Shown here: positions 1-64,000 of the stretch, piece after piece
How positions within the stretch are numbered: position 1 is the stretch's first letter
Layout of the letters: every line of letters starts with the position of its first letter
Source of the DNA: Escherichia coli
Lineage (GTDB): Bacteria; Pseudomonadota; Gammaproteobacteria; Enterobacterales; Enterobacteriaceae
Length of the DNA: 64,000 bases
Strand: one strand, 5' to 3'
NCBI RefSeq assembly: GCF_030384885.1
Contig: NZ_CP128614.1
Made by a program: the position numbers and the translations under genes
The notes under the pieces: generated by a model
Told to the model about the DNA's origin: nothing
Databases searched by the model: none
What the model saw: only the letters and a program-made list of their open reading frames with translations

Positions 1-78
1 GAGGCGAGCGGCCTGAGGATCGGCTACCTGATCGATCCCGACTGCACGCTGGTGCGGCTGATCCAGAACCCCGACTGA
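1..78 (+). CDS. bleMBL: 3' end of a bleomycin-resistance (VOC/glyoxalase-fold) gene, probably ble(MBL); start lies outside the window
   Basis: Frame 1 is open from position 1 to TGA at 76-78 (…IGYLIDPDCTLVRLIQNPD*), a typical Ble-family C-terminus; trpF starts 4 bp downstream, as in blaNDM-ble-trpF arrays. Confidence 0.4.
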   Translation, partial: EASGLRIGYLIDPDCTLVRLIQNPD

Positions 79-82
79 CCGC

Positions 83-721
83 ATGCCCGCGAAAATCAAG
101 ATTTGCGGGATCAGCACACCCGAGGCGCTCGATGCGACCATCGCGGCGCGGGCGGACTATGCCGGGTTGGTGTTCTATCCAGCGTCGCCCCGTGCGGTTA
201 CGTCGAATGTCGCGGGCGCTTTGACATCGCGCGCAGCTGGCCAGATCGCCATGGTCGGTTTGTTCGTCGATGCGGATGATGCTGTCATCGCCGACGCACT
301 GGTGGCAGCCAAGCTGAACGCGCTGCAGCTGCACGGTTCGGAATCGCCCGAACGCGTGGCCCAGTTGCGCGCGCGGTTTGGCAAGCCGGTGTGGAAGGCG
401 CTGCCCGTCGCCAGCGCCAGCGATGTCGCACGCGCCGCAGCCTATGCCGGGGCGGCGGACTTGATCTTGTTCGACGCCAAGACCCCCAAAGGCGCGCTGC
501 CCGGCGGCATGGGGTTGGCGTTCGACTGGTCGCTGCTGGCCGGATATCGCGGTGCCTTGCCGTGGGGGCTGGCAGGCGGGCTAAATCCGACGAATGTTGC
601 CGAGGCGATTGCGCGCACCGGAGCGCCGCTGGTCGATACCTCCAGCGGCGTCGAAAGCGCGCCGGGCGTCAAGGATACCGACAAGATTACCAATTTCGCC
701 TTTGCGGTGCGCTTGGCCTAA
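83..721 (+). CDS. trpF: Phosphoribosylanthranilate isomerase
   Basis: 212-aa ORF with the TrpF (PRAI) fold signature; position between ble-like tail and dsbD/tat matches the conserved blaNDM downstream segment. Confidence 0.8.
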   Translation: MPAKIKICGISTPEALDATIAARADYAGLVFYPASPRAVTSNVAGALTSRAAGQIAMVGLFVDADDAVIADALVAAKLNALQLHGSESPERVAQLRARFGKPVWKALPVASASDVARAAAYAGAADLILFDAKTPKGALPGGMGLAFDWSLLAGYRGALPWGLAGGLNPTNVAEAIARTGAPLVDTSSGVESAPGVKDTDKITNFAFAVRLA

Positions 722-731
722 ATCGCGTCGA

Positions 732-1763
732 TCAATAGGCGTCGTTCAGCGCAAAGATCGGCTTGCGGGTGCGCCACTGCCCTCGGGTGAAGTCGGGAAA
801 ATCTAACGTGCGATTGCCCTCAGCAATCGATTGTTCCGACAGAGGCGTGATCGCGCTCCAGGCCAGCGCGTCGTAAATGTCGATTGGCATCGGGGCCTTG
901 GCCTTCAGCGCCTCGACAAAAGCGTGGATCACGAACCAGTCCATCCCGCCATGCCCGGCCCCTGCCGCCAGATCGGCGTAGCGTTTCCATAGCGGGTGAT
1001 CGTATTTCGCAAACCAGCCCTCGGCAGGCTCCCAGCGGTGCGGCTGTGGGCTCTTGCCCTCCAGATAGATCGACTTGTTGACGTCCATCCACAGCCCCTC
1101 GGTGCCTTGCACCCGAAAGCCGAGAGAATAGGGGCGCGGCAGCGAGGTGTCGTGGCACAGCATGATCGTTTCACCATTAGTGCAGCCGATCATGGTGTTG
1201 ACCACATCACCCAGTGCGAATTTCACCTCGGCGTTGGGATGATCGGCAGAGCCGTTCTTGACGACATAATCATGCAGCCCGCGCGCCTTACAGCCGAAGC
1301 CGCCAGCGCCCGCTTCGCCCGGCAACGCGACCTTCAGGGTGCGGGTCTGCGGCGGGTAGCACACGCCGGCATCGGCGCAGCCCTGGTACTTCACGGTCAG
1401 GGTGGTCGCGCTCGCGCCGGCCGCGGGCGTGCCGGTGAGGGTGCCGAGCAATTCCTTGCGGTAGGTTTCGACGTCGCCGAAGAATTCGTCGCGGTAGGCC
1501 TTGCCCTTCGGCAGCGCCATGGTCGCGCCGGTGAAGGCGGCATCGGCCTTGACCGAGGTGCGGTGCCGGTACAGGTAATAGCCGTCGGCGATCCGCCAGC
1601 GCACCTCGATGCGGTCCGGCGCGGTGGCCTGCGCGGACAGGACGAAGACCTCGTCGACCGGCGGCAGTTCGAAGTCCTGGGCGACGGCCGAGGTCGCGGG
1701 CAGCGCAAGCAGCAGGGCGAGCCCGGCCAGCCAGCGGCGCAGGCGGATCGTGGATGCGGTCAT
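732..1763 (-). CDS. dsbD: Twin-arginine signal protein with DsbD N-terminal-like domain (the tat/dsbD gene of blaNDM contexts)
   Basis: 343-aa ORF; N-terminus has an RR-containing signal peptide (RLRRWLAGLALLLALPATSAVA); convergent with trpF. Confidence 0.65.
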   Translation of the reverse strand: MTASTIRLRRWLAGLALLLALPATSAVAQDFELPPVDEVFVLSAQATAPDRIEVRWRIADGYYLYRHRTSVKADAAFTGATMALPKGKAYRDEFFGDVETYRKELLGTLTGTPAAGASATTLTVKYQGCADAGVCYPPQTRTLKVALPGEAGAGGFGCKARGLHDYVVKNGSADHPNAEVKFALGDVVNTMIGCTNGETIMLCHDTSLPRPYSLGFRVQGTEGLWMDVNKSIYLEGKSPQPHRWEPAEGWFAKYDHPLWKRYADLAAGAGHGGMDWFVIHAFVEALKAKAPMPIDIYDALAWSAITPLSEQSIAEGNRTLDFPDFTRGQWRTRKPIFALNDAY

Positions 1764-1843
1764 TGGCTCAGTTTACCGGTCGGCTCTCGGCGGCCAGCCA
1801 TTGCAGGTATTCGGGCAGGCCGGACGCGGCTTCGACCGCGAGC

Positions 1844-3997
1844 GGGTATAGGAAGTATAAACCACCTTTTTGCTCCTCATCCGAAGTATCTTACCTGAAA
1901 TTCCCTCACTCGTTTACCGCTCAAGCCCCAATTTTAACTGCCGGTCCAGCCTAAACCGCTCTAATAAGGTTCGATTTGGCGGTAAAATCTCTAGCCTGAT
2001 AGCTCGAGAGATACAAACTGCCCCACCGCCCCGTTTAAAAGTTGGCAGTGTTGAGCAGTGTTGGATTTGGGGTCGTCAGTCAAAGAGACGACTCTGTGAT
2101 GGATCGAACAGGCTGGGAGTCAGTGGCGGCGCTCGTTCTGGTGGCAGCTCACGCTGCTTGGCGGCATTCGCCTTGGCTGTTTTCTGTTTCAGATGCTTGA
2201 GAATCTGCTCAATGACCTTCGGATCTTCGATGCTGGCAATCACTTTGACGTGACCGCCGCAGTGTTCGCAGACTTCAATATCAATATTGAAGACTCGCTT
2301 GAGGCGTTGCATCCAGGTCATGGCGCGGTGGCGCTCTGCAGGACTCTTGTCACGCCAGTTAGTATCGAGACCTTCCGATTTGTCGGGCTTCTTGCCCCGC
2401 TTGGCGGGTGTTACTTGAACTCGGTGTTTGCTGTTCGGTGCAAAGACGCCGTGGAAGCGTGTGAGGTTGACTCGCGGCTTAGGTACCAACGCAGCGAGTT
2501 TGGCGATGAAGTCCAGCGGCTCGAAGATCACATGGGTGGTGCCATTGCGGTACGGAGTTTTGAGCTCGTAACGCACCTGCCCATTGGCGGTTAATGCCAG
2601 ACGTTTTTCTGAAACCGCTGGCCGACTAATGTAGCGACACAAGCGCTCAAGCTTATCCCGCTGATGCGCTTCGGCCATCACACCGGCGTGTAGCGAGAAA
2701 CCAGCATGGTTGGCTACTCGACTGCTTGAGTCGGCTTTATCCTCACGCCCTGGCAAGGTTTGCAGGGTGAAGACTTTGCGCCCTTGCTGGGGGCCGACGG
2801 CAATGCGATACGTAACCGAAGCACCATGTAATTGAGTCAGCGTATCGTCTTCGCCCTCTTCCAGTGTCAACCACGTATTCTCGGCATCACGCTCCAAAAT
2901 CCCACGCTTTTCCATGCAGCGAGCGATGCGATGGCTGAGGGTGTGAGCGAGCGTATTCAGCTCATCGTAAGTGGGTGCCTTGACACGATGGAAGCGTTGC
3001 TTGCCATAGTCATCTTCGGCATAGACACCATCGAGAAACAGCATGTGGTAGTGGACATTGAGATTTAGCGCGGAGCCAAAGCGTTGGATAAGAGTCACTG
3101 AGCCAGTTTGTGCAGAGGCTTTGGTGTAACCGGCTTTTTTGATCAGATGAGTTGAGAGTGTACGATAGACGATACTCAAGACCTGGCCCATCAGCTGGGG
3201 ATGGCGAGCCAGCAAAAAGCGTAGCTGGAAAGGAAAGCTGAGCACCCACTGGCGAATGGGCTCCTTGGGGAAGACTTCGTCTATCAGCAGCGCCGCACTC
3301 TCGGCCATCCGGCGGGCACCGCAGCTAGGGCAAAAGCCGCGTCGTTTACAGCTGAAGGCGACCAGACGCTCGTGATGACAATCCTCGCAGCGAACCCGCA
3401 TGAAACCATACTCCAGACGGCCACATTGGAGGAGGTCGTTGAATTCTTGTTGGATGTAGCGAGGCAGGTGTTGACCTTGGGCTTCGAGTGAGGCTTTGAA
3501 GGCTGGGTAGTGCTGCTCAACCAGCTGGTAGAGCAGCGTCTGGTCGGGTTGGTGGCGTTCGTAACCGTTTGTTTGAGTGGGCGATTGACTCGCCGTGGCG
3601 TTCCTTGCCAGCGACATGGGTATCCTCCGCTGATACTGTGGTTATGTACAGTATCAGCGGCTTGCGTTCAGACGTCCAGTCTGGCCCTAGACATCGCTAA
3701 ATGCTTAACCCGCAATAGCCCTCACGAGTTGTTATCAGCCACTACCGGTTGAGCGAGAAGGTTTTGGGTTCAGGGTGCTATTGCTCCACCAATCACAATA
3801 CTGAAGCCCCAACTGTTATCAGTTGGGGCTTTTTCTTGTCTGTTTGCGGCGGTTGCGTTTTATCGGTAGTCGTCGAGCTCTGCACCATCCCACATAAGAG
3901 CTTAACGGTGCGATCTTCAACGCCATCACACAAAACTTTCTTTTTCACGCACAGTCAACTTATTGGATGTTTTATTAACAACCCAAAAGGAGATATT
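1844..3997 (-). mobile_element. ISCR1: ISCR1 (IS91-like rolling-circle element); boundaries approximate
   Basis: Contains the 513-aa orf513 transposase; oriIS-like end (GGTTTATACTTCCTATACCC on the element strand) near 1844; placed immediately downstream of sul1 as in complex class 1 integrons. Confidence 0.8.
2076..3617 (-). CDS. ISCR1 transposase (orf513)
   Basis: 513-aa ORF beginning MSLARNATASQSPTQTNGYERHQPDQ…, matching the ISCR1 Orf513 protein as recalled. Confidence 0.93.
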   Translation of the reverse strand: MSLARNATASQSPTQTNGYERHQPDQTLLYQLVEQHYPAFKASLEAQGQHLPRYIQQEFNDLLQCGRLEYGFMRVRCEDCHHERLVAFSCKRRGFCPSCGARRMAESAALLIDEVFPKEPIRQWVLSFPFQLRFLLARHPQLMGQVLSIVYRTLSTHLIKKAGYTKASAQTGSVTLIQRFGSALNLNVHYHMLFLDGVYAEDDYGKQRFHRVKAPTYDELNTLAHTLSHRIARCMEKRGILERDAENTWLTLEEGEDDTLTQLHGASVTYRIAVGPQQGRKVFTLQTLPGREDKADSSSRVANHAGFSLHAGVMAEAHQRDKLERLCRYISRPAVSEKRLALTANGQVRYELKTPYRNGTTHVIFEPLDFIAKLAALVPKPRVNLTRFHGVFAPNSKHRVQVTPAKRGKKPDKSEGLDTNWRDKSPAERHRAMTWMQRLKRVFNIDIEVCEHCGGHVKVIASIEDPKVIEQILKHLKQKTAKANAAKQRELPPERAPPLTPSLFDPSQSRLFD

Positions 3998-4021
3998 TAG
4001 CGGGCGGCCGGAAGGTGAATG

Positions 4022-4861
4022 CTAGGCATGATCTAACCCTCGGTCTCTGGCGTCGCGACTGCGAAATTTCGCGAGGGTTTCCGAGAAGGTGATTGCGCTT
4101 CGCAGATCTCCAGGCGCGTGGGTGCGGACGTAGTCAGCGCCATTGCCGATCGCGTGAAGTTCCGCCGCAAGGCTCGCTGGACCCAGATCCTTTACAGGAA
4201 GGCCAACGGTGGCGCCCAAGAAGGATTTCCGCGACACCGAGACCAATAGCGGAAGCCCCAACGCCGACTTCAGCTTTTGAAGGTTCGACAGCACGTGCAG
4301 CGATGTTTCCGGTGCGGGGCTCAAGAAAAATCCCATCCCCGGATCGAGGATGAGCCGGTCGGCAGCGACCCCGCTCCGTCGCAAGGCGGAAACCCGCGCC
4401 TCGAAGAACCGCACAATCTCGTCGAGCGCGTCTTCGGGTCGAAGGTGACCGGTGCGGGTGGCGATGCCATCCCGCTGCGCTGAGTGCATAACCACCAGCC
4501 TGCAGTCCGCCTCAGCAATATCGGGATAGAGCGCAGGGTCAGGAAATCCTTGGATATCGTTCAGGTAGCCCACGCCGCGCTTGAGCGCATAGCGCTGGGT
4601 TTCCGGTTGGAAGCTGTCGATTGAAACACAGTGCATCTGATCGGACAGGGCGTCTAAGAGCGGCGCAATACGTCTGATCTCATCGGCCGGCGATACAGGC
4701 CTCGCGTCCGGATGGCTGGCGGCCGGTCCGACATCCACGACGTCTGATCCGACTCGCAGCATTTCGATCGCCGCGGTGACAGCGCCGGCGGGGTCTAGCC
4801 GCCGGCTCTCATCGAAGAAGGAGTCCTCGGTGAGATTCAGAATGCCGAACACCGTCACCAT
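4022..4861 (-). CDS. sul1: Sulfonamide-resistant dihydropteroate synthase Sul1
   Basis: Translation from the internal Met ([23 protein letters not shown]…) is Sul1; the ORF-track start at 4948 is an upstream extension. Confidence 0.95.
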
Positions 4862-5202
4862 GGCGTCGGCCTCCGCAGCGACTTCCACGATGGGGATCGG
4901 GCGAGCAAAAAGGCAGCAATTATGAGCCCCATACCTACAAAGCCCCACGCATCAAGCTTTTGCCCATGAAGCAACCAGGCAATGGCTGTAATTATGACGA
5001 CGCCGAGTCCCGACCAGACTGCATAAGCAACACCGACAGGGATGGATTTCAGAACCAGAGAAAGAAAATAAAATGCGATGCCATAACCGATTATGACAAC
5101 GGCGGAAGGGGCAAGCTTAGTAAAGCCCTCGCTAGATTTTAATGCGGATGTTGCGATTACTTCGCCAACTATTGCGATAACAAGAAAAAGCCAGCCTTTC
5201 AT
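4855..5202 (-). CDS. qacEdelta1: Truncated SMR quaternary-ammonium efflux protein QacEdelta1 (3'-conserved segment)
   Basis: 115-aa [30 protein letters not shown]… abutting the sul1 start. Confidence 0.95.
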
Positions 5203-5304
5203 GATATATCTCCCAATTTGTGTAGGGCTTATTATGCACGCTTAAAAATAATAAAAGCAGACTTGACCTGATAGTTTGGCTGTGAGCAATTATGTGCTTA
5301 GTGC

Positions 5305-5364
5305 ATCTAACGCCGGAGTTAAGCCGCCGCGCGTAGCGCGGTCGGCTTGAACGAATTGTTAGAC
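5305..5364 (-). other. attC (59-base element) of the aadA2 cassette
   Basis: Imperfect inverted repeat immediately after the aadA2 stop, with core sites GTCTAAC … GTTAGAT on the cassette strand. Confidence 0.55.
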
Positions 5365-5365
5365 A

Positions 5366-6157
5366 TCATTTACCAACTGACTTGATGATCTCGCCTTTCA
5401 CAAAGCGAATAAATTCTTCCAAGTGATCTGCGCGTGAGGCCAAGTGATCTTCTTTTTGTCCCAGATAAGCTTGCTTAGCTTCAAGTAAGACGGGCTGATA
5501 CTGGGCAGGTAGGCGTTTTATTGCCCAGTCGGCAGCGACATCCTTCGGCGCGATTTTGCCGGTTATTGCGCTGTACCAAATGCGGGACAACGTAAGCACT
5601 ACATTTCGCTCATCGCCGGCCCAGTCGGGCTGCGAGTTCCATAGCTTCAAGGTTTCCCTCAGCGCCTCGAATAGATCCTGTTCAGGAACCGGGTCAAAGA
5701 ATTCCTCCGCTGCCGGACCTACCAAGGCAACGCTATGTTCTCTTGCTTTTGTAAGCAGGATAGCTAGATCAATGTCGATCATGGCTGGCTCGAAGATACC
5801 CGCAAGAATGTCATTGCGCTGCCATTCTCCAAATTGCAGCTCGCGCTTAGCCGGATAACGCCACGGGATGATGTCGTCATGCACGACAAGGGTGACTTCT
5901 ATAGCGCGGAGCGTCTCGCTCTCGCCAGGGAAAGCCGAAGCCTCCATAAGATCATTGAGCAATGCTCGCCGCGTCGTTTCATCAAGCTTTACGGCCACAG
6001 TAACCAACAAATCAATATCGCTGTATGGCTTCAGGCCGCCATCCACTGCGGAGCCGTACAAATGCACGGCCAGCAACGTTGATTCCAGATGGCGCTCAAT
6101 GACGCTTAGCACCTCTGATAGTTGGTTCGAAATTTCGATGGTCACCGCTTCCCTCAT
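5366..6157 (-). CDS. aadA2: Aminoglycoside (3'')(9) adenylyltransferase AadA2 (streptomycin/spectinomycin resistance)
   Basis: 263-aa ORF MREAVTIEISNQLSEVLSVIERHLESTLLAVHLYGSAVDGGLKPYSDIDLL…, recognised as AadA2. Confidence 0.9.
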   Translation of the reverse strand: MREAVTIEISNQLSEVLSVIERHLESTLLAVHLYGSAVDGGLKPYSDIDLLVTVAVKLDETTRRALLNDLMEASAFPGESETLRAIEVTLVVHDDIIPWRYPAKRELQFGEWQRNDILAGIFEPAMIDIDLAILLTKAREHSVALVGPAAEEFFDPVPEQDLFEALRETLKLWNSQPDWAGDERNVVLTLSRIWYSAITGKIAPKDVAADWAIKRLPAQYQPVLLEAKQAYLGQKEDHLASRADHLEEFIRFVKGEIIKSVGK

Positions 6158-6162
6158 GATGT

Positions 6163-6453
6163 CTAACGGGCGAGGTAAGCCGACCGCAGAATGCGGGTCG
6201 GCTTGACCGAAATGTTAGAACCAGAAGCCAAAACGGATAACTTGAATTTGGCGACGGGCGCTAACCGTGAAAAAACGCTGCGCCACCGAGGCGGCACAGC
6301 ACTGCAAAAACGATAGCTGCTTGCGCTTGCTACGCAAGGGCTAGAGGCCAAAAAGACTGAAAACCTGCGCAGCCCATGCAGGCGAAGCCCGGAAAAAAGG
6401 CAAAACAGGCACTGAATAACGCCTGAAAAGCTAAATGCCGTTTGAATAAACAT
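6163..6453 (-). CDS. gcuF: Gene cassette of unknown function gcuF (orfF) of the dfrA12-gcuF-aadA2 array
   Basis: 96-aa ORF sitting between dfrA12 and aadA2 in the same orientation. Confidence 0.6.
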   Translation of the reverse strand: MFIQTAFSFSGVIQCLFCLFSGLRLHGLRRFSVFLASSPCVASASSYRFCSAVPPRWRSVFSRLAPVAKFKLSVLASGSNISVKPTRILRSAYLAR

Positions 6454-6564
6454 GAGCTAAATAAAGCTGGGTTTCAGTGGTGCTAACGTTGGACGTAACG
6501 AGAGCCGGAGCGCAGCGGAGGGAACCAAAATGCGCAGCATTTTGGCGTCCCGTTGACGGAATGG

Positions 6565-7062
6565 TTAGCCGTTTCGACGCGCATAAACGGAGTGGGTGTA
6601 CGGAATTACAGCTTGAATGGTTTCGGTTGAGACAAGCTCGAATTCTGTTTCGTTGAGCATTGGGAAGAAGGCGTCACCCTCGAAGGTTTGATGTACCTCA
6701 GATAGAAACACGCCGTGGGCGTGAGGTAGTGCCAGAGTGTATATCTCAGCTCCGCCCGCGACGTAGAGTTCATTGCCGAGTTCGGATGCCAAAGCGATAG
6801 CGTGCGACAGCGTTGAAACAACTACGCAGCCAGTGGCGCGGTAGTTAGCTTGGCGTGAGATTACCAATGTGTGACGGTTCGGTAGAGGCTTGCCGATAGA
6901 CTCAAAGGTCTTTCGCCCCATGACAACGACTTTTCCCTCAGTGAGTCTGCGAAAAATCTTCTGCTCACCCGGAATTTTCCAGGGGATATTAGGACCATTG
7001 CCAATAACCCGATTGGCTCCCATCGCAGCAACGAGATAAATGCGTACTGATTCCGAGTTCAT
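6565..7062 (-). CDS. dfrA12: Trimethoprim-resistant dihydrofolate reductase DfrA12
   Basis: 165-aa ORF MNSESVRIYLVAAMGANRVIGNGPNIPWKIPGEQKIFRRLTEGKVVVMGRKTF…, recognised as DfrA12. Confidence 0.92.
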   Translation of the reverse strand: MNSESVRIYLVAAMGANRVIGNGPNIPWKIPGEQKIFRRLTEGKVVVMGRKTFESIGKPLPNRHTLVISRQANYRATGCVVVSTLSHAIALASELGNELYVAGGAEIYTLALPHAHGVFLSEVHQTFEGDAFFPMLNETEFELVSTETIQAVIPYTHSVYARRNG

Positions 7063-7063
7063 A

Positions 7064-7135
7064 TGGCTAACTTTGTTTTAGGGCGACTGCCCTGCTGCGT
7101 AACATCGTTGCTGCTCCATAACATCAAACATCGAC
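7064..7135 (-). other. attI1 recombination site / first-cassette boundary (approximate)
   Basis: …CTAAAACAAAGTTAGCC followed by the dfrA12 ATG on the cassette strand, between Pc/intI1 and the first cassette. Confidence 0.5.
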
Positions 7136-7206
7136 CCACGGCGTAACGCGCTTGCTGCTTGGATGCCCGAGGCATAGACTGTACAAAAAAACAGTCATAA
7201 CAAGCC

Positions 7207-8075
7207 ATGAAAACCGCCACTGCGCCGTTACCACCGCTGCGTTCGGTCAAGGTTCTGGACCAGTTGCGTGAGCGCATACGCTACTTGCATTACAGCTTAC
7301 CAACCGAACAGGCTTATGTCCACTGGGTTCGTGCCTTCATCCGTTTCCACGGTGTGCGTCACCCGGCAACCTTGGGCAGCAGCGAAGTCGAGGCATTTCT
7401 GTCCTGGCTGGCGAACGAGCGCAAGGTTTCGGTCTCCACGCATCGTCAGGCATTGGCGGCCTTGCTGTTCTTCTACGGCAAGGTGCTGTGCACGGATCTG
7501 CCCTGGCTTCAGGAGATCGGAAGACCTCGGCCGTCGCGGCGCTTGCCGGTGGTGCTGACCCCGGATGAAGTGGTTCGCATCCTCGGTTTTCTGGAAGGCG
7601 AGCATCGTTTGTTCGCCCAGCTTCTGTATGGAACGGGCATGCGGATCAGTGAGGGTTTGCAACTGCGGGTCAAGGATCTGGATTTCGATCACGGCACGAT
7701 CATCGTGCGGGAGGGCAAGGGCTCCAAGGATCGGGCCTTGATGTTACCCGAGAGCTTGGCACCCAGCCTGCGCGAGCAGCTGTCGCGTGCACGGGCATGG
7801 TGGCTGAAGGACCAGGCCGAGGGCCGCAGCGGCGTTGCGCTTCCCGACGCCCTTGAGCGGAAGTATCCGCGCGCCGGGCATTCCTGGCCGTGGTTCTGGG
7901 TTTTTGCGCAGCACACGCATTCGACCGATCCACGGAGCGGTGTCGTGCGTCGCCATCACATGTATGACCAGACCTTTCAGCGCGCCTTCAAACGTGCCGT
8001 AGAACAAGCAGGCATCACGAAGCCCGCCACACCGCACACCCTCCGCCACTCGTTCGCGACGGCCTTGCTCCGCAG
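7207..8075 (+). pseudogene. intI1: intI1 truncated at its 3' end by IS26
   Basis: N-terminal ~289 aa of IntI1 ([44 protein letters not shown]…) run into the IS26 inverted repeat at 8076. Confidence 0.9.
7294..7322 (-). promoter_or_regulatory. Pc: Integron cassette promoter Pc, variant PcW with TGN-extended -10
   Basis: On the cassette strand: TGGACA, 17-bp spacer, then TGG-TAAGCT; the corresponding intI1 codon 32 encodes Pro (IntI1 P32/H39). Confidence 0.75.
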
Positions 8076-8895
8076 GGCACTGTTGCAAAGTTAGCGATGA
8101 GGCAGCCTTTTGTCTTATTCAAAGGCCTTACATTTCAAAAACTCTGCTTACCAGGCGCATTTCGCCCAGGGGATCACCATAATAAAATGCTGAGGCCTGG
8201 CCTTTGCGTAGTGCACGCATCACCTCAATACCTTTGATGGTGGCGTAAGCCGTCTTCATGGATTTAAATCCCAGCGTGGCGCCGATTATCCGTTTCAGTT
8301 TGCCATGATCGCATTCAATCACGTTGTTCCGGTACTTAATCTGTCGGTGTTCAACGTCAGACGGGCACCGGCCTTCGCGTTTGAGCAGAGCAAGCGCGCG
8401 ACCATAGGCGGGCGCTTTATCCGTGTTGATGAATCGCGGGATCTGCCACTTCTTCACGTTGTTGAGGATTTTACCCAGAAACCGGTATGCAGCTTTGCTG
8501 TTACGACGGGAGGAGAGATAAAAATCGACAGTGCGGCCCCGGCTGTCGACGGCCCGGTACAGATACGCCCAGCGGCCATTGACCTTCACGTAGGTTTCAT
8601 CCATGTGCCACGGGCAAAGATCGGAAGGGTTACGCCAGTACCAGCGCAGCCGTTTTTCCATTTCAGGCGCATAACGCTGAACCCAGCGGTAAATCGTGGA
8701 GTGATCGACATTCACTCCGCGTTCAGCCAGCATCTCCTGCAGCTCACGGTAACTGATGCCGTATTTGCAGTACCAGCGTACGGCCCACAGAATGATGTCA
8801 CGCTGAAAATGCCGGCCTTTGAATGGGTTCATGTGCAGCTCCATCAGCAAAAGGGGATGATAAGTTTATCACCACCGACTATTTGCAACAGTGCC
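8076..8895 (-). mobile_element. IS26: IS26 (820 bp), wild-type transposase allele
   Basis: 14-bp terminal inverted repeats GGCACTGTTGCAAA at 8076-8089 and 8882-8895; no flanking target-site duplication. Confidence 0.95.
8128..8832 (-). CDS. tnpA26: IS26 transposase Tnp26 (Gly184)
   Basis: Translation MNPFKGRHFQRDIILWAVRWYCKYGISYRELQ… with …KRIIGATLGF…. Confidence 0.95.
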   Translation of the reverse strand: MNPFKGRHFQRDIILWAVRWYCKYGISYRELQEMLAERGVNVDHSTIYRWVQRYAPEMEKRLRWYWRNPSDLCPWHMDETYVKVNGRWAYLYRAVDSRGRTVDFYLSSRRNSKAAYRFLGKILNNVKKWQIPRFINTDKAPAYGRALALLKREGRCPSDVEHRQIKYRNNVIECDHGKLKRIIGATLGFKSMKTAYATIKGIEVMRALRKGQASAFYYGDPLGEMRLVSRVFEM

Positions 8896-9217
8896 CTCAA
8901 TAACGTGATCGAGGCCGATCACGGAAAGCTCAAGATACTGATCAAGCCGGTGCGCGGTTTCAAATCGATCCCCACGGCCTATGCCACGATCAAGGGATTC
9001 GAAGTCATGCGAGCCCTGCGCAAAGGACAGGCTCGCCCCTGGTGCCTGCAGCCCGGCATCAGGGGCGAGGTGCGCCTTGTGGAGAGAGCTTTTGGCATTG
9101 GGCCCTCGGCGCTGACGGAGGCCATGGGCATGCTCAACCACCATTTCGCAGCAGCCGCCTGATCGGCGCAGAGCGACAGCCTACCTCTGACTGCCGCCAA
9201 TCTTTGCAACAGAGCCC
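8896..9217 (+). mobile_element. IS6100: IS6100 3'-terminal fragment, truncated by IS26
   Basis: Encodes the C-terminal ~88 aa of an IS6-family transposase (…ALRKGQARPWCLQPGIRGEVRLVERAFGIGPSALTEAMGMLNHHFAAAA*) and ends with the IS6100-type inverted repeat TTTGCAACAGAGCC at 9204-9217. Confidence 0.85.
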
Positions 9218-9654
9218 GCCGTGCTAGTCTGCTCGGTGATGGTGGAGTGAAGCCAACCCGCAATCGGGTTATGAATCTGCATCGCGATTCGCAATCAGCT
9301 GTCTCTTGAGCATGTCGAACTCCTGCGATGTTATCTCGCCGTGCTCGTGCTGCTACACCAACTTGTCCAACTCATCCGCCACACCGCTCCCCACCACCTG
9401 CGATGGCCAGGTTGTTTGCTGGGCGCATTGGCGGAGTATCGTCTCGACCCGGGACACCCACACCGGCACAACCTTACGGGAGTGATTCACTGTCAAAGAA
9501 TCGGCCCGGTGCTCTGACGCAAGTATCGGGATGGTCACCATTTGTAAGCCGTAGACCTGAGTGGTGATCAAGACTTCGATACCACCGACCGTACCGGTAC
9601 TAATCGACGACGGTCGTGTTCGTCGCCTGCCGCAGGGACTCTGCACACCTCCGT

Positions 9655-10239
9655 TTACGCATGTGCCTGGAGGAGTTGGAAATCGTCGTGTTCGGGAAAC
9701 ATTAAACACAGGATGGCAGCGATCTGAGCCAGCACATGATCAGCTAGCTCACCATCCGGATCGACGGCCCACTGCATCGTCGCGCCAGCGATGACCGAGT
9801 GCAGGAGCAACTCAGCTGCCGCAGGAGCACCTGGGGGCAGTCGCTTGCGGATCCCCTCCACCACCGCGCGGTTCCGCTGGATCGCAAGCGTGCGTAGCTC
9901 CGGCACCTGGAGCTCGTACCAGGAGATGAGATAGTTCACCGAGAAGTCGTTGCGAGTGTTCATGCTCCGAACGAGCACCTGCAAAAATTCCCAGAGCCCT
10001 TGCGGCCCTGCGCCTATCGGTATCGCATTCAGGTAATGCCGCACCTGCTCGACGCCGCGCTCCATCATCCTCACCAGCAGCGTATCGCGGTTGGTGAAGC
10101 GCTGGATTAACGCTGCGCGGGAGAGCCCCACCTCCTTTGCTACTCCGCTGAGCGTGAACTCTATGGGACCGCAACGCTTCAGCACTACGGTGGCGGCCTC
10201 GAGTACCTCGTCATCGGACTTGAGCTTGGGGCGGGGCAT
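9655..10239 (-). CDS. mphR(A): TetR-family repressor MphR(A)
   Basis: 194-aa TetR-like ORF directly downstream of mrx and mph(A) in the canonical order. Confidence 0.88.
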   Translation of the reverse strand: MPRPKLKSDDEVLEAATVVLKRCGPIEFTLSGVAKEVGLSRAALIQRFTNRDTLLVRMMERGVEQVRHYLNAIPIGAGPQGLWEFLQVLVRSMNTRNDFSVNYLISWYELQVPELRTLAIQRNRAVVEGIRKRLPPGAPAAAELLLHSVIAGATMQWAVDPDGELADHVLAQIAAILCLMFPEHDDFQLLQAHA

Positions 10240-11477
10240 CAGTGTTCACCTTCTGTATGGGTTGGGGCGGAGGCTGTGGCTGCCGCCGCCATTGTAGCAA
10301 ATTGAAGACGGAGCGAGAGTAGAGCCACGAGCCCCGCAAACACGGCCGATACAACGAGGCCAGGGAGCGGACCAGCAAGGTCGACAAACGCGCCGGCCGC
10401 AAGCATAACCATGGGCGAGGCTGACAGCATCACCGCCGAGACCGTGCCGAGTACCCGGCCGAGAAGTTCTGGCGGCGTGCGGTTGTAGATGGCAGCGTTG
10501 AGAATGGGAGAGACTGAGCCGGTCAGCAGTCCCACGAGCGCGCCCAACAACATCAGCACCGGCACGCCTGGCAACTGTGAAAGCAGAAGCGAGCCCACCG
10601 CAGAGCCACAAAATGCCACCGCCAGCCAGTTCTGCGCTGATATCCGGGCGCCGACCGACGCATGAATGGCAATGCCAAGGAGACCACCAGCCCCCATCAT
10701 TGAGGAGAACAGCCCGAGCTCTGCTACTTGGCGTCCTGCATCTACAAACAGCGCAGGCATGATGACGCTGCCGTTGGCGCCAACGATGCCCACGAAGATC
10801 ATCACTATACCAAAGAGAGGGCGCAGCAGGGGTTCGCTCCAGAGAAAAGCGACGCCGGCGCGCATGGAGAGAGTCGCCGTCGTGGTCATCGTCCGAGCGG
10901 CACGCGCGGGAAGCACCCACGCGCCGAGCAGACCTGCAAGGACGGAGCAGAACGCCGTCAGCCCGAGCGTTGGCGCAGCGCCAAGCAGGCCGATTGCGGC
11001 CCCCCCAAGGGCCGGGCCACCTAGAATCGCGACGTTCCCGATCACCGCTTTCAGTGACGAGACGCGCTCAACGGAGAGCCCGGCGACGTGGCCGAGTTTG
11101 GGCAGCTCACTGTCCTGCGCGGCCATACCGGGTGCGTCGAACGCAGCACCGAGCACCACGCAAGCGATCAGCCCAGTGTTCGAGAGGGCGCCAACGGCAT
11201 CGAGCAGTGGGATGCTCGCCATGGCCACGCCGCCCACCACACCCGAGATCAATGCGACGGGCGCGCGCCCGAACCGATCGACGAGGCCACCACCAACCCA
11301 CGCGCCGATGATGGTCGCGATGACGCTGCTAGCGGCCGTGGCGCCCGCCCAGGCCGCGCTCTTTGTATGAGACAGGACGAACCATGGAAGCGCGAGGGCC
11401 GCCACCGCGTTGCCGATCCGGAAGAGAAAGGTCGCCGCGAACAGCGTCGCGAGCGGGCTATATCGACGTTCGCTCAT
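10239..11477 (-). CDS. mrx: MFS-type membrane protein Mrx
   Basis: 412-aa multi-transmembrane ORF between mph(A) and mphR(A). Confidence 0.88.
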   Translation of the reverse strand: MSERRYSPLATLFAATFLFRIGNAVAALALPWFVLSHTKSAAWAGATAASSVIATIIGAWVGGGLVDRFGRAPVALISGVVGGVAMASIPLLDAVGALSNTGLIACVVLGAAFDAPGMAAQDSELPKLGHVAGLSVERVSSLKAVIGNVAILGGPALGGAAIGLLGAAPTLGLTAFCSVLAGLLGAWVLPARAARTMTTTATLSMRAGVAFLWSEPLLRPLFGIVMIFVGIVGANGSVIMPALFVDAGRQVAELGLFSSMMGAGGLLGIAIHASVGARISAQNWLAVAFCGSAVGSLLLSQLPGVPVLMLLGALVGLLTGSVSPILNAAIYNRTPPELLGRVLGTVSAVMLSASPMVMLAAGAFVDLAGPLPGLVVSAVFAGLVALLSLRLQFATMAAAATASAPTHTEGEH

Positions 11478-12379
11478 TCCGCTGCGGCGAGCTGCGCCTT
11501 CGCCGCAGCGAGGTACTCTTCGTTACCCGAGTCGAGGGCGAAGAGTGCGTAGGTGACCGCCCCGAACGCAAGGCGCTCCGCGATGTGGTGGGCGAGCCGC
11601 GGCCACACCCGGCCACCGGCCGCTTCATACGTGAGGAGGAGCTTCGCGAGCCCCTCTTCACCAAAGACCATAAGGTGCGCGGCCATGTCGATGGCAGGGT
11701 CATCAACGCGGGCCTCGCTCCAGTCGATCATCCCGCTGACGCGCTCCGTGTTGTCGATGAGCACATGGCCCACGTAGAGATCGCCATGCACCACCACGGA
11801 GAAATCTGGCCACGACGAATCGTCGTCGAGCCAGCGCTGCCACCGGTGGAGGCGCTTGTCGTTCACCACGAACTCGCGTCGGACGCGGTCAACGTCGTCG
11901 GCCACCTTCTGACGGGCCTGCGTCGGTGTACGGATGAGCATCCCCGCATCCACGGCGGCGGAAATGGGGACGGCATGCAGGGCGGCGAGCGCGGTCGCGA
12001 AGCTCTCCGCGAAGACCTCCGAGTCCTGCGGCACGACCCAGTCGGGCGTGGACGAACCAGGCTGGATGACCATCGCAGTCGAGTCTTCGAGCATGGGATA
12101 GGCAACGAGCTCGGCGTTGGCCACGCGCCAGTCCGGCACCGCGAACGGCAGGCGATTCTTGAGCATTGCCAGCACCCGCGCCTCTGGTTCGACCTTCGCG
12201 CTTACCTCGGCTCGGCGCGGGATGCGCAGCACCCACCGACGTCCATCGTCGACGGTGGCGATCACGATCCTATAGTCGAGCCCAAGCTCATTGACAGTCA
12301 GCGGGCCATGGAGCTTGAGCCCATGTCGGGCTGCAAGTGCGTACAGTTGGGAGGTATCGGCGGTCGTGACTACGGTCAT
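11474..12379 (-). CDS. mph(A): Macrolide 2'-phosphotransferase Mph(A)
   Basis: 301-aa ORF MTVVTTADTSQLYALAARHGLKLHGPLTVNELGLDYRIVIATVDDGRRWVLRIPRR…, recognised as Mph(A). Confidence 0.95.
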   Translation of the reverse strand: MTVVTTADTSQLYALAARHGLKLHGPLTVNELGLDYRIVIATVDDGRRWVLRIPRRAEVSAKVEPEARVLAMLKNRLPFAVPDWRVANAELVAYPMLEDSTAMVIQPGSSTPDWVVPQDSEVFAESFATALAALHAVPISAAVDAGMLIRTPTQARQKVADDVDRVRREFVVNDKRLHRWQRWLDDDSSWPDFSVVVHGDLYVGHVLIDNTERVSGMIDWSEARVDDPAIDMAAHLMVFGEEGLAKLLLTYEAAGGRVWPRLAHHIAERLAFGAVTYALFALDSGNEEYLAAAKAQLAAAE

Positions 12380-12448
12380 GATTCACTCCTGAGGGCTTGA
12401 CGGGTTTAGCCACCTAAATGTAACAGTCACGTCGGTTATATTCAATCC

Positions 12449-13268
12449 GGCACTGTTGCAAAGTTAGCGATGAGGCAGCCTTTTGTCTTATTCAAAGGCC
12501 TTACATTTCAAAAACTCTGCTTACCAGGCGCATTTCGCCCAGGGGATCACCATAATAAAATGCTGAGGCCTGGCCTTTGCGTAGTGCACGCATCACCTCA
12601 ATACCTTTGATGGTGGCGTAAGCCGTCTTCATGGATTTAAATCCCAGCGTGGCGTTGATTATCCGTTTCAGTTTGCCATGATCGCATTCAATCACGTTGT
12701 TCCGGTACTTAATCTGTCGGTGTTCAACGTCAGACGGGCACCGGCCTTCGCGTTTGAGCAGAGCAAGCGCGCGACCATAGGCGGGCGCTTTATCCGTGTT
12801 GATGAATCGCGGGATCTGCCACTTCTTCACGTTGTTGAGGATTTTACCCAGAAACCGGTATGCAGCTTTGCTGTTACGACGGGAGGAGAGATAAAAATCG
12901 ACAGTGCGGCCCCGGCTGTCGACGGCCCGGTACAGATACGCCCAGCGGCCATTGACCTTCACGTAGGTTTCATCCATGTGCCACGGGCAAAGATCGGAAG
13001 GGTTACGCCAGTACCAGCGCAGCCGTTTTTCCATTTCAGGCGCATAACGCTGAACCCAGCGGTAAATCGTGGAGTGATCGACATTCACTCCGCGTTCAGC
13101 CAGCATCTCCTGCAGCTCACGGTAACTGATGCCGTATTTGCAGTACCAGCGTACGGCCCACAGAATGATGTCACGCTGAAAATGCCGGCCTTTGAATGGG
13201 TTCATGTGCAGCTCCATCAGCAAAAGGGGATGATAAGTTTATCACCACCGACTATTTGCAACAGTGCC
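12449..13268 (-). mobile_element. IS26: IS26 variant copy (820 bp) with Tnp26 G184N
   Basis: Same terminal repeats at 12449-12462 and 13255-13268; differs from the copy at 8076-8895 by GG to AA in codon 184. Confidence 0.93.
12501..13205 (-). CDS. tnpA26: IS26 transposase, G184N allele
   Basis: Translation identical to the first copy except …KRIINATLGF…. Confidence 0.93.
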   Translation of the reverse strand: MNPFKGRHFQRDIILWAVRWYCKYGISYRELQEMLAERGVNVDHSTIYRWVQRYAPEMEKRLRWYWRNPSDLCPWHMDETYVKVNGRWAYLYRAVDSRGRTVDFYLSSRRNSKAAYRFLGKILNNVKKWQIPRFINTDKAPAYGRALALLKREGRCPSDVEHRQIKYRNNVIECDHGKLKRIINATLGFKSMKTAYATIKGIEVMRALRKGQASAFYYGDPLGEMRLVSRVFEM

Positions 13269-13412
13269 ACGCAAAGACGTAATGAGCAGTGTATCCCCTG
13301 CCACAATACCCTCTTCAGGGATGCTGTCAGTGGACGTCCAGTACTGACCCGCCAGCAAAGAATGAAATCGCTCTAAACGGTCAATGCTATTTTTGCTGAC
13401 CAGGTCACCCAT
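13269..13412 (-). pseudogene. 5' fragment of a backbone gene cut by the IS26 right end
   Basis: Minus-strand ATG at 13410-13412 opens a frame (MGDLVSKNSIDRLERFHSLLAGQYWTSTDSIPEEG…) that runs straight into the IS26 terminal repeat at 13268. Confidence 0.35.
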
Positions 13413-13662
13413 ATACTTTTCCTTCCAGATTCGTGTGTTAGGTGAATCATACCAGATTGCCCTTGCCGTCTAATAACGCAGAAAACTGTGAATCCAAAAT
13501 TCCTTAAATTCAAACCTGTCCAATATAAAAGATGGCTCTTTTTCTTATCCAGTGTTAAGCGATAATGCTCAATTTTATTTCATTATTGTCAGAATCAAAA
13601 TAATCTGAAAATAAAAAAGGCTTCAGAATTGAAGCCTCTATATTATACAACGTGAATGTATT

Positions 13663-14019
13663 TTATTTATCTTTCACCGGGTTCATTTCCCAGTATCTTT
13701 CACGTACGTTTTCTTGGCAATGGTCCGCTCGCTCCGGCGTGTCCCTTTTACGAGTAGCAAATGCTTCAATTACGGCATTCAAGTCTTTTTCTTTGATTTT
13801 AGATCCAACAGGCAAGTTTTCTTCAAACTCAGTCCTTACCAGTTCTTTCGTTTTTTTATAATCGGTTTCACTTTGGATTTCAGGTTTTAAACAAATATCG
13901 GCAACCATCACATCTGATTTGCCCGGGATCGGTTTTTTCCCGTTTTCAGATGCAAGGACCGCAGAGGAGGTAAAGGCGACAGACAGAGTTGCACATAACA
14001 GAAGGTATTTTAATTTCAT
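13663..14019 (-). CDS. Hypothetical secreted protein (signal peptide)
   Basis: 118-aa ORF with N-terminal signal sequence MKLKYLLLCATLSVAFTSSAVLA. Confidence 0.5.
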   Translation of the reverse strand: MKLKYLLLCATLSVAFTSSAVLASENGKKPIPGKSDVMVADICLKPEIQSETDYKKTKELVRTEFEENLPVGSKIKEKDLNAVIEAFATRKRDTPERADHCQENVRERYWEMNPVKDK

Positions 14020-14168
14020 GACTCACTCCATGATTATCAATGATGGTTGCTCAGACACATCATTTATACCATGCCTGTCACCGAATACGAGATCCCCATA
14101 TTTTGGCTTTAAATATTATCCAATAGGGTTTCATACACCTGGCTTCTGAAAGCAAGGTTCAAGGAGCT

Positions 14169-14786
14169 TCAGGGGGAAATCAGATTGTTGTCGACCCAGT
14201 ACTTGTGCAAACCTACCACCCAATTCCTGGAAATGGACGAAAGTTCATGCGCCAGTTCACGACAGCATTCAGGCGTAAAAATACGTATGGGTCCTGAAGT
14301 ACCGATATCAACAGACATGATAAACTCCAGAATGTTGCCATGGCATAGGTTGTTTCTCAGCCTGACAATTTCTGCTTCAGGTGTTCTCCCGGCTGCTACC
14401 TTAACCAACATATCCTGCTCGGCTGGAAATGAAAGTAATTCTACCGGCACCCCTTCCTGCTTGGCCTTTCTCAGTAAGGCATTACTCATTACGGAGATAC
14501 CCTCCAAGTCCACCAGCTCAGGAGCTGCATGCTGATCGTTAACTGTTGGTTTCAGCATCAGCGACTTCAACGTAACCATGAGTGATGTTTCAATCCCGTT
14601 CAGGAAGCTCGTACAGGCCGGTATCCATAGTTCGTGATGCAACGCCTCGGTTGCTTGTTTAAAGAACCAGTCAATCACGGGGACAGTGTGATAATCATAA
14701 TAGTGATTTATCTCGCTGAATCTTGACATATAAGCATCGTACTCAGCCTGGTCTTCAGGAGATAAAAAATTTGGTGGGAGGGGCAT
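14169..14786 (-). CDS. Hypothetical protein
   Basis: 205-aa ORF, no recognised motif. Confidence 0.45.
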   Translation of the reverse strand: MPLPPNFLSPEDQAEYDAYMSRFSEINHYYDYHTVPVIDWFFKQATEALHHELWIPACTSFLNGIETSLMVTLKSLMLKPTVNDQHAAPELVDLEGISVMSNALLRKAKQEGVPVELLSFPAEQDMLVKVAAGRTPEAEIVRLRNNLCHGNILEFIMSVDIGTSGPIRIFTPECCRELAHELSSISRNWVVGLHKYWVDNNLISP

Positions 14787-14940
14787 CAGAATCCTTTCAT
14801 CCTAGCTTGTATACCTTCTTCGTAGGCCAGCTCGCCATTATCGGTAAAAGATGGTTTTTGGTGTTTGTGACAAAGCTTAATTTTTCGTCAGGCTCGATAG
14901 CGTTACCGGAGAGATTTGATCTTTTCTCTGTAACTCGCAA

Positions 14941-14960
14941 TACTGTTTATACATACAGTA
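14941..14960 (+). promoter_or_regulatory. LexA (SOS) box upstream of the umuD-like gene
   Basis: TACTGTTTATACATACAGTA: perfect CTGT-N8-ACAG palindrome 20 bp upstream of the 14980 start codon. Confidence 0.75.
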
Positions 14961-14979
14961 TGAGAATTCGAGTGTAGCT

Positions 14980-15414
14980 ATGTCTGTTATCCTTGAGCAC
15001 ATTAGCAACAAGCCTTACGAAATGGCACCTTTTTTCAGTGATTTACTGAGCTGTGGAGTGATGAGTCCGTGCGCCGGGCATGAAGATAATGAATTAAATT
15101 TGCATGAATATGTAGTCCGTAACCGCCCCTCAACCTTCTTTGTCAGGGCGGCGGGCCTCAGTATGATCAATGCCGGTATCAATGATGGCGCTATTCTGGT
15201 TGTGGATCGGTCTTTAACGGCACGACACGGCTCTATCGTCGTTGCGCTGGTGGATGGAGAGTTCACGGTAAAGATCTTACACACGTATCCTGAGCTGCTT
15301 TTGATGCCTTCTAATCCAGCCTATAAGCCGATACGTGTAAATCCCGAATCCCTTGAGATATGGGGCGTCGTCACCTTTGCACTGAATCAGTTTAGCCATG
15401 TACATGCACGTTGA
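14980..15414 (+). CDS. umuD: UmuD/MucA-like SOS mutagenesis protein (S24 LexA-like self-cleaving peptidase)
   Basis: 144-aa ORF with a Cys-Gly cleavage dipeptide near residue 25 and an S24 serine motif (GLSMINAG). Confidence 0.8.
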   Translation: MSVILEHISNKPYEMAPFFSDLLSCGVMSPCAGHEDNELNLHEYVVRNRPSTFFVRAAGLSMINAGINDGAILVVDRSLTARHGSIVVALVDGEFTVKILHTYPELLLMPSNPAYKPIRVNPESLEIWGVVTFALNQFSHVHAR

Positions 15415-16657
15415 TATTAACGGGGCCTATGCGGCATTTGAGTGTGCGATGGATCCCAAGCTGGCAAAAAAGCCGCTCATCATAGCCAGCAATAACGATT
15501 CGTCCGTCATTGCAATGAATAAACTGGCTAAAAGCGTTGGTATTAAGCGTGGGACCCCAATTTTTAAGTGCAGGGATTTGATTCAGCAACACCAGATCGA
15601 AGTCCGGAGCTCTAACTTTACTTTGTATGAAGACTACTCAAATCGCTTCCATGAAACGCTGGAAAGCTTCGCGCCTCAATCGAGTCGATATAGCATAGAT
15701 GAAAATTTCATGTTATTGAAAAACATGAACAAGATAATAGATTATGAAGATTACGGCCGGTTGATCAGAAGTACACTTCTTCATAATCTGTCCCTTACCT
15801 GTGGTGTGGGGTGTTCAAGCACCAAAACCCTGGCTAAATTATGCACCTATGCGAGCAAACGATGGGCAGCTACAGGCGGGGTTGTAGTTTTGACTGATCA
15901 GGCCAGGATCAGGAAGCTCCTGGGCCTTATCAGTACCAGAGAAATATGGGGTATTGGTCAAAAGATCAGTGAACGCCTGTCGGCTTTCGGGATCATCACT
16001 GCCGGTGATTTTTATAATAGCGACGTTCGCTTTTTACGTAAAAGCTTTGGCGTTGAAATCGAGCGTACCTGGCGGGAACTGCATGGCGAACCATGTTTCC
16101 GGCTGCATGAATCCCCTCCTGTCCGGCAACAGATTATCGTTTCCAGAAGTTTTGGTCAGCGCCTTAATGAGATAGGCAAGCTACATGAGGCAGTTTCATT
16201 TTTTACCGCCCGGGCGGCAGAGCAGCTGCGCAAGGATGGCTCGTGGACCCGTCAAATCACAGTCTTCATTCAGAGCAGCAATTATGCGCAAGGTGAAAAC
16301 CGCTACAGCAATTGTGGTATCGAGCCGCTTACCGCTACACAGGACACCCGCGATCTGGTTGATGCAGCCATGACCATCCTGAACCGCATTTACAAACCCG
16401 GGATAGCGTATGCGAAAGCTGGGGTAATGCTCTCCGCTATGACTGACGGCACAGAGCAACTCAGCCTGTTTGATGAGCGCCCGGCCAGGCCTGGCAGTCA
16501 GGCACTGATGAAAGTTATGGACCGGTTCAATAAAGAAAAGCGCGGAGCTCTGTTTTTGCTGGGGGAAGGCATTCAACAGGATTTTCGTATGAAACAGGCC
16601 ATGCTATCACCGAGATATACGACCCGCTGGGATGAATTACTCGTTGTAAAAGCGTAG
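15398..16657 (+). CDS. umuC: UmuC/MucB-like Y-family translesion DNA polymerase
   Basis: 419-aa ORF overlapping umuD by a few codons; N-terminus (DINGAYAAFEC…PLIIASNND) is Y-family-like. Confidence 0.8.
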   Translation: MYMHVDINGAYAAFECAMDPKLAKKPLIIASNNDSSVIAMNKLAKSVGIKRGTPIFKCRDLIQQHQIEVRSSNFTLYEDYSNRFHETLESFAPQSSRYSIDENFMLLKNMNKIIDYEDYGRLIRSTLLHNLSLTCGVGCSSTKTLAKLCTYASKRWAATGGVVVLTDQARIRKLLGLISTREIWGIGQKISERLSAFGIITAGDFYNSDVRFLRKSFGVEIERTWRELHGEPCFRLHESPPVRQQIIVSRSFGQRLNEIGKLHEAVSFFTARAAEQLRKDGSWTRQITVFIQSSNYAQGENRYSNCGIEPLTATQDTRDLVDAAMTILNRIYKPGIAYAKAGVMLSAMTDGTEQLSLFDERPARPGSQALMKVMDRFNKEKRGALFLLGEGIQQDFRMKQAMLSPRYTTRWDELLVVKA

Positions 16658-16693
16658 CGGCCATGACCGGCATGGCCGTACTCATCAAAAGTG

Positions 16694-16704
16694 AAAGTAA
16701 CTTT
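16694..16704. repeat. Palindrome AAAGTAACTTT, copy a (intergenic)
   Basis: Read directly; between the umuC stop and the DsbA-like gene stop. Confidence 0.6.
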
Positions 16705-17512
16705 AGGCCCCGCGAGCTTTTTCGATTGCGCCCTGCAAAGTTGCTGCGTCCATAGCCCCGGGGATAAATGTGGTAGTCGCCGCATTCGGCTTTTTCATAT
16801 TCATAATGATGAAGCCGGGTGTGCCGGTGATCCCAAGCGCTTCGCCCAGCTGCATGTTGCCGGAGATCACGTTTTCATATCGGTTTTTTTCCCTGTCAGA
16901 AAACGTGCTGTTAAACCCTGACTTATCCACCACAGTATTAAAGTCGCTGAGTTCGAATTTGCGTTGAGAGGTCATGAAGGTATGAGCCACAGCCATCAGG
17001 TTGTTGTGGTATTTACGATAGGCTTCAGCACCGAAATTCTGATAGACGTGCAGACCCGTAGCGGCCCCCATGGCAGATACAGGTTTTGAACCGGCAAAAA
17101 TCGGGAATTCTTTAAAGAAGAATTTTACATCTTTGCTCTGATTCATTACCGATTCAACAACAGGTGTAACCCGCATGCAGTAAATACACTGATAGTCGAA
17201 GAACTCGATTACCGCGACGTCGGCGTCATCCGGGCCGATGTTTGGCGTCTCCTTGGTATCCAGCAGAGCTGGCGCATATGGAATTATTCGTTCCACTGAG
17301 GCACTTACGTTCTGATTTTCCAGCGCCTTACCTGCTTCCACTAAATAATGGGGATTTTTTACCAGGTAAGTAGCGGCAATTTTGCCAATTTCTTCCTCAC
17401 TGAGCACCTTCGGTTTAAAATAAGTTGCCGCGATTAACGCCGAGGCAGCGGTAGCAATTACCGCAGAAATTAAAATCGTGGCCATCGGTTTTAAATAAAA
17501 TTCTTTAGACAT
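16703..17512 (-). CDS. DsbA-like periplasmic thioredoxin-fold oxidoreductase
   Basis: 269-aa ORF with an N-terminal anchor/signal and a CxxC motif (DYQCIYC). Confidence 0.55.
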   Translation of the reverse strand: MSKEFYLKPMATILISAVIATAASALIAATYFKPKVLSEEEIGKIAATYLVKNPHYLVEAGKALENQNVSASVERIIPYAPALLDTKETPNIGPDDADVAVIEFFDYQCIYCMRVTPVVESVMNQSKDVKFFFKEFPIFAGSKPVSAMGAATGLHVYQNFGAEAYRKYHNNLMAVAHTFMTSQRKFELSDFNTVVDKSGFNSTFSDREKNRYENVISGNMQLGEALGITGTPGFIIMNMKKPNAATTTFIPGAMDAATLQGAIEKARGA

Positions 17513-17618
17513 AGCTACCTTTATGCTTTTCAGCCTGTTAGTTATTAACCTGCGATGGATTATACTGGCCCGGTAAATCGGAATTATTCGTGAAACAATG
17601 CTTTTTGGAGATTAAAGG

Positions 17619-18230
17619 ATGATTAGGCAGGGCTTTATACTCACAACCGCAATGCTTTTGAGTGGTTGTGGATATCATTTCGCAAACCAGGTAGATGCGT
17701 ACGATCTAATGCCTCGTCCTGTTACAAATAAAAGGTTTCAGATAGTCCCTCCGGACGAAAGTATTCAGTCCAGAATGTTTTCAGGCCGTTTTGCTGATGG
17801 ATTAGCAAAAAAAGGAGTCATTATTTCCACTCACCAGCCAGATTATGTGCTCAGGTTCCGAATGAGCAGCTCACAGGAGAACATGCAGTATAGCGAGCAG
17901 CTTCTTACTGGGGTGACAGGCTACGTTGTAGATAAAAAGACAACGAGAACTGACAAGCATGGCGAATCGCATACTGACTATGACTACAGGCCGGTCGATG
18001 GGGTAATAGGCACTGAGACGATGTCGCAGATGCACTATATGCGACAGCTGGATGTCGAGGTATACCCGTCAGCGAAAGGAGCAAAGCAGGTTCTGAAAGT
18101 GAGTATGCAAAGCAATGCACCTGTGCCGTCAGACAGCATTGCTTATTCAGCAATGATCGACGCCTTTACTGATAAATTTGATGCGCCGCTGCGTTCCGGA
18201 AATTATGTTGCAGTGATCCCCTGGAACTGA
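17619..18230 (+). CDS. Putative lipoprotein
   Basis: 203-aa ORF with lipobox (LLSGC) after a short signal peptide. Confidence 0.5.
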   Translation: MIRQGFILTTAMLLSGCGYHFANQVDAYDLMPRPVTNKRFQIVPPDESIQSRMFSGRFADGLAKKGVIISTHQPDYVLRFRMSSSQENMQYSEQLLTGVTGYVVDKKTTRTDKHGESHTDYDYRPVDGVIGTETMSQMHYMRQLDVEVYPSAKGAKQVLKVSMQSNAPVPSDSIAYSAMIDAFTDKFDAPLRSGNYVAVIPWN

Positions 18231-18289
18231 AAGCAGACGGCGGGAAGAGAATGTTCAAAAGTGACTTTTGGACACGCACATAAACGTGG

Positions 18290-18712
18290 CTATCGCCCTC
18301 CCCCATTAAAATCATAAAGTCGGTAAAGATCGCCCATCGTGATGGAATTGGGCTTATTAATGATTAGATACTGTAACTGTTCTTTATGTTGAGTACTGGC
18401 GGCTGCATTCATAAGCACTTCCAGGTAGAACTTGTAGCCTATGCTTCGCTCTGAATACATATACTGGAACTGCATCAGTAAAATGCCTGACATAACATAC
18501 AACAGCAGCAGACTGAGTAACACAGTGCTATCAGGCTGTTCCAGTGCCATACTGACATACCCTGAACCCAGAATGCACAGAAGCCAACCCGTCATTAGAG
18601 CAGGCACCCTACGACTCAGACGTTCATAACAACGTTTTATTACGGGATCCCGGAGATACTTTTTGTCAGGTATCCCCGTTGCCCTGATGACGAAGTTACT
18701 GAGTATCGACAT
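18290..18712 (-). CDS. Hypothetical membrane protein
   Basis: 140-aa ORF with predicted transmembrane helices. Confidence 0.4.
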   Translation of the reverse strand: MSILSNFVIRATGIPDKKYLRDPVIKRCYERLSRRVPALMTGWLLCILGSGYVSMALEQPDSTVLLSLLLLYVMSGILLMQFQYMYSERSIGYKFYLEVLMNAAASTQHKEQLQYLIINKPNSITMGDLYRLYDFNGGGR

Positions 18713-18745
18713 CTTTTTTCCTTCTGGACGCTCTCAGTCAATAAA

Positions 18746-19144
18746 TCAGGCCAGGCGCTCATTGAAAGCTACCACGAGCTGCGAATCGGGATTTTTTACC
18801 AGTTCGGGCCGGATAACTTTTAGTTGCCTCGTTGGGGCGAGCTCATCTGTAGGCCTGATGGTGGTATTACCCGGCCCCTTGCGGGTACTGTCGGTGTTTA
18901 CCTTGAGCTTTTTATTTCCCAGGTAGCTTTCCATCTTTTTAGAGATGGTGTCACCTGTGGTCGCAACACCAGAGAGTTCCTTTAGTTGTTCACCTTGATC
19001 CATTTGTACCGATGACATCAGAAATACGATTCCTGGATCGTTTTCCGTTCCACAGGCTCCGTACTGACATTGTGCAGCGAAAACGGGCTGTACACCTACA
19101 GCAACCAGCATTAACGTACTCAGTAAAGTAGATTTCATACACAC
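18746..19144 (-). CDS. Hypothetical secreted protein
   Basis: 132-aa ORF with signal peptide (MCMKSTLLSTLMLVAVGVQPVFA). Confidence 0.45.
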   Translation of the reverse strand: MCMKSTLLSTLMLVAVGVQPVFAAQCQYGACGTENDPGIVFLMSSVQMDQGEQLKELSGVATTGDTISKKMESYLGNKKLKVNTDSTRKGPGNTTIRPTDELAPTRQLKVIRPELVKNPDSQLVVAFNERLA

Positions 19145-19158
19145 CTCTTACAGTCGGA

Positions 19159-19169
19159 AAAGTTACTTT
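19159..19169. repeat. Palindrome AAAGTTACTTT, copy b (overlaps the DsbC-like stop)
   Basis: Read directly (GGAAAAGTTACTTTTGCGC). Confidence 0.6.
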
Positions 19170-19912
19170 TGCGCAGCGCCCATTTGGGTCACCAGGTTTT
19201 CCGGGCTCAGCCACCCCGTAAATAACTGCGGTTTGCCGCTTAGTGTCACCATGGTAGGAGTACCTTGCAGCGGGATTGTTGAGGCCACCTGGAAATGCGA
19301 TTTGATAATGTTTAAGCAAGCCTCATCAGGACGTCCTTCCGGGATAGTTGAAACCGGATTCATCGCTGCATCCAGAGCTTCGTTTGGCTTTGCTGAACAC
19401 CAGATTTTGGCCATGTTCCCGGCTACTACCGAGTTCAGTCCTGCACGTGGGAATGCAAGAAACTTAATCGAAATACCGGCATCAAGATAAGACTTCAGAT
19501 CATGATGCAGTTTTTGGCAGTATCCACAGGTTATATCGGTAAAGATAGCAAGCCGGTATTTTTCGTTTGGTGATTTGTAGTCGATGGATTTTGTTTTGGA
19601 TGCGAATTCCCGGACGCCCATTAAAATGGCCTGCTCAGTGGTGTTTACCACATCTTTACCTTTCACGTGGAATAAGCTTCCGGTAAAAATGTAATCTCCG
19701 TCTTTGCTCACGTAACTTACCCCCTCCCTGGAAATCACCGTAAAAATATCTTTTACTGGCGAGGGTTCGACGTGCTCGATTGAAAGCCCAATGGCTTTGA
19801 GCTTATCCCGGGCTGCATCTGGCAGTACCATTGTATTAACCGGCTCGGCATTCATCGTGAAGGCGGTACTTAATGAAAGAAGTAATACCGATGCCTTAAT
19901 AATTTTTTTCAT
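19163..19912 (-). CDS. dsbC: DsbC-like thiol:disulfide interchange protein
   Basis: 249-aa ORF with signal peptide and the DsbC active site CGYC. Confidence 0.75.
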   Translation of the reverse strand: MKKIIKASVLLLSLSTAFTMNAEPVNTMVLPDAARDKLKAIGLSIEHVEPSPVKDIFTVISREGVSYVSKDGDYIFTGSLFHVKGKDVVNTTEQAILMGVREFASKTKSIDYKSPNEKYRLAIFTDITCGYCQKLHHDLKSYLDAGISIKFLAFPRAGLNSVVAGNMAKIWCSAKPNEALDAAMNPVSTIPEGRPDEACLNIIKSHFQVASTIPLQGTPTMVTLSGKPQLFTGWLSPENLVTQMGAAQK

Positions 19913-20059
19913 TTATGCTCCTTGAATCGAGCACTAATATTATCACGCCCAAAAATTCCAGAATTTTGCTTAAACGCTTAAATCAACGGGTAAAGCCGAA
20001 AGAAAGTCGATAGATATATGGGAGAATAGATAAAACGTAGATTCAGTGGAGAAATCGTT

Positions 20060-20599
20060 GTGTTTACACCACCAGCAGATGATGTGAAACCTATTCCCGT
20101 TCCTGATGAGATTTACACTCAGTGCATTACGGATGCCGCCCGCTTCTTCGGAATTGATGCCGAACTGGTTTTTACGTTGTTTGACAATGAAGGCGGTAAG
20201 GTTGGTACTTTCAGCAGGAATACTAACGGCACTTATGATATTGGCCCGATGCAGATCAACTCATCCAATCTGCCTGAAATAAAAAAGCATTTCCCGACTG
20301 TAACGTGGCGGGTTCTGGCTTACGATGCTTGCGCTAGTTTCTGGGTTGGAACATGGTGGCTCTACAGAAAAATTGTTGATCGCAAGGGCAATGTGTTTGA
20401 AGGGATTGCAGATTACAACAGCAAAACCCCAAAGGTACGTGCAAAGTACATATTTAACTTCATGGTAAAGTACAATCGCCGGATCCAGCAGCGTAACGGG
20501 ATGGGTGAGCTTTATCAATGGACCCAACAACCTCCTCGATACAATGGCCATATAGCTAAAAATGTCCCGGAGCAAAACCCGACTCCTGTTGTTAAATAA
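20060..20599 (+). CDS. Lytic transglycosylase (SLT domain), probably T4SS-associated
   Basis: 179-aa ORF with SLT-like motifs (GPMQIN, ADYNS). Confidence 0.6.
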   Translation: MFTPPADDVKPIPVPDEIYTQCITDAARFFGIDAELVFTLFDNEGGKVGTFSRNTNGTYDIGPMQINSSNLPEIKKHFPTVTWRVLAYDACASFWVGTWWLYRKIVDRKGNVFEGIADYNSKTPKVRAKYIFNFMVKYNRRIQQRNGMGELYQWTQQPPRYNGHIAKNVPEQNPTPVVK

Positions 20600-20681
20600 A
20601 TTCAACCTGATATTACAGAAGATCATCGAGTAGCTTGGGTACCCCCCCGCAAAAAATTCGCATAGACTCAGGGGTAATAAA

Positions 20682-21248
20682 TTGTCTTTTTCTGCAAGAA
20701 ATATATTTAAGATTCTCTCTTCTTTCTTGATGCAGAAAAGCCCTCTTCATGAAGAAGTATGTGTTCCTGAAGAAACAACAGCTGGTTTATGGGGCCCTCT
20801 CCCTGATTCGCATGTCGTGCTTTTCTTAGATTTCGATGGGGTTTGTCACAGGTGCAAAAATGAAACCTTTGAGCGAATGCCATTGGTGGAAAAATTACTG
20901 GATAAATGCCCTTCCATGGTGATTGTCATCTCCAGTTCGTGGCGTGAATGTGCCAGTATAACTTACCTGAAATCTCTTTTCCGGCTACCTTATAGAGACA
21001 AAGTCATAGGTGCTACCGATTCGGTATATTTAAAACCTAATCAGTCAGGTGTGCGGGCTGCTGAGTGTGAGGACTTTGTATTTTCACATCGAGTTAAAGC
21101 ATTTATCTGCCTTGATGACGACGAATCATTATTCCCGGTCGGTTATCCACATTTGCAAAAAACCAATTATTACACCGGCCTCACCGAATCTGATCTTGCA
21201 GCTCTTAACACCAGGTATCATCTGCTTATGAAACGTTGGGCTTCCTGA
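20682..21248 (+). CDS. HAD-like hydrolase (putative)
   Basis: 188-aa ORF with HAD motif I (VVLFLDFDGV) and a distal DDD motif (CLDDDESLF). Confidence 0.45.
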   Translation: MSFSARNIFKILSSFLMQKSPLHEEVCVPEETTAGLWGPLPDSHVVLFLDFDGVCHRCKNETFERMPLVEKLLDKCPSMVIVISSSWRECASITYLKSLFRLPYRDKVIGATDSVYLKPNQSGVRAAECEDFVFSHRVKAFICLDDDESLFPVGYPHLQKTNYYTGLTESDLAALNTRYHLLMKRWAS

Positions 21249-21251
21249 ATT

Positions 21252-21262
21252 AAAGTAACTTT
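21252..21262. repeat. Palindrome AAAGTAACTTT, copy c (intergenic)
   Basis: Read directly (TTAAAGTAACTTTTACGG). Confidence 0.6.
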
Positions 21263-21355
21263 TACGGAGAGCATGCCCGCATTATCAGTTCTATGCTTCT
21301 CCATTTCTGCCCCGGGTCAAAGCATTGCACAGTTGGAAGAAAACATGCCGGTCTC

Positions 21356-22645
21356 TTAAGCTTGCTGCTCAGTTTGGTTCCGGTGCTGAAAAACCTGCCA
21401 ACGGTGCTTTAGGAATTCAGTATTGATGGGTTTACGCAGCGGCTTAATAAACTCTCCTTGATATGCCGCTAAATCATGATCTACCGCCAAAGCTTCAGCG
21501 AGAATGTTAACCTCCAACGTCACCGGATGAATGGCAATCATGTTTGCGTCGAAAAGATCGTGTATATCATGGCGTAAGAGCAACCCATTTGTATAATGGT
21601 CTACTCCTCCGTTACGATGCTCCATCAGATGAGCAGCCTCAGTGCGCTGGCGCAGTCTAGAGCCTGTAATCACACATTGGTCATAACAGTTGTTGCGGAC
21701 GGCTTCTGCAAATGAGGCCTGATCTGGTCGTGTCTCGACAGTTGTCTTACTACCCTTACGCTTACCCGGTACAGTAGTTTCATCAGGAATATTCGGCTGA
21801 AGCTCCTTTTCTTCTATACCATCAGTCTTCATAGCGACCATAATCGCGGCCGGTGGAGATTTAGGCTGATCTTCCTGCGATCTTTCGCGGCCACCAACTG
21901 GATACCCTAGAAAACCCTCAATGATCTCTAGTGGAGGTAATGTAGCGTTTGAACGTGCATAAATAGCGAACTCTGCGGCACGTCCGCCGGGAATATATCT
22001 ACGTACCAGTATTGGAAGAGAGGCTTCTTCATCTGGTTCCTCTTTTTCCGACAGGATTATTCGTTCGGTGAGACGGGCTGAATTTTTTTTCATTTCACTC
22101 AACAGTCTATTGCGTTCTTTTACCTTTCGGTCATTATCCTCCAACATCTTACGATGACTAACCTTAGCCAGATGGTCTTCCAGTTCCTGTATATATTCGG
22201 GATCGATAGTGTCAATTAGACCGAACGCCATCAACCGCTCCCCCCTTGTTTTACAAGATTCTAGCCGAACGCGAATGTACTCCTTACGCTTGGCCATCAA
22301 ATGTTCTTTTTGTTTTTTTTCTCGAATTACACGGAGCTGAGTATTGTAATTAGAATAAACGGTTTCGCTATTCTGCTCTGTCTCTAGAGCAAATTTTTGT
22401 AGGTGTTCACGTAGTTTTTTACGGGTATTTTTGGGGGCATGCATTACGGTACGCTCAATGTATGAGCCTGTGCAGCGTAAAGAAAGTACAGTTTCAGCAT
22501 GGGAATAACCAGCATTGAGACGATAGCGGGCAATTTTAAGCAAATTATTAAAGTGTGCACCATTACATATACCTAGTTCTTCCAAGACACGACGTTCTCT
22601 ATCATTAATAGATGGATGGTTAATATCTTTTACTTTGTTTGCCAT
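21356..22645 (-). CDS. HNH endonuclease-domain protein with a large charged/coiled-coil N-terminal region
   Basis: 429-aa ORF; C-terminus has an HNH-like motif (…CVITGSRL…EAAHLMEHRNGGVDHYTNGLLLRHDIHDLFD…). Confidence 0.55.
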   Translation of the reverse strand: MANKVKDINHPSINDRERRVLEELGICNGAHFNNLLKIARYRLNAGYSHAETVLSLRCTGSYIERTVMHAPKNTRKKLREHLQKFALETEQNSETVYSNYNTQLRVIREKKQKEHLMAKRKEYIRVRLESCKTRGERLMAFGLIDTIDPEYIQELEDHLAKVSHRKMLEDNDRKVKERNRLLSEMKKNSARLTERIILSEKEEPDEEASLPILVRRYIPGGRAAEFAIYARSNATLPPLEIIEGFLGYPVGGRERSQEDQPKSPPAAIMVAMKTDGIEEKELQPNIPDETTVPGKRKGSKTTVETRPDQASFAEAVRNNCYDQCVITGSRLRQRTEAAHLMEHRNGGVDHYTNGLLLRHDIHDLFDANMIAIHPVTLEVNILAEALAVDHDLAAYQGEFIKPLRKPINTEFLKHRWQVFQHRNQTEQQA

Positions 22646-22730
22646 GTCCTGTGTCTCAGTGCCTATTCAGCCGGAACATCTACTACATAAAGAACGAGAT
22701 TGTACAGAAATCAGCTAAGTTTATGAATAA

Positions 22731-22765
22731 AAAAGGCCGCAAATTTATACTTTGCGGCCTTCACT
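22731..22765 (-). terminator. Rho-independent terminator after trhG
   Basis: GC hairpin (AAGGCCGCAAA…TTTGCGGCCTT) followed by a T-run on the minus strand, about 60 bp past the trhG stop. Confidence 0.6.
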
Positions 22766-22825
22766 GTTTAACACCATATTTTAGTAAATACGTTTAATTT
22801 TCATTAGGTTATATTTGAAACTCAC

Positions 22826-25800
22826 CTACCTTTTATTTTCATTAAGCCACTGATCCGCTTTATCGACACGTGACTGGTAAGGCTCATTTGTGTTGCTCAG
22901 CTCTGACTTCATGTACTGAATGAATTCATCTGCTTTCTGAGGCCCAAAGCGTGGGTCATCCGTCAATTGCTGCCGGATAGCCCTTTCAGAGTTCTGCGCT
23001 GCATTCGCATAAGTCGAAACGCCGTCGCTGCTAATACTCTGATACCGGTCACTTACAGCTGCGACGCCATCAGACATCTGCATGTGATTAAGGACTTTAC
23101 CCTGGAGAGAATCAGGCATATTTGCAGGGTTAGAGGCATCATTTGCTATCGATGTCTGGGTTTGAAGGATGCCCGCTCCCGTAAGCATCTCATTTACCGG
23201 TTTCGCCCCAACGCTGGTTAGCGTATCCGAAACAAATTGCTGGCCCCCGAGTAGCGCACCAGAAATCGCGCCCCGCTCAGTGTTGGCCTCTATCTTTTCC
23301 CCAACCAAGCGATCTGTGACGGTCTGAGTGCGGTTACCAACGAGACCACCGCCCGACCCACCCTCTCCTAGGTTTGCCCGTACGACTGACTCAAGTGAAC
23401 CATCAGCTCTGTTATGAGTGTTGAAACTGCTATGGATGCTCTGAACGTCATTCATACTCCAGTTAACGTTATAGTTACCCAGTTCATTAAGGATCTTCTG
23501 GGTATCCGCTTTGAGCTGCTCTCTTTCGGCACCGGTAGCCATGGTGCTGGCACCATAGGTAAAGACAGCTTGCTGTGCCAATTCAGCTCGCTTATCGTCC
23601 CGGCTTAAGTTCGGGTTGTTGGCAACACGACTAAAGTAGTTATCAGTGTTATTAGATAAGCCACGAACTTGACCGCTCTGATACATACTGTTCAAAGCAG
23701 TGGCTCGTTGATCCATTCCATCACCAACCACCCGACCTCCGGTAGCCTTTTCCAGATCGTTAAATGTGCCTTCTGCATTTCTGACATCCTGACCTGAATT
23801 GACGACTTTCTCTACACCCTGATTATTCAGTACAGGGCCATTCGTTTTGAGAGAATTGAGCACATTCCTTTCTTCATCAGAATAAGTGCGGCCCACGTTG
23901 TTGTTATGTATTCCCTGAATATCGCCTTTGCCCGCGTTATCAAGGTTATACGGAGTAAAGCCAGCTTCACTTTTTCCAGGGACACGCTGAGTCGCGTCCT
24001 GAGCGTTGGAGGAAAGACCGAGTTTAGCCTGCGAATCAACACTTCCACCCAGTTCCCCTACGCGTGACGCACTCATCACGCCAGACGTATTTACGCTGTC
24101 AGGAGTTCTATCCTGTGCCTGAGTGATAGTATTAATTCCTGACCCTTCGCCTGAAATTCTGTCGAGCTGATTGGTGATAGGTAGCAGCTGCTGTGCATTA
24201 CCACCGAAGTCGGAAACCAGACTTTTAAGCAGGCTGGAGGTTTCACGGAGATCCTGTTTATTACTTTCGGCCGTCTCTCCCCGGGCGGTATCAATCGCAA
24301 TTTTTTGCTCACTGAAATCTCGTGTTGCAGCCACAAGCGCGTCAGTACGTTGAAGCTGCGAACCAAGCTGATTACTGGCCTTGAAGGTATCGTTATAGGA
24401 GTTGAATTTCTCCATAAACGCATTCTCATCCAGCCCATTCTTACGAGCAAAATTCCTTACATCATCATCACTGAAGTTTTTGTTGCGAATAGAATCGGAG
24501 AACCTGTCCAGGTTAATGCTTTGTTTAGAATCAAGGCTCATTCCACTATTGGAGCTGGCGTTAGTCGATACCGATGTAGAAATGTTTTGCGCCATCGTCT
24601 GTGTCGCCTGGTTCATTTTCGACGATGCTTCTTTAAACGCATTAGTATTGGATATCTGATCGCTGCTTACCTGAGACGCCGCTTTACTGAACTGGTCAGT
24701 CAAAGCAGAATCCTGGCTAAGCTGATTCGTGATTGCTTTTGAAAGGTCATTTGAAAGCGAGTCACTGCCTGTATTGGTCTTAGATGCGCCGCTACTCAAT
24801 TGCCCTGCTACAGCTGCTTTCAGCCCGGCTCCGTTGCCAGTTCCAGCACCTCCATTAAGCCCAGCGTTTAGAATAACATTTGAAGCAATGCTGGCCATCT
24901 GAGACGCACTCACCCCATGTTTCGTTGCAATACCTTCTGCTACAGAGGCACCAATCTTATCCGAGATCTGCTTCATTGTTTGCAGGTTGGTTGAGAACTG
25001 CTGGCTCGACTGTCCTGACCTTCCAATTTCACTCATCTGACTGTAACCAGCCTGGAATGAATTACTTGCCGCACTCATAACTGATGAGGTTACAGCTGAT
25101 CCTTGCCCCTGGCTGTTAGCGATACTTGAACCAGCATTCCACATTCCAAGACGGAAATTACTTGAATCAACTGCGCCGCCATCGCTGTATCCCTGACCGG
25201 TACTGGTCAAGGCGGTTCGTGTCACGTCACCAAATGAAGATTTACCGCTGTTAGGGCCATCCCATACTTTGGGCGTTACATGACCAGTATCCACCGGCGC
25301 ATCGGGGGTCACTCCCTTAACCGCATTCATCATCGGGTGAATCGACTGTGTCATCAGGAATAATGTGAGTACCGGAATCAGAGCATAAAGCGCGGAAGCA
25401 ACAGACAGGTATGAACTGTATGTTTCCGCAAGCCCTGGGAGCCCCATCCACGTGACGGCATTATTCTGGCTGTTGAGGGTGCTCCAGGTATCCAGATCGG
25501 CCGTCGCGACTTTCTTCACATACGCGTTGACCATTACTGCCGTAAGCGGCCACATATTCACGAAGAGAATAAGTTGCAAATATTTCGCCGCAGCGGCAAC
25601 ACCATTACCACCTAACGCCAGCAGCATAAGCAAAGCAAATGGAGCAACCATGTAAGCAAACATCTCAAGGAATGCGATTGCTGCTCCAGACAGTTGTAAC
25701 CACAACTGGCCCTGTGAAGCCATTGTGTTGGTTCGCTTCAGAGAAGCCTCAAACAACTGCATATCGGAAGCCAGACTGAGTGGGGTCTTATATTTGCTTG

Positions 25801-26779
25801 CGCCATTTCTGAGCTCATTCATTATGAACAGGTTCAGGGTGGCGTCATACGAACCAATAGCCTTACCGTACATACCATTTGCTGACGCCATAACATCAGT
25901 AAAACTTGCGCCGGTAGGTGCACCATTTGCTTCGTCTGGAGTAAGGATGCCGTTTGTCTGTCCTATAAGGGAAATAGTCTGGCGAGCTTCAGCTGTACTG
26001 GTAACCTGTTTCACAGTTGACCAGACCTCATCACACGTACCAGATTTTGAACCGTTAGCGCCAACAATACTGGCAGAGGCATTCTTCAGTGCGCCTTTCA
26101 TCGCCTGATTAATCCGGTCCATGCTATCTGCCAGATTAGCTGAGAAAATATCGTTAAAAATAGTTTCTTTACCGGCAATATTTGCGCTTGAGTTTTGGGT
26201 AGCCTTCAGGCAGTTGTATGCAAGAGACTGAACGGTAGCACATACGTTCATTGGCCCTAGCCCGCTGGCCGGTTCAGGAAATGCAGAACAGTAGCCCTGG
26301 CTATCGCCGCCCCATTGCAAAAACTTCACGAATCGGATCATCGGACCGAGGGTGATGTCATCGTCCAGAGTTGTTGCAGACAGGTCCACCGGAGAAAGCG
26401 GATCAAACGCAGTTTTATAATCCTTCAGCAAACCCTGGCTTAAGTTAGTGGTGACGGTGGCCATCGCAGCAATAAAAATTGGAATTCCGTCGACGTTTCT
26501 GACCTCTCCCGACTTTACAGATTCAATAGTTACATCCACTCGAACCATTGCCATCATGAAAAGGATCAACCCCAAAAACCAGGAGAAAAACGGTAATTCA
26601 TTTTTGGTCGGAGCCTGAAGCCATAGCCACGTTTTATAGAATAGGCTCACACCTGCTACAACGGCGGCCGTGGTCAGGAACTCTTTTACACCAGTATATT
26701 GAGAAAAGATTAGGGCAATACCGGTAAAAGCCGACCAGACAAAATCAATATCACCCAGGGTATATATGTTGTAATCCAT
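22826..26779 (-). CDS. trhG: F-type T4SS TraG/TrhG-like mating-pair stabilisation protein
   Basis: 1317-aa ORF with an N-terminal polytopic membrane domain and long Ser/Gly/Asn-rich C-terminal region; last gene of the trhF-trhH-trhG block. Confidence 0.75.
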   Translation of the reverse strand: MDYNIYTLGDIDFVWSAFTGIALIFSQYTGVKEFLTTAAVVAGVSLFYKTWLWLQAPTKNELPFFSWFLGLILFMMAMVRVDVTIESVKSGEVRNVDGIPIFIAAMATVTTNLSQGLLKDYKTAFDPLSPVDLSATTLDDDITLGPMIRFVKFLQWGGDSQGYCSAFPEPASGLGPMNVCATVQSLAYNCLKATQNSSANIAGKETIFNDIFSANLADSMDRINQAMKGALKNASASIVGANGSKSGTCDEVWSTVKQVTSTAEARQTISLIGQTNGILTPDEANGAPTGASFTDVMASANGMYGKAIGSYDATLNLFIMNELRNGASKYKTPLSLASDMQLFEASLKRTNTMASQGQLWLQLSGAAIAFLEMFAYMVAPFALLMLLALGGNGVAAAAKYLQLILFVNMWPLTAVMVNAYVKKVATADLDTWSTLNSQNNAVTWMGLPGLAETYSSYLSVASALYALIPVLTLFLMTQSIHPMMNAVKGVTPDAPVDTGHVTPKVWDGPNSGKSSFGDVTRTALTSTGQGYSDGGAVDSSNFRLGMWNAGSSIANSQGQGSAVTSSVMSAASNSFQAGYSQMSEIGRSGQSSQQFSTNLQTMKQISDKIGASVAEGIATKHGVSASQMASIASNVILNAGLNGGAGTGNGAGLKAAVAGQLSSGASKTNTGSDSLSNDLSKAITNQLSQDSALTDQFSKAASQVSSDQISNTNAFKEASSKMNQATQTMAQNISTSVSTNASSNSGMSLDSKQSINLDRFSDSIRNKNFSDDDVRNFARKNGLDENAFMEKFNSYNDTFKASNQLGSQLQRTDALVAATRDFSEQKIAIDTARGETAESNKQDLRETSSLLKSLVSDFGGNAQQLLPITNQLDRISGEGSGINTITQAQDRTPDSVNTSGVMSASRVGELGGSVDSQAKLGLSSNAQDATQRVPGKSEAGFTPYNLDNAGKGDIQGIHNNNVGRTYSDEERNVLNSLKTNGPVLNNQGVEKVVNSGQDVRNAEGTFNDLEKATGGRVVGDGMDQRATALNSMYQSGQVRGLSNNTDNYFSRVANNPNLSRDDKRAELAQQAVFTYGASTMATGAEREQLKADTQKILNELGNYNVNWSMNDVQSIHSSFNTHNRADGSLESVVRANLGEGGSGGGLVGNRTQTVTDRLVGEKIEANTERGAISGALLGGQQFVSDTLTSVGAKPVNEMLTGAGILQTQTSIANDASNPANMPDSLQGKVLNHMQMSDGVAAVSDRYQSISSDGVSTYANAAQNSERAIRQQLTDDPRFGPQKADEFIQYMKSELSNTNEPYQSRVDKADQWLNENKR

Positions 26780-26787
26780 GTCAGACC

Positions 26788-28266
26788 TCAGTTACGTGTG
26801 CCACGAATACTTTCAGTGAAAGCCTTCCGTTGCAGGCGACGGTTATCCCAGGTTGAAATGACGTCCGAGCTGGTACCGACCTGGCTGTGCGATAGCTCAT
26901 AGGCGGCTTTAACCTGTTTTGAGAGATTGTCTGTTAATCGGTTGAGATCATCCCTTTTACCCGACAGCGACTCACTCGGTATGCTCATGGTTGAAATTTT
27001 GGCCTCAACCTGGCGCAACATGTTGATTACGAGGCTCGTCGCAGCAATAGTGCTTATGTCCTGAATGTATGCGTACCCTTCCGGTGCTTCGAATGTTTGC
27101 AAAGAGTCGATAATGGTCGGGATGCCGATATAGGAGATAATGCGTAATTCATCATCTGAAACACGAACGTCGTTGATGATTTTTTTCTGTACGTTTAAAA
27201 GAAGATCAGAAATGGTATCCTTCAATCCCTTAAAACCACCGTCATTAACTTCTGACATGACAAGGCACTGAGCCTTTCGTGGGGATGATGGATCTGGTGC
27301 CGGAGAACACTTGAGCATTTTAATTGATCCGCCAGCTGGTGGCCCCATGATGTAATCCGTGACAGTCATGGTAGACGGGCGGACTTCCATTCCCGCTTTT
27401 TCGCCTTTGCTATCCCAGTTGATAATGACAGTACCCACGAGAGACATAAGTTGTTCTGCCAATTTATAACCGGATAACTCCGTTACCCCTCCGATGTTCA
27501 TTGTTCCCTTATCAATATCCATGAACGACATATAGAAGAGGTTACCACTGAATTTTTCAGCGAACTCTTCGGGATCCTTTGCTTTAACCTGAGAAGTGAC
27601 AGCTTCAGGTGACTTTGTCATCGATGAGCCAAAATCAGGAATGAGACCATTAATCGATCCCAGAATTGAGGCTGGTCCAGAGCTAACTGAGTTAGCGAAC
27701 TGGCTTGGCGTACCCACGTTTTCAGAAAGGAAAGAGTAAGTTGCATTGCATGAATCTTTCGCAAATTTATTTAGCGCTTGCAGTTTGTTTTGGATGTCAT
27801 TAATCGTTGCAGCACAGTCAGCACAAATAGCTGAAACAGCAACGTTAAAAGCATAGATAGCCGCACCCTGGGCAATACCACGGGCCACCTGCACAAGCTG
27901 GTCCCCGTTGATCATGCTGAAGGACCCAAGAAAAACGTCAATACCATTACAACCGACAGAAGCTTTTGGAAACGACATGGAAACAAGGTTGGTATTAACG
28001 TTTGTTGTTCGGTAAGACATTGACCCGCCAACTATGCCTGTACGGGTTGCTGTGGAAAAGGTGGCCGGGCTGGTAGACGTCATCATGCCATTGAAAATGT
28101 TACGCATTGCGTTGTCTGCATTTGCAGTCGGGGCTAAAATTGCAGCACAAACAGAAAGAGACAAAAGTAACTTTTTGAAGTTGAAAACGGCATTACTGCG
28201 CATAAGTGCCTCCAAAACTGCCGCCAGCATTGAGATAATTGACCGGATCGGCCGTAGGCATGTCAT
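26788..28266 (-). CDS. trhH: F-type T4SS TraH/TrhH-like protein
   Basis: 492-aa ORF with a signal peptide; the true start is probably the internal Met near 28203. Confidence 0.75.
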   Translation of the reverse strand: MTCLRPIRSIISMLAAVLEALMRSNAVFNFKKLLLSLSVCAAILAPTANADNAMRNIFNGMMTSTSPATFSTATRTGIVGGSMSYRTTNVNTNLVSMSFPKASVGCNGIDVFLGSFSMINGDQLVQVARGIAQGAAIYAFNVAVSAICADCAATINDIQNKLQALNKFAKDSCNATYSFLSENVGTPSQFANSVSSGPASILGSINGLIPDFGSSMTKSPEAVTSQVKAKDPEEFAEKFSGNLFYMSFMDIDKGTMNIGGVTELSGYKLAEQLMSLVGTVIINWDSKGEKAGMEVRPSTMTVTDYIMGPPAGGSIKMLKCSPAPDPSSPRKAQCLVMSEVNDGGFKGLKDTISDLLLNVQKKIINDVRVSDDELRIISYIGIPTIIDSLQTFEAPEGYAYIQDISTIAATSLVINMLRQVEAKISTMSIPSESLSGKRDDLNRLTDNLSKQVKAAYELSHSQVGTSSDVISTWDNRRLQRKAFTESIRGTRN

Positions 28267-29239
28267 AGCCTTCGAGTTTTTGGTCCATTATTTTTTGAAG
28301 TAAGAATGGGTCTGATTCCATTTCGGATTTATTAACGGTAATAACGCCATCATCACCGATGGTATATTGCCTTTTAATATCTAGAGTTGACTGAAACGAA
28401 GCGTCATCGATCAGATTCATGCCCTTCGCGGCAAGTATAATAGTGTTCTTTAATTCATCAGCGGAGATCATGCCTTCACTAATGCGCTGAGCTGATGTCC
28501 CATCCTTTGAAACCAGGAAAATTGTAGGTACCTCTCGAATTTTAAATTGATCAATAATTTGTGCATTGGGGATGTTAAAATCCTGAAAAAGGCCATTATG
28601 CAATGGCCTTCCATCCATACTGATTGGAAGAATATCTACCGAATAATAGTTCTGCATAAATTGAAGTATTTGGCTCTCTTCGTGGCAAAACTGGCAAGTA
28701 CTCTGGAAAAAGAAAAATAAACCTGACTTAGTAAAGATATCTTTCATTACCGTTTGCTGATTTTTTTCAACAACAGTGCGGTGAGCATCCAGTGCCACCT
28801 TTTCCACTGGTTGCCTGCGTTTTTCAGACATCATCGGGTTTTTAAGAAAATAATCTTTTGATTTGTCAGAAAAACGCGTACTGATATCCAGCATTAACCT
28901 TTGCGCCGTGTAATAACGTGATAGATTTTCTGCGGTAGGGTTATCCATTGCCTGCGTTAACAGTCGAGGCATATTCTCTTTTAGCCATTTTGAATTTAAA
29001 TCTACCTTTTCCTCTTTTGAAGGCGAGCTAGCAGCACCGGTTGGTGGCAAAACCTTTTCTTCTTCAGCTTCGCTTTTTTTAGCAGGATCGTCATACCAGA
29101 AGAAACCCTTCTTATAAGCCTGGCCTGATACAAAGGGCGTATCTTTTATTAGGGGTTGCTCAGGGCTGGCGTGGGCACCAGTAATTACCAAAGACATAAG
29201 CAAAACCATCTTTGAAGGCGCTAATGCAATACGAGTCAT
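28193..29239 (-). CDS. trhF: F-type T4SS TraF/TrbB-family thioredoxin-fold protein (TrhF-like)
   Basis: 348-aa ORF with signal peptide and a CxxC motif (CQFC) in a thioredoxin-like C-terminal domain. Confidence 0.7.
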   Translation of the reverse strand: MTRIALAPSKMVLLMSLVITGAHASPEQPLIKDTPFVSGQAYKKGFFWYDDPAKKSEAEEEKVLPPTGAASSPSKEEKVDLNSKWLKENMPRLLTQAMDNPTAENLSRYYTAQRLMLDISTRFSDKSKDYFLKNPMMSEKRRQPVEKVALDAHRTVVEKNQQTVMKDIFTKSGLFFFFQSTCQFCHEESQILQFMQNYYSVDILPISMDGRPLHNGLFQDFNIPNAQIIDQFKIREVPTIFLVSKDGTSAQRISEGMISADELKNTIILAAKGMNLIDDASFQSTLDIKRQYTIGDDGVITVNKSEMESDPFLLQKIMDQKLEGYDMPTADPVNYLNAGGSFGGTYAQ

Positions 29240-29832
29240 AGACCGTTCTCCTTTTCTGATGCGGTTATGATGGCATACAAAAAAAAGGTTAGAGCTCGTA
29301 TAGCATGGTCGTTTTTATGTTGAAAAGGACGGAAAAGGAGTGCTGACTAAGAAGATAGTCTCGGTGATGGAAAGATCATCCATCTTGCACATTGTGAAAA
29401 ATCCGGTGTAACAAAAACATGGTTTTATCGAATATCTAAAAGCAAATATTGCTTTGAAAACAGGTGTATTAAGAGCTGAAAAAAATCATCACCAGTAACG
29501 CTGTTTCTATATTTCAAAGAAGGAATAGCTAAGGATCAAAGAAGCGAACTTAGGCAAGAATATAAAATATATTAATTGAAAGCGATTAAGAAGTCGTCAT
29601 GCATAGAAGGTTTTAGAGAACCTAAGTAGTTTTACGTTTTCAACAGAAAAAAAGGTGAACATTTTTTGGAACGAAGAAAGACTGTATAAAGAAAAATCAA
29701 ATTATATCTTTACTTGTCAAGAGTTAATATTTAAGTTGTAACTAATATTTGATTGTAAAGCAAACAACAGAATTTGACTTAAGTCAATATTTAGATTCAG
29801 ACAAGGCAAGTTTCGCGATATCTTTTTTAAAT

Positions 29833-40133: not shown

Positions 40134-41315
40134 ATGTTAAGCAGTAAAAAAAGGAAGTCCCCTACAAATATCAAAGAATCGCTCAATGATAACGCTGACC
40201 GTTTTTATAAGATGTTTCGCATTCATACCACGGCAAAAGTTGCTATGTCGCTAATTGCCATGACCGCTGTAGGGTTTTCTTTCTACAATCTTTACGAACA
40301 ATGGCAGGACGCTGAAGGGAAGAAAGACCATATAGCTGTAATACGGATTTCTGGCGAGATGGGTACCGGCTCGGAAACGGGCGATGGAACAGTGATCGCA
40401 ACAGCTCTTGCCAAAGCTTACAATAATCCCCATGCCAAAGCAGTTATTATCGAGGCAGAGTCAGGTGGTGGTGGTCCCTCTGACGCCATCATTATTTACC
40501 GCCAGATAAACGCGCTTAAAAACCACCAGCCACAGATTGAACGCGTATCAGATGCCGGTTGCTCTCTTTCATCTGTAGCCGCTGACAAGAGTAACAAAAC
40601 CGGGAGCACAGAACGTGGCGATGAAGCACGGTCGAAGCAAAACTCCCTCGAAGTACTCTCCAGCGGTACCGGTCGTTTTTTCTCTGATATCGCAGACTCA
40701 TATAAACCAATCATCGTTAGTGTGAAAGGCATATGCGCATCCGCATGCTATTACGCGGTATCGCCCGCTGATGCAATTTATGCCGACAGTAATGCCCTGA
40801 TCGGTTCTATCGGTGTGCGTATGGACCACTGGAATCTGTCAGAGATCATGAGCACAGTAGGCGTCAAGAATGAGCCCCTTACGGCCGGTGAGTTCAAAGA
40901 TGCTCTTGACCCCTTCCACCCATTGTCCGATTCAACGAGGGAGTTCATGCAGAAGGAGATCCTGAACACGATGCATGAAAAATTTATAACTGATGTTGAA
41001 CTTGGACGGGGTAAAAAGCTTCTCTCGCGTCATGATGCCGATGCTGTTTCTCTCTATTCAGGCCGTGTATGGCCAACACCTCAGGCAGTTAAGTACGGCC
41101 TGGTGGATGGAGATCTTACGTCAGTAGAGATCCGTACACGTCTTTCAAAAATGTACTCCACTGACACGTTCAAAAACTACAATGAGCCTCATCGTAATCT
41201 CCGTTCTGCACTCGGCATGCTGATGAGCCTGTCTTCAAATATTGAGAGCCTTACCGGTACCACTACCCGCTTGGTAGAATCTGTTAATGCCACCAGCTAC
41301 CCCTCTGTGAGGTAA
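40134..41315 (+). CDS. S49-family (SppA-like) serine peptidase with N-terminal membrane anchor
   Basis: 393-aa ORF; ClpP/crotonase-fold motifs (…AKAVIIEAESGGGGPSDA…SVKGICASACYYAVSPAD…). Confidence 0.55.
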   Translation: MLSSKKRKSPTNIKESLNDNADRFYKMFRIHTTAKVAMSLIAMTAVGFSFYNLYEQWQDAEGKKDHIAVIRISGEMGTGSETGDGTVIATALAKAYNNPHAKAVIIEAESGGGGPSDAIIIYRQINALKNHQPQIERVSDAGCSLSSVAADKSNKTGSTERGDEARSKQNSLEVLSSGTGRFFSDIADSYKPIIVSVKGICASACYYAVSPADAIYADSNALIGSIGVRMDHWNLSEIMSTVGVKNEPLTAGEFKDALDPFHPLSDSTREFMQKEILNTMHEKFITDVELGRGKKLLSRHDADAVSLYSGRVWPTPQAVKYGLVDGDLTSVEIRTRLSKMYSTDTFKNYNEPHRNLRSALGMLMSLSSNIESLTGTTTRLVESVNATSYPSVR

Positions 41316-41316
41316 C

Positions 41317-42048
41317 ATGGATGCTTTCAATCTGCTGTGGAGCATTACGGGGGTAGCTTTCATTATCCTTATTTTCGTCGTGTTGCTGTGTCTGTTGGGT
41401 TTTATGACCTCTGCCATAGCGGAACGGCGGACTGCAAAGGCAATTGAATCTGGGCTTCCTGAAGAAGCTCAGGGGCTACTTAGTGATCTCACCTTTCAGT
41501 TGTCGGCTCATAGCACTACTCAGGTTGATCACATTCTCGTAGCCCCACATGGTATATACGTCATAGAGCAGAAAAACTACGTAGGCAAGCTCTACGGTAC
41601 TCTGGAGGAAAGCCACTGGCGGAAATGGACTCAGTCCCGAACCCTCAAGTTGCAGAACCCGTTTAAGCAAAACCAGGGGCACATCAGGGCTATTCAGTCT
41701 GCTCTTAAGGCTAGAGAACTGGAATGTATCAATGTCGTCATCATAAACGGACGTTGTAAGTTTGATGGCATCAAGCCGGAATGGTTATGTATGGGGATGG
41801 ACGATTTTATCCATAAAGTCAAACAACGACGAGGGCTACGGTTGTTCACACCGGAGTCTGTTCAGCACATCTGTTCGGTGTTGAAGTCAACAAGGAAGTC
41901 GCCAGGGCTCTATACGGACCTTACTCATATTCACAACATAACGACAAAGTACAAAGCCCCGATGAAATTCGAGCAACGAGTAACATACATTCTGCTCAAC
42001 TTTATCCATTATCTGTGGGCAAGTCTGTTCACTAAGCAGAAGCCTTAG
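41317..42048 (+). CDS. NERD-domain (nuclease-related) membrane-anchored protein
   Basis: 243-aa ORF with N-terminal TM helix and NERD-like motif (VDHILVAPHGIYVIEQKNYVGKLYG); start 2 bp after the peptidase stop. Confidence 0.55.
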   Translation: MDAFNLLWSITGVAFIILIFVVLLCLLGFMTSAIAERRTAKAIESGLPEEAQGLLSDLTFQLSAHSTTQVDHILVAPHGIYVIEQKNYVGKLYGTLEESHWRKWTQSRTLKLQNPFKQNQGHIRAIQSALKARELECINVVIINGRCKFDGIKPEWLCMGMDDFIHKVKQRRGLRLFTPESVQHICSVLKSTRKSPGLYTDLTHIHNITTKYKAPMKFEQRVTYILLNFIHYLWASLFTKQKP

Positions 42049-42083
42049 CGCTCTATCATTGGTAAGGCTGTAAAATGTCTGCA

Positions 42084-42120
42084 AAAGGCCCCATCGGTAA
42101 ATTGTTGGGGCTTTTTCTTT
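42084..42120 (+). terminator. Rho-independent terminator ending the relaxase/T4CP operon
   Basis: Hairpin GGCCCCA…TGGGGC followed by TTTTTCTTT just after the NERD gene stop. Confidence 0.55.
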
Positions 42121-42334
42121 GCGTAGTTCTGATACGGTTTATCCTGTGGAGCATTATGGCCACCAGCCAGCTGGTGACTGGCCAACGCTTTGTATGACGT
42201 AGCCTACTCAGGGCAGGCTATTTTAGAGGGACCGATTTTTATCCGGGCTAATTTAGAAAGAGATAATTTGAACTTAGGCGGGCTGACCACCAGCAGAGAG
42301 GTAAATCACTAGCCGGTGATATTGACAGAAGTCG

Positions 42335-42697
42335 TCAGGGGTTTAACGCCGGAATATTTTGCCAGGCCTCCTGCAAGGTCTGCAAGACTTCTACAAGTGA
42401 TAGTGACGGCCACAGGACTGTTTCCGTCATTATCACTCCAGGTGGCTCGCACTCTACTGGTACCAGAATTAAAACAACACGAGTTCCTTTTACCTGGTAG
42501 GCAAGGTTTACTGCCGGTTGGCGGTAGGAGGCCAGTACACCCTCACCATATTGAGCAGGGTTACTTGCCCAGTTCCGCACCATTGCATACACCTGAGGCA
42601 TATACCGACTATCCAGATCCCCTTTGGGCCGTCTGAACGGCACGATTTCTTCTGAGCGGTAGGTGGTCGTTGTTGTATTGGTTGTCATCTTTGTCAC
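42335..42697 (-). CDS. Hypothetical protein
   Basis: 120-aa ORF with Thr-rich N-terminus. Confidence 0.35.
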   Translation of the reverse strand: MTKMTTNTTTTTYRSEEIVPFRRPKGDLDSRYMPQVYAMVRNWASNPAQYGEGVLASYRQPAVNLAYQVKGTRVVLILVPVECEPPGVIMTETVLWPSLSLVEVLQTLQEAWQNIPALNP

Positions 42698-42753
42698 CTC
42701 CCCTGTTCGTCCATTTAGAGTTTTAAGCTGCTTTACACATCACACTCAACTGA

Positions 42754-43038
42754 TTATTTAAGCTGGTCATCGTCTCTGGCCAGCATAGCCCAACCATTCG
42801 ACTGGTTTTCGCGGGAGTAAGGATTCATTTCAAAATAACTATCTACCGCGTCGCTGTCCGCAACAGAACTGTTGTTAGCTCTCTTTGAACCCTGAACCAC
42901 TACAGCATCAACCTCTGCGGCTTTCCCGTTGCGCTGTACCAGGATTTTAACCGTCTTGGGCTTACGTCTTGCGAGCAGTTTGTTGGCGATAAAAAGCACA
43001 ACAATCCAGGCCAAAAGCACGTATAAAAATTTATTCAT
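42754..43038 (-). CDS. Small membrane protein
   Basis: 94-aa ORF with N-terminal TM helix. Confidence 0.4.
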   Translation of the reverse strand: MNKFLYVLLAWIVVLFIANKLLARRKPKTVKILVQRNGKAAEVDAVVVQGSKRANNSSVADSDAVDSYFEMNPYSRENQSNGWAMLARDDDQLK

Positions 43039-43201
43039 AATGCCCTCCTTTGTATGTGATTATTATACCTGCTTCCATTGCAGGCCAAACAGGTTCGGTG
43101 TATGAAAAATAGACTTCTCTCCGGCGTATAGCAATCTACTTACTGATCTGTTTTCGTATCAAACTGTATGGCATAACCGAGGGGCGTACGTGGTGAGTCA
43201 G

Positions 43202-43212
43202 AAAGTTACTTT
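43202..43212. repeat. Palindrome AAAGTTACTTT, copy i (intergenic)
   Basis: Read directly (CAGAAAGTTACTTTTCCG). Confidence 0.6.
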
Positions 43213-43394
43213 TCCGTAATAGTTAATTTCAGATCCTTCTTCCAGTTACGCTTCAGTATAAAACCGATACCCTCTAATTCAGCATCCTTCACGTTTAATA
43301 CGCTTCACTTTAAGGCAGGGCTTTTCGGTTGATATGAATTCTTTTTCCGGTTGCTGGACATGGGTTTCATCCTGATAGTTAAAATTGCAGGCTA

Positions 43395-43697
43395 TCAGTC
43401 ACCACCACCACCTCCTCCTCCTCCTCCTCCACCGCCACCATCACAACCACCAGCTATGCTATTTTCACCATTACAATCACCTCCGAGGGGGTTCAAATGG
43501 CTGCTCCCCTGTAGATGGTGTCCTTGCCAGATCGAACCCGAACCAGCGCCTCCTGAGCGTCTTTGCTTGCCCTGAGGCAATTGTGCAGGCTCACCAGCAC
43601 CGGCGGTCCCAAAAATGTCCCGGGCAATTTTATAAAGAAGGTAAAAAGGTACGCCCAGCATCATAAAAAAGATTACTGAAAATATTACACGTTCCAT
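43395..43697 (-). CDS. Small membrane protein with C-terminal poly-glycine tail
   Basis: 100-aa ORF with N-terminal TM helix; C-terminus G13 encoded by the trinucleotide repeat. Confidence 0.35.
   Translation of the reverse strand: MERVIFSVIFFMMLGVPFYLLYKIARDIFGTAGAGEPAQLPQGKQRRSGGAGSGSIWQGHHLQGSSHLNPLGGDCNGENSIAGGCDGGGGGGGGGGGGGD
43402..43437 (+). repeat. Trinucleotide simple-sequence repeat (CCA)3(CCT)6
   Basis: Tract accaccacca cctcctcctcctcctcct read directly; in-frame within the 43395..43697 ORF. Confidence 0.8.
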
Positions 43698-44129
43698 TGA
43701 TGATCTCCTGTCTTGTGAGAGACCAGTTATATCAGGGTGATTCAGTATTTCCGTTTAGAAAAGAGTACTAATTTGGCCCTGTTCGATCTTAATTTGCCAT
43801 CCGGGAAAAAGTCATAGGGATAGGCCTGCCAGAGTCAATAACTTCCAGTGATCTGGAGGAGACCCCGGCTCTCTGAGCCCTCATGGATGGTACGGCTTTA
43901 CCCCCTGTAAACAGATTCACGTTCCGCAGGACAAACATCGACTACTGACGTCTCATATTTGCTGACGCTAATCCGACGTCTCATTGCCGTCTGCTTGTTT
44001 TCTTTAAAGGGTGTATTAGACGAATATCAAATCGGAATGGTAGGGGATGTGTGGGCACCATGCCCGGCCCTCTTTGAGCATCTGAGAGATTGGAGACCTA
44101 GCCGGGTAAGATAGCTACTTTCTTACGGG

Positions 44130-44498
44130 TTACCCTTCAAATCCAAAGACGAAACGGACGCTGCCGTTCTCCACGTGGAGACGCTTTACTTCTTCGACAA
44201 ATTCCTGGATCACCTCTCCGGCGTTATCGGGTGGTATGGCTGACAAAATTTCTTCCGAAGTCAGCCATGAGTATGAATGTTCACCGAATAAATCATCATC
44301 TTCGGACGGTATATCATCAGGTAATCCGCGTAATGCGTGGATAAAAACTGCTGATGTGCTCGCCCTTTCACGATCTACATCAAATCCGAGCCAGGCAAAG
44401 TGGAGATATGATCGGTCCCCTTTATAATTGCTTGATAAATTAATCCATTTACCAGGCTTTTCTTCCCTTTGAAATCGCCAGCAGATATCAACGCCCAT
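44130..44498 (-). CDS. Hypothetical protein
   Basis: 122-aa ORF. Confidence 0.4.
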   Translation of the reverse strand: MGVDICWRFQREEKPGKWINLSSNYKGDRSYLHFAWLGFDVDRERASTSAVFIHALRGLPDDIPSEDDDLFGEHSYSWLTSEEILSAIPPDNAGEVIQEFVEEVKRLHVENGSVRFVFGFEG

Positions 44499-44662
44499 TA
44501 AGAAACTCCATTACTATCGTTCGTATGAGATAACTATCATTTCAGAATACTATGACTTCTTCCCGTATAGAACTAATCGCTCACGCCAACTGGGCGAAGC
44601 CAACCGGTTCCGCCACTTCGCTCATTGGTTTTTAGGCGTAAGCACTGAAGCCAGTCTCCATG

Positions 44663-45205
44663 CTAACTGGCGAGCCTGCGAAAGTCAGACTCGTTGTTAT
44701 AAAGCGGCATATCGTAAGCGGTGTCTGAAATGAACATGCGGATCTGCTCAAGCGTCATGCCACAATGAAAACGGTTTACGCTCACATTGGCCCGGGGGAA
44801 GTCAGCACAAAACGCATTCAAAACATTTTCATGGACAATGCCAATGTTGATCAACGCAGCTGGCCCGTTGTCACGGAAGGATACGACACGGAATCCCCCA
44901 TACCAGCCTGAATGGGAGAAAAATGAAAATGCGCCGGATGCCAGACCATTAGACAGGTCATAGCGCAATTTCCCGCACAGAGACTGGCTGTCTTTGCTGT
45001 ACACGCGATTAATGAAAATACCGGGACCAACTTCTACCGGCTGCTTGTTGCTTGCTAAACACGGAAAGCCCACCAGCGAAACCTCCCTTTCTCCTGACCA
45101 GTTTACCTGATACCCGGCAGTGAGAAAGTCCGTCAGTTCTACGCCAGAAAGAGCATTAATGGCCGCGATATCGGTAGTCAAAATATTTACGTTTTTCATA
45201 TTCAT
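44663..45205 (-). CDS. Hypothetical protein
   Basis: 180-aa ORF. Confidence 0.45.
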   Translation of the reverse strand: MNMKNVNILTTDIAAINALSGVELTDFLTAGYQVNWSGEREVSLVGFPCLASNKQPVEVGPGIFINRVYSKDSQSLCGKLRYDLSNGLASGAFSFFSHSGWYGGFRVVSFRDNGPAALINIGIVHENVLNAFCADFPRANVSVNRFHCGMTLEQIRMFISDTAYDMPLYNNESDFRRLAS

Positions 45206-45266
45206 CTCATCTTTATTCTAAAGTGCGTTTTTTGTCTATCAGCCCGAGGATTGAAAATTTGAATAT

Positions 45267-45704
45267 TTAATGTGACAGATAAATACCTGTCACTTTTTCA
45301 AAAACAGCCTGTAATTGAATATCGAGAGAGTTCATTTTAAAATCCACCAGCTCAGCTTTATTATCGCAAACCAAATAAAAATAGGAGTCAAATGCGTCTG
45401 TATCTTCATCTTTAAAAATACGGAAGGAATTAATTTTATCATGCCCTTCAAATTCGGCATGAATACCATAGCGAACCGAGCCGTCATCGAACTGAACAAC
45501 CCGTCGTACAGAATTAATCCGGACGTACTGTTTTAAGGCCCTCGCGAAATCGGCATTTAACGCCAACGCTCGTAAGATTGAATCAGCGGTTTCATTCTGC
45601 TTTTTACGATCGTATTCAAATATCCCACAGCCGGTGTTACGAAAGACCGGCTGAAGAGCATTAACCAGGTTGAAGGAATCCACGTTTCTGTCGTTTCTGT
45701 ACAT
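45267..45704 (-). CDS. Hypothetical protein
   Basis: 145-aa ORF. Confidence 0.4.
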   Translation of the reverse strand: MYRNDRNVDSFNLVNALQPVFRNTGCGIFEYDRKKQNETADSILRALALNADFARALKQYVRINSVRRVVQFDDGSVRYGIHAEFEGHDKINSFRIFKDEDTDAFDSYFYLVCDNKAELVDFKMNSLDIQLQAVFEKVTGIYLSH

Positions 45705-45748
45705 GAGATATCTCCTGCCCCTCCGCTATACGAAGGGGCTTGATAGGG

Positions 45749-46045
45749 TTACTGCCAGGCTGCGATCACTTCTTCGCACTGGAAATGAGATAAGCACTGC
45801 TGGAGTAGAAGAGCCAGCACCGCTGTGTTAGGGACGCGATTGTTACACCACGCGTTGAAAAGCAGCTGCCATGGACCGGCATAATACCCGGCCAGTTTCT
45901 TTTTTTGTTTAGCTGTACGGCAGCGGGAAATGGCCTGCTGATAAAGGCTTTCATTCTCATCACCAGCCCGTTTTTGCAGAGTGCGATAAATATACGAATA
46001 AAGACTGTCAGAACAGTTTGAAGCGTACGCCAGTTGTTTTTTCAT
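45749..46045 (-). CDS. Hypothetical protein
   Basis: 98-aa ORF. Confidence 0.35.
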   Translation of the reverse strand: MKKQLAYASNCSDSLYSYIYRTLQKRAGDENESLYQQAISRCRTAKQKKKLAGYYAGPWQLLFNAWCNNRVPNTAVLALLLQQCLSHFQCEEVIAAWQ

Positions 46046-46165
46046 AATACCTCCTGTTTAGAAGTATTATATGTAAACAGCCTCAGCGGCTAATAACCCG
46101 TAGCAATATAATTTGCATTTTTTCTATTTCTGAAGACGCTTTTTAAATTAATATTTACTGAGTTA

Positions 46166-46444
46166 TCACAACTTATTATTCTTCCCGTCTGCTGTTTTAT
46201 TAATCCCCCAGTTAGTAATCACGCCAAGTCGGCGCAATTTTTCACGTTGTTCATAAATAAAAAAATCGCCAAGGCAGTCTTTTAAAACTTCACTATCCTG
46301 ATATTTTATTTTTTGAAGCATCCTCGCAACTATGGCGCGTTTCAGGAATATGGCTGCATCAGACTCAAGCATTTGTGAGGACTGTCTGACGGTCTCCTGC
46401 ATGTCGACGATACTGCTGAGCTTTCGTCTGACCACGCTTAGCAT
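46166..46444 (-). CDS. Hypothetical protein
   Basis: 92-aa ORF. Confidence 0.35.
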   Translation of the reverse strand: MLSVVRRKLSSIVDMQETVRQSSQMLESDAAIFLKRAIVARMLQKIKYQDSEVLKDCLGDFFIYEQREKLRRLGVITNWGINKTADGKNNKL

Positions 46445-46628
46445 AGTGTCCGGGAACCGCTTAGCGGCTGAATGTAACCCGCAACAACGTTACGCATTGT
46501 TTTACTCACTGCAATTTTCCATTTAAGTCTGTTTGTTCCACCAGCTGCTAACATCAGCGTTATTCATCCTGAGGTTTCGCCCGCGATTGACAGATCAGAG
46601 GCAGCATGGATGAAATTGCCAGAGTAGA

Positions 46629-46910
46629 TCACTGCATACGCGAATAGTGGTTTGTATTCAGTTCTGCGTTTGCCTGCTTTTCCAGTGCTGTCATAACCCG
46701 GCGGAGCATCGCCAGAGCCTGAACAGGCGAGCTCCCAAACTGCACTTTCACTTCAGCCGTATCATGATCCTGAATCAGGTCGAGTATATTCACTTCGATC
46801 CCTGCCCCGTTTTCATCTTTTGCCGTGCACTGAATACTTACCCGGGTCACCGAATCCGTCAGGACTGGCAGTGGGTTAGTTTTGTCTACGTTGATAACAG
46901 CCTTCTTCAT
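46629..46910 (-). CDS. Hypothetical protein downstream of the ParB-like gene
   Basis: 93-aa ORF. Confidence 0.4.
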   Translation of the reverse strand: MKKAVINVDKTNPLPVLTDSVTRVSIQCTAKDENGAGIEVNILDLIQDHDTAEVKVQFGSSPVQALAMLRRVMTALEKQANAELNTNHYSRMQ

Positions 46911-46975
46911 TGCCCTGTTTCCCCTTGTCCTGAAAAAGTTACCGACCCGTCCGGATGGAGGGGTCGGTCAGAAAA

Positions 46976-48160
46976 TCATGACTGTCCCTTGTTCATCTTA
47001 TCAGCATGCTTACGCAGGTACTCTTTCAGGTCAGCATGAGCGTTGATGATATCGTTCATTTCATCATTGGTCAGAACAAGCGTGTAAGTATCAGTACTGA
47101 CAGATTCACCTTCTTTAAGCTTGGCTTCTTCAGCAATACGTTCAAAAATCGGGATCGCGGTGTCTGCAATGACGGTCACAGTCTTTTTGTTCAGAACGCT
47201 GGACATGGAAGGTGCTTTACCTGCCGGGTTCTGTTTAGGAGCGCTGTCCTTTGGAGCTGGAGCCGGTTCCTGTACCGGTGGCGTATCCAGCGTCTCCGTA
47301 TTGCTTTCATCGTTCAGTTGATCCGGTACCGGGGTGTTATCGGTAGTATCATCTGCCGGTTGCTCAGCACCGATGTTTTCCGGAGTCTGCGGATCTGCCA
47401 TGCGCTCTTCTACCTTGGCAGCTTTGACGAATTTCAGCGTGTTTTTCGTCGCCTTGCCATAGATGGAGATCGCTTTGTTGATGTTATCTACCGCATCCTC
47501 ACCGCTGTACATATACTCGTCCAGTGCAACGTACATGCTCACCTGATCGCTCACAAGCATGGTCTGTAGTTCAGAAGGCAGGTCCAGTACGCGAACCATC
47601 TGGCGAAGATGCTGCTCTGATTTACCACGTTTTTTTGCCAGTTCCGCAAAGGTCTTAGGCTCTTCTTTATCTTCAACCAGACGCTTAATTGAAAGCGCTT
47701 CAGCTACGACAGACAGCGCCAGGTTGGAGTTGCCGGTCAGGGTGAAGAGTTCTGCTTTTGAAGCGCTACCGCGAAACTCTTCGCAGCGAATACGAGTAAT
47801 GCGTTCACGCCCTTCTGCTTCCAGCTGGCGGTTTGCAATAGCGATGGAACGGATACGGCAAGCCCCCTGACGCAGTACAGGTACGCCATTAACCATCTGA
47901 ACAACGATAGGCGTCACGCTGAACGGGTCTTCCATGTAGGCATCGGCCAGGCTGTTCAGGTGTTCCACAACGTGAGGCATTGAATAGTAGAGCTCGCCCA
48001 TACCGGCCGTGCGGGTGTTAAAGCCTTCCTGCTCTACAACAACCGAAGGGTCAATGATAAGGCCGTTGCCTTTACGGGCACCGTTACCAGTGCGTTCCAG
48101 GTAACCACGAAGGCTGATTTCGTTGCTGTTGTTTTTTACTTCAGTTTCGATTGCGGACAT
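46976..48160 (-). CDS. ParB/KorB-like protein (ParB N-terminal nuclease-like domain, HTH, Pro/Glu-rich linker)
   Basis: 394-aa ORF; ParB-box-like stretch (…VPVLRQGACRIRSIAIANRQ…) and a low-complexity acidic/proline linker; one palindrome copy lies ~90 bp upstream of the start. Confidence 0.5.
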   Translation of the reverse strand: MSAIETEVKNNSNEISLRGYLERTGNGARKGNGLIIDPSVVVEQEGFNTRTAGMGELYYSMPHVVEHLNSLADAYMEDPFSVTPIVVQMVNGVPVLRQGACRIRSIAIANRQLEAEGRERITRIRCEEFRGSASKAELFTLTGNSNLALSVVAEALSIKRLVEDKEEPKTFAELAKKRGKSEQHLRQMVRVLDLPSELQTMLVSDQVSMYVALDEYMYSGEDAVDNINKAISIYGKATKNTLKFVKAAKVEERMADPQTPENIGAEQPADDTTDNTPVPDQLNDESNTETLDTPPVQEPAPAPKDSAPKQNPAGKAPSMSSVLNKKTVTVIADTAIPIFERIAEEAKLKEGESVSTDTYTLVLTNDEMNDIINAHADLKEYLRKHADKMNKGQS

Positions 48161-48250
48161 TTTTGTTCTCTTTTTTGGTTGGTTGTTTAACTGCGCTACA
48201 ACACAACAATACCAGGTTCGACATTTTTCCTAATAGGTTGCGGAGAAGAA

Positions 48251-48261
48251 AAAGTAACTTT
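48251..48261. repeat. Palindrome AAAGTAACTTT, copy j (upstream of ParB-like gene)
   Basis: Read directly (GAAAAAGTAACTTTTTTT). Confidence 0.6.
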
Positions 48262-48376
48262 TTTTAAAAATTTTCCTGAGGCAATACTACTCGATCCGTC
48301 CGTTTTAAATCTTCACAACAGTGGGCCGTTTTTACGTTTAAGCAAAATAACTGGTTCAGAAGGTGACTCAGAGAGA

Positions 48377-48387
48377 AAAGTTACTTT
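48377..48387. repeat. Palindrome AAAGTTACTTT, copy k (intergenic)
   Basis: Read directly (GAAAAGTTACTTTTCCGG). Confidence 0.6.
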
Positions 48388-49261
48388 TCCGGTTGTCTGG
48401 GCCAGTGATGGGAGAGTGGCAGGACAGGAATGGCTAAACCGGTGCGGGTCTCTTGTAAGTCGCAGGGGATTCAGGAGATATAGAGGTAAACTGGTACGTT
48501 CAGTTTTTGGATTGAGCCGGGCTTTTGGCCCGGGCTTAAGGAAGCAGAAATTTGAACGAACTGGCAGGTAATGCTTTATGCCGCCGACAGCTGGCCGTCA
48601 GTGCTTTGCTGTTCTGGTTTGACAGTTGGGGGATAACCGGCAGTTAGCCGCTGGCATTCCGCATCACAGAAAGCCCTGAGGTTGCTGAAGACGGACTCCA
48701 TGAAATCAGCATGAGCATACGAGTCTACAGGACGTGTCTTGTTATCTTTCATCTTGTTCTCCTCAATCATTATTAAAACCAGCGGATTTAGTTTCTGGCG
48801 CTCCATCTGCTGACCGGCTTTCCCAGAGAGCAGCGATGTGTCGGGTTCTTTTTCTCATTTTATCGTTTTCATCGGGCCCATCCGGGCGTATAAGAGACCG
48901 ATTTGGCATGTTTAGGAAACGTACTGGCGTAATTAAAAGCTGAGGTTGGATTTGGAATAAAAGGATGCTTTTCCCGTTTGTCGGGTCTTTCGCCACCGCT
49001 GCACGATGATTCTGTCAGGCATTCTGCGCCCTCCCAGGCTGCACATCTGGAAACAAGCGTTGGGATGTTCCCTTCCCCTGCTCACCGTAGAAAGATCGGC
49101 AAGTCCCGACGGTCGTTCCGTACGAGCCGGGTCCAAATAATGAATAAATAAAACGCCGCTTCAATTGTATTGACAATAGAAGTCAGGAGGATCATAGTGT
49201 CATTCATGGTGCGGCTTTCGCACCACCGCCCCGGCGGTACCGGGCAGAACTGGAGTACCTC

Positions 49262-50206
49262 ATGAAACTTTCCCGTCAGACGACTTCTGATACTTCTGTT
49301 GATGGCCGTTCACGCGCATATGCCTGGGGCCGTGTCCATTATTTCATTATCGAACATGCACCAATGGCTGAGCTGGTCGCTATTGACGAGCTGCTGGAAA
49401 AAGCTGGCTGGAGCAATGACGGCTGTCCGAACTATGAGAAAGATGACGAGTTTGGTAATGCTGGTTACAGCTGTGGTTACTGGATCGATATTGACAGCGT
49501 GGGAAGCTTCAAGGCTGACTACAAACGTCTTAAGGGGGAGATTAGTGCGCATATCGCCTCAAAGGCGGCAGAGGTGGAGATCCGCGTACTGGACTCGATG
49601 TCCGACAAAGAATGTAAAGATGTTGCCTCGGTGGCATCTACTGTTCGCCGTGACTTACGTACGCAGTCCGAATCGCTTCATTCACTGCGTACAATCGTAA
49701 CGGTTGATCATTACAATCCCTATGTGACCACCAGCCGCCCGCTGAGCATTTCCGCCTGGACACTTATCCACGACTGTCTGAAAACAGGCACCATCAATGA
49801 CGTCTGTTCACGGTTGAGTTCATTAATCCTGCACTCTGAAGCCGCGATTGCCCGTTGTAAGGGAAGCTCCGACTACTCTTCGGAACACGCTCAGCTATCG
49901 TTTTTTGCTGGTAACGACTATGTCACCAGACGCACCCTTGTTGATGCAGCTCACGAAGAGGCTCTGCGAATGAACCGCCGCTTTGATGAACGCATTGCAA
50001 TGAACGCGGATTCTGATGCCAGAAGGCTCCAGTGCGAATTCAACCTTAGCAACCATGTCGTACAGCGTAGGACCGTTGAATCTGCTCATATCCAGGCACT
50101 CAATGAAGACGTCACCCGTTCACAGGCGGAACCACGCTGCCCTGGAAAGCTTCTTCTGAATATGACCAGTCATGAGGAAGTGCGGGACTCACTGAGCGCC
50201 TGTTAG
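49262..50206 (+). CDS. Hypothetical protein
   Basis: 314-aa ORF, first of four co-directional ORFs. Confidence 0.45.
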   Translation: MKLSRQTTSDTSVDGRSRAYAWGRVHYFIIEHAPMAELVAIDELLEKAGWSNDGCPNYEKDDEFGNAGYSCGYWIDIDSVGSFKADYKRLKGEISAHIASKAAEVEIRVLDSMSDKECKDVASVASTVRRDLRTQSESLHSLRTIVTVDHYNPYVTTSRPLSISAWTLIHDCLKTGTINDVCSRLSSLILHSEAAIARCKGSSDYSSEHAQLSFFAGNDYVTRRTLVDAAHEEALRMNRRFDERIAMNADSDARRLQCEFNLSNHVVQRRTVESAHIQALNEDVTRSQAEPRCPGKLLLNMTSHEEVRDSLSAC

Positions 50207-50302
50207 TCCAGCGACACCCCCTGCGGCTCTACTACCGGGCCGCAGTCTGCTCCTGCCCAGATGGTGCCAGTGGTGTAATGAATTTGTTTAATAAGGCTAA
50301 GT

Positions 50303-50905
50303 ATGATGAATAAAGAACAACTAATCGACAAACTGGAACGCGTGGTATGTGGTCAGTACTCCTACGAAATGCAGGAGCTTGCGTATTCGGCCCTCTGCTG
50401 CATTAAAGGCACCCCGGACGACTGCGCTAAGTTCCCTGTTACGCGTCCGCTGCCTGACACCTTAGTGGACGTATGGGACGAAATCGGGCAATACCTTGGC
50501 ACAGGCAAAGCCATTGAAACTCGCAGTTGCGGCGTTTCGCTTCTGCTTCATGGACACTGCTACGATTCAAATCATGTGCTTTACTGGCGCAATGCTGGCG
50601 CACTTCCAGCAGCTTGCGATACGCCACTGGCTGGTGGGTCTCGCAAACTGTTCACCTGCTCAGCCTGTGGAGTGGACGGTCTGGATGAACCACCTGAAAC
50701 CAGTTGCCACTGCTGCACAGAGGGGGCCCACTGGGTTGAGAGCAGGCTCTTCACCTCCGGGCAGGCAGACCCTGAAGAATTTAGACCCGTGGCGGTCGTG
50801 AAAGAGTGTGCAGGCTCAACGCCGGATGATCGGCTCATCTGGAGTGTGATTGAACAGCTCAACGGCGAACTGGCGGAAGGCGATAAACTATTTAAGCGAC
50901 GCTGA
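50303..50905 (+). CDS. Cysteine-rich hypothetical protein
   Basis: 200-aa ORF with many Cys residues (CC, C-x2-C, CHCC). Confidence 0.45.
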   Translation: MMNKEQLIDKLERVVCGQYSYEMQELAYSALCCIKGTPDDCAKFPVTRPLPDTLVDVWDEIGQYLGTGKAIETRSCGVSLLLHGHCYDSNHVLYWRNAGALPAACDTPLAGGSRKLFTCSACGVDGLDEPPETSCHCCTEGAHWVESRLFTSGQADPEEFRPVAVVKECAGSTPDDRLIWSVIEQLNGELAEGDKLFKRR

Positions 50906-50958
50906 CAGATCACGGCAGCATTTATAACAGACGAACTCCAGAATAATTTAAAGCAACC

Positions 50959-51315
50959 ATGAACATGAAAAAGCCCAAAGCTGCATTACAGAATGCCATG
51001 AAAGAAGATGTGCCAGCTGTGACACAGATTCAGATGCGATCTACGGTTTCCAGAAAGGTTCGCTATGTAAAACAGGCAAATCGAGAGGGTCTGAAATTAT
51101 CTGAGTGGATGTCGCGGCATCTCGACGCTGTCTGTGATACCGCAGATGAGATTCATAAAGGCAAACGCTCAACTCCGGTTGCGCCTGGGAAGATTCCCCC
51201 AGAGGTATACCAGGTGATATACGATCAGTGCGGCGGGTTCGTGGAGTGTGATGCTAATGCCCAGGTTATCTGGGAAGCCTGCCGTAATGCCATTCTTAAC
51301 GGAGACAAAGGGTAA
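50959..51315 (+). CDS. Hypothetical protein
   Basis: 118-aa ORF. Confidence 0.4.
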   Translation: MNMKKPKAALQNAMKEDVPAVTQIQMRSTVSRKVRYVKQANREGLKLSEWMSRHLDAVCDTADEIHKGKRSTPVAPGKIPPEVYQVIYDQCGGFVECDANAQVIWEACRNAILNGDKG

Positions 51316-51345
51316 ACGGCAGGTATCGCCTGTCATTTTACCCTT

Positions 51346-51564
51346 GTGAGGACAATACTGATGAACCATGAGAGCCGAACTGTATACCTGAACACGGCCA
51401 TTGAGGCCCTGCTGAAAGCTGAGGCGGCTCTGAACGATCTGGCATTAGCCTATGAGCTTAAACCTGATGAAAAGGCAAGCGCATGCCATCCCAGAACCGG
51501 CACACTTTCCACTGCGTCCCAGGTAAAAAAACTCCGCCGTGTCCTTGAGAAGCAGAAGGTATGA
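51346..51564 (+). CDS. Hypothetical small protein
   Basis: 72-aa ORF. Confidence 0.3.
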   Translation: MRTILMNHESRTVYLNTAIEALLKAEAALNDLALAYELKPDEKASACHPRTGTLSTASQVKKLRRVLEKQKV

Positions 51565-51573
51565 AGGGCTGCA

Positions 51574-51876
51574 TCAGCCAGGCCCGGATATAAATACATG
51601 CTCTGCCAGGTGAGTACCACTGCCCGGTAGCCGAATGATAAGTTTTGATTTCACGGTTGCAATTTCTCCCTCTGGCATCACTGCTCCACGATGCACCCCG
51701 ATCAGCTTAGCGTCTGAAAATGAAGATGCACCGGACCTGCATGAAGCGGAACGGTGCCCAGCTGAGTGTTTGTGGGCACAATGAACCGCAATTTCATGAT
51801 GGGAATGAAAGATGGCTGGTGGCCCGCTGATATGAACGCTTACCCTGCATAACGTTACTAACCACAATCTTTTCAC
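51574..51876 (-). CDS. Hypothetical protein (His/Cys-rich)
   Basis: 100-aa ORF. Confidence 0.3.
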   Translation of the reverse strand: MKRLWLVTLCRVSVHISGPPAIFHSHHEIAVHCAHKHSAGHRSASCRSGASSFSDAKLIGVHRGAVMPEGEIATVKSKLIIRLPGSGTHLAEHVFISGPG

Positions 51877-51888
51877 TAAAAGAAAAAA

Positions 51889-51917
51889 GGGTTCCTCCGC
51901 TTTAGAGGAACCCTTTC
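51889..51917 (-). terminator. Terminator-like hairpin
   Basis: GGGTTCCTC-N7-GAGGAACCC flanked by A/T runs. Confidence 0.45.
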
Positions 51918-51970
51918 AAAAGGTGCCGATGGCATACTAATCCACACCCTGAAAAGAGGGGGGTTGCCCC

Positions 51971-53309
51971 CATAAGCGCTAACTTAAGGGTTGAACCATC
52001 TGAAGAATGCGACGCCTCGGTGCCTCGTTAAGACGATGCCTCGCGTTCTTCAATTGCGTTTTGTAGGCTGTCAGGGATACTGTCCCACGAATGGCCACCT
52101 GTAAGCTCCAGATGACCATTTTTGTTATTCTCCACAACGAGTTAGTTCTTCTTTTCGGATCCGGCACTTCTGGGGGGGAAATCCAGCGATGGCTGGATTA
52201 TGTCGTCAATTAAAAATGCGGCGAGTAGATTAGCAAATATCCACGCTTTCGCGAGTTCAGGTTCCTTTGCACGCAAAGCATCCAGGTGCAGCAAACTTTT
52301 GAGCCGCTTAAAAGCCAGTTCAATTTGCCATCGCAGACGGTAACAATCAGCCACTTGCTCTGCTGAATATTCATCTTCCGGTAATGATGTTAGCAATAGC
52401 ACATGGCCCGCTGCTTCCAGCGTTTCCGCCTGAACTACTCGTCCTTTTCGACGATTCTCGCTGAGCAGTCGGGTTTTACTGATTAATGCTTTTTCGGGAG
52501 GAAGTGATACGGCAATGAGACGTGCCGGAAAGGGAGCTCCGGCTTTTTTATTACCTGAATTGCCTATCATTACAGTGGTTTCACCGTTCTTACCGCAATC
52601 CAGCCCGCGCAGAAAACCCATCATGTCAAAGCGCATTCCTTCTGCAGTTAACCAGCGCAATCCTCGCCAGTGAACCCGGACGATATAATCAGCTTCTCCA
52701 AAAGCAAGTGAGCGGATACATTCGGGACGCGAACCGAATCCCCGGTCAGCAATGCGTATCTCGTCTGCCGTTTGCGCAAATCGGTCCAGCCGTTCAGCGT
52801 CTCTGCTGTCGGTTAGCTCAAAATCAGTGAACTGACAGGTATGAGGATCATATCCCATATGTAGTCGCCATTCAGCGCTGCCGCCCCCGGGCGCACTGAT
52901 TGCTGTTCCATCGACAAGACGCAATCTCTTTCCGCTTGTACAACCCGTAACTGCGGCGCGTACAGCAAGTGTTTGTGCGGCAAGTATGCCAAACCAGTCG
53001 GCGGCATTCCGCAGCCGCTTCAGGAGAGCCACGTCAGATAATGTTGCAACGTCATGGAGCTGAGCCCATGCAGTGACTTCACGTAATGACATCCCCCCGG
53101 GGCCGTAAGCCAGCCCCAGACGTAGCAGAGTTGCAGCATCACGAATTTCGCGGCGGCGGGTTAGAGCCCCGGCATTACGTGCCGAAGTATCCAGTTCTTC
53201 GGGCTTACCAATATGGGCCAGAATTGCTGACCAGTTATCGTGAGAGTAATTCATCGGCACGTTAAATCATATCAGGCGTAATACCACAACCCTTAAGTTA
53301 GCGCTTATG
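51971..53309 (-). mobile_element. IS186: IS186 (IS4 family) with 11-bp target-site duplication GGGGTTGCCCC
   Basis: 23-bp terminal inverted repeats CATAAGCGCTAACTTAAGGGTTG at both ends; direct repeats GGGGTTGCCCC at 51960-51970 and 53310-53320. Confidence 0.9.
52142..53254 (-). CDS. IS186 transposase
   Basis: Translation MNYSHDNWSAILAHIGKPEELDTSARNAGALTRRREIRD… matching IS186 transposase as recalled. Confidence 0.9.
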   Translation of the reverse strand: MNYSHDNWSAILAHIGKPEELDTSARNAGALTRRREIRDAATLLRLGLAYGPGGMSLREVTAWAQLHDVATLSDVALLKRLRNAADWFGILAAQTLAVRAAVTGCTSGKRLRLVDGTAISAPGGGSAEWRLHMGYDPHTCQFTDFELTDSRDAERLDRFAQTADEIRIADRGFGSRPECIRSLAFGEADYIVRVHWRGLRWLTAEGMRFDMMGFLRGLDCGKNGETTVMIGNSGNKKAGAPFPARLIAVSLPPEKALISKTRLLSENRRKGRVVQAETLEAAGHVLLLTSLPEDEYSAEQVADCYRLRWQIELAFKRLKSLLHLDALRAKEPELAKAWIFANLLAAFLIDDIIQPSLDFPPRSAGSEKKN

Positions 53310-53332
53310 GGGGTTGCCCCCCTCTTTGTCAG

Positions 53333-53548
53333 CTACTTACCGGATTCGTAGGCCAGGATAGCAAATACCTCCCTTGTTCCGTCTTTCATCCGCAACTCGC
53401 AAAGCGAGTTTCGTGTGAGCCAGGTGAATATCAACAGCGTTAAACAAACTATTAATATGCACAAAACAATGGGTTGGTTCGGCATTTTCATGGCCTTCTT
53501 CTCCTTGCATTTAAGCAGGCAAGAGGCTACGCTGTGTGTGACTAGCAT
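53333..53548 (-). CDS. Small membrane protein between IS186 and IS150
   Basis: 71-aa hydrophobic ORF; its terminator hairpin is the IS186 target. Confidence 0.3.
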
Positions 53549-53589
53549 ACAGGGGCCTCGGGTTGTACTGACCCCAGAAAGTTGGACAG

Positions 53590-54441
53590 TTAAACACGAG
53601 GCATATAGGTCTGATTCCGATATTCAATTGGAGTCAGACCTTTTAATTTCAGGCTAATTCTTCTGCTGTTGTAGTATTCAATATATTCCGTAACAGCATC
53701 CTTCAGCTCGCTTATATTACTGAACTCATCAAGATAAAAACACTCCGACTTTAAGGTTCCAAAGAAACACTCCACCACAGCATTATCCAGACAATTGCCT
53801 TTTCTGGACATGCTTTGTTTAATACCATGTTCTTTAAGGATATTTTGATATCTTCTCATACGATACTGCCATCCCTGGTCAGAGTGCAGAACAGGATGCT
53901 CGTGAGGATTAAGCTTTTTGAATGCCTGATCGAGCATATTCTCGACCATGTTCATCACTGGTCTTTCCGAAAGGCTGTAAGAAATAACTTCGTTGTTGAA
54001 GAGATCTATTACTGGAGACAAATACAGCTTGCGCCCATTGACTGCAAATTCAGTAACATCGGTAACCCACTTCTCGTTTGGCCGCGTAGCCTTGAAATCT
54101 CTTTGGAGAACATTGGGGGCGGTTTGCCCTACCTCTCCTCTGTAAGAGCGGTATCGCTTGACCTTAATCGCTGCCTTCAGTGAGAGGATTCCCATCAGGC
54201 GCTGAACAGCTTTATGGTTAATCTGTTTCCCTTCTCGATGAAGAGACAGCGTTACCCTACGGTATCCGTATCGGCCTCTATTCTCATGATAAATCTCACC
54301 AATACGCTTTTTAACGTCCGCATACTTGTCAGGCTTGCTGAGAGCCTTTAGATGGTAATAAAACGTACTGCGCGGTATCTCCGCAGCCCTGAGAAGCTCA
54401 TCAAGAGGATAAAACTGCCTTAGCTCGTTGAGTACTTTCAC
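53590..54441 (-). CDS. insK: IS150 OrfB (InsK-like DDE integrase domain; OrfAB made by -1 frameshift)
   Basis: 283-aa ORF overlapping orfA by 4 bp in the -1 frame. Confidence 0.9.
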
Positions 54442-54959
54442 TTTTTCGTGGGATGAGCTAAGGCTTTCAGCTTTTTTAGATACACAAGCCGCGTTTCAAG
54501 AAATCGAACTTGCCTTTCAAGATCCTCAATGCGTCGGTCTTTTGACAGCTCCAATGCTGATGCCGCTTTTTCTGGATCAACTGATATTGCAATGTTTCTT
54601 TTGGTGCCAATCTTGAGCGCGCGTAAACCAGCTTCTCCGCGCTCTTCATAAACCTTCAGCCACCTGGCTACAGAACCACTACCAGCAAGCATAAAGTGAG
54701 CAGCAGCCTGATTAAGGGACATGTGCTGCTCGATCACCGCTTTCACGACCTTAATACGCAACTCAGGATCAGCACTAACACCTTTAGGTTTGGGAATTAA
54801 ACCTTTTTCTCCATGTTTTTCATAGAGGGCAACCCATGTCCTGACCTGGGTTCGGGGGACACCAAAACGTGCCGAGATGATCCTGTAACCATCATCAGTA
54901 GTGAAGTAGTGATTCACGACTTCAAGGCGCTTTTCAAAAGGGTATTTTGGCTTTGACAT
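54438..54959 (-). CDS. insJ: IS150 OrfA (InsJ-like, HTH)
   Basis: 173-aa ORF MSKPKYPFEKRLEVVNHYFTTDDGYRIISARFGVPRTQVRTWVALYEKHG…. Confidence 0.9.
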   Translation of the reverse strand: MSKPKYPFEKRLEVVNHYFTTDDGYRIISARFGVPRTQVRTWVALYEKHGEKGLIPKPKGVSADPELRIKVVKAVIEQHMSLNQAAAHFMLAGSGSVARWLKVYEERGEAGLRALKIGTKRNIAISVDPEKAASALELSKDRRIEDLERQVRFLETRLVYLKKLKALAHPTKK

Positions 54960-55291
54960 ATCAGGGGCTATTCCATTTCATCGTCCAACAAAATGGGTGC
55001 AGTACAGGTTAATTGAAAAATTACTCGGGGCTTTCTGCTTTTACCACAGTCAAACAGTGTTACCGCTGGCTGGGGCAAAAGCCTCCAGCACCAGCGTCAT
55101 TATATCACTCTGCCCTGATCAGCCAAACACCCTGCCTGCATAAATCATTGATTTATAATTTATTTGACATGAGTCACTTCCGGTTGTCGGAGACAGTCTT
55201 TTTACACTAAAGAAAAGGGTAACGGGCAGCTGCTTGGTCGGAACATACAGTGCAGTTCCTGCCCGTTTAATTTCCGGATGCAATGGTAGGA

Positions 55292-55897
55292 TCAGGAGGC
55301 ACTGGTTCCGTTGATTAGGGAAAGCTTATGTGCCTGAATACGGCTGTATTCGAGATGGGATGGAATATTACAGATGCGCTCCAGTCGATCATGCAGCCTC
55401 GTGTAGGTCAGTCGATGAATACCGGACATTTCATCAAGTAGCCAGCGCTTGATGTAAGGGTTACAGGAAAGCCGGGCAAGATCGTCGTCATCCACTTCGT
55501 CAAAGAACCAGTACTGCTCCATCGGGACTACCTGAAATATCCACGGCCGGGGATAGTCCCCTGTGACAACCAAAAACCATGCGAGAAAGCATAGACACAG
55601 CTCAACGATCATCAGCATCGAAAATTGCGAATAACTTAGACCAGGCACATAGGGTGAACTATCCGCAACATACCCCCTGAACAATTCCGCCACAAGGTAG
55701 CCCAATAGCGACAAGGCCAGCATCAGGGTCAGGATTAATCCCCCATTAAACGCTACCGAAGCCTTTTGAACCCGATCAGGTGCTGTCCGGCTGCGATAGT
55801 TGGTCACTACTCTTTCTACAAGTGCCCTTATGGCAGCCTGTTCTTTACTGACATCAGCTCCGGAAAAACCGGACGGGCTTTTATTTAATTCAGTCAT
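55292..55897 (-). CDS. Hypothetical membrane protein
   Basis: 201-aa ORF with two or more hydrophobic helices. Confidence 0.45.
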   Translation of the reverse strand: MTELNKSPSGFSGADVSKEQAAIRALVERVVTNYRSRTAPDRVQKASVAFNGGLILTLMLALSLLGYLVAELFRGYVADSSPYVPGLSYSQFSMLMIVELCLCFLAWFLVVTGDYPRPWIFQVVPMEQYWFFDEVDDDDLARLSCNPYIKRWLLDEMSGIHRLTYTRLHDRLERICNIPSHLEYSRIQAHKLSLINGTSAS

Positions 55898-56112
55898 ACC
55901 CCACTCCTGTTATGTGCTCTACTGAACAAACACGTAGATCATACAGAGCTCACGGACGCACTCCTGCCAGATAAAGGAGGGAATTTGGCTGTAAGACGGT
56001 TAGCCAACAGTTCAGGTTATGCGTGGGATCCGGCCAGTCAGAAAGGATTCCGTTATTAACAGGCAAGGTTAAAGGCAGATGGACGTTGAAATTGTGGATG
56101 CTAAAAGGGGTA

Positions 56113-56394
56113 TTACTCTTTTTCCTGCATAGCGGCTTTTTCAGCCCGGGTGGCCAGGCGAGCATTTCCGAAAGGTTCACGGACAAGCAGGGGCTTCTCC
56201 TTCTTCCAGCCCCTGATAGCCGTTTCTCCAAAACGACGTGGTGCATTGCCGTTCCAGCGAGCAATCACATGATTATCATGAATTTCTATAATGACAACGG
56301 GGTGGACAATGACCGTTGTAATGGTGGTATTTCCCATTTTGGTACGGGTTACAGACCAAACCTGCATCCCGGATTCCAGCTGGCTGATTTTCAT
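56113..56394 (-). CDS. Hypothetical protein
   Basis: 93-aa ORF. Confidence 0.35.
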   Translation of the reverse strand: MKISQLESGMQVWSVTRTKMGNTTITTVIVHPVVIIEIHDNHVIARWNGNAPRRFGETAIRGWKKEKPLLVREPFGNARLATRAEKAAMQEKE

Positions 56395-56768
56395 ATTATA
56401 TCCTTAAGCCAACACGAACTGCGCCACAAAAATTAATGTGGCGCAATTTACCATAAACAATAAACATCAGATACCCGTGAAGAGATTTCCCTTTATTTTA
56501 AAATTCTTCTGGAGAAAAAATGATATTTCCAGAAGAAGTCAGCGAAATTCAGAAACGGCCATCACAATGGTGCTGCGCTGACGCTGGCGTTCTGCCTTGC
56601 GCTGCCTGCGGCGATAGATCTATTTTGCGCTGACGTAAGGGCAGTCCTCACGGGTATACCAGCAGCAGCCGCAAGGTTCGGGCCGGGGTTTTCCGGCAAG
56701 TCCAAATGGTTTCATCAAGTCACCTTTTTAATATTTTTAATGGCAAGATACTTCCCTAACACATTGTT

Positions 56769-57080
56769 TTATCGCATATAACGCTGTTGCATAAACAGAT
56801 ACAGATAACCCTCAGGAGAAAACATGCAAAGGTTATCAGTGATAACCGCATCCAGATACCGAGTGTCAGTCTGTAAACGTTTTATCACCAGAAAATGTGC
56901 TGCCGCAGCCTTAATGCCAGAACTACCGTTTACAACATTATGTATACCCGCTTCGAATAACGAACGAGCATGAATTACCTTTTCCCGGGCCGCTTCGATC
57001 TCCGCATTAATAACGCATTGCCGCGCCTGGATGACTGCCTCTCCGGTTAAATCGCGGAAATTCATTAGAGATGTGATCAT
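56769..57080 (-). CDS. Hypothetical protein
   Basis: 103-aa ORF. Confidence 0.35.
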   Translation of the reverse strand: MITSLMNFRDLTGEAVIQARQCVINAEIEAAREKVIHARSLFEAGIHNVVNGSSGIKAAAAHFLVIKRLQTDTRYLDAVITDNLCMFSPEGYLYLFMQQRYMR

Positions 57081-57302
57081 GATTAACTCTCCAGATTATG
57101 TGGAATCATTATAACAACTGGCATCCCGCCACAAATAACCTGAGAAAAATTCTTTGAAATATTCCTATATATAAGGAATTACAGTCGGAAAAGAAACGAT
57201 GAAATAGCGCCGACCGCTTAAAATCGATAAATTAAAATGGACGGCACTGGAATGAAAAACTGAAAGTAGTAAGACCGTAATTATCCTTCACGGATGTAAG
57301 CT

Positions 57303-57503
57303 TTATAAGAGGAGTACTGGCAAAGCTTTGCCAAGTACTTCGGCGGTTGTGTCTACGATTTTACGGATGTCATCGATCTGCGAAGGCTTATTCAACACCA
57401 CCGTAAAAAGCTCTCCTTCGTTATCAGCCTGCTCGCAGTTTCCGTATCGGCTCCCGTCGTACAGCTGCACAATACGTGACATAGAAGACTTTGTTTGTTT
57501 CAT
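57303..57503 (-). CDS. Hypothetical small protein
   Basis: 66-aa ORF just downstream of paralog 1. Confidence 0.3.
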   Translation of the reverse strand: MKQTKSSMSRIVQLYDGSRYGNCEQADNEGELFTVVLNKPSQIDDIRKIVDTTAEVLGKALPVLLL

Positions 57504-57542
57504 GGCTTTGCACCTGCTTTTAGGCAGTTTGGTTACTGGTTA

Positions 57543-57767
57543 TCAGAAGCTGGTTTCATGCGCTTCCGGCTGGGACACGAACTGGTATTTGACGCCGCCA
57601 GGCACACCTACTGCTTCGGCAATAGAGTCGCAAAGCCGCGATAAATCATTTAGTGTCATCGGATATTCAATATCTACAGAATATAAAGCACCTGCATTTT
57701 CAGCATCTTCGATGTTTTTATACTGGGCACTAAATATAGCAATGGTCTGAATTTCGTGGTTATGCAT
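57543..57767 (-). CDS. Small conserved protein, paralog 1 (shares …YPMTLNDLSRLCDSIAEAVGVPGG… with 62732..62971)
   Basis: 74-aa ORF clearly homologous to the 79-aa ORF at 62732..62971. Confidence 0.5.
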   Translation of the reverse strand: MHNHEIQTIAIFSAQYKNIEDAENAGALYSVDIEYPMTLNDLSRLCDSIAEAVGVPGGVKYQFVSQPEAHETSF

Positions 57768-58165
57768 GAACCGGTCCTTATTAAATTATAAAAGCCACCC
57801 GAGAGTGGCCTGAGTTGAAACTTAAATCTGTGAAGTATTTTTGAGAGATTTTTTGCGATCCAGATGCCGGGCAACAATGGTTCCGATAACAAGTAGCATG
57901 ATGACCGCACTGAAGAAGGTGCTGTCAGGGACGCCCTGGAAAAAATCACTGAAACTGTAAACAATAAAAATCAATGCGCAAAAATAGAAAACGATACGAA
58001 CATAAGGGGTAAAAAACATTTTCATCGGTTGCCTTCCATTCAGGGAGAATTCTCAGTAATTACATCACACCTGAAGAGAAACTATTTTCGTATAAATGAG
58101 CATTTTCGACATATCAGAGGGGGGGTTTACTCATAAATGAGGTAGTAAGGGTCACACTTGAGGTG

Positions 58166-58176
58166 AAAGTTACTTT
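58166..58176. repeat. Palindrome AAAGTTACTTT, copy l (intergenic)
   Basis: Read directly (GTGAAAGTTACTTTCCTGG). Confidence 0.6.
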
Positions 58177-58204
58177 CCTGGCTGCGAACGAACTATCTCA
58201 AATG

Positions 58205-58498
58205 TTAGAGGTGTGCGTTCGCCTTGAGAGCCTCATGCCCTGAGGAGCTCAACTTGAGCCGATAGTATAAACCTGGCTCCAGATGGCTTGCTGGCTGGCA
58301 TAACTCCACGAGGCCGAGCCGGAACAGGACCGGAGAGCTCCTGCACGTCACATCATCAGGATTCCCCATAAACGTACGCCGTTCTCTGGCCCGTCTGAAA
58401 TTGCCAGAGATATCATAGACCGTGCCGGATGCCATCCGTCGTAACACGTAAATCTGTGCCATTGTAAGCTTCTGGGCGGAACTGCTTAAACCTGACAT
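58205..58498 (-). CDS. Hypothetical protein
   Basis: 97-aa ORF. Confidence 0.3.
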   Translation of the reverse strand: MSGLSSSAQKLTMAQIYVLRRMASGTVYDISGNFRRARERRTFMGNPDDVTCRSSPVLFRLGLVELCQPASHLEPGLYYRLKLSSSGHEALKANAHL

Positions 58499-58577
58499 AC
58501 CTTCCCCTCCTTATATAAAACAATCCGCCAGCAGCTCGACTGGCGGACAATGTTTGACTGGCAACAGCAAGGACATA

Positions 58578-59069
58578 CTATTTAGTGACAAGTTTGATCT
58601 TGGTTTCACTCATTCGAAGTCGAAACTCCTGAAAACCCTGCTCTACCGCTAACTCCAGCCACTCAACGGGAATGGTATAGCTACAATCAGACCCACCCAA
58701 AGCGGCATCACAAGCGTAATCCCAGTCCTCATCCAGTTTTGGATTCATCCCCTGGGCGTAAGCCACAGTATCGCGGGATGCGGGAGAGCCCTCAAGCTCA
58801 GCATTAGTGATCAGGTATACACCATGACTGTGCGCGAGAAGCACTTTTGGCACCAGATGTGTGCTGGCAATTTTTGAGGATGAGGGAAAGAAAACCCTAC
58901 CAGCTTTACGCGCCTCTTCTTCAGTCTGTCCCTCAGCGTTAAGGAGGGCTCCCCCCGGATAGCATGCCGGGTCATAGATCTGATCTGCGGTGACCGAAAA
59001 CGTTTTTGCGGTGCGAATTTCTTCGATCAGTTTATTAATATCCGCCATTTCAAATACGAGAGTGGTCAC
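58578..59069 (-). CDS. Hypothetical protein
   Basis: 163-aa ORF. Confidence 0.45.
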   Translation of the reverse strand: MTTLVFEMADINKLIEEIRTAKTFSVTADQIYDPACYPGGALLNAEGQTEEEARKAGRVFFPSSSKIASTHLVPKVLLAHSHGVYLITNAELEGSPASRDTVAYAQGMNPKLDEDWDYACDAALGGSDCSYTIPVEWLELAVEQGFQEFRLRMSETKIKLVTK

Positions 59070-59073
59070 AGGC

Positions 59074-59421
59074 TTACTCTCCCTCTTCAGTGGACAACAT
59101 CAGATACTTTGTTGCCAGCAGAAGCTCTCCCACATCCTTGAGGGACAATTCAGCTTTGCCTTCTACGGCAAGCTGCAAGCGCTGTCGAATTGCATGAACA
59201 GAATCTGAAGATAAAGATGCCATTTTGCGCAAAACGGCATTAGCCTTTTCTACAGCAGGATACAGAATTTCTGAGTTGGTATTATCTTCGTCATTATCAA
59301 AGATAATTTCAGAATCCATATTGATGTTATCTTCAAGCCAGCTTGAAAGCACTTCAAGTAATGACATCACCTTTTCAATTTGCATATCGCCTCCTCTGTT
59401 AATGTGAAACAAATATAACAA
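59074..59421 (-). CDS. Hypothetical acidic protein
   Basis: 115-aa ORF 4 bp downstream of the previous gene's start. Confidence 0.4.
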   Translation of the reverse strand: MLYLFHINRGGDMQIEKVMSLLEVLSSWLEDNINMDSEIIFDNDEDNTNSEILYPAVEKANAVLRKMASLSSDSVHAIRQRLQLAVEGKAELSLKDVGELLLATKYLMLSTEEGE

Positions 59422-59900
59422 AGTGGCTTACCCGGCTAATAACCTGAGCAGAAAGTTTTCGCACTTTGTTTGAAAACAACTTTTCTGCTCAGGTTAATGT
59501 TAAAGTCGCTGTGTAAAAGATAAAGGGCACTAAAGATGATTTAAGCATCAAACAGACTAAATCGGATTCCGTCTTTTATATCGCTTTTAAAATAGAATGA
59601 ATGAAATATAAATTTAGCGTTTATGATTGAACGCTGTAGAGGTTGATTTATCCAGTGATATTCAGTTTGGGGCCTTAAAAAGGTTTTATTTTGGATTCGA
59701 ATTACAAAGGGAGCACCGACATTTTTCTGGGGGCTCCCGCAGAGAAAAAGCGGTGAGGCTATGAAGACGAAGAGGAGGTATTCGACGAAATACTGTATGG
59801 CCACAGGAGAGCTTCAGCACCCATATCCTGCCGTCTCGCTCGCCTGTAATGATTTCAACATGTACAACGTCATACCACGTAGTTGTATTTCTCACTTTGT

Positions 59901-60221
59901 TTATGCTTCCTGACACCGTGTGAACGCAATCTTCGTCTGGATGCGTTCATAGATGGAAAACTGCCTTTCAATGGAACCGGCATTAGACAGTAATTCATGA
60001 AGCTCAGCAGAGTCTGTATCGGGAACGATAGCTACAGAAACTCCATATCTCCGTCCAATTTTGATTAGGTGCGCAAGCTGTTCTTTTTCGGATTCTGTGA
60101 GCATTGCCAGATCTCTTCCGGACACCTGCTCTATAAACGAACCAAGGTTTTTGGGAAAAAAGGGTTCGGCATCAGAGTTATGTGCTGGGCGCGTCTGCGG
60201 CTTATCGAAGCTATTGGGCAT
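59901..60221 (-). CDS. Hypothetical protein
   Basis: 106-aa ORF. Confidence 0.4.
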   Translation of the reverse strand: MPNSFDKPQTRPAHNSDAEPFFPKNLGSFIEQVSGRDLAMLTESEKEQLAHLIKIGRRYGVSVAIVPDTDSAELHELLSNAGSIERQFSIYERIQTKIAFTRCQEA

Positions 60222-60372
60222 GAATAGAACCTATACAGTTAGAGAACTGGAGAATGGATAAAGACTCTATGAAAATCAGTTGTGCTACACTCGAATGCTA
60301 ATCAAGCTTTATGATGGCTTTAGTAGGGATGGCCGTCAACTTAAACCGATAAGAAGGGAGCCATTTATCGTT

Positions 60373-60383
60373 AAAGTAACTTT
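60373..60383. repeat. Palindrome AAAGTAACTTT, copy m (intergenic)
   Basis: Read directly (TTAAAGTAACTTTCCCGG). Confidence 0.6.
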
Positions 60384-60400
60384 CCCGGATGATGCTCTTT

Positions 60401-60628
60401 TTACGAAATAAGTTTCTCACACTCCTGTATAAGAGTCGCCCTGGAACGAGATCGACTGGCTTTGCTTAATGAAGAGCGTAGTTGATGTTCATCAACCCCA
60501 TCAGCGATAAACTGACCGATTTTTGTTTCAAGCCGCTGCATTGCCTCGTAAAGCTTGGCATCCGCATTATTTTTAAGAAACCTCAGTATATAATCAGCAA
60601 TAATTTGGACGGGAGTGAACTTATACAT
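60401..60628 (-). CDS. Hypothetical small protein
   Basis: 75-aa ORF; a palindrome copy lies just past its stop. Confidence 0.35.
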   Translation of the reverse strand: MYKFTPVQIIADYILRFLKNNADAKLYEAMQRLETKIGQFIADGVDEHQLRSSLSKASRSRSRATLIQECEKLIS

Positions 60629-60855
60629 TATGTATCCTTAAGACGTTGTGTTAAATGATTCAAAAAAATTTATAACCAGACGTAAATTATTATACATAAG
60701 TAAGCACTTTAGCTAACAAGCTGGAGGAGTGAATTTCGGTTAGCAACTATATTTTAGAAGCTGATTGCTGAATAGACAAAGCCCGGCTTACCGGGCATTC
60801 ATTTAATTAGATGCTAGAAATCTGACCCGTCGTCTGACTTTTATTCCAGGCAGAG

Positions 60856-61467
60856 TTAGGAACTAATAATGATGGCCTGGTCAGTTTGAGGAAGCCGGTT
60901 TCCTCTGATAAATGCAGGGTGGTTTAAACGAGAAGAAGAAATGGTCATCGCCAGAAATGTCTCTTCACGCGAACGCAGAAATTCCCCCCATGAATAGGTT
61001 TCCCATACGTCGTGAGAAAGGTCGGATTCCTTTATGTACCGGGATTGCATTGTTGGCTCAAAATCGACAGGGGCTAAACTGTCATAGGATGGATGAACAC
61101 GGTACCCCAATCCCTCCTCCGTCTGATGGTATGCATGTGCCAAAAGGACATCGTGGGAGACCAGGTCATAGTCGTTGTCCTGAACGAGCGTTTTTACGGT
61201 ATGACTAATTTCCCCAAAGCCGTCTATTTCCCAGAGCGTTATCATTGTGAACTCAGCTAAAGTTCGTGGGCTCTTTACCAGAAAGCCATTTAATGCTCGT
61301 CGCCCCTTCAGCATGCCAACGTGGTAGGTCTTGTTGGGATAGGGTTTCATTGCCACCAGCGAATCAGCTTTAAGCTCAAGTGACAATTCAGGGACAGACA
61401 CGGACATGAGAGTACACTTGTTTTTCATATGGTGAAGAATACGTGGCACAAGATGCAGATACATCAT
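60856..61467 (-). CDS. Hypothetical protein
   Basis: 203-aa ORF. Confidence 0.45.
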   Translation of the reverse strand: MMYLHLVPRILHHMKNKCTLMSVSVPELSLELKADSLVAMKPYPNKTYHVGMLKGRRALNGFLVKSPRTLAEFTMITLWEIDGFGEISHTVKTLVQDNDYDLVSHDVLLAHAYHQTEEGLGYRVHPSYDSLAPVDFEPTMQSRYIKESDLSHDVWETYSWGEFLRSREETFLAMTISSSRLNHPAFIRGNRLPQTDQAIIISS

Positions 61468-61578
61468 TTTCTCCTTTTATGGATATAACTGGCAGATCCT
61501 CAGCAGCATCAAAATAGTTAATAGACTTTTTTAATTGGTTAACCACTGTTGATTGACTTGTTTTATGTCTCTGAGAAA

Positions 61579-62145
61579 TTATTCGTTTTGTTTCTGTTCG
61601 TTATACTGCTCAAACCAGAAGACGACCGGTTTTACTACAATATGAAGCAAACCAAAACGTTCTGCGGTACGGAAATTCACGCTATATGCGCGAGCCCGTT
61701 CAACCTGTTTGGTAATTTCATTTCTCATTCCTTCAACACTAAAAGCTCCTTTAAAAAGGTTGCAGGGAGCGCATGATGGAAATAAGTTTTCTATTGCATG
61801 CAGTTCAGGGTGCATAACCTTACCCGTACTTCGGGCAACATGAGTTACGCCGCTGCCGACCGGGGCTCTCACCAGTTCAAAGTCGCGTCGAACAGGCTCA
61901 ACATGATCGGCATGCCACCCTTTTTCAGGAAGCTTGCAACCACAATAGGCACAACGCCCCCCAAATTTCATTCGCAGCTCAGCTCGCTGTATTTTAGAGA
62001 TCTTATTTTTAGGTTTTGAGAACCTACCATCAGGTGATTCCGCTTTGGATAACTTTGCTGAGGGCTCAGGTAACTCAACTAAATTCCCGTTGATATTTAT
62101 CACCTTGACCATATCATTTTCCGCCTTTACTAATCTCACGGGCAC
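61579..62145 (-). CDS. HNH endonuclease
   Basis: 188-aa ORF with Cys pairs and HNH core (CAYCGCKL…HADHVEP…ENLFPSCAPCN). Confidence 0.6.
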   Translation of the reverse strand: MPVRLVKAENDMVKVININGNLVELPEPSAKLSKAESPDGRFSKPKNKISKIQRAELRMKFGGRCAYCGCKLPEKGWHADHVEPVRRDFELVRAPVGSGVTHVARSTGKVMHPELHAIENLFPSCAPCNLFKGAFSVEGMRNEITKQVERARAYSVNFRTAERFGLLHIVVKPVVFWFEQYNEQKQNE

Positions 62146-62172
62146 AGGAGCTGGCTTAAGTAACCGCTGAAG

Positions 62173-62361
62173 TTAACAGCCACTGACTGCCTCTACCCAG
62201 ACCTTCTGTTTATACTCAATAGGCCACCCCTCTTTATCTGCCCGGATGACGCAATCATTTACCGTGGTGCGTGACCGGATACGAACATCAAGCGGAAGCG
62301 AATCGTTATCCACACGAGCCTGTGCCTCATTTAAAATGCGTAAAAACATCTCTTTGGTCAT
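62173..62361 (-). CDS. Hypothetical small protein
   Basis: 62-aa ORF translationally coupled to the upstream ORF. Confidence 0.3.
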   Translation of the reverse strand: MTKEMFLRILNEAQARVDNDSLPLDVRIRSRTTVNDCVIRADKEGWPIEYKQKVWVEAVSGC

Positions 62362-62669
62362 TCAGATACCCCCTCAACTTTGCGAATTTTGATCAGATGA
62401 GGGCGATTCAGTTTACAAAGTTGTTCTGTCGCTTCATCAATCGAATTGAACCGATGAGCCTCTTCGATATTTAAAGTCCAGTATTTCGCTTTCCCTTCTC
62501 CCAGATCGGACTCAAAATAATTTCGCTTTACATCCATTTTTTTAGGCCTGCCATTTATCTTGACGACATTATGTCTGTCATCAAAAAGAAATTCGTCCCC
62601 CTCAAAAGTGATTAATACAAATGGCCCCTCAGGCTTGGAAGTCCGGGGACTTCCCATTTTCAAAGTCAT
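62358..62669 (-). CDS. Hypothetical protein
   Basis: 103-aa ORF; overlaps the next small ORF (62173..62361) by 4 bp. Confidence 0.4.
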   Translation of the reverse strand: MTLKMGSPRTSKPEGPFVLITFEGDEFLFDDRHNVVKINGRPKKMDVKRNYFESDLGEGKAKYWTLNIEEAHRFNSIDEATEQLCKLNRPHLIKIRKVEGVSE

Positions 62670-62731
62670 ACTTCAGCCTCTCGATAGAACTCATGAAACC
62701 TCAAATTAAAATGGACTCACACCACACTGAT

Positions 62732-62971
62732 TCAGTATTCCTCCTGAACCCCATTAGGCTCTGTTGTGATTTCATATTTAATACCGCCAGGTGCTCCCAC
62801 AGCGTCCGCGACCGACTCACACAGCAGCGAGAGATCGTTGAGGGTCATTGGGTGTTCAATGTCCAGCGTGAAGAGTTTCCCGGCTTGCTTGGCGGCTGTC
62901 TTGTCAGCATGTTCAGCATTAAAAAGGTATACGGTGTGTTTTTCCTGAGCGGGGGTATTTTGATTTTGCAT
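62732..62971 (-). CDS. Small conserved protein, paralog 2
   Basis: 79-aa ORF homologous to 57543..57767 (…HPMTLNDLSLLCESVADAVGAPGG…). Confidence 0.5.
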   Translation of the reverse strand: MQNQNTPAQEKHTVYLFNAEHADKTAAKQAGKLFTLDIEHPMTLNDLSLLCESVADAVGAPGGIKYEITTEPNGVQEEY

Positions 62972-63103
62972 TGATGATCCTTTTGTTTAGTTCCCCGATT
63001 CCGGGGGTGAGTGAATTAATTTAAATTTATATTTGTCTGGTTTAATTAGAACGTTTCCAGGCTATGCGTAAACAGGTAATGCAAAGGCTGTATCAACAGG
63101 ATT

Positions 63104-63114
63104 AAAGTTACTTT
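63104..63114. repeat. Palindrome AAAGTTACTTT, copy n (upstream of paralog 2)
   Basis: Read directly (TTAAAGTTACTTTTCTGG). Confidence 0.6.
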
Positions 63115-63220
63115 TCTGGATGCAGCAACGCTTGGACATGATGTCCACATTACATCACGATCAAAGCTAAGTTTTTTTTGTATAACCCCTTCATTTTCGT
63201 GTGTTTCGCGTTTCAGACGC

Positions 63221-63997
63221 TTATACGACCTGCCTGACCATCCTCATCAGAAGGCGGTTTAACAGTCCTTTCGCTGTCGGGCGATTGCTATCGACATAGT
63301 AAAAACCTGTTTTGGTCGTACCGTGAGCACTGCTCAGCACCCTCAGTTCCCAGATAACGTCACGGATAACGCCGCCATTTTCTGGCTTAAGGCATTCAGA
63401 TAAATGGCGCATGAAACGAGCTCTTACGGCACGGTAATAGCGGAACTCCTCTGGCTGGTTAGTATTTTCTTTCACCCGGAGTCGCTGGTTACACAGAGTT
63501 AGAACTGCATCCATCATTCCCGCCTTCAGCTTCGCCTGGATCGCACCTTGTTGCTGTTCCCTCTCACCTTCGAGTAACGTTAAGATTCTTTCTCCGAGTG
63601 CCGTCTTGTTGTGTACGTGCAACTGTACACAGGCAGCTACGCATGCCCAGAATCTGAACTTTTTTATCTGTCCACGCAATTTCCGGGCTACAACCTGACG
63701 GTATGCAGTATCGCTGAGTATTTTAAAACGCCGACTGGCAACCAGCTCTGGAAGCGACACTCTTTCGCCTATCCCCAGGCGGGAAAAGGTTTGTCCCCGT
63801 TGTGCGAGACGATGATAGACAGCGCCCTTCCCTTTTGAAATTCGGACCGCGCCATAACGAAGAAGATACTGAGCAGCAGTCGTTGGAGTAAACTCACCGT
63901 CAGCGATGCTCTGGCGTAACCCGTCGTATTCATGCCAGATAATCCAGGACGCCGTATCTTCTTCAACAGTCAGCTCATCCTCTTCCTCGAATGCCAC
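63221..63997 (-). CDS. Hypothetical protein (may be N-terminally incomplete at the window edge)
   Basis: 258-aa ORF whose Met sits 3 bp from the window end. Confidence 0.4.
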   Translation of the reverse strand: MAFEEEDELTVEEDTASWIIWHEYDGLRQSIADGEFTPTTAAQYLLRYGAVRISKGKGAVYHRLAQRGQTFSRLGIGERVSLPELVASRRFKILSDTAYRQVVARKLRGQIKKFRFWACVAACVQLHVHNKTALGERILTLLEGEREQQQGAIQAKLKAGMMDAVLTLCNQRLRVKENTNQPEEFRYYRAVRARFMRHLSECLKPENGGVIRDVIWELRVLSSAHGTTKTGFYYVDSNRPTAKGLLNRLLMRMVRQVV

Positions 63998-64000
63998 GAC

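Follow-up and report, generated by a model that had tools for sequence, protein, structure and literature searches.

What occupies the long AT-rich gap that separates the activator genes of the IncHI2 transfer region from trhF, and what might it do? IncHI2 plasmids play a major part in carrying mcr-1, ESBL and carbapenemase genes, and their transfer is switched on via TrhR/TrhY. The window, by which we mean the whole 64-kb stretch of DNA that was analyzed, corresponds to Tra1, the transfer region, of a plasmid of IncHI2 type. On its minus strand trhR (30347-31147) is the first gene of the R operon and trhY (29833-30345), encoding a subunit of the TrhR/TrhY activator, is the second. The stop codon of trhY marks the upstream boundary of the spacer, which at 29240-29832 is the exact 593-bp gap between trhY and trhF. 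The latter gene (28193-29239, minus strand) is the first of the F operon, and its product is a thioredoxin-fold pilus-assembly protein of the TraF family, matching Pfam TraF PF13728 with E = 2.6e-51. By annotation it is followed in the operon by trhH (26788-28203) and then by trhG (22826-26779), both also on the minus strand. Divergent from the trhR-trhY side, mobI and the MOBH relaxase gene run on the plus strand from 31906.

The original prediction described a non-coding AT-rich gap of about 590 bp at this position, and this description holds. The spacer has a GC content of 0.320 compared with 0.479 for the window, is the lowest-GC stretch within it, and falls to 26-27% GC in the part next to trhY. 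It contains no conserved open reading frame (ORF), and carries no annotated gene in every plasmid record examined. Used as a query against PLSDB, the 593 bp were found at 97.8-100% identity in 960 plasmids, all of which are predicted to be conjugative by MOB-suite, and the spacer-bearing examples examined carry the IncHI2A replicon.

The same arrangement has been studied in the IncHI1 plasmid R27, where Tra1 is organized as three operons, R (trhR, trhY), F (trhF, trhH, trhG) and H (PMC7366339). The F, H, AC and Z operons of R27 require TrhR and TrhY together, and HtdA counteracts this activation (PMC7366339). A chromosomal fusion of the F promoter to lacZ serves as a routine reporter of TrhR, TrhY and HtdA function (PMC7366339). 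Array values at 25 and 37 °C were 397 and 200 for trhY and 129 and 20 for trhF, and deletion of htdA at 25 °C raised trhF 27-fold and trhY 2-fold (PMC7366339). The array values fit a separate promoter lying between the two genes. Separate operons, dependence on TrhR/TrhY and antagonism by HtdA are thus taken from the R27 literature. R27 has the same order of trhR, trhY, spacer, trhF, trhH and trhG, with a spacer of 611 bp and 35% GC compared with 593 bp and 32% GC here, and its TrhR, TrhY and TrhF proteins are 77%, 85% and 84% identical to those of IncHI2.

Lying upstream of trhF and downstream of trhR-trhY, and having homology to R27, the spacer is orthologous to the F-operon promoter region of R27. 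Such an IncHI2 counterpart of a promoter region that already serves as a reporter was to be expected; it is real but ordinary, and largely already understood. The earlier suggestion that the gap holds the promoter of trhF-trhH-trhG is therefore well founded, given that the R and F operons of R27 are distinct, that the F promoter drives the lacZ reporter and that trhF is regulated independently of trhY (PMC7366339). It is further strengthened by our finding that conservation within the spacer is confined to the 130 bp adjoining trhF, which carry a signature common to TrhR/TrhY-dependent operons. We conclude, with a probability of about three in four, that the spacer is the control region between the R and F operons, composed of a proximal activator-dependent F promoter and an AT-rich, unconstrained remainder. 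The anatomy of the spacer, its pattern of conservation, the common promoter signature and the probable FlhC fold of TrhY come from the present analysis. What this adds to the R27 work is a precise model of the F promoter and a candidate operator common to four tra operons.

The two parts of the spacer differ sharply in their conservation. Comparison with a sister IncHI2 lineage, represented by p13E573-HI2, reveals 13 differences in the spacer, all of them at 29391-29726 and none in the proximal segment at 29240-29370. The distal segment (29371-29832; 27-31% GC) varies at 2.8 differences per 100 bp between these lineages compared with 0.6-0.8 in trhF, trhY and trhR, approximately four times the rate of the flanking genes. 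Across the greater distance to R27, where the flanking genes have 74-76% DNA identity, the proximal 131 bp align at 59.7% identity, with z = 7.4 against shuffled sequences. Here the trhF-side ~130 bp are homologous, and contain an identical TATGCCATCATA core as well as the Shine-Dalgarno sequence. The distal ~460 bp of the two plasmids have no detectable similarity, with z = -0.3, which is that of shuffled sequence. In a plasmid of Photorhabdus, where TrhY still has 89% identity, the last ~90 bp of the spacer alone can be aligned, and in blastn searches the proximal segment was the only part of the spacer found in the Photorhabdus plasmid, in the E. coli plasmid L022 and in R27.

The distal segment is also a target for insertion sequences. 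ISKpn26 has inserted at 29529-29535 in plasmid p4281_EMB, IS1 has inserted with a duplicated target at 29712-29721 in plasmid pCFSAN086836, and an IS4-like element lies ~200 bp upstream of trhF in the Photorhabdus plasmid. These three independent insertions are all at least 200 bp upstream of trhF, leaving the proximal block untouched, and the distal part can accommodate insertions of 0.8-1.6 kb. The bulk of the tract is free of sequence information, and is not worth mining for hidden genes. The distal part stays AT-rich in the IncHI1 and IncHI2 relatives, in which the length of the spacer is 593, 611 and ~614 bp, with 746 bp in L022, and the sequences are unrelated; purely passive filler does not account for the similar lengths.

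The proximal segment, read on the minus strand, contains the predicted F-operon promoter (P_F) and its 5' leader. We aligned this segment between clades comprising IncHI2, Photorhabdus, IncHI1 (R27 and K. oxytoca/Pantoea), E. coli L022 (TrhY 69% identical) and Klebsiella plasmids (TrhY 31-37% identical). A core is kept in all of them, in which a run of T is followed by TATG-SS-AT-S-ATA some 27 nt before the ATG, and this combination of T-run and TATGSSATSATA core persists even in the Klebsiella plasmids with their very divergent TrhY. In the IncHI2 sequence the core corresponds to a predicted extended -10 element at 29275-29267, with TG at 29275-29274, then C, and the hexamer CATCAT at 29272-29267. 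T-15, G-14, A-11, T-10, A-8 and T-7 are invariant across the clades, and positions -13, -12 and -9 vary, giving hexamers such as CATCAT, CATAAT and GATGAT. This pattern of invariance is characteristic of an extended -10 element. The hexamer of P_F departs from consensus at -12.

Upstream of the -10, inside the promoter spacer, is a tract of eight T nucleotides (29279-29286, minus strand). A run of five to nine T occupies this position in all clades, with five columns invariant, and the pattern was matched in five loci. Transcription is predicted from the -10 to start at an A at 29260, 7 nt beyond the hexamer, giving a leader of ~21 nt; by eye, an A is present at this position in three clades (IncHI2, R27 and Klebsiella). 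The leader includes the Shine-Dalgarno sequence GGAG of trhF at 29248-29251 (minus strand), 8 nt ahead of the ATG at 29239, and its AGG.G columns are invariant in the clade alignments. A consensus scan found no -35 consensus at P_F and no -35/-10 pair anywhere in the spacer, nor any sigma-70 consensus promoter within it. A recognizable -10 element unaccompanied by a -35 consensus is the arrangement of a class II sigma-70 promoter. The F-operon promoter is predicted to be an extended -10 promoter lacking a -35, located at 29275-29267 with its start near 29260, which would narrow it to ~60 bp as a precise promoter model. We also considered TATGCCATCATA as a repeated operator and rejected it, as it is unique to P_F.

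A promoter of this kind would require a bound activator, and a candidate site can be recognized. The sequence AAAAACGACCATGCTATACGAG at 29316-29295 on the minus strand, approximately -56 to -35 from the predicted start, is a putative TrhR/TrhY box, and by the same layout of box and -10 its counterpart in the H promoter lies at 31835-31856. We aligned the F promoters by anchoring on the extended -10, and the H (mobI) promoters by anchoring on their own -10, which reads TATAGT in four of the eight plasmids compared. In every one of the eight, the F and H promoters have in common a run of A at -60 to -53, ACC(C) at -52 to -46, (G)TTAn at -43 to -39 and GA(A/G) at -37 to -35, followed after 22 nt by the -10. 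Between IncHI2 and R27 the box differs by a 1-nt insertion in IncHI2 and in other bases (GCTATACGAG compared with CGTTAC-CGAG). The registers suggested by an early expectation-maximization motif run turned out to be only partly correct for F.

We evaluated the box with position weight matrices (PWMs), bearing in mind that registers were picked after the similarity had been seen and that orthologous sequences are not independent. With a matrix built from H promoters only, the predicted F site came first in R27, K. oxytoca and two Klebsiella plasmids (Kp09 and Kp10), where ~700-1450 positions were scored over both strands. In L022 it was first after a shift of 1 nt, and in a third Klebsiella plasmid it was seventh. 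The H-derived matrix failed on the F site of IncHI2 itself, which ranked 117 of 1144 in fixed register, the site having the 1-nt insertion. With a matrix built from both F and H promoters, the Z promoter of R27, on which it had not been trained, was the best match within 45 kb of Tra2, scoring 21.0 compared with a maximum of 16.1 for shuffled sequence. At that site the box is again followed by 22 nt and then TAGTAT. In R478 the same matrix placed the Z promoter first of 684 and the AC promoter ninth of 2254; in R27 it placed the AC promoter first of 1342. The IncHI2 F box was the fifth-best match in the 64-kb window, with a score of 12.8 from a matrix whose training included that site. Of all copies of the box, that of the IncHI2 F promoter is the weakest. 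The regions upstream of R and AN, which are not activated by TrhR/TrhY, gave no comparable PWM site with the right spacing.

The box is therefore proposed as the TrhR/TrhY operator, since F, H, Z and AC, in which it is found, are exactly the four operons that require TrhR and TrhY. In each it would lie at -56 to -35 and 22 nt from the -10, the position of a class II activator site as judged from sequence. We put forward tentatively, at rather less than even odds, the combined proposal that the box is the operator of F, H, Z and AC throughout the IncHI clades and that the AT-rich 460 bp are kept as an insulator acting through H-NS and Rho, which would uncouple the pilus-assembly operon from the genes of its activator. 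If the proposal is correct, sequence alone would suffice to predict the TrhR/TrhY regulon of a major group of resistance plasmids, the candidate operator providing a rule by which plasmid genes are assigned to the transfer regulon. The box is undescribed in the accessible R27 literature, consisting of PMC7366339 and a few secondary papers. That F-operon transcription begins within the spacer in a TrhR/TrhY-dependent manner, independently of trhY, is known for R27; for IncHI2 it would follow by analogy from the box/-10 signature. An alternative candidate for the TrhR/TrhY box, the palindrome AAAAGTNACTTTT, was rejected for P_F as there is no copy in any F spacer. The regions upstream of TraF in Aeromonas, Citrobacter and Providencia are differently organized, and no common motif was seen in the Aeromonas sequence that was read.

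TrhR/TrhY may be compared with AcaCD of IncA/C plasmids, SetCD of the SXT/R391 elements and FlhDC. All are heteromeric activators encoded beside oriT, with one subunit of FlhC fold, a fold that is probable for TrhY. The targets of AcaCD and SetCD lack a -35, and have a box at or over the -35 of several tra operons including one upstream of traF, and P_F is alike in these respects. The description of trhY as FlhC-like in the original prediction is supported at the level of fold. TrhY gives no match to Pfam FlhC. Sequence tests of homology between TrhY and FlhC were negative or inconclusive (one of the FlhC queries was approximate), a search of contigs for TrhY relatives returned two loci, and a first AlphaFold model, made from six sequences, with a pLDDT of 54.6, was too poor for use. 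The likeness in fold between TrhY and FlhC makes the parallel with the class II activators FlhDC, AcaCD and SetCD stronger. There are also differences. TrhR (266 amino acids) has no family assignment, and the TrhR/TrhY circuit adds the anti-activator HtdA and thermoregulation to what is found for AcaCD and SetCD. The AcaCD box GCCCnAAWnGGGC is absent from 29240-29832 within two mismatches, its matches in the window number 25 compared with 33 expected by chance, and the sequence of the candidate box is unrelated to it. Membership of the AcaCD/SetCD regulon was rejected, since there is no AcaCD-type box upstream.

The mechanism that we propose is as follows. RNA polymerase would use the extended -10 (TG-C-CATCAT, 29275-29267) at a promoter with no usable -35, and P_F would therefore depend on the heteromeric activator TrhR/TrhY. 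We infer that this binds the box at -56 to -35 (29316-29295), adjoining the -35 position in class II fashion, and that transcription starts near 29260 to give a short leader with the GGAG ribosome-binding site; the exact start site, the function of the box as operator and the insulation described below are all inferred in this way. HtdA as anti-activator would lower activation of P_F by TrhR/TrhY, and temperature would act mainly upstream, through repression of trhR by H-NS. The distal ~460 bp would serve as a passive separation of the R and F operons. On the minus strand the spacer has a C/G ratio of 1.53, rising locally to 2.4, and there is no intrinsic terminator, in the form of a GC-rich hairpin with a T-run, on that strand between 28900 and 30400. 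A distal transcript that is untranslated, richer in C than G, T-rich and hairpin-less presents conditions that favor Rho-dependent termination. It might thus be a natural substrate for Rho, just as the tract itself might be one for H-NS, and together Rho and H-NS would stop read-through from trhY.

A contribution of H-NS could nevertheless be of a more direct kind. The tract might be primarily a silencing platform for H-NS, Hha and the plasmid-encoded Sfh, on which filaments nucleate at 37 °C and occlude P_F. Its composition would suit this role, with AT content well above the surroundings (GC 0.32 compared with 0.48), the lowest GC of the window and 27-31% GC over ~430 bp, and three IS elements have landed in it. 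H-NS-silenced acquired tracts are alike in having a strong local AT excess, here on an H-NS/Hha-regulated plasmid that encodes its own H-NS paralogue. Moreover H-NS and Hha repress conjugation of R27 at 37 °C, and in an R27 htdA mutant at that temperature trhY was raised 3.9-fold, with trhF not raised and staying off (PMC7366339). The rise in trhY unaccompanied by trhF makes a direct block of P_F at 37 °C, for example by H-NS, possible. Yet the target of silencing at 37 °C in the published R27 model is the promoter of trhR and not that of trhF, and the F promoter is switched on by pBAD-trhRY at 25 °C as well as at 37 °C (PMC7366339). The AT-rich part is unconserved, and its tolerance of the large insertions also counts against such a platform. 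Finally, the high-affinity H-NS motif TCGATAAATT has no site in the spacer within one mismatch, and its count in the window is that expected by chance. Binding of H-NS to the spacer is thus plausible from composition, but we do not favor it as the main mechanism, and we consider it unlikely that silencing is the primary function of the tract.

The distal part might instead be the decayed remnant of a gene, which we call X, that IncHI1 and IncHI2 would have lost. In Klebsiella IncHI-like plasmids a 180-amino-acid ORF X (543 bp) lies directly after trhY and is followed by a promoter spacer of 365-415 bp; the order trhR, trhY, X, spacer and traF was found in four out of four loci examined (L008, L009, L010 and L013). 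The 460-bp distal segment is approximately the size of X. The product of X is not HtdA-like and falls in no Pfam or NCBIfam family. This origin is argued against by tblastn of X against the spacers of IncHI2, R27, K. oxytoca and E. coli, which gave only chance matches (E > 0.2), and by the failure to find a homologue of X in R27, in R478 or in the rest of the window. X is also missing from the E. coli L022 clade, with its gap of 746 bp. We regard decay of X as quite improbable, and a control region with an unconstrained distal part remains our preferred reading.

Control could also be exerted at the level of RNA, if upstream segments paired with the trhF ribosome-binding site in read-through RNA so that only transcripts from P_F were translated. 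The segment 29352-29332 (CUCCUUUUC) can pair with the Shine-Dalgarno region at 29256-29236, and 29306-29295 with codons 2-5 of trhF. The minimum-free-energy fold pairs the U-run with AAAAGGAG, with z = -2.6, and in R27 an analogous pair CGTTA..CGAG / CTCG..TAACG can be seen by eye. However, there are 13 inverted repeats of similar quality in the same 800-bp AT-rich stretch, and the two pairings are mutually exclusive. Their partners vary from clade to clade and show no more than a single possible covariation, and such a device would be superfluous if Rho stops read-through. We therefore give the RNA-level explanation very little weight, and return to a promoter controlled by its activator.

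That the spacer hides a gene for a small protein or small RNA, as the original prediction had allowed, is scarcely credible: the gap is long for an intergenic region at 593 bp, contains several ORFs of 20-30 amino acids, and a 201-nt stretch spanning the trhF start has a slightly more stable fold than shuffled sequence (z = -2.6), but in the sister IncHI2 lineage a 25-amino-acid ORF loses its ATG (29391 A>G) and a 21-amino-acid ORF has its start deleted and is frameshifted, no ORF recurs in R27, to which the distal part cannot be aligned, there is no terminator and no gene is called in the records examined, the fold of the whole spacer is unexceptional (z = -1.3 for the minus and -0.7 for the plus strand), and a scan of 28500-30800 with Rfam 15 gave no match at E ≤ 1 inside the spacer. 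A small protein gene was accordingly rejected, the ORF starts not being kept in the sister lineage. A possible gene 'trhX' in the trhY-trhF gap likewise found no confirmation. A literature search on trhX returned nothing relevant, and the R27 arrays show R0124 and R0126 and no R0125 (PMC7366339).

One further element is present near the trhY end of the spacer. The perfect 14-bp palindrome TTGACTTAAGTCAA is located at 29774-29787, 46 bp past the trhY stop codon. A palindrome like it was not seen by eye at the aligned position of R27, and a literature search on its sequence gave nothing relevant. It is IncHI2-specific and unique in the window, and it lies inside a 106-bp stretch that is identical between the two IncHI2 lineages.

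The top match in the window to our position weight matrix, itself built from the F- and H-operon promoter sites, is TCAAAAATCTTCTGTTCGTGAA, with a score of 19.5 against a maximum of 18.1 in shuffled sequence. This candidate TrhR/TrhY box lies on the plus strand at 31835-31856 and is followed after 22 nt by TATAGT (31879-31884), with the ATG of mobI, the first gene of the H operon, a further 21 nt on at 31906. Box and -10 together form the predicted H-operon promoter (31835-31884). In the IncHI1 prototype R27 the matrix places the predicted Z-operon promoter region at 20132-20181 of sequence L011. The annotated ATG of the first Z-operon gene, which encodes a metallophosphoesterase, begins only 2 nt past the end of the predicted -10 (TAGTAT). 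A second ATG has a Shine-Dalgarno sequence, and the product from there begins MASEHVQTIDL, matching the start of the R478 protein, MAAEHVQTIDL. The RefSeq start seems to have been placed 24 nt too early, at 20184 rather than 20208.

The trhY-trhF spacer has received three independent insertions by different IS elements. ISKpn26 and IS1 have inserted at points corresponding to 29529-29535 and 29712-29721 of the window, and an IS4-like element occupies about 3900-5480 in a Photorhabdus plasmid (L023); all three insertions lie at least 200 bp upstream of trhF. Within the spacer there is a perfect 14-bp palindrome, TTGACTTAAGTCAA, at 29774-29787, 46 bp past the trhY stop codon, which occurs once in the window. 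It falls in a 106-bp stretch free of differences between the IncHI2 lineages, and by eye three AAATATT repeats can be seen around it on the minus strand, at 29792, 29750 and 29732. By-eye inspection of the aligned position in R27 revealed no similar palindrome. At the other end of the spacer, two inverted repeats lie near the trhF start (29224-29352), the first pairing 29352-29332 with the Shine-Dalgarno region 29256-29236, and the second pairing 29306-29295 with trhF codons 2-5. The predicted fold of a 201-nt RNA at the trhF start has a z-score of -2.6. In RNA reading through from upstream, such pairing could mask the site where trhF translation begins, a weak suggestion because many comparable repeats occur in the AT-rich DNA here. 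Downstream, the longest trhH ORF (492 amino acids) starts at 28266; RefSeq instead places the start at 28203, which gives an 11-nt overlap with the trhF stop.

A 13-bp palindrome, AAAAGTNACTTTT, is scattered along the IncHI backbone well above chance frequency. Allowing up to two mismatches there are 19 matches in the window where 4.6 are expected, and eight of these are perfect (18257, 19158, 28163, 30782, 31223, 36569, 48250 and 48376), the copy at 28163-28175 lying just within trhH. Copies with one mismatch are found at 21251, 31708, 35131, 38299, 43201 and 63103. R478 contains 33 matches (7.0 expected), and the two R27 sequences contain 21 (3.4 expected) and 30 (5.4 expected). Copies also occur in plasmids of the distant Klebsiella clade (L008-L010 and L013), and the palindrome is absent from all of the trhY-trhF spacers.

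Over the annotated backbone span eight of 13 sites are intergenic, though intergenic DNA makes up just 14% of the sequence. Copies within coding sequence use all three reading frames, and the flanking sequence carries no information content. Site positions are shared by IncHI1 and IncHI2; examples lie 353 nt inside trhR, ~28 nt inside trhH and ~76 nt 5′ of trhR. The palindrome resembles the operators that a global regulator of plasmid genes, such as KorB, has at many scattered sites. A literature search found no mention of it.

The palindrome is essentially absent from the first ~14.5 kb of the window. This section (1-14567) differs from plasmid pMCR_WCHEC050613 (NZ_CP019214.3) because the resistance/IS26 region is variable; from ~14.6 kb to the 50-kb point compared, the two are the same except for three mismatches.

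In the Klebsiella IncHI1B-like plasmids a ~190-bp gap parts trhR from trhY, and one copy of AAAAGTNACTTTT lies inside it. These plasmids have an additional conserved 180-amino-acid ORF between the trhY-like gene and traF (L008 5530-6072, L009 5509-6042 and L010 5536-6078), which matched no Pfam or NCBIfam family; the window, R27 and R478 all lack a homologue.

Finally, R27 (L011 38839-38979) carries three copies of AAAAGGCACTTTT spaced by 43 bp, plus a degenerate fourth, adjoining a gene for a RepB-family initiator. These repeats look like iterons, and they are similar to the dispersed palindrome.

Follow-up and report, generated by a model that had tools for sequence, protein, structure and literature searches.

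The region analyzed herein, referred to as the window, is a 64-kb stretch (64,000 nucleotides) of IncHI2 plasmid backbone with an IncHI2A replicon, a MOBH relaxase and MPF_F. On its minus strand lies an open reading frame (ORF) of 100 codons, which starts with an ATG at 43695-43697, stops with a TGA at 43395-43397, and closes with 13 consecutive glycines and a single aspartate. Its translation reads MERVIFSVIFFMMLGVPFYLLYKIARDIFGTAGAGEPAQLPQGKQRRSGGAGSGSIWQGHHLQGSSHLNPLGGDCNGENSIAGGCD-G13-D*, the C-terminal end being ...AGGCD-GGGGGGGGGGGGG-D*. The features of the locus are as follows.

43395..43697, minus strand: 100-aa orphan ORF (WP_000442694.1, "hypothetical protein"), with a predicted N-terminal transmembrane (TM) helix and then a Gly/Ser/Gln/His-rich, predicted disordered tail ending in G13-D
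43705..43709, minus strand: Shine-Dalgarno sequence AGGAG, separated from the downstream ATG by 7 nt and unchanged in the five aligned lineages
43726..43734, minus strand: TGATATAAC, a possible extended -10 promoter element, picked out by eye and conserved in all aligned lineages
43632..43688, minus strand: predicted TM segment, codons 4-22, VIFSVIFFMMLGVPFYLLY, the best 19-residue Kyte-Doolittle window (mean 2.24)
43551..43559, no strand assigned: 9-bp Tn10 target site, with IS10 outside ends on both sides, at which the ORF is cut after codon 49 in many related plasmids
43401..43439, minus strand: the whole 13-codon Gly tract, GGT GGC GGT (GGA)6 (GGT)4, from the sequence and codon parsing
43413..43430, minus strand: (GGA)6 sub-tract, (TCC)6 on the plus strand; 6, 5, 4 or 2 copies in related plasmids
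43401..43412, minus strand: (GGT)4 sub-tract, (ACC)4 on the plus strand; 4, 5, 6 or 7 copies in related plasmids

Read in frame, the 3' end of the ORF is GGT GGC GGT (GGA)6 (GGT)4 GAC followed by TGA, such that the last 14 codons specify G13 and then Asp, with (GGA)6 and (GGT)4 both inside codons 87-99. On the plus strand the tract reads (ACC)4 (TCC)6 ACC GCC ACC; it contains a perfect (CCT)6 at 43411..43428 and a perfect (TCC)6 at 43413..43430, and Tandem Repeats Finder delimits a period-3 array at 43400..43452. A preliminary description of this DNA had placed a run of thirteen glycines at 43402..43437, at the C-terminus of a small membrane protein, and had written it as (CCT)6/(CCA)3. The run is present, its codons occupying 43401..43439 (a trivial offset), and (CCA)3/(CCT)6 is the identical tract on the plus strand, read one base out of phase. 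The poly-proline that the same description proposed for the opposite strand also exists, in a plus-strand frame with 13 Pro at 43402..43440. This tract is the only perfect trinucleotide repeat of at least six units in the 64-kb window, where three others reach four units, and its 13 residues form the longest single-residue run in all six frames, the runner-up being 6. When the window was shuffled (n = 200), the maximum run was 5 in 144 shuffles and 6 in 40, and exceeded 8 in none. Thus, the tract exceeds chance expectation.

Among the five lineages aligned, the AGGAG and the ATG are invariant, and the proximal 165 nt of upstream DNA is almost so. A consensus scan for promoters and terminators returned nothing convincing for the ORF, and no canonical promoter at 43726..43734. 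Comparison with the relative L010 revealed 14 differing sites in the first 86 codons, distributed 4/1/9 over the three codon positions; the replacements are conservative (I>L, A>S, Q>K and E>D), and the whole-ORF pN/pS of 0.29 (0.3-0.5 over the comparisons of this ORF) is close to the values of neighboring genes. In L036, the most divergent relative, the split is 3/3/7 and the protein is 90% identical, with a 1-nt gap ahead of the tail. In the hydrophobic N-terminus, V4I and I9L are the sole changes among homologs. The ORF is annotated as a CDS in every RefSeq record inspected. In pSTM6-275, where it carries the accession WP_000442694.1, it belongs to a series of about eleven small hypothetical genes in the same orientation, and this series converges on mobI, the MobH relaxase, TraD, a DUF4400 protein, an S49 peptidase and a NERD protein (the transfer block, Tra1). 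Judged from sequence, the minus-strand ORF is most likely a real, accessory, lineage-restricted gene of the IncHI2 backbone.

We regard as doubtful, while granting it some weight, the alternative that the frame is spurious or decaying, held open by its G-rich composition, with the microsatellite residing in a non-essential spacer. An orphan that lacks a domain and, across 1.8 billion representatives, any homolog beyond IncHI2-type plasmids would fit this alternative, as would the frequent disruption by mobile elements described below, the 1-nt gap before the tail in the most divergent copy, the openness of both antisense frames, and a divergence from L010 (5.4%) that resembles, and is not below, that of the flanking intergenic DNA (3.4-5.1%). 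Moreover, the finding that all indels are multiples of three was rejected as coding evidence, since a 3-nt repeat unit guarantees such a pattern, which makes in-frame indels uninformative. Nonetheless, a spacer would hardly be expected to keep AGGAG and ATG invariant and correctly spaced in all lineages, or its 30 N-terminal hydrophobic residues almost invariant with conservative changes only. The excess of third-position substitutions, a pN/pS of 0.3-0.5, the co-orientation with about 11 small genes, and the L036 comparison, in which the ORF has diverged by 5% versus 18% for the upstream DNA, likewise speak for a gene.

A gene on the plus strand, be it a 74-aa poly-Pro protein (43351..43575) or a 93-aa His-rich ORF (43385..43666), is scarcely credible. 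Both frames are open in the window and in L010, and since wobble positions coincide in the poly-Pro frame and the minus-strand ORF, the substitution pattern is compatible with either; the third-position bias was accordingly downgraded as strand-specific evidence. However, these frames start with TTG, or with an ATG at 43360, and have no upstream Shine-Dalgarno sequence, and the poly-Pro frame has undergone radical replacements (W>R, A>E and K>N). Both are antisense to all surrounding genes and have never been annotated, and open antisense frames are expected opposite a GGN-rich coding sequence.

Two candidate RNA elements upstream of the coding sequence were set aside. A 5'-UTR hairpin over the Shine-Dalgarno sequence proved no more stable than its shuffles (z = +0.87), and an RNA thermometer was dropped on that ground; an Rfam match to Mu-gpT-DE over the ribosome binding site scored below threshold (24.4 bits versus a gathering score of 49) and was taken as chance.

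The product of the minus-strand ORF is most likely a small bitopic inner-membrane protein, modeled with one N-terminal TM helix and a disordered tail of roughly 70 residues. AlphaFold2, with a shallow alignment, predicted a single helix, spanning residues 2-29 with a pLDDT of about 80; the other residues were modeled as disordered (pLDDT <50), low-confidence disorder making up 70% of the model. The TM segment at codons 4-22 sits within this helix, and homologs differ there only by I9L. Residues 31-100 are 39% Gly. The segment following the helix has 5 K/R versus 2 D/E, and the N-terminus is merely M-E-R; by the positive-inside rule, this suggests that the tail would be cytoplasmic. The small membrane protein of the preliminary description is thus borne out as a prediction by the ATG with its AGGAG, the Kyte-Doolittle profile, the AlphaFold helix and the RefSeq annotations.

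No match for the ORF was found in Pfam, NCBIfam, PHROGs or PADLOC (families were also sought for five neighbors, all with empty results), and none was found in a PDB sequence search. A word-indexed homology search returned nothing outside IncHI2 copies, and an exhaustive phmmer search of 1.84 billion representatives yielded no remote homolog, the matches being IncHI2 copies that are nearly identical, versions with a frameshift or truncation, and a single low-complexity protein of 515 aa (P0049). The protein is therefore an orphan, its homologs among those representatives being confined to IncHI2-type plasmids. Literature searches with the accessions of the protein found no mention of it, and those on the IncHI2/R478 transcriptome and on polyglycine and plasmids were likewise empty for the gene.

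The locus is widespread among these plasmids. About 975 PLSDB plasmids (975-977 records) and 241 of 5,426 complete E. coli genomes carry it, and the region is 100% identical to that of many large conjugative plasmids from Escherichia, Salmonella, Enterobacter, Klebsiella, Citrobacter and others. Even so, many copies are broken. A 64-aa "variant" (P0013), found in 717 collection blocks, joins the 5' half of the gene to an IS10 outside end: Tn10 (IS10, tetC and tet(B)) has entered behind codon 49 and duplicated a 9-bp target, and the 3' remnant, including the tract, is retained at the other end of the transposon. In p29A16002, ISEc27 lies at the start codon. Such disrupted copies occur on conjugative plasmids typed as fully transfer-proficient, and the gene is therefore accessory. 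It is dispensable.

Class representatives were fetched and their codons parsed, and flanks were compared over a 421-nt query. Match lengths among the records differ by multiples of 3, and alignment puts every indel inside the tract. The window is a member of the uninterrupted lineage, in which ten (GGA)n(GGT)m alleles could be told apart; they specify 3, 9, 11, 12, 13 or 14 Gly, with flanks that are identical or differ by a single SNP. In the list below, the two numbers are n and m.

(6,4), 13 Gly: the window; modal allele
(5,4), 12 Gly: pTBMCR401 and pEC17-NDM-5
(4,4), 11 Gly: pRHB16-C14_2
(2,4), 9 Gly: carried by 24 of the 24 contigs read; 60 blocks in the index
(5,5), 13 Gly: p15-0756.1
(4,5), 12 Gly: Serratia pQC07_1
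(4,6), 13 Gly: pUTAK-8-1 and p35161-1
(5,6), 14 Gly: pYLMB19a
(4,7), 14 Gly: pEC261, pEC476 and pEc1077-278
(GGT)3 only, 3 Gly: SRR10693158

All full-length alleles of finished plasmids are in frame and end in GAC TGA. The preliminary description had suggested a locus whose length might vary without breaking the frame, and such variation is what related IncHI2 plasmids display: their repeat lengths differ, no fewer than ten alleles running uninterrupted with 3 to 14 Gly and several more being broken by Asp, and the differences all fall within the tract. The GGA and GGT sub-tracts vary independently, as is expected of slippage in a compound microsatellite. As a side observation, (6,4), (5,5) and (4,6) all total 13 Gly, which could hint at selection on tail length; A>T substitutions at the boundary of the sub-tracts explain it equally well.

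How often the tract differs was estimated with a second query of 131 nt centered on it, for which any tract change lowers identity. In a PLSDB census of 975 records, 470 were at least 99% identical to this query, 476 were at 95-99% and 28 at 90-95%. Sixty evenly spaced census rows comprised 28 identical to the window, 5 with other uninterrupted alleles, and about 25 with an interrupted allele. Among complete E. coli genomes, a non-modal tract was present in about 7 of the 56 sampled rows of the uninterrupted lineage (the allele of H151 being assumed from a row of identical identity and length), and 12 of the same 56 rows had a single mismatch over the 421-nt query (in one, a 1-nt length difference), the two that were fetched being flank SNPs. 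Exact-sequence look-ups in draft genomes, which reported the three commonest RefSeq alleles as absent there, were left out of the allele counts. About 85% of the plasmids of the uninterrupted lineage thus carry the modal allele and about 12-15% of those sampled do not, a rough estimate from rows that are not phylogenetically independent. Therefore, the 39-nt tract changes several-fold faster per base than its surroundings, a figure that is likewise rough given that the samples are not phylogenetically independent. The variants look coherent by lineage or geography: plasmids with (4,7) came from Japan and Thailand, and those with (4,6) from Salmonella Heidelberg and veal E. coli, both of US origin. 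The tract behaves as a slow VNTR marker, not as a phase-variable locus.

A second lineage of about 400 plasmids, common in Enterobacter plasmids, encodes WP_000442693.1, in which the Gly run is broken by Asp. Its tract is (GGA)2 GGT GAC GGA (GGT)4, which specifies G6-D-G5-D. Minor interrupted variants are G5-D-G5 (p58631) and G6-D-G6 (L010 and Lelliottia P0001), and the tail of L036, once the 1-nt gap is allowed for, reads GG-D-GGG-D-GGG-D. The ancestral tail may have consisted of short Gly runs punctuated by Asp, first as GG-D-GGG-D-GGG-D and then as G6-D-G5-D; loss of the GAC interruption in the E. coli/Salmonella-associated lineage of the window would have left a pure (GGA)n(GGT)m tract that is prone to slippage. 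These plasmids would then offer a natural series showing how a stable tail of Gly and Asp, once it loses a single interrupting codon, becomes a pure repeat that slips.

The tract is also a place where assemblies end. Seven "partial" proteins of 86-94 aa, together representing more than 650 short-read contigs, end within the Gly run. The contigs truly stop there: ...GGTGGCGGTGGAGGAGGAGG is the end of each of four independent Logan assemblies, and ...TGTGATG that of NCBI assemblies. The tract is far below read length and contains no repeated 31-mer; therefore, the breaks are not ordinary repeat collapse. Candidate causes are length heterogeneity at the read level, or strand-specific sequencing failure on a G-rich, quadruplex-prone template. 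We favor the technical cause, because the alleles in finished plasmids are lineage-coherent. Many single-contig "alleles" with one odd residue (A, V, C, R or E) probably arose as errors in the same way, as did several database proteins with a frameshift. Contigs ending in the tract in such numbers could also mean that variation within cultures is much faster than finished plasmids suggest.

The coding strand of the tract has 13 consecutive GG-N units, where a quadruplex-forming (GGA)n repeat needs at least four GG runs with 1-nt loops. Quadruplex-aware folding with ViennaRNA gave up to three tandem two-layer quadruplexes, at -69.7 kcal/mol versus -17.5 kcal/mol without quadruplexes and an average of -19.9 for shuffles, the two-layer energies being crude extrapolations. 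The shorter the allele, the lower the predicted potential, and the G3 allele has none. No Watson-Crick hairpin was detected in the tract (z = +2.0).

These properties raise the possibility that the nucleic acid, not the peptide, is functional: the GG-N tract, through the overlapping GGAGG Shine-Dalgarno-like motifs of (GGA)6 or a G-quadruplex, could stall polymerases or ribosomes and thereby affect replication, transcription or translation of the operon, and the same G-rich motifs could drive tract instability and sequencing drop-outs. Three predicted two-layer quadruplexes whose potential falls with allele length, the lack of a Watson-Crick hairpin as an alternative, and the recurrent contig ends are all compatible with such an element, and quadruplexes of four GGA units, r(GGA)4 and d(GGA)4, have been solved experimentally as two-tier structures in RNA and DNA (PMC7962482). 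Yet the energies of two-layer quadruplexes are crude, and about 400 plasmids have an interrupted tract and some only (GGT)3, such that no specific structure is conserved. A structure that merely promoted slippage would, moreover, be part of the slippage account given below and not a rival to it. We hold a functional nucleic-acid element to be very improbable indeed. Very unlikely, too, is a bolder combination, in which rapid length heterogeneity within cultures, driven by G-quadruplexes or GGAGG motifs, would serve as an in-frame "rheostat" that diversifies the tail of a membrane protein or modulates the passage of ribosomes or polymerases at the end of the gene. If true, it would have consequences for plasmid-host interaction, e.g. 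conjugation, its thermosensitivity, or exclusion.

The explanation that we prefer, and consider probable, is that an accessory IncHI2 gene carries, at its 3' end, a compound coding microsatellite that drifts in length by slippage, probably near-neutrally. Replication slippage would add or remove 3-nt units in each sub-tract independently, giving rise to tails of 3 to 14 Gly. Because the unit is 3 nt and the tract occupies the last 14 codons, slippage cannot turn the gene on or off; it would alter nothing but the length of a flexible C-terminal tail of the protein, wherever the gene is expressed. The polymorphism most likely has little or no effect on fitness and arises as a side effect of mutation bias, not as an adaptive switch, and the change appears slow enough to mark plasmid sub-lineages.

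Length variation of this kind might instead be adaptive, with tail length under diversifying or host-dependent selection and the microsatellite kept as a rheostat, not an on/off switch. Ten alleles with both sub-tracts varying in one closely related lineage could be read in that way, particularly as, in the sampled finished plasmids, tract changes are about as frequent as SNPs in flanks that are roughly 10-fold longer, and as a 6-unit trinucleotide repeat is longer than any in the E. coli K-12 chromosome, where the longest reported has five units (review, PMC7015867). The contig breaks in hundreds of assemblies could, in addition, reflect population heterogeneity. On the contrary, about 85% of the lineage share one allele and the variants look coherent by geography or lineage; Tn10 and IS elements destroy the gene in many successful plasmids; and about 400 plasmids keep a stable interrupted tract. 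We therefore think adaptive tuning unlikely.

For an orphan, dispensable gene the biological stakes are modest unless the heterogeneity is real, and the function of the gene is probably minor. The practical stakes are of another kind. IncHI2 plasmids are major vehicles for resistance genes (mcr, carbapenemase and ESBL genes), and the tract is a cheap VNTR marker for sub-typing them, separating sub-lineages of near-identical epidemic plasmids. Short-read and nanopore assemblies also recurrently break or err at the tract, which yields hundreds of "partial" or frameshifted database proteins and calls for care in backbone comparison.

Several known systems resemble the locus in part. The microcin B17 precursor, McbA, is a small enterobacterial plasmid peptide with a run of about 10 or more Gly, followed by Gly-Cys/Gly-Ser motifs. 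The IncHI2 protein also has a Gly run and Gly-flanked Cys (GDC and GGC), but there is no sequence similarity, its poly-Gly is C-terminal, and its N-terminus is a hydrophobic TM segment instead of a leader. A McbA-like thiazole/oxazole microcin precursor was rejected in view of the missing leader, the N-terminal hydrophobic helix of 19-26 residues and the presence of only two Cys; Pfam and NCBIfam searches of the neighboring ORFs, moreover, found no McbBCD-like modification or export genes (cyclodehydratase or dehydrogenase). A type I (Hok-like) toxin was likewise rejected, the protein having 100 aa with a 70-residue hydrophilic tail versus about 60 aa or fewer for such toxins, and no Rfam antisense or toxin RNA family reaches threshold at the locus. 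The (GGA)n two-tier quadruplexes, as in the R12 aptamer (PMC7962482), find a counterpart in the (GGA)6 within 13 GG-N units of the coding strand and mRNA; here, however, the quadruplex is predicted, and related plasmids conserve neither the length nor the purity of the tract.

The contingency loci of Haemophilus, Neisseria and Campylobacter likewise consist of a mutable simple repeat in a gene with natural length polymorphism. They switch expression through frameshifts or promoter spacing, at a high rate within a clone, whereas the IncHI2 tract has a one-codon unit, lies in the last 14 codons, has all of its alleles in frame and, in finished plasmids, changes slowly at the level of lineages. 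A phase-variable contingency locus was rejected accordingly: the alleles of finished plasmids are all in frame, and no on/off switching results. The closest likeness is to the in-frame coding microsatellites of bacteria (review, PMC7015867), in which a tandem 3-nt unit within an ORF varies in copy number among close relatives with identical flanks, interrupted forms are more stable than pure ones, and no frameshift ensues. The present case departs from them in that the tract is a compound of two synonymous, independently varying units, (GGA)n(GGT)m, and in that it lies at the extreme C-terminus of an orphan protein in the backbone of conjugative resistance plasmids, not in a chromosomal surface-protein gene. 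The locus is best classed as an in-frame coding microsatellite, a previously undescribed instance of a familiar phenomenon.

Among short-read assemblies of independent isolates (relatives L015-L022), more than 650 contigs terminate inside the glycine tract (43401..43439), and they do so at recurrent positions, as for example at ...GGTGGCGGTGGAGGAGGAGG. Short-read contigs that stop within the tract are the source of the "partial" database proteins of 86-94 aa. Such ends may reflect either heterogeneity of the tract or a drop-out of sequencing in G-rich DNA. In two or three draft assemblies (L029), the minus-strand tract is joined to plus-strand sequence lying about 900 bp from it, and the contig stops about 80 nt past the junction. 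The junction spans a 13-nt inverted microhomology, TGGCGGT(A/G)GGAGG, with the following partners in the window:

42519..42531 (+), microhomology partner
43426..43438 (-), microhomology partner, in the glycine tract

This chimeric junction represents either a real 0.9-kb inversion or an artefact of chimeric reads.

The three commonest RefSeq alleles of the glycine-tail protein, WP_000442694.1 (uninterrupted), WP_000442693.1 (interrupted by Asp) and WP_023205309.1, were reported absent on look-up in a collection of 15 billion proteins, whereas rarer alleles were present there. Thus, absence from this index is no evidence of absence for the locus.

In many IncHI2 plasmids (L011, L014), the ORF is interrupted after codon 49 by Tn10, which carries IS10 outside ends, tetC and tet(B), at the following site:

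43551..43559, Tn10 target site (9-bp duplication)

This insertion gives rise to P0013, the widespread 64-aa "protein" in which the 5' half of the ORF is joined to an IS10 outside end. Other insertion sequences gather round the ORF, plasmid by plasmid, in p29A16002_A_KPC (L007), pEC476 (L026) and p707804-NDM (L006); across these three plasmids, the start codon is the site of ISEc27, an element of the IS3 family sits immediately downstream, and IS26 lies upstream. This clustering suggests a permissive insertion zone.

Two further features lie at the start of the ORF or upstream of it:

43695..43737 (-), match to the Rfam family Mu-gpT-DE RNA
44130..44498, 122-aa ORF with weak matches to PHROGs of unknown function

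The Mu-gpT-DE match fell below the Rfam threshold (24.4 bits at E = 0.015, vs a gathering score of 49). It overlies an 8-bp hairpin spanning the ORF's Shine-Dalgarno sequence, and the hairpin's stability did not exceed that of shuffled sequences. The 122-aa ORF lies in a 529-bp segment (44133..44661) that is missing from the divergent relative L010 and is a backbone indel immediately upstream of the glycine-tail ORF.

On the downstream side, the following features were found:

42754..43038 (-), orphan 94-aa protein gene, next downstream
42662..42677, short threonine run T5 (V5 on the opposite strand) at the start of ORF 42335..42697 (-)
41317..42048 (+), NERD-domain protein gene closing the transfer operon

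The 94-aa protein has a single N-terminal hydrophobic helix followed by a hydrophilic tail, so that two small predicted membrane proteins stand side by side; both genes are part of about 11 co-oriented unannotated genes adjoining the Tra1-like transfer block. The T5 run is another codon repeat in the same gene cluster, far shorter than the glycine tract. In PADLOC, the NERD-domain protein matched PglW and MkoA weakly and partially, with E-values of about 1e-6 to 1e-5.

Follow-up and report, generated by a model that had tools for sequence, protein, structure and literature searches.

The IncHI2 plasmid backbone described here encodes an orphan ParB-superfamily protein and carries many copies of a 13-bp palindrome, two of them upstream of the gene for that protein. 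The window is a 64,000-nt stretch of Escherichia coli contig NZ_CP128614.1 (assembly GCF_030384885.1). The palindrome set suggests an undescribed plasmid-wide control network with the protein as its candidate binder. We see an even chance that the protein controls its own gene and works across the plasmid as a ParB-type DNA clamp or regulator, in the manner of KorB, VirB, or BisD.

We infer that the 394-aa protein is the binder, that it binds nucleotide, and that it regulates in a given direction. As a dimer it would bind the 13-bp palindrome AAAAGT-N-ACTTTT (AAAAGTWACTTTT). The two copies upstream of its own gene, the proximal one abutting the -35 element of a conserved promoter, would provide autoregulation. 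From the other sites, intragenic ones included, it would act across the plasmid as a site-bound regulator. Alternatively, it may load at the sites as a nucleotide-gated clamp and then slide. The outcome could be repression (as for KorB), relief of H-NS silencing (as for VirB), or activation (as for BisD).

The gene, its setting, and its protein

The open reading frame starts with ATG, and its product is 100% identical to WP_001272970.1, a "hypothetical protein" of IncHI2 plasmids such as pSTM6-275. We refer to the gene as paralog 1. Its counterpart in R27 lies at 92336-93541 and is R0104 by ORF count from flmA (R0101). R0104, matched in this way by ORF order, has high constitutive expression (2196 at 25 C and 2155 at 37 C). 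The gene, the parts of its product, and the terminator-like element are as follows.

46976-48160, minus strand: paralog 1 gene, orphan ParB-like protein of 394 aa (WP_001272970.1)
47726-48112, minus strand: N-terminal ParB/Srx-type (CTPase-fold) domain, aa 17-145 (AF2 pLDDT ~90; Foldseek 7bnr, 6sdk, 8qa9; HMM alignment to Spo0J)
48011-48025, minus strand: box I-like GFNTR, aa 46-50 (alignment)
47846-47875, minus strand: box II variant LRQGACRIRS, aa 96-105, in register with ParB GERRxRA (alignment)
47396-47725, minus strand: ParB-type HTH DNA-binding domain, aa 146-255 (Pfam, phmmer, AF2, Foldseek)
47585-47620, minus strand: putative recognition helix SEQHLRQMVRVL, aa 181-192, part of the HTH domain
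47192-47395, minus strand: disordered Pro/Glu/Asp/Thr-rich linker, aa 256-323 (68 aa; alignment, AF2)
46979-47191, minus strand: conserved C-terminal domain, aa 324-394, with a helix, a TYTLVLTNDEM segment, and a helix (alignment; low-confidence model)
46933-46968, minus strand: terminator-like hairpin (46941-46968) and U5 tract directly past the stop codon (folding)

The hairpin has a centroid energy of -20.1 kcal/mol (z=-1.7); a rule-based scan made no terminator call for the gene. In R27, expression falls from 2196 for R0104 to 207 for R0105. The terminator-like hairpin suggests that the gene is transcribed singly. The upstream gap (48161-49261) is 1,101 bp long, as the initial annotation had it in describing a 1.1-kb intergenic region. 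RefSeq places a 58-aa ORF inside it (48576-48752, minus strand), so by annotation it is not entirely non-coding. No same-strand counterpart of this ORF is annotated at that position in IncHI1, and an Rfam scan of the gap found no RNA elements. The genes around paralog 1 include hok, DUF905, DUF957, methyltransferases, and a PAPS-reductase-like gene.

No parA and no korA-like gene adjoins paralog 1, whose immediate neighbors are small hypothetical genes. The absence of an adjacent parA had been noted before and is confirmed. The nearest parA lies ~80 kb away and has its own parB. The plasmid contains two complete partition systems, Par1 (parA-parB with a 249-bp repeat array upstream of parA) and Par2 (parM-parR). 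The 394-aa protein is therefore a supernumerary ParB-like protein. A regular-expression search for the ParA-interaction motif [LFI]G[KR]G[LFI], as defined in PMC12704722, found it at the N-terminus of none of 17 homologs. The protein is probably not the adaptor of a partition system. The initial annotation had named a cognate parA/parS locus elsewhere as the sign of a conventional partition protein; the loci found, Par1 and Par2, have adaptors of their own.

The HTH-like stretch read from the sequence by the initial annotation is a ParB-type HTH. It matches Pfam HTH_ParB (PF17762; aa 149-209, E=1.5e-5) and, by phmmer, the Caulobacter ParB DNA-binding domain (6s6h/6t1f). A profile search against the PDB gave the ParB-type HTH at E ~1e-8; its matches to Spo0J, ParB, and Noc put box II in register. 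A ParB-like N-terminal region is also supported, on evidence other than Pfam. PHROG 1033 ("ParB-like partition protein") covers aa 24-255 (E=1.6e-21), and the family profile aligns LRQGaCRiRA with IVAGERRFRA of Spo0J. The AF2 model is confident across aa 17-255. Its best Foldseek matches are ParB-CTPgammaS (7bnr), KorB in the KorB-KorA-DNA complex (8qa9), Noc (7ol9), and ParB (6t1f). The domain search that had been proposed for ParBc and KorB thus returned HTH_ParB; neither Pfam domain, ParBc or KorB, was detected in the protein.

The ParB box motifs are partly retained. N48 and R50 of box I are invariant in both paralog groups and in IncC-type relatives. In box II, Ala or His replaces the Glu of GERR and Cys101 replaces the first Arg, while G99, R102, and R104 are kept. 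Cys101 is invariant among paralog 1 and paralog 2 proteins. In the box III region N144 is retained and the Glu is missing. With these two GERR residues missing from box II, the Glu and the first Arg, nucleotide binding is not assured. Neither sequence analysis nor AF3 predicts nucleotide specificity reliably (PMC12704722).

The linker is rich in P/E/D/T/Q and has pLDDT <50, in line with the Pro/Glu-rich linker described earlier. Its length and sequence vary highly among homologs. The C-terminal domain presumably mediates dimerization. No N-terminal amphipathic membrane helix was evident on inspection of the sequence.

It is highly improbable that the protein is instead a ParB/Srx-fold enzyme or anti-defense protein of the leading-region kind (a nuclease or NTPase) to which the palindrome is unrelated. 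Its neighbors, listed above, are typical of leading regions. The invariant Cys of box II recalls the GCHR motif of sulfiredoxin, and Foldseek gave a weak match to sulfiredoxin 6ky4; however, with the conserved Arg residues brought into register, inspection shows the Cys to be off the sulfiredoxin position. The closest matches in structure are the DNA-clamping proteins ParB, KorB, and Noc, and the ParB HTH DNA-binding domain is complete and conserved.

The palindrome in the window and across the plasmid

The palindrome consensus is AAAAGT-N-ACTTTT. With up to 1 mismatch, the window contains 13-14 copies against 0.21 expected, a count reached by 0 of 100 shuffles. Seven of 13 copies lie between genes (15.8% of the DNA is non-coding; P=0.0017). 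The copies are listed below without a strand, together with the inferred promoter of paralog 1.

48250-48262: proximal palindrome AAAAGTAACTTTT, 90 bp 5' of the ATG, centered about -57 from the inferred transcription start
48376-48388: distal palindrome AAAAGTTACTTTT, 216 bp 5' of the ATG (motif scan)
48206-48233, minus strand: inferred promoter of the ParB-like gene (cross-lineage alignment and sequence)
31223-31235: perfect oriT-region palindrome, 76 bp 5' of trhR (13/13 kept in R27)
31708-31720: oriT-region palindrome with 1 mismatch, 198 bp 5' of mobI/traH (motif scan)
28163-28175: perfect palindrome within trhH, near its 5' end (13/13 kept in R27)
36569-36581: perfect palindrome within the coupling-protein gene, traD/traG (13/13 kept in R27)
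38299-38311: palindrome with 1 mismatch at the traD/traG 3' end, 66 bp ahead of the next gene (position kept in R27)
30782-30794: palindrome within trhR, central C (arms 11/12 conserved in R27)
35131-35143: palindrome with 1 mismatch within the MobH relaxase gene (motif scan)
18257-18269: intergenic palindrome, central G, between convergent small genes (motif scan)
19158-19170: perfect palindrome where two minus-strand genes meet, ~20 bp 5' of the one at 18746-19138 (motif scan)
21251-21263: intergenic palindrome with 1 mismatch, past a HAD-domain gene (motif scan)
43201-43213: palindrome with 1 mismatch between genes, 163 bp 5' of the minus-strand gene at 42754-43038 (motif scan)
63103-63115: palindrome with 1 mismatch between genes, 132 bp 5' of a small gene on the minus strand (motif scan)

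The two copies upstream of paralog 1 are 100% complementary to each other. Both had been recorded in the initial annotation, with starts at 48251 and 48377 that are off by one. They had also been placed between the gene and the divergent cluster that begins at 49262. They adjoin the ParB-like gene, and that cluster is at least 886 bp away. The sequence AAAACTAAGTTTT is an arm-mutant form of AAAAGTAACTTTT. At the position corresponding to 38299-38311, the distant locus L022 has the core motif AAAGT-N-ACTTT.

The complete IncHI2 plasmid pSTM6-275 contains 23 perfect copies and 46 with up to 1 mismatch (0.07 and 0.6 in shuffles). Nearly all are in backbone DNA. They lie in both transfer regions, around oriT, near replication genes, and ahead of many genes of unassigned function; sites also cluster elsewhere, for example upstream of the Tra2 operon. 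AAAAGT-N-ACTTTT is the only backbone-wide palindrome with 6-bp arms. The other enriched palindromes, considered as targets of the second orphan (paralog 2), are IS26 sequences and tetO instead.

Between IncHI2 and R27, 93 of 96 arm positions are identical, whereas the flanks are 70-80% identical (P=6e-9; intragenic copies included). The central base is free to vary. This pattern points clearly to purifying selection on the 13-bp element. Neither the motif in IncHI plasmids nor the 394-aa protein was described in the literature searched.

No palindrome was found in Par1 or Par2, and the Par1 repeat array has a different sequence. Par1 ParB was ruled out as the palindrome binder on the strength of its 249-bp array and the site-free partition loci. 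As to a centromere of clustered sites, two to six copies lie upstream of paralog 1, but most of the 46 are spread over the plasmid. It is quite unlikely that the protein is an accessory segregation or DNA-organizing factor that coats or bridges the ~275-kb plasmid from many parS-like sites, with Par1 ParA or with none, and that affects compaction, positioning, or DNA handling in transfer. With every part of a ParB protein present, from N-terminal domain through HTH and linker to C-terminal domain, it would suit such a role, yet the N-terminus lacks the ParA-binding motif, and Par1 and Par2 each have their own adaptor, Par1 with its own repeat array as well. Many sites are intragenic and nonetheless conserved, and sites flank oriT; against this, intergenic DNA is enriched in sites, and a conserved promoter directly adjoins one of them. 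Plasmids without paralog 1 persist. BisD has been proposed both to activate genes and to clamp DNA (PMC12409273).

Pairing of the palindrome with paralog 1 and candidate binders

The palindrome accompanies paralog 1 across lineages. It is present upstream of the start codon in 6/6 paralog 1 lineages, whose proteins share 35-65% identity, and in five of the six a copy lies ~90-110 bp upstream beside a conserved promoter. The upstream copies are at -90 and -216 in IncHI2, -94 and -212 in IncHI1, -91 and -289 in L021, -98 in Yersinia, and -246 and -279 in Leclercia. Klebsiella plasmids contain six perfect copies within ~860 bp upstream of the gene.

The promoter was placed by cross-lineage conservation and the terminator by folding. 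The inferred promoter has a -35 TTAGGA (48228-48233), a 16-nt spacer, and an extended -10 TGgTATTGT (hexamer 48206-48211). The TT of the -35 and the G-TAnnnT of the -10 are invariant across the six lineages. A strict consensus scan made no sigma-70 call for this gene. The proximal palindrome abuts the -35, so that the promoter is just downstream of the site.

The motif is identical in all lineages with paralog 1, while the putative recognition helix shifts from SEQHLRQ to SVTHVRK. Because the motif is constant while this helix varies, co-variation cannot be demonstrated; the paralog 1 family forms only four 50%-identity clusters, which leaves the comparison without power. At the P0035 and P0040 loci, which encode more distant homologs, the gene is not preceded by any palindrome particular to it, so these loci are uninformative. 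IncC plasmids have an orphan homolog and lack the AAAAGT motif. The palindrome that they do contain is another one, TTTCACATGTGAAA; a copy of it precedes IncC parA by 63 bp, and this parA is followed by a parB with a KorB domain. Family membership therefore does not predict the motif. Plasmids H55-H57 and H64 keep the motif and lack paralog 1, probably through recent deletions.

A possible, if doubtful, reading is that the palindrome is the site of another IncHI factor (paralog 2, TrhR/TrhY, HtdA, or a small protein). Paralog 1 would then be just one conserved target gene, and its product would have another DNA target or role. Paralog 2 (pSTM6 269897-271060; WP_000114859.1) is R0042 in R27, where it is among the most highly expressed genes. 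Every lineage examined keeps a palindrome upstream of paralog 2, at 32-119 bp from the annotated start (also in the distant L023 and L024) or, in L022, abutting it. This upstream site is, however, imperfect in IncHI2, IncHI1A, and Klebsiella plasmids. The putative recognition helix of paralog 2 is also highly variable (SPTTISS, SNTTIAA, SEMAVRQ, SAVTVTN), although the motif is fixed. Both motif-associated paralog groups have G53, G55, Q98, and G143 of the N-terminal domain in common, plus L213. They share no DNA-binding-domain residue uniquely except L213, a point in favor of this rival reading.

Most R27 genes are controlled directly or indirectly by TrhR, TrhY, and HtdA (PMC7366339). The HtdA-TrhR/TrhY circuit affects most backbone genes and spares Par1 and accessory genes, a pattern that parallels where the motif occurs. 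TrhR and the motif are found together, and Klebsiella-type plasmids have TrhR homologs. On the other hand, TrhR, TrhY, and HtdA have no recognizable DNA-binding domain; TrhY has a C-terminal CxxC...CxxC motif and no FlhC match. No palindrome was found in the promoter regions of the AN and Z operons, which are strongly dependent on HtdA and TrhR/TrhY, and this argues against the palindrome being a TrhR/TrhY box. That hypothesis, when considered on its own, was weakened by the same absence and by the unrecognizable domains. Nearly all backbone genes are induced in the R27 htdA mutant, so the correlation of sites with expression is uninformative. Short palindromes that recur within genes typify ParB-family proteins (KorB, Noc, ParB), and this 13-bp palindrome recurs within genes, which favors a ParB-type binder over another factor.

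Known ParB-type regulators and meaning for IncHI plasmids

The reading of the protein as a plasmid-wide ParB-type regulator rests in part on its likeness to known systems. The initial annotation had likened the locus to a global repressor rather than a partition protein. The supernumerary ParB fold, the ~46 conserved sites in a KorB-like layout, and the promoter-adjacent copy partly support this. No KorB domain was found, and repression is one of three precedents for orphan ParB-like regulators, beside relief of silencing and activation.

(a) KorB. This protein of the IncP-1 plasmid RK2 is a CTP-dependent clamp and global repressor. It has an N-terminal domain and HTH of the same fold (Foldseek 8qa9, target-normalized TM-score 0.66), and its host is likewise a conjugative resistance plasmid. 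Both systems have a 13-bp, odd-length palindrome dispersed plasmid-wide at promoter-adjacent, distant, or intragenic positions, with one site at the promoter of the protein's own gene. The KorB operator is TTTAGCSGCTAAA, with 12 copies in RK2; the palindrome here differs in sequence and has ~46 sites. The resemblance is at the level of the fold (8qa9, 1r71). The 394-aa protein does not match the KorB Pfam family even at E<=10, and its profile gives E ~0.7 against KorB chains. KorB has KorA and IncC (ParA) as operon partners, whereas paralog 1 has neither parA (incC) nor korA alongside. The 394-aa protein also differs in lacking a ParA-interaction motif and in its noncanonical box II, GxCR.

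(b) BisD. This ParB-like CTP clamp of ICEclc activates transfer genes with BisC, and the likeness to it is by description. Both are orphans of conjugative elements, and in both an unusually long flexible linker leads into a C-terminal domain that is predicted (with low confidence here) to be mostly helical. Both are associated with palindromic sites, of which some may lie within genes. BisD controls transfer genes at long range (PMC12409273). It uses two 23-bp bisS sites and spreads over ~50 kb, in contrast to the ~46 short dispersed sites here, and no counterpart of BisC was found for the 394-aa protein.

(c) VirB. This CTP-dependent H-NS antagonist of the Shigella virulence plasmid is, like the 394-aa protein, a stand-alone protein of a large enterobacterial plasmid and has no cognate ParA. 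In both cases the genes of the host plasmid are H-NS-silenced and temperature-regulated (PMC7366339, PMC10770331), and R27 is under H-NS/Hha control (PMC7366339). VirB differs in its origin from P1/F-type ParB; the 394-aa protein matches chromosomal-type ParB, Noc, and KorB best and gives only E ~0.4 against P1 ParB chains.

(d) Noc. This Bacillus subtilis protein is also a duplicated orphan ParB paralog and has ~70 dispersed palindromic sites, often within genes. The fold is alike by Foldseek and profile matches (7ol9, 7nfu, 6y93). Noc differs in being a chromosomal protein with a role in cell division and in membrane tethering of DNA.

A more specific form of the plasmid-wide regulator is unlikely as a whole. 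In it, the protein would be a Cys-substituted (GxCR) ParB-type clamp on an ancient network of ~46 sites common to IncHI1, IncHI2, and Klebsiella HI1B/FIB plasmids. Perhaps with R0042 and TrhR/TrhY-HtdA, it would be the missing effector that spreads an H-NS- and temperature-dependent on/off decision across the backbone. If true, this would explain why mutation of htdA alters most R27 genes.

IncHI1, IncHI2, and Klebsiella IncHI1B/FIB plasmids are associated with typhoid multidrug resistance, mcr-1, mcr-9, and NDM. To our knowledge, no DNA-sequence logic has been defined for the known IncHI control by TrhR/TrhY, HtdA, and H-NS/Hha. A 13-bp element conserved in ~46 copies throughout the plasmid group offers a tangible entry point to such logic. 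Its candidate binder belongs to the ParB-CTPase switch class and lends itself readily to purification, mutation, and ChIP. If confirmed, the protein would be a further ParB-fold protein repurposed for plasmid-wide gene control beside KorB, VirB, and BisD, with an atypical box II and a much larger set of sites than any of the three. It might then offer a route to disturb the transfer or the carriage cost of IncHI plasmids.

Gene, neighborhood, and fold of paralog 1

The gene for paralog 1, the orphan ParB-like protein, was found on an IncHI2 backbone. Many IncHI2 plasmids from E. coli, Salmonella, Enterobacter, and Klebsiella, e.g., pSTM6-275 (NZ_CP019647.1), match the 2.8 kb around it at 100% identity. 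The window is colinear with pSTM6-275 over about 16-51 kb and 56-64 kb; a part that is not colinear contains a class 1 integron, marked by the Rfam match below. RefSeq labels paralog 1 only "hypothetical protein" or "DNA-binding protein."

Features of the window and of pSTM6-275 (palindrome, AAAAGT-N-ACTTTT, 13 bp)
Window 7039-7117, minus strand: Rfam AAC_AAD_leader/attI match (71 bits)
Window 29833-30345, minus strand: TrhY
Window 46976-48160, minus strand: paralog 1 ORF, 394 aa
Window 48250-48262: proximal palindrome, 90 bp upstream of the paralog 1 ATG
Window 48376-48388: distal palindrome, 216 bp upstream of the paralog 1 ATG
Window 48576-48752, minus strand: 58-aa ORF annotated by RefSeq
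Window 49170-49198, plus strand: sigma-70-like promoter (TTGACA, 17-nt spacer, CATAGT)
pSTM6-275 about 12100-14600: imperfect repeats of ~249 bp, array of ~2.5 kb, upstream of Par1 parA
pSTM6-275 14975-17229: Par1 parA-parB
pSTM6-275 269897-271060 (L007 40198-41361), minus strand: paralog 2 gene, 387 aa, ~30% identical to paralog 1

The paralog 1 gene lies amid small genes annotated without function, ~5 kb from where the Tra1 "H" operon ends (mobI, MobH relaxase, coupling protein, S49 peptidase, and nuclease). The ORF was verified and, as the initial annotation had stated, none of the neighboring genes is parA. The 1.1-kb upstream region described there as intergenic does contain the two palindromes, and it also contains the 58-aa ORF. 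This ORF is itself doubtful, because the small ORF annotated in the IncHI1 counterpart region and the ParB-like gene are on different strands. The sigma-70-like promoter, which has no palindrome within 780 bp, precedes the divergent DUF5417 gene (49262) by 64 bp.

Paralog 1 is a member of the ParB superfamily by fold and HTH, in keeping with the ParB-box-like N-terminal region and HTH-like stretch first noticed. Pfam detected HTH_ParB (aa 149-209) and no other domain, including the ParBc and KorB domains that had been proposed for a search. The NCBIfam parB_part match was subthreshold. PHROG 1033 ("ParB-like partition protein") matched aa 24-255 (E=1.6e-21). An AF2 model built from 17 homologs was confident for aa 17-255 and disordered for the Pro/Glu/Asp/Thr-rich linker (aa 256-323); its two-helix C-terminal domain had modest confidence. 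The top Foldseek matches in the PDB were ParB-family proteins only: Myxococcus ParB with CTPgammaS, the RK2 KorB-KorA-DNA complex (target-normalized TM-score, 0.66), Noc, Caulobacter ParB, and Spo0J.

When the family profile was aligned to PDB sequences, its LRQGaCRiRA was in register with IVAGERRFRA of Spo0J; box II is therefore present, though altered. Its Glu is replaced by Ala or His and its first Arg by Cys101, which is invariant in the paralog 1 and paralog 2 proteins. Paralog 1 retains G99, R102, and R104 of box II, a box I-like GFNTR, and N144. The ParA-binding motif is absent from its N terminus. At E<=1e-3, 5,750 representatives make up the wider family. The orthologs of paralog 1 itself form a narrow group of four 50%-identity clusters, which come entirely from IncHI-like plasmids of Enterobacterales.

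The plasmid also encodes two partition modules, Par1 and Par2 (parM-parR), beside which paralog 1 is a supernumerary ParB. A cognate partition locus elsewhere had been named as a sign of a conventional partition protein; the two modules have adaptors of their own, and neither carries a palindrome in the full pSTM6-275 scan. The ~249-bp repeat array, which has no relation to the palindrome, probably serves as the centromere or incompatibility region of Par1. The initial annotation had seen the architecture of a global repressor rather than a partition protein. That reading is supported in part. Gene context and motif bear out that paralog 1 is not a partition ParB; by sequence, it also falls outside the KorB family.

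A plasmid-wide palindrome

The palindrome is a genuine element that is under selection and spread across the whole plasmid. The window contained 14 copies with <=1 mismatch (0.2 expected). The full 275.8-kb pSTM6-275 contained 23 perfect copies (0.07 in shuffles) and 46 with <=1 mismatch (0.6 in shuffles). They were found in Tra2, Tra1, around oriT, near replication genes, and in the ter region, and others precede Ig-like and hypothetical genes. Resistance, sil/pco, and transposon DNA of this plasmid contained essentially none. No other palindrome with 6-bp arms is spread over the backbone; the rest of the enriched set consisted of IS26-internal sequences and tetO operators, the latter a positive control of the enumeration.

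Of the 13 copies in the 34 kb of the window that carries annotation, 7 were intergenic, compared with 15.8% noncoding DNA (P=0.0017). A manual tally of the whole plasmid placed about 25/46 in intergenic DNA or at gene boundaries. At eight sites alignable between IncHI2 and R27 (IncHI1), including ones inside trhH, the coupling-protein gene, and trhR, the arms were identical at 93/96 positions, compared with 70-80% in the flanks (P=6e-9). The central base, mostly A or T, differed in 3/8 of these sites. No conservation was found outside the 13 bp.

The palindrome was also the top palindrome in IncHI1 (paralog 1 at 65% identity) and Klebsiella IncHI1B/FIB plasmids (35% identity); one 40-kb stretch of the latter contained 12 perfect copies, and another contained 25 (<=1 mismatch). 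In more distant IncHI-like contigs, the shorter core AAAGT-N-ACTTT alone ranked top.

Other repeats were also retrieved. K. aerogenes pMB5632_2 contained the palindrome at high density (25 with <=1 mismatch) and AACAAC-N3-GTTGTT at 7 copies per 40 kb; it seemingly lacks paralog 1, with one matching place in the record by tblastn. The Klebsiella IncHI1B/FIB plasmid L009 contained the GC-rich palindrome CCCCCG-N4-CGGGGG (18 copies per 40 kb), possibly a hairpin element located between the genes of a run of small same-strand genes. Tandem repeats of ~43 bp beside the RepHI1A gene (R27 38881, 38924, and 38967; L012 13513 and 13555) may be iterons. Each holds AAAAGGCACTTTT, a palindrome variant with one mismatch.

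The IncC plasmid pNDM10505 contained a different dispersed 14-bp palindrome, TTTCACATGTGAAA, with 7 perfect copies per 40 kb (0.15 expected), all intergenic (290, 3874, 4333, 9648, 12984, 24028, and 27443). One copy precedes parA by 63 bp, and behind this parA lies a parB with a KorB domain. The set looks like a KorB-style operator network. No such site was found upstream of the IncC orphan homolog of paralog 1.

Proposed pairing of paralog 1 with the palindrome

Both palindromes reported upstream of the paralog 1 gene are present, and a copy precedes its start codon in 6/6 lineages.

Palindrome positions relative to the paralog 1 start codon
IncHI2: -90, -216
IncHI1: -94, -212
IncHI-like locus L021 (48% identity): -91, -289
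Yersinia (44% identity): -98
Leclercia (50% identity): -246, -279
Klebsiella plasmids (35% identity): six perfect copies within about 860 bp

When the proximal regions were aligned, a promoter-like element immediately downstream of the proximal palindrome proved to be conserved (-35 TTAGGA, extended -10 TGgTATTGT; TT and G-TAnnnT bases invariant), which places the palindrome center near -57. A hairpin and U5 tract directly follow the stop codon. These, with an expression drop downstream in R27, suggest a single-gene, autoregulated transcription unit. An operator and the protein that binds it would be expected to show this layout, which falls short of proof that the two belong together.

The pairing is uncertain because paralog 2 also retains an upstream copy. 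This gene adjoins a Dam methylase gene. In all lineages examined, a palindrome was 32-119 bp upstream of its annotated start, except that in the IncHI-like locus L022 it abuts the start. The copy is imperfect in IncHI2 (AAAAGGTACTTTT, 79 bp upstream), IncHI1A, and Klebsiella plasmids. The motif is invariant and so offers no co-variation with the recognition helix. In Klebsiella plasmids, the paralog 1 helix reads SVTHVRK; in the five other lineages, it is SEQH(L/I/V)R(Q/K). The paralog 2 helix is far more variable, which mildly favors paralog 1 as the binder. L213 was the only DNA-binding-domain residue unique to both motif-associated paralogs.

By ORF order, paralog 2 is R27 R0042, annotated "partition protein"; it is among the most highly expressed R27 genes and rises 3.4-fold in the htdA mutant. 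Paralog 1 is R0104 by the same ordinal mapping. Its expression is high and constitutive (2196 at 25 C and 2155 at 37 C), with a 2.6-fold rise in the htdA mutant.

Another reason for doubt is that most backbone genes of R27 respond to the TrhR/TrhY-HtdA circuit (PMC7366339) and that TrhR and the palindrome occur together. However, TrhR, TrhY, and HtdA contain no recognizable DNA-binding domain, and the palindrome is absent from the AN and Z operon promoter regions, strong responders to this circuit, in IncHI2 and R27. TrhY contains a C-terminal zinc-ribbon-like CEKC...(16 aa)...CPRC that recalls the FlhC zinc site, with no FlhC match in Pfam. By analogy, TrhY may parallel the BisC/BisD pairing of ICEclc. 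Some plasmids without the paralog 1 gene still carry palindromes; these losses are probably recent deletions. We give roughly even chances to paralog 1 being the protein that binds the palindrome and acts plasmid-wide.

Proposed mode of action and precedents

Paralog 1 dimers would bind the 13-bp palindromes and regulate their own promoter. They would also act at or from the other ~45 backbone palindromes, possibly by loading and sliding as a nucleotide-gated clamp. KorB, a repressor with a 13-bp operator in 12 copies, is one precedent. Another is VirB, which relieves H-NS silencing (PMC10770331). A third is BisD (PMC12409273), which acts as an activator, comes from an integrative conjugative element, and combines a long linker with a C-terminal effector domain. 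Regulation by paralog 1 may go in any of these directions. Judged from the altered box II, nucleotide binding is plausible; sequence alone does not predict nucleotide specificity (PMC12704722).

In the searched literature, neither the palindrome nor paralog 1 is described for IncHI plasmids. We classify paralog 1 with the orphan ParB-fold regulators or clamps of mobile elements. The DNA-element network associated with it, undescribed in that literature, is unusually dense and deeply conserved.

Follow-up and report, generated by a model that had tools for sequence, protein, structure and literature searches.

The question raised by this locus is what a block of four consecutive plus-strand genes, nearly all of them without a functional label, contributes to the IncHI2 plasmids that carry it. 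In Salmonella, E. coli and Enterobacter, these plasmids rank among the principal vehicles of multidrug and colistin resistance, and much of their backbone (roughly 200 kb) is unannotated. The window analysed is the whole 64,000-nucleotide stretch from Escherichia coli contig NZ_CP128614.1, in which the four genes are arranged as follows.

49262-50206, plus strand: gene 1, 314 aa
50303-50905, plus strand: gene 2, 200 aa; RefSeq start 50306
50959-51315, plus strand: gene 3, 118 aa; RefSeq start 50965
51346-51564, plus strand: gene 4, 72 aa from GTG 51346, or 67 aa from ATG 51361 (the RefSeq start)

Regarding the reality of these genes, all four open reading frames were recovered where the first-pass annotation had placed a plus-strand cluster spanning 49262-51564, and the 314-aa and 200-aa products that it described agree in size with genes 1 and 2. 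RefSeq places the starts of genes 2-4 slightly later and labels all four products as hypothetical, save for DUF5417 on gene 1; for gene 4, the Shine-Dalgarno sequence GAGGA before ATG 51361 is better than that of the alternative start, giving a protein of 67 aa. The cluster genes are present at at least 95% identity in approximately 990 public plasmids (gene 2 at at least 99% identity in 970), more than 1000 IncHI2 plasmids match the window, and in 983 of 1048 matching plasmid records the cluster region covers at least 80% of the query. The relaxase region, used for comparison, is equally conserved in 964 plasmids, and the cluster is therefore core to IncHI2. Conservation across about 990 plasmids is by itself weak evidence, because synonymous divergence between IncHI2 copies is only 1-3% (dS 0.02-0.03). 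Measured against two diverged lineages, dN/dS of the four genes is 0.10-0.29 (0.21 for gene 1, 0.20 for gene 2, 0.14-0.29 for gene 3 and 0.10-0.14 for gene 4), and in the comparison with pN354-1, with dS above 1 for gene 3, gene 4 and the DUF5417 domain, dN/dS is still 0.1-0.3. The four open reading frames are not chance; the genes are real and intact, and practically all multidrug-resistance plasmids of the IncHI2 group have them.

The gaps between the genes are 30-96 bp, no plus-strand terminator-like site was found, and a single plus-strand promoter-like site was detected by consensus match alone between 48000 and 52200, overlapped by an inverted repeat.

49160-49181, no strand: 22-bp inverted repeat TTCAATTGT-ATTG-ACAATAGAA, overlapping the -35 box; candidate operator for the putative ribbon-helix-helix (RHH) product of gene 3
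49170-49198, plus strand: sigma-70-like promoter TTGACA-17-CATAGT (consensus scan, 10/12 matches)

The cluster thus looks like a single transcription unit in the core backbone of IncHI2. The promoter-like site is kept in contigs L003 and L009, and the repeat, which has a 9-4-9 layout and occurs once in the window with up to three mismatches allowed, is perfectly palindromic in L003, L008 and L009. Promoter and repeat lie in an island of about 110 bp with approximately 90% identity, while the flanking DNA is only about 55% identical. Each relative with the RHH gene has exactly one copy of the repeat, and none was found across 62 kb of the IncHI1 plasmid R27, which does not have this gene. Pairing of the repeat with the gene 3 product as operator and repressor is proposed because the repeat is found nowhere else in the window, goes together with the RHH gene across the relatives and is missing from R27. 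Regarding RNA-level features, an Frpo-like single-strand promoter was rejected, since no long hairpin emerged when 48800-49262 was folded (z -1.4 and -2.8), folding of the 5' UTR was indistinguishable from that of shuffled sequence (z -0.75), and an Rfam scan of the cluster and its upstream region returned no RNA family, the sole match being sok, downstream.

The product of gene 3 is a probable ribbon-helix-helix DNA binder (residues ~19-56) with an additional C-terminal domain. When the profile of its family was compared with PDB sequences, the best match was the RHH N-terminal domain of AcrIF25 (E=0.027); three of seven family members match RHH_10 in Pfam (best 1.2e-3), one member matches a NikA-like family (2.7e-4), and the family shows no variation at Q25, M26, R27 and T29, residues assigned tentatively to the beta-strand. 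The protein encoded in the window itself has no Pfam match even at E<=10, and alignment of the family with Arc and CopG by hhalign was not significant.

Divergent from the cluster lies a gene encoding a second potential DNA-binding protein, and the DNA between the two contains the following features.

46976-48160, minus strand: orphan ParB-like gene, 394 aa, with Pfam HTH_ParB
48250-48262 and 48376-48388, no strand: two copies of a 13-bp palindrome, AAAAGTnACTTTT, reading AAAAGTAACTTTT at 48250 and AAAAGTTACTTTT at 48376
48576-48752, minus strand: conserved 58-aa gene, RefSeq CDS WP_001371930.1, not part of the operon

The divergent orientation reported in the first-pass annotation was borne out, and a ParB-type helix-turn-helix is present (PF17762, 7e-6; TIGR00180, 5e-7; DNA-binding domain of Caulobacter ParB, 1.6e-4). 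Residues 24-255 match the ParB-like phrog_1033 (1.6e-21) and a GxxRxxS-like motif (GACRIRS) is present; Pfam ParBc was not matched and no ParA gene is adjacent. The same annotation had described a 1.1-kb intergenic region with two palindromes ahead of the cluster. Both copies are real, but the region is not empty, as it holds the 58-aa gene (100% identical in pEC-IMP, 49% protein identity in pN354-1), and the palindromes do not belong to the cluster: they precede the start of the ParB-like gene by 91 and 217 bp, are separated from the cluster promoter by about 800 bp, and are members of a 17-copy family spread over the backbone. These two copies are preserved as islands in diverged relatives, and palindromes of the family flank oriT and also occur in or near tra genes. 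The family probably serves the neighbouring orphan ParB-like protein. No literature was found on an IncHI ParB-like regulator or on this palindrome in a plasmid context.

These features allow for the cluster to be part of a regulatory or maintenance network of the plasmid, built on a KorB-like role of the ParB-like protein at AAAGTnACTTT sites, for example with the RHH protein co-regulating transfer or partition genes. Divergence of cluster and ParB-like gene is kept in IncHI2, in pN354-1-type plasmids and in the Salmonella plasmids L008 and L009, and in pN354-1, L008 and L009 a palindrome copy precedes the DUF5417 gene by about 95 bp; the palindromes around oriT and the tra genes, and the match of one RHH family member to a NikA-like family of relaxosome accessory proteins, point in the same direction. 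However, in IncHI2 the nearest palindrome is the one some 800 bp away, and the inverted repeat linked to the RHH gene is found at this one promoter only. R27 has lost genes 1-3 yet has kept the ParB-like gene together with 16 palindromes in corresponding places, and the network therefore does not need genes 1-3. Membership of the cluster in such a network is considered unlikely.

Regarding position relative to transfer functions, oriT, at ~31.1-31.9 kb in the window, has the trhR-side operon on one side and mobI on the other. The leading region covers the first ~30 genes on the side of oriT facing away from the relaxase, which is transferred into the recipient ahead of the rest (PMC11541004). 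Placement of the cluster in this region was not supported, as it is located about 17 kb from oriT on the relaxase side, the side being assigned by convention (PMC11541004).

The product of gene 1 combines an N-terminal alpha/beta domain of the DUF5417 (T4/RB69 Frd.1) type with a helical middle part and a long C-terminal helix, in which the unmodelled AHxEAL repeat occurs twice, near residues 230 and 275. The protein passes the Pfam cut-off for PF17438 (24.7 bits against 23.9) with only residues 51-91 aligned, and residues 27-92 match phrog_1254 (7e-8). Among its homologues, represented by 56 clusters, DUF5417 was detected in 34 of 44 (best 1.9e-16). The AF2 model has a pLDDT of 86.7, and its domain was aligned by Foldseek with a protein of phage phiC120 at a TM of 0.86. 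DUF5417, the frd.1 family of the T4/RB69 early region, occurs in 727 phage records, with 37-51% identity between the phage proteins and the N-terminal domain of gene 1. In the Shigella phage Shf125875, a DUF5417 protein annotated as RB69 frd.1-like lies between gene 32 and frd; whereas the phage Frd.1-type proteins are single domains of 80-120 aa, gene 1 adds about 220 helical residues with the AHxEAL repeats. One long DUF5417 homologue is encoded two genes away from a Tad2-like gene. A search of PDB sequences with gene 1 gave no match even at E<=10, and a relationship of the DUF5417 domain to RidA/YjgF was dismissed, the profile search reaching only a non-significant E~0.2. No paper was found on DUF5417 or on the RefSeq protein accessions of the cluster.

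The product of gene 2 contains 13 cysteines in 200 aa (6.5%) and is a mosaic, with residues 41-95 common to a protein of a Klebsiella MOBH plasmid and residues 108-156 forming a CxxC...CxC...H module that is common to DUF551-type early-left proteins of lambdoid prophages. In 20 homologues, C119, C122, C135 and C137 are at least 90% conserved and H143 and W144 never vary, while H136 and C138 do; the four conserved ligands come in two pairs, as in the sequence pattern of a zinc ribbon or knuckle. This module is therefore zinc-knuckle-like by its ligand pattern, and metal binding by it is plausible. The suggestion made in the first-pass annotation, that the 200-aa protein may bind metal, is thus narrowed to one 45-residue module, as the other nine cysteines lie outside it. 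The AF2 model of gene 2 is not interpretable because its mean pLDDT is 47.4, and no PDB sequence was matched even at E<=10. WD40 matches in the profile search were non-significant artefacts of summed repeats, and a cryptic DUF551 in residues 41-95 was rejected, as neither gene 2 nor its Klebsiella relative has any Pfam match.

Regarding the lambdoid-prophage 'ea' proteins (DUF551), the module RKLFTCSxCGxxGLDEPxExxCxCxxxGAHWVE is common to them and to gene 2 at 40-70% identity, and both are built as mosaics of short modules; unlike these proteins, gene 2 has no detectable DUF551 domain, its flanking modules are unrelated, and the module is central in gene 2 rather than near the N-terminus. One homologue with the zinc module (P0018) sits between the Ead_Ea22 and Lar restriction-alleviation genes of a lambdoid prophage. 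The statement that the 314-aa and 200-aa products have no recognisable function still holds at the level of biological role; at the domain level it does not, as DUF5417, the RHH family and the lambdoid-prophage module can be named within the cluster. Scans of the four proteins with PADLOC and NCBIfam gave no meaningful match, and isolated, weak matches to ZorB (0.009) and the LmbU C-terminus (0.009) were dismissed as chance.

Gene 4 is the most widely conserved member of the cluster; it matches phrog_19934 (9e-11) and is 69% identical to a 66-aa gene of R27 (E=1e-25). Its position after an RHH protein with a C-terminal extension is the classic layout of an antitoxin followed by a small toxin gene, and an addiction or 'kil'-type module, in which one or more products would be toxic when derepressed and the RHH protein would be the antitoxin or repressor in post-segregational stabilisation, has to be weighed. 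Copies of hok/sok adjoin the cluster, joined by relBE in pEC-IMP, and a ParE-like gene follows the DUF5417 gene in contig L010. Against this, genes 1, 2 and 4 have no toxin-family match in Pfam, NCBIfam or PADLOC, and gene 4, the sole candidate in the toxin position, persists in R27, where the RHH gene is missing, a situation that fits poorly with an unneutralised toxin. An addiction role is accordingly judged highly unlikely.

R27 also bears on whether the cluster is needed by the plasmid at all. The IncHI2 copies are uniformly intact, but in R27, a functional conjugative plasmid, genes 1-3 are 5' remnants or absent, so that the possibility of pseudogenes in related plasmids, raised in the first-pass annotation, applies to IncHI1 and not to IncHI2. 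Apart from gene 4, R27 retains the 5' part of gene 1 and of a gene 2 of the pN354-1 type. The second slot is variable: pN354-1 carries a gene for a 189-aa protein there, for which homology with gene 2 of IncHI2 was ruled out (E=0.23), and has six extra genes after the same conserved promoter. Because conjugative R27 has only gene 4 and remnants, and because slot 2 is variable, the cluster is not regarded as machinery. The same loss and variability, together with the low dS among IncHI2 copies, would also be expected of hitch-hiking cargo without a selectable role in current hosts, its uniformity reflecting recent clonal spread of IncHI2. This explanation appears quite unlikely, given that dN/dS is low even against pN354-1, that conservation of the promoter-operator island greatly exceeds that of the flanking DNA, that the domains persist in hundreds of phages and that the region is so widely retained among the matching plasmid records.

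The reading favoured here, at a probability of roughly 40%, is that the four genes form a self-repressed accessory operon with a role in establishment or host interference and are not part of the partition or transfer machinery. The RHH protein encoded by gene 3 would bind the 22-bp repeat over the -35 box and keep the operon repressed in established hosts; upon entry into a naive cell, a burst of expression would follow until repressor builds up (zygotic induction). The products of genes 1, 2 and 4 may then act on the host cell and not on plasmid replication, partition or DNA transfer, going only by the association of DUF5417 and the zinc module with phage early regions, with the IncN region beside oriT and with the vicinity of Tad2-like and Lar genes, and the operon would constitute an establishment or host-interference (anti-defence-like) accessory module. 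No anti-defence homologue was detected among the four products in Pfam, PHROGs, NCBIfam, PDB sequences or fold searches.

A further-reaching proposal, which is doubtful, is that genes 1 and 2 are the first members of two families of host-interference or anti-defence effectors shared by phages and plasmids and delivered here by an RHH-gated, zygotically induced operon. One family would consist of DUF5417/Frd.1 domains that continue into AHxEAL helical repeats, differing in number from protein to protein, and the other of the mosaics with a CxxC...CxC...H knuckle encoded in lambdoid 'ea' regions. If this were true, the operon would help the major mcr-1/MDR lineage of IncHI2 to establish in new Enterobacterales hosts; otherwise, the cluster would be one more accessory slot of a large plasmid. 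In either case, a 'hypothetical' block is now seen to be core in IncHI2, dispensable in the sister lineage IncHI1, probably self-repressed and composed in part of modules from phage early regions, and it provides a way into the T4 Frd.1/DUF5417 family, which numbers hundreds of phage proteins.

Regarding known systems, anti-defence operons regulated by RHH proteins (Aca14) and the RHH domain of AcrIF25 have been described (bioRxiv 10.64898/2026.07.27.740549). The cluster resembles acr-aca operons in being a short operon of small or uncharacterised genes with a DNA-binding protein (putative in this case) and an inverted repeat over the promoter, and in the AcrIF25 RHH domain being the best PDB sequence match of the gene 3 family; it is unlike them in that no gene of the cluster matches a known Acr or other anti-defence protein, that the RHH gene is third of four and not last, with autorepression only predicted, and that it resides on a plasmid backbone of 250 kb, outside the presumed leading region. 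In the leading region of IncN plasmids (pKM101/R46), the genes controlled by ArdK at CUP sequences are likewise under a repressor and serve establishment (PMC6289460). An IncN plasmid has a DUF5417 gene of 225 aa, 47% identical to gene 1 over the domain, which lies between a MucR-type regulator and stbABC/oriT and points toward oriT; however, the type of regulator (ArdK versus an RHH candidate) and the operator differ, and only the N-terminal 98 residues of gene 1 are common to both. The kil-kor regulon of IncP plasmids RK2/RP4 comprises KorB, its 13-bp palindromic OB sites and the kle and klc operons. It is similar to the present region in its ParB-family DNA binder, in a 6-1-6 palindrome dispersed near promoters and inside genes, and in its repressor-controlled operons of small genes. 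In contrast to that regulon, the ParB-like gene described here has no adjacent ParA/IncC partner and its palindrome is a candidate site only, and the four-gene cluster has a distinct candidate operator of its own.

The cluster is an ordinary-looking, uncharacterised accessory operon. Its domain make-up and its regulation can now be described in more detail, and a hypothesis of its role in IncHI2, a clinically important plasmid family, is now testable. The 3.6 kb around it matched 1048 plasmid records, 983 of them with at least 80% query coverage; the matching records are nearly all IncHI2A-typed conjugative MOBH/MPF_F plasmids of 200-380 kb, from Escherichia, Salmonella, Enterobacter, Klebsiella and Citrobacter hosts. 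The window is collinear with Salmonella pSTM6-275 (record coordinate = window + 160489), except for one inverted IS186/IS421 copy, and the region is organized as follows:

~23-42 kb: Tra1 region (pSTM6-275 annotation), with the trhR-side operon, oriT, then mobI, mobH (traI), traD and a DUF4400 gene
3' of the Tra1 region: minus-strand array of small genes, with the ParB-like gene (46976-48160, 394 aa) at its head
48576-48752, minus strand: conserved 58-aa gene (WP_001371930.1)
49170-49198, plus strand: promoter-like site
49262-51564, plus strand: genes 1-4 of the cluster
Downstream of the cluster (~51971-53310 and 53333-55093): IS186 (the IS186/IS421 copy inverted relative to pSTM6-275), then IS150, and hok/sok

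The four plus-strand open reading frames lie exactly where the first-pass annotation had placed them, and its outline of the cluster is right apart from two details: the 1.1-kb region described as intergenic contains the 58-aa gene, and the two palindromes in it adjoin the ParB-like gene, not the cluster. The 58-aa product has 49% protein identity in pN354-1, and a search for family matches found none. RefSeq places the starts of genes 2-4 later than first given, and the ATG of gene 4 at 51361 has a better ribosome-binding site. On sequence grounds genes 1-4, labelled 'hypothetical' in RefSeq save for a DUF5417 tag on gene 1, are real genes. Their dN/dS values against pEC-IMP, of a second IncHI2 lineage, are 0.14-0.21; against the IncHI1B-type pN354-1 they are 0.29 for gene 3 and 0.10 for gene 4, with synonymous sites saturated or nearly so, and for the DUF5417 domain dN is 0.30 with dS saturated. 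The cluster is core to IncHI2, because it is carried at ≥95% identity by ~990 plasmids, compared with 964 in which the relaxase region is equally conserved. The possibility that the genes are pseudogenes in related plasmids holds for one lineage, R27 (IncHI1), where the cluster is decayed, while in IncHI2 it is uniformly intact and constrained; that it is functionless cargo is decidedly unlikely.

A recombination boundary marks the 3' end of the cluster (window 51346-52000 versus 5060-5700 of locus L006). Between the two IncHI2 lineages dS is 0.02-0.03 in genes 1-3 but reaches 0.35 in gene 4. Downstream of gene 4 the DNA is unrelated, consisting in pEC-IMP of an extra 106-aa plus-strand gene and relBE and in the window of ~400 bp of unannotated DNA followed by IS186. 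On either side of IS150 there is a sok-like RNA match (53489-53643 and 54930-55093) that falls short of the Rfam gathering score, and a hok-family gene also flanks this stretch.

Gene 1 (314 aa) begins with a DUF5417 domain of ~95 residues, which scores just above the Pfam threshold and matches phrog_1254 (7e-8). An exhaustive search returned only 56 cluster representatives of 120-630 aa, and a Pfam scan of these homologues gave no informative domain besides DUF5417. Stand-alone DUF5417 was found in 727 phage records, almost all T4-like, including a protein of Shigella phage Shf125875 encoded between gene 32 and frd and labelled as similar to RB69 frd.1. Two copies of the repeat (R/Q)R..h.E.AH.EAL.hN lie in its helical C-terminal part; the repeat matches no Pfam model and occurs in 0-5 copies per relative (homologues P0087-P0144), also in DUF5417-free proteins. 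The unit is ~40 aa long, and in gene 1 the repeats fall within residues ~205-290 (window ~49870-50130).

Gene 2 (200 aa, 13 Cys) encodes a mosaic protein; its full-length form is confined to IncHI2, with ≥99% identity in 970 records. Residues 41-95 match the C-terminus of a 210-aa protein from Klebsiella MOBH plasmids, and residues 108-156 match the module RKLFTCSxCGxxGLDEPxExxCxCxxxGAHWVE. Many prophage proteins of Enterobacter and E. coli carry this module close to the N-terminus, and most of them have DUF551 as well. In an alignment of 20 sequences C119, C122, C135 and C137 are ≥90% conserved, and every sequence has H143 and W144, which is the pattern expected for a small zinc knuckle. The other Cys fall outside the module, and the AlphaFold model (pLDDT 47) was too poor for ligand geometry to be checked. 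The gene for one prophage homologue, P0018, belongs to a lambdoid prophage's early-left operon, with an Ead/Ea22 gene on one side and a Lar restriction-alleviation gene on the other.

Residues ~19-56 of gene 3 (118 aa; VTQIQMRSTVSRKVRYVKQANREGLKLSEWMSRHLDAV) have a ribbon-helix-helix (RHH) pattern, and the evidence for such a domain is suggestive, not conclusive: the protein itself has no Pfam match, three of seven family members match RHH_10 (best 1.2e-3) and one a NikA-like model (2.7e-4), and hhalign against single sequences of Arc and CopG gave no significant score. In the PDB, the family profile is matched best by the AcrIF25 N-terminal domain (E=0.027), described as RHH and dispensable for anti-CRISPR activity (2026 preprint, bioRxiv 10.64898/2026.07.27.740549). 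The C-terminal half has a weak match to an unknown PHROG and nothing more. Gene 4 (67 aa) matches phrog_19934 (9e-11), with no match in the phage genome collection.

Between 48000 and 52200 the plus strand has a single promoter-like site, TTGACA-17-CATAGT (49170-49198), and no terminator-like site on that strand comes after it. Alignment of the interval from the ParB-like gene to the first plus-strand gene in IncHI2, pN354-1 and one Salmonella plasmid revealed a background identity of ~55% with sharply bounded conserved islands, namely the palindromes, the 58-aa gene and a ~110-bp block of promoter, inverted repeat and 5' UTR. The 22-bp inverted repeat, TTC[A/T]ATTGT-ATTG-ACAATAGAA, is centred on the -35 box; it occurs once in the window and once in each relative with the RHH gene, and is absent from 62 kb of the RHH-less R27. 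Between this promoter block and DUF5417, pN354-1 has six other genes, one of them an 82-aa RHH paralogue shorter than gene 3, and its gene 2 product is a 189-aa protein unrelated to that of IncHI2. The locus is thus a variable cargo slot framed by two conserved parts, the promoter and the 3' end with DUF5417, RHH and the small gene. The six small genes (pN354-1, 3365-5876 of L003; Salmonella plasmids L008/L009, 7212-9879) had no Pfam match. What is directly seen is a set of intact core genes in one orientation, with a single candidate promoter and a conserved palindromic element on it.

In R27 the hok-to-ParB-like interval is <900 bp. Gene 4 is retained as an intact 66-aa homologue (69% identity), the first ~18 DUF5417 codons persist as a remnant, as do the opening codons of a gene 2 of the pN354-1 type, and the RHH gene and its promoter block are wholly gone; that the cluster is a kil- or toxin-antitoxin-type module is highly improbable. 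The locus (13480-14340 of L015) is a deletion derivative in which the 5' remnants of genes 1 and 2 are joined to the gene 4 homologue, and the deletion may have arisen by recombination between palindrome copies, since copies lie in the interval. A 381-nt plus-strand RefSeq CDS is probably spurious, being antisense to the remnants. R27 is fully functional as a conjugative plasmid, with thermosensitive transfer; genes 1-3 therefore lie outside the replication, partition and transfer machinery common to H-group plasmids.

The preferred explanation, to which a probability of about 0.4 is given as a whole, is that the gene 3 product would be an RHH repressor acting at the 22-bp repeat, for which support is moderate, and that the products of genes 1, 2 and 4 would act on the host during establishment, a role suggested by association only. 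The associations are the presence of DUF5417 in T-even early regions and in the IncN region beside stbABC/oriT, adjoining a MucR-type regulator, in a region with documented ArdK/CUP control of anti-restriction genes (PMC6289460); a long DUF5417 homologue two genes from a Tad2-like gene on a phage-like contig; the zinc-module relative beside Lar; and the likeness of the RHH domain to the one attached to an anti-CRISPR. Against establishment, the four products did not match known anti-defence proteins, no Frpo-like structure was found upstream of the cluster, and by the usual convention (PMC11541004) the cluster is on the relaxase (lagging) side of oriT.

The palindromes and the ParB-like protein are arguably a more interesting lead than the cluster. 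The core AAGTnACTT has 17 copies in the window, all extending to AAAGTnACTTT, and the 13-bp palindrome AAAAGTnACTTTT has 14 copies with at most one mismatch, against 0.28 expected. All are in the IncHI backbone (16694-63114), for example at 18257, 19158, 28163, 30782, 31223, 31708, 36569, 48250 and 48376. The high-GC segment ahead of the backbone (1-12000, up to 65% GC) has none; within it 4558-8895 matches a class 1 integron/IS26 stretch of pSTM6-275, with 4558-8075 inverted. About 12 of the 17 fall between genes, as a rule 65-220 bp ahead of a gene start; the oriT intergenic region accounts for two of these, and two more precede the ParB-like gene. The others are inside mobH, traD and one trhR-side gene and at the trhF/trhH junction. 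A role of the cluster in a regulatory network of its divergent ParB-like neighbour is possible, though unlikely. R27 carries 16, of which several occupy equivalent positions, and several intragenic sites (traD, mobH, trhF/trhH junction) are kept in both IncHI2 and IncHI1; a Klebsiella MOBH plasmid has six within 750 bp. The obvious candidate binder is the orphan ParB-like protein, since its conservation follows that of the sites, which is not so for the RHH gene. A literature search found no paper on this palindrome in a plasmid-operator context. The KorB operators of IncP plasmids have a 6-1-6 architecture and a dispersed distribution, and the IncHI palindromes, alike in both respects, look like a set of operators for a global regulator of the KorB type.

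Follow-up and report, generated by a model that had tools for sequence, protein, structure and literature searches.

An IncHI2 plasmid hok/sok module interrupted by IS186 in the 3′ hairpin of hok and by IS150 in the sok and hok-leader region

Inactivation of hok toxin loci by insertion sequences has already been published. On the chromosome of Escherichia coli K-12, hokA, hokC and hokE are inactivated by IS150 or IS186 (Pedersen and Gerdes, 1999, as cited in PMC7232551). In a large survey of mobile-element insertions, homologs of hok/sok lay close to insertion hot spots of E. coli and K. pneumoniae, and the authors, Durrant et al., suggested that disruption of hok/sok is adaptive (bioRxiv 10.1101/527788). 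IS186, IS150 and IncHI2 go unmentioned in a recent preprint on Hok diversity, and papers on IncHI2 plasmids name IS186B and IS150 as differences between plasmids with no link to hok. The locus described here is a new and well-resolved example of hok inactivation by insertion sequences, and involves no new element or mechanism.

The RNA biology of such loci has been described for plasmid R1, where the hok mRNA switches between full-length and processed forms (PMC9841398). Of the 22 loss-of-function substitutions in the R1 3′-UTR, 19 break a C-G pair in a hairpin, here called hairpin 1, that follows the hok frame (PMC9841398). When this hairpin is broken the processed hok mRNA is lost, which has been ascribed to 3′-to-5′ exonucleases (PMC9841398).

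The window, by which we mean the whole stretch of DNA analysed (64,000 nucleotides, E. coli, NZ_CP128614.1), matches the backbone of large conjugative plasmids of type IncHI2A/MOBH. Genes for resistance to heavy metals, ESBL genes and mcr-1 are to a large extent carried by IncHI2 plasmids, which persist partly by means of addiction modules. The 2.95-kb left flank of the locus has matches in 992 plasmid records, which come from Escherichia, Salmonella, Enterobacter and Klebsiella.

On the evidence of homology, the small gene and the terminator-like hairpin behind it are a toxin-antitoxin module of type I, hok/sok, on an IncHI2 resistance plasmid (Table 1). The hok product matches the Pfam family HOK_GEF (PF01848) above the curated cut-off (E = 6.4e-18), and in related plasmids RefSeq labels the gene "type I toxin-antitoxin system Hok family toxin". 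The mok frame begins at an in-frame upstream start and ends at the hok stop codon; mokC and hokC likewise have a common stop codon in the K-12 annotation. The Rfam sok model RF01794, which begins at the 5′ end of the hok mRNA and takes in the leader as far as the AUG of hok, scores 81.1 bits on the intact allele against a cut-off of 59 bits. In the window the match is split around IS150 into two halves below the cut-off, at 54930..55093 (46.7 bits) and 53489..53643 (34.4 bits). Since only the intact allele exceeds the cut-off, the ancestral locus is a member of the family and the present locus a disrupted member. There was no other credible Rfam match in the region, as one to mir-15 inside IS150 (E = 0.28) was rejected as chance. 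The hok promoter has 10 of 12 matches and an extended −10, and lies directly upstream of the first position of the RF01794 model. It now faces into IS150, in the sense direction of the transposase genes.

Table 1. Features of the interrupted hok/sok locus (positions are those of the window)
Feature	Position	Strand	Remarks
Likely intrinsic terminator of full-length hok mRNA	51885..51917	−	14-bp stem, U-run to ~51875; terminator scan
fbi-like fold-back element	51922..51932	−	CCAUCGGCACC; complementary to the 5′ end of hok mRNA
Hairpin 1, 3′ arm and loop	51953..51970	−	Includes left duplication copy
IS186 target duplication, left and right copies	51960..51970 and 53310..53320		GGGGTTGCCCC
IS186	51971..53309	−	1339 bp; intact insL on the strand of hok
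insL transposase gene	52142..53254	−	Intact ORF, 370 aa
Hairpin 1, remainder of 5′ arm, with right duplication copy	53310..53327	−	
hok toxin gene	53333..53491	−	Intact, 52 aa; translation checked
mok reading frame	53333..53548	−	71 codons; in-frame upstream start, overlaps hok
sok promoter	−35 TTGCAT 53505..53510; −10 TACGCT 53528..53533	+	17-nt spacer
Sok RNA, first ~24 nt	53540..53563	+	Start placed by alignment to annotated K-12 sokC
mok ribosome-binding site	53556..53559	−	GAGG
IS150 target duplication, both copies	53561..53563 and 55007..55009		GGT
IS150	53564..55006	−	1443 bp; 99% identical to K-12 IS150
IS150 insB	53590..54441	−	Intact; Pfam rve integrase
IS150 insA	54438..54959	−	Intact; Pfam HTH_28 (helix-turn-helix)
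IS150 A6G frameshift motif	54471..54477		AAAAAAG
sok 3′ part	55010..55042	+	Rest of stem-loop and U-rich end; K-12 sokC alignment, Rfam half-match
hok mRNA 5′ leader	55010..55092	−	tac, upstream stem-loops; split Rfam RF01794 match
hok promoter	55099..55126	−	TTGGCT, 16 nt, TG-TATAAT; promoter scan of intact allele

The IS186 copy agrees with IS186A of E. coli K-12 MG1655 at 1339 of 1339 positions, has perfect terminal inverted repeats (23/23 bp, CATAAGCGCTAACTTAAGGGTTG) and encodes a single DDE transposase (Pfam DDE_Tnp_1, E = 1.6e-26). On both sides it is flanked by GGGGTTGCCCC, a target duplication of 11 bp, or of 13 bp if the terminal C/G is counted as target. Length, inverted repeats, the single transposase and a G+C-rich duplication of 10-13 bp at a G-run, spacer and C-run all agree with IS186, of the IS4 family, and the K-12 copies show the same duplication pattern. 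Removing IS186 and one copy of the duplication gives AAAGAGGGGGG-TTG-CCCCCCTCTTT, a perfect hairpin in which an 11-bp stem is closed by a loop of 3 nt; the folding energy of the 25-mer is −19.0 kcal/mol. This is hairpin 1 of the present locus; it has the form G6-TTG-C6 and starts 9 nt past the hok stop codon, with IS186 inserted in its loop.

A hot spot for IS186 at the lon promoter is well known. The target consensus, reportedly set out by SaiSree et al. in 2001, consists of G runs, a short spacer and C runs; as used here it draws on citing papers and on the junctions examined in K-12 and in plasmids. The pattern GGGG-N3-6-CCCC occurs at only two distinct sites in the window, and IS186 lies in one of them.

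The second element agrees with IS150 of the IS3 family in its imperfect inverted repeats starting TGTACTG, its 3-bp duplication, its two overlapping ORFs and its A6G motif. It is inserted 4 nt upstream of the mok ribosome-binding site, in DNA that belongs to both the sok stem-loop and the hok leader, and is 243 bp away from the IS186 duplication. The insAB genes of IS150, mok/hok and insL of IS186 are all on the minus strand. A sequence-only reading of the window had correctly named both elements, both target duplications, the perfect reconstructed hairpin and the spacing between the two elements. It had treated IS150 as a mere neighbour, whereas the element lies inside the same module, where it splits sok and severs the hok promoter and leader from mok/hok. 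That reading also took the two elements to imply residence in E. coli, which is plausible, IS186 being present in 2220 of 5426 complete E. coli genomes, but is not proven; Salmonella, Klebsiella and E. fergusonii now have plasmids with both insertions too.

Uninterrupted relatives carry the sequence that had been predicted for them. The 1105-nt sequence without both elements is contained exactly in plasmid NZ_CP022165.1, and probes of 200 bp for the empty sites, which have 100% identity in the listed records, match at ≥80% coverage in 804 plasmid records for the IS186 site and 585 for the IS150 site. All four allelic states occur: neither insertion, IS186 only, IS150 only, and both. Besides the window, which has both, examples are NZ_CP022165.1 for neither, CP026933.2 and pEGY1-MCR-1 for IS186 only in its two orientations, and LT795115.1 for IS150 only. 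Composite probes of 543 bp gave the cleaner state counts, with both insertions (IS186 in the orientation of the window) in 57 plasmid records, IS150 only in 387 and neither in 400, diverged lineages included; these and our other plasmid counts are approximate, as they depend on BLAST-probe coverage thresholds and include some diverged or non-IncHI2 loci. An assembly artefact was ruled out, since at least 57 independent plasmid records have the identical double insertion.

Insertion has also recurred at both sites. At the hairpin, IS186 is found in the orientation of the window in 154 plasmid records, and reversed, at the same site and with the same duplication, in 117 (synthetic probe at ≥80% coverage; 100% identity among the matches listed); the reversed insertion was confirmed at base level in pEGY1-MCR-1. 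Each orientation is found with and without IS150 (e.g. CP019647.1, CP023143.1, CP026933.2), which requires that IS186 inserted independently several times, or that there was recombination. A 120-bp probe for the IS150 junction matched 872 records, which is more than IncHI2 alone, because other hok loci with IS150 at the same position are included. In an R1-type hok locus on an IncF plasmid, IS150 is found in the same orientation, 0-3 nt from the aligned IncHI2 position, but with a different duplication, TGG, and this insertion is independent of the IncHI2 one. Across mixed locus types, a hok leader joined to IS150 or to the IS150-like ISKpn8 is found in at least 1254 plasmid records. Both insertion sites are hot spots.

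What drives this recurrence can be seen in two ways. It may be driven mainly by selection to lose hok/sok, for instance because of plasmid cost or toxicity in new hosts, beyond any target preference of the elements. In many IncHI2 plasmids this single module does contain IS150, IS186 or both, the K-12 chromosomal hok loci and IncF plasmids show the same pattern, and adaptive disruption has been proposed before (Durrant et al., bioRxiv 10.1101/527788). We consider this possible though unlikely, as IS186 is strongly site-specific and only two sites in 61 kb match, of which the hairpin is one, so that mutational bias alone predicts recurrence. The intact allele also persists in hundreds of plasmids. 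More doubtful again is a wider form of the idea, in which two conserved DNA motifs that encode structure, the 3′ hairpin with its G and C runs and the sok stem-loop beside the mok ribosome-binding site, would be dedicated landing pads, the first for IS186 and the second for IS150-like elements, and insertion would be the dominant and selectively favoured route by which plasmids and chromosomes of Enterobacteriaceae shed hok/sok addiction. Were it true, well over a thousand sequenced plasmids would be affected.

The role of hairpin 1 is indicated by the organisation of the 3′ end. When the reconstructed locus is aligned base by base to a hok locus of the R1 type, the stop codon, hairpin 1, UUUUCAGG, a spacer, fbi and the terminator follow in the same order. 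By this alignment hairpin 1 is the counterpart of the terminal 3′ stem-loop of the processed R1 hok mRNA, and not the final terminator of the transcript. The pairing of tac with fbi shows covariation, with GGCGCUU/AAGCGCC in R1 versus GGUGCUG/CGGCACC in the IncHI2 locus. The terminator stem has a compensatory change from C-G to U-A in an Enterobacter IncHI2 lineage, and homology between the two IncHI2 lineages stops just past the terminator.

Unconstrained minimum-free-energy folding of the reconstructed 414-nt hok mRNA pairs nt 1-10 with nt 366-375 (fbi), and places hairpin 1 at nt 320-344 and the terminator at nt 380-412. When the RNA is cut after hairpin 1, the 5′ end is predicted to refold locally. 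The predicted folds reproduce the published R1 switch between full-length and processed forms. Together with this, the R1 hairpin 1 mutants indicate that IS186 has struck the structure which caps and protects the 3′ end of the active toxin mRNA.

It had been proposed instead that the hairpin is the plain Rho-independent terminator of an anonymous small gene, and that IS186 acts mainly by abolishing termination, with read-through into an open reading frame at 51574..51876. The hairpin is indeed G+C-rich, follows the gene, has UCUUUU directly after it and is flagged by the terminator scan too; its arms are now 1.35 kb apart, with a 5-bp G/C hairpin remnant at each IS186 junction. The gene is mok/hok, however, and 35 nt beyond hairpin 1, ahead of the open reading frame, there is a second and stronger terminator with a 14-bp stem and a U-run, which is the likely final one. 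Any read-through would now meet IS186 first, and the strong second terminator intervenes as well, which makes an effect on 51574..51876 unlikely to matter. The open reading frame itself was rejected as a real gene: it has no Pfam match, is not annotated in the two related records of the same lineage that were inspected, lies beyond a strong terminator, and belongs to a region that is not conserved in the sister IncHI2 lineage. Overall, we think it very improbable that hairpin 1 is simply a terminator.

Our preferred reading, to which we give a probability of about 85%, is that a post-segregational-killing module of the hok/sok type in the IncHI2 backbone was broken by two independent transpositions into hot spots, and that regulated toxin expression and addiction were likely lost. 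It builds on the anatomy and homology of the locus, on the exact empty sites and on the recurrence at both sites. With IS186 in the loop of hairpin 1, hok keeps only a 5-bp remnant of the stem, and fbi and the likely real terminator are now 1.35 kb from hok. By homology with R1, hairpin 1 would shield the processed, translatable hok mRNA from 3′-to-5′ exonucleases. IS150 interrupts Sok, the antitoxin RNA, after roughly nt 24, and parts the hok promoter, tac and the upstream structures from mok/hok. The probable net result is a loss of regulated toxin expression and of the plasmid-addiction function, with the hok and mok frames intact.

Loss of function and transcript fates are judged from anatomy, by which the module is most likely dead. 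In principle, mok/hok could still be transcribed by read-through out of IS150, and Sok has kept its promoter and its first ~24 nt, from which a chimeric antisense RNA might arise. It is very unlikely that the module has been rewired, with transcription from the hok promoter and from the genes of IS150 reading through IS150 into a mok/hok now without its inhibitory leader, and with toxicity limited by a chimeric antisense RNA of Sok and IS150 or by poor stability of the transcript, so that some toxin-based function is retained: the hok promoter, insA/insB, mok/hok and insL are all on the minus strand, mok, hok and the mok ribosome-binding site are intact and the Sok promoter and 5′ recognition segment remain, but the stabilising 3′ stem is down to 5 bp, fbi is gone, even single-base weakening of the stem abolishes toxicity in R1 (PMC9841398), and an unregulated Hok would kill, yet the arrangement is stably carried, in hosts of several species, by 57 or more plasmids that have been sequenced.

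Several hundred plasmid records have IS150, IS186 or both inside the hok/sok module of IncHI2 plasmids. In modules broken in this way, on many IncHI2 and IncF plasmids, an intact "Hok family toxin" is nevertheless still called by annotation pipelines, and counts of toxin-antitoxin genes therefore overstate the number of functional stability systems. The locus further gives a clean illustration, from nature, of the structure-like target preference of IS186, the same hairpin being hit in both orientations, and it extends to plasmid loci the inactivation of hok by insertion sequences that was first described at the K-12 chromosomal loci.

The hok/sok (parB) locus of R1 and related IncF plasmids resembles the locus in the window in having the promoter, tac, mok, hok, hairpin 1, fbi, the terminator and an antisense sok, with the genes in the same order; where the two loci align, their DNA identity is about 82%. 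R1-type IncF loci are also found with IS150 at nearly the same position in sok. In contrast, hairpin 1 of R1 (GGCGGGC...GCCCGCC) nowhere has four G or four C in a row, and is therefore not an expected target of IS186.

At hokA of K-12, where mokA and sokA are pseudogenes, IS150 splits mokA/sokA and lies in the sok and hok-leader region, between the hok promoter and the hok frame, as it does in the window. The insertion is ~20 nt past the conserved AGCCCC motif, on the promoter side, which is comparable to the position seen here. It differs in having the opposite orientation and no matching 3-bp duplication, and in that the hok-proximal leader seems to be shortened.

The closest parallels for IS186 are hokC and hokE of K-12. 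IS186A lies 19 bp past hokC, in the loop of GGCGGGGA-TCAC-TCCCCGCC, and IS186B lies 18 bp past hokE, in the loop of TGCGGGGA-GTAA-TCCCCGCA, compared with a distance of 22 bp between hok and IS186 in the window. In all three cases IS186 is in the loop of a hairpin formed by a G run and a C run immediately after the stop codon, with a duplication of 10-13 bp that extends across the loop. Unlike hokC and hokE, the locus in the window is on a conjugative IncHI2 plasmid, belongs to another member of the Hok family and has the target G6-N3-C6, and its hairpin is occupied by IS186 in both orientations across plasmids. The lon promoter is a further case of repeated, site-specific IS186 insertion, in either orientation, at a G run, spacer and C run. 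There the insertion hits a promoter and alters a protease phenotype, whereas the one described here hits an RNA-structure hairpin of a toxin-antitoxin module.

The Hok coding sequence called by RefSeq/PGAP encodes 39 amino acids. Homology and the Rfam model instead put the hok AUG at window position 53491, for a product of 52 amino acids. The related plasmid records carry no annotation for sok, mok or the RNA elements, and loci interrupted by insertion sequences keep the label 'Hok family toxin'.

The 100-codon ORF (see table) is probably not a gene. It has no Pfam match and carries no annotation in the related plasmid records inspected, and the sequence that holds it is not shared by the diverged Enterobacter IncHI2 lineage, in which homology ends directly after the hok terminator. 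In a member of this lineage (L008, Enterobacter hormaechei), hairpin 1 combines a run of six G with one of just five C (GGGGGGCAA-CCCCC), and further records of the lineage, e.g. NZ_LC589173.1, carry ISKpn8 at the sok site. Within the window the only other GGGG-N3-6-CCCC site, GGGGATAGTCCCC, is free of IS186. Elsewhere, a match to the Rfam AAC_AAD_leader / attI site (71 bits, above the gathering score) indicates a putative class 1 integron cassette region.

Coordinates of the features discussed
Feature	Record	Position	Strand
ORF, 100 codons, GTG start	window	51574..51876	minus
Hok CDS (RefSeq/PGAP)	L001, uninterrupted IncHI2 allele	1613..1732 (= window 53333..53452)	
Second GGGG-N3-6-CCCC site	window	55549..55561	
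AAC_AAD_leader / attI match	window	7039..7117	minus
Hairpin 1	L008 (NZ_CP047730.1)	about 1270..1300	
IS150 at hokA	L004 (K-12 MG1655)	1120..1140 and 2570..2600	
IS150-interrupted R1-type hok locus	L006 (NZ_CP074034.1, IncF)	2388..2547 and 3890..3930	

At hokA of K-12 MG1655, IS150 is flanked by GTA on one side and AAC on the other, without a matching 3-bp duplication, and the hokA-proximal leader appears to lack about 40 nt relative to the leaders of other hok loci. Together, the missing duplication and the shortened leader suggest a deletion next to this IS150; deletions associated with IS150, with target duplications absent, have been reported (PMC11708052).

On IncF and other plasmids, R1-type hok loci carry IS150 or the IS150-like ISKpn8 at almost the same sok/hok-leader position as the IS150 of the window. 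A search of the plasmid collection found the junction between the hok leader and IS150 or ISKpn8 in at least 1254 plasmid records, a count in which locus types are mixed. The IS150 of the R1-type loci has the same orientation as that of the window, but its 3-bp duplication differs (TGG).
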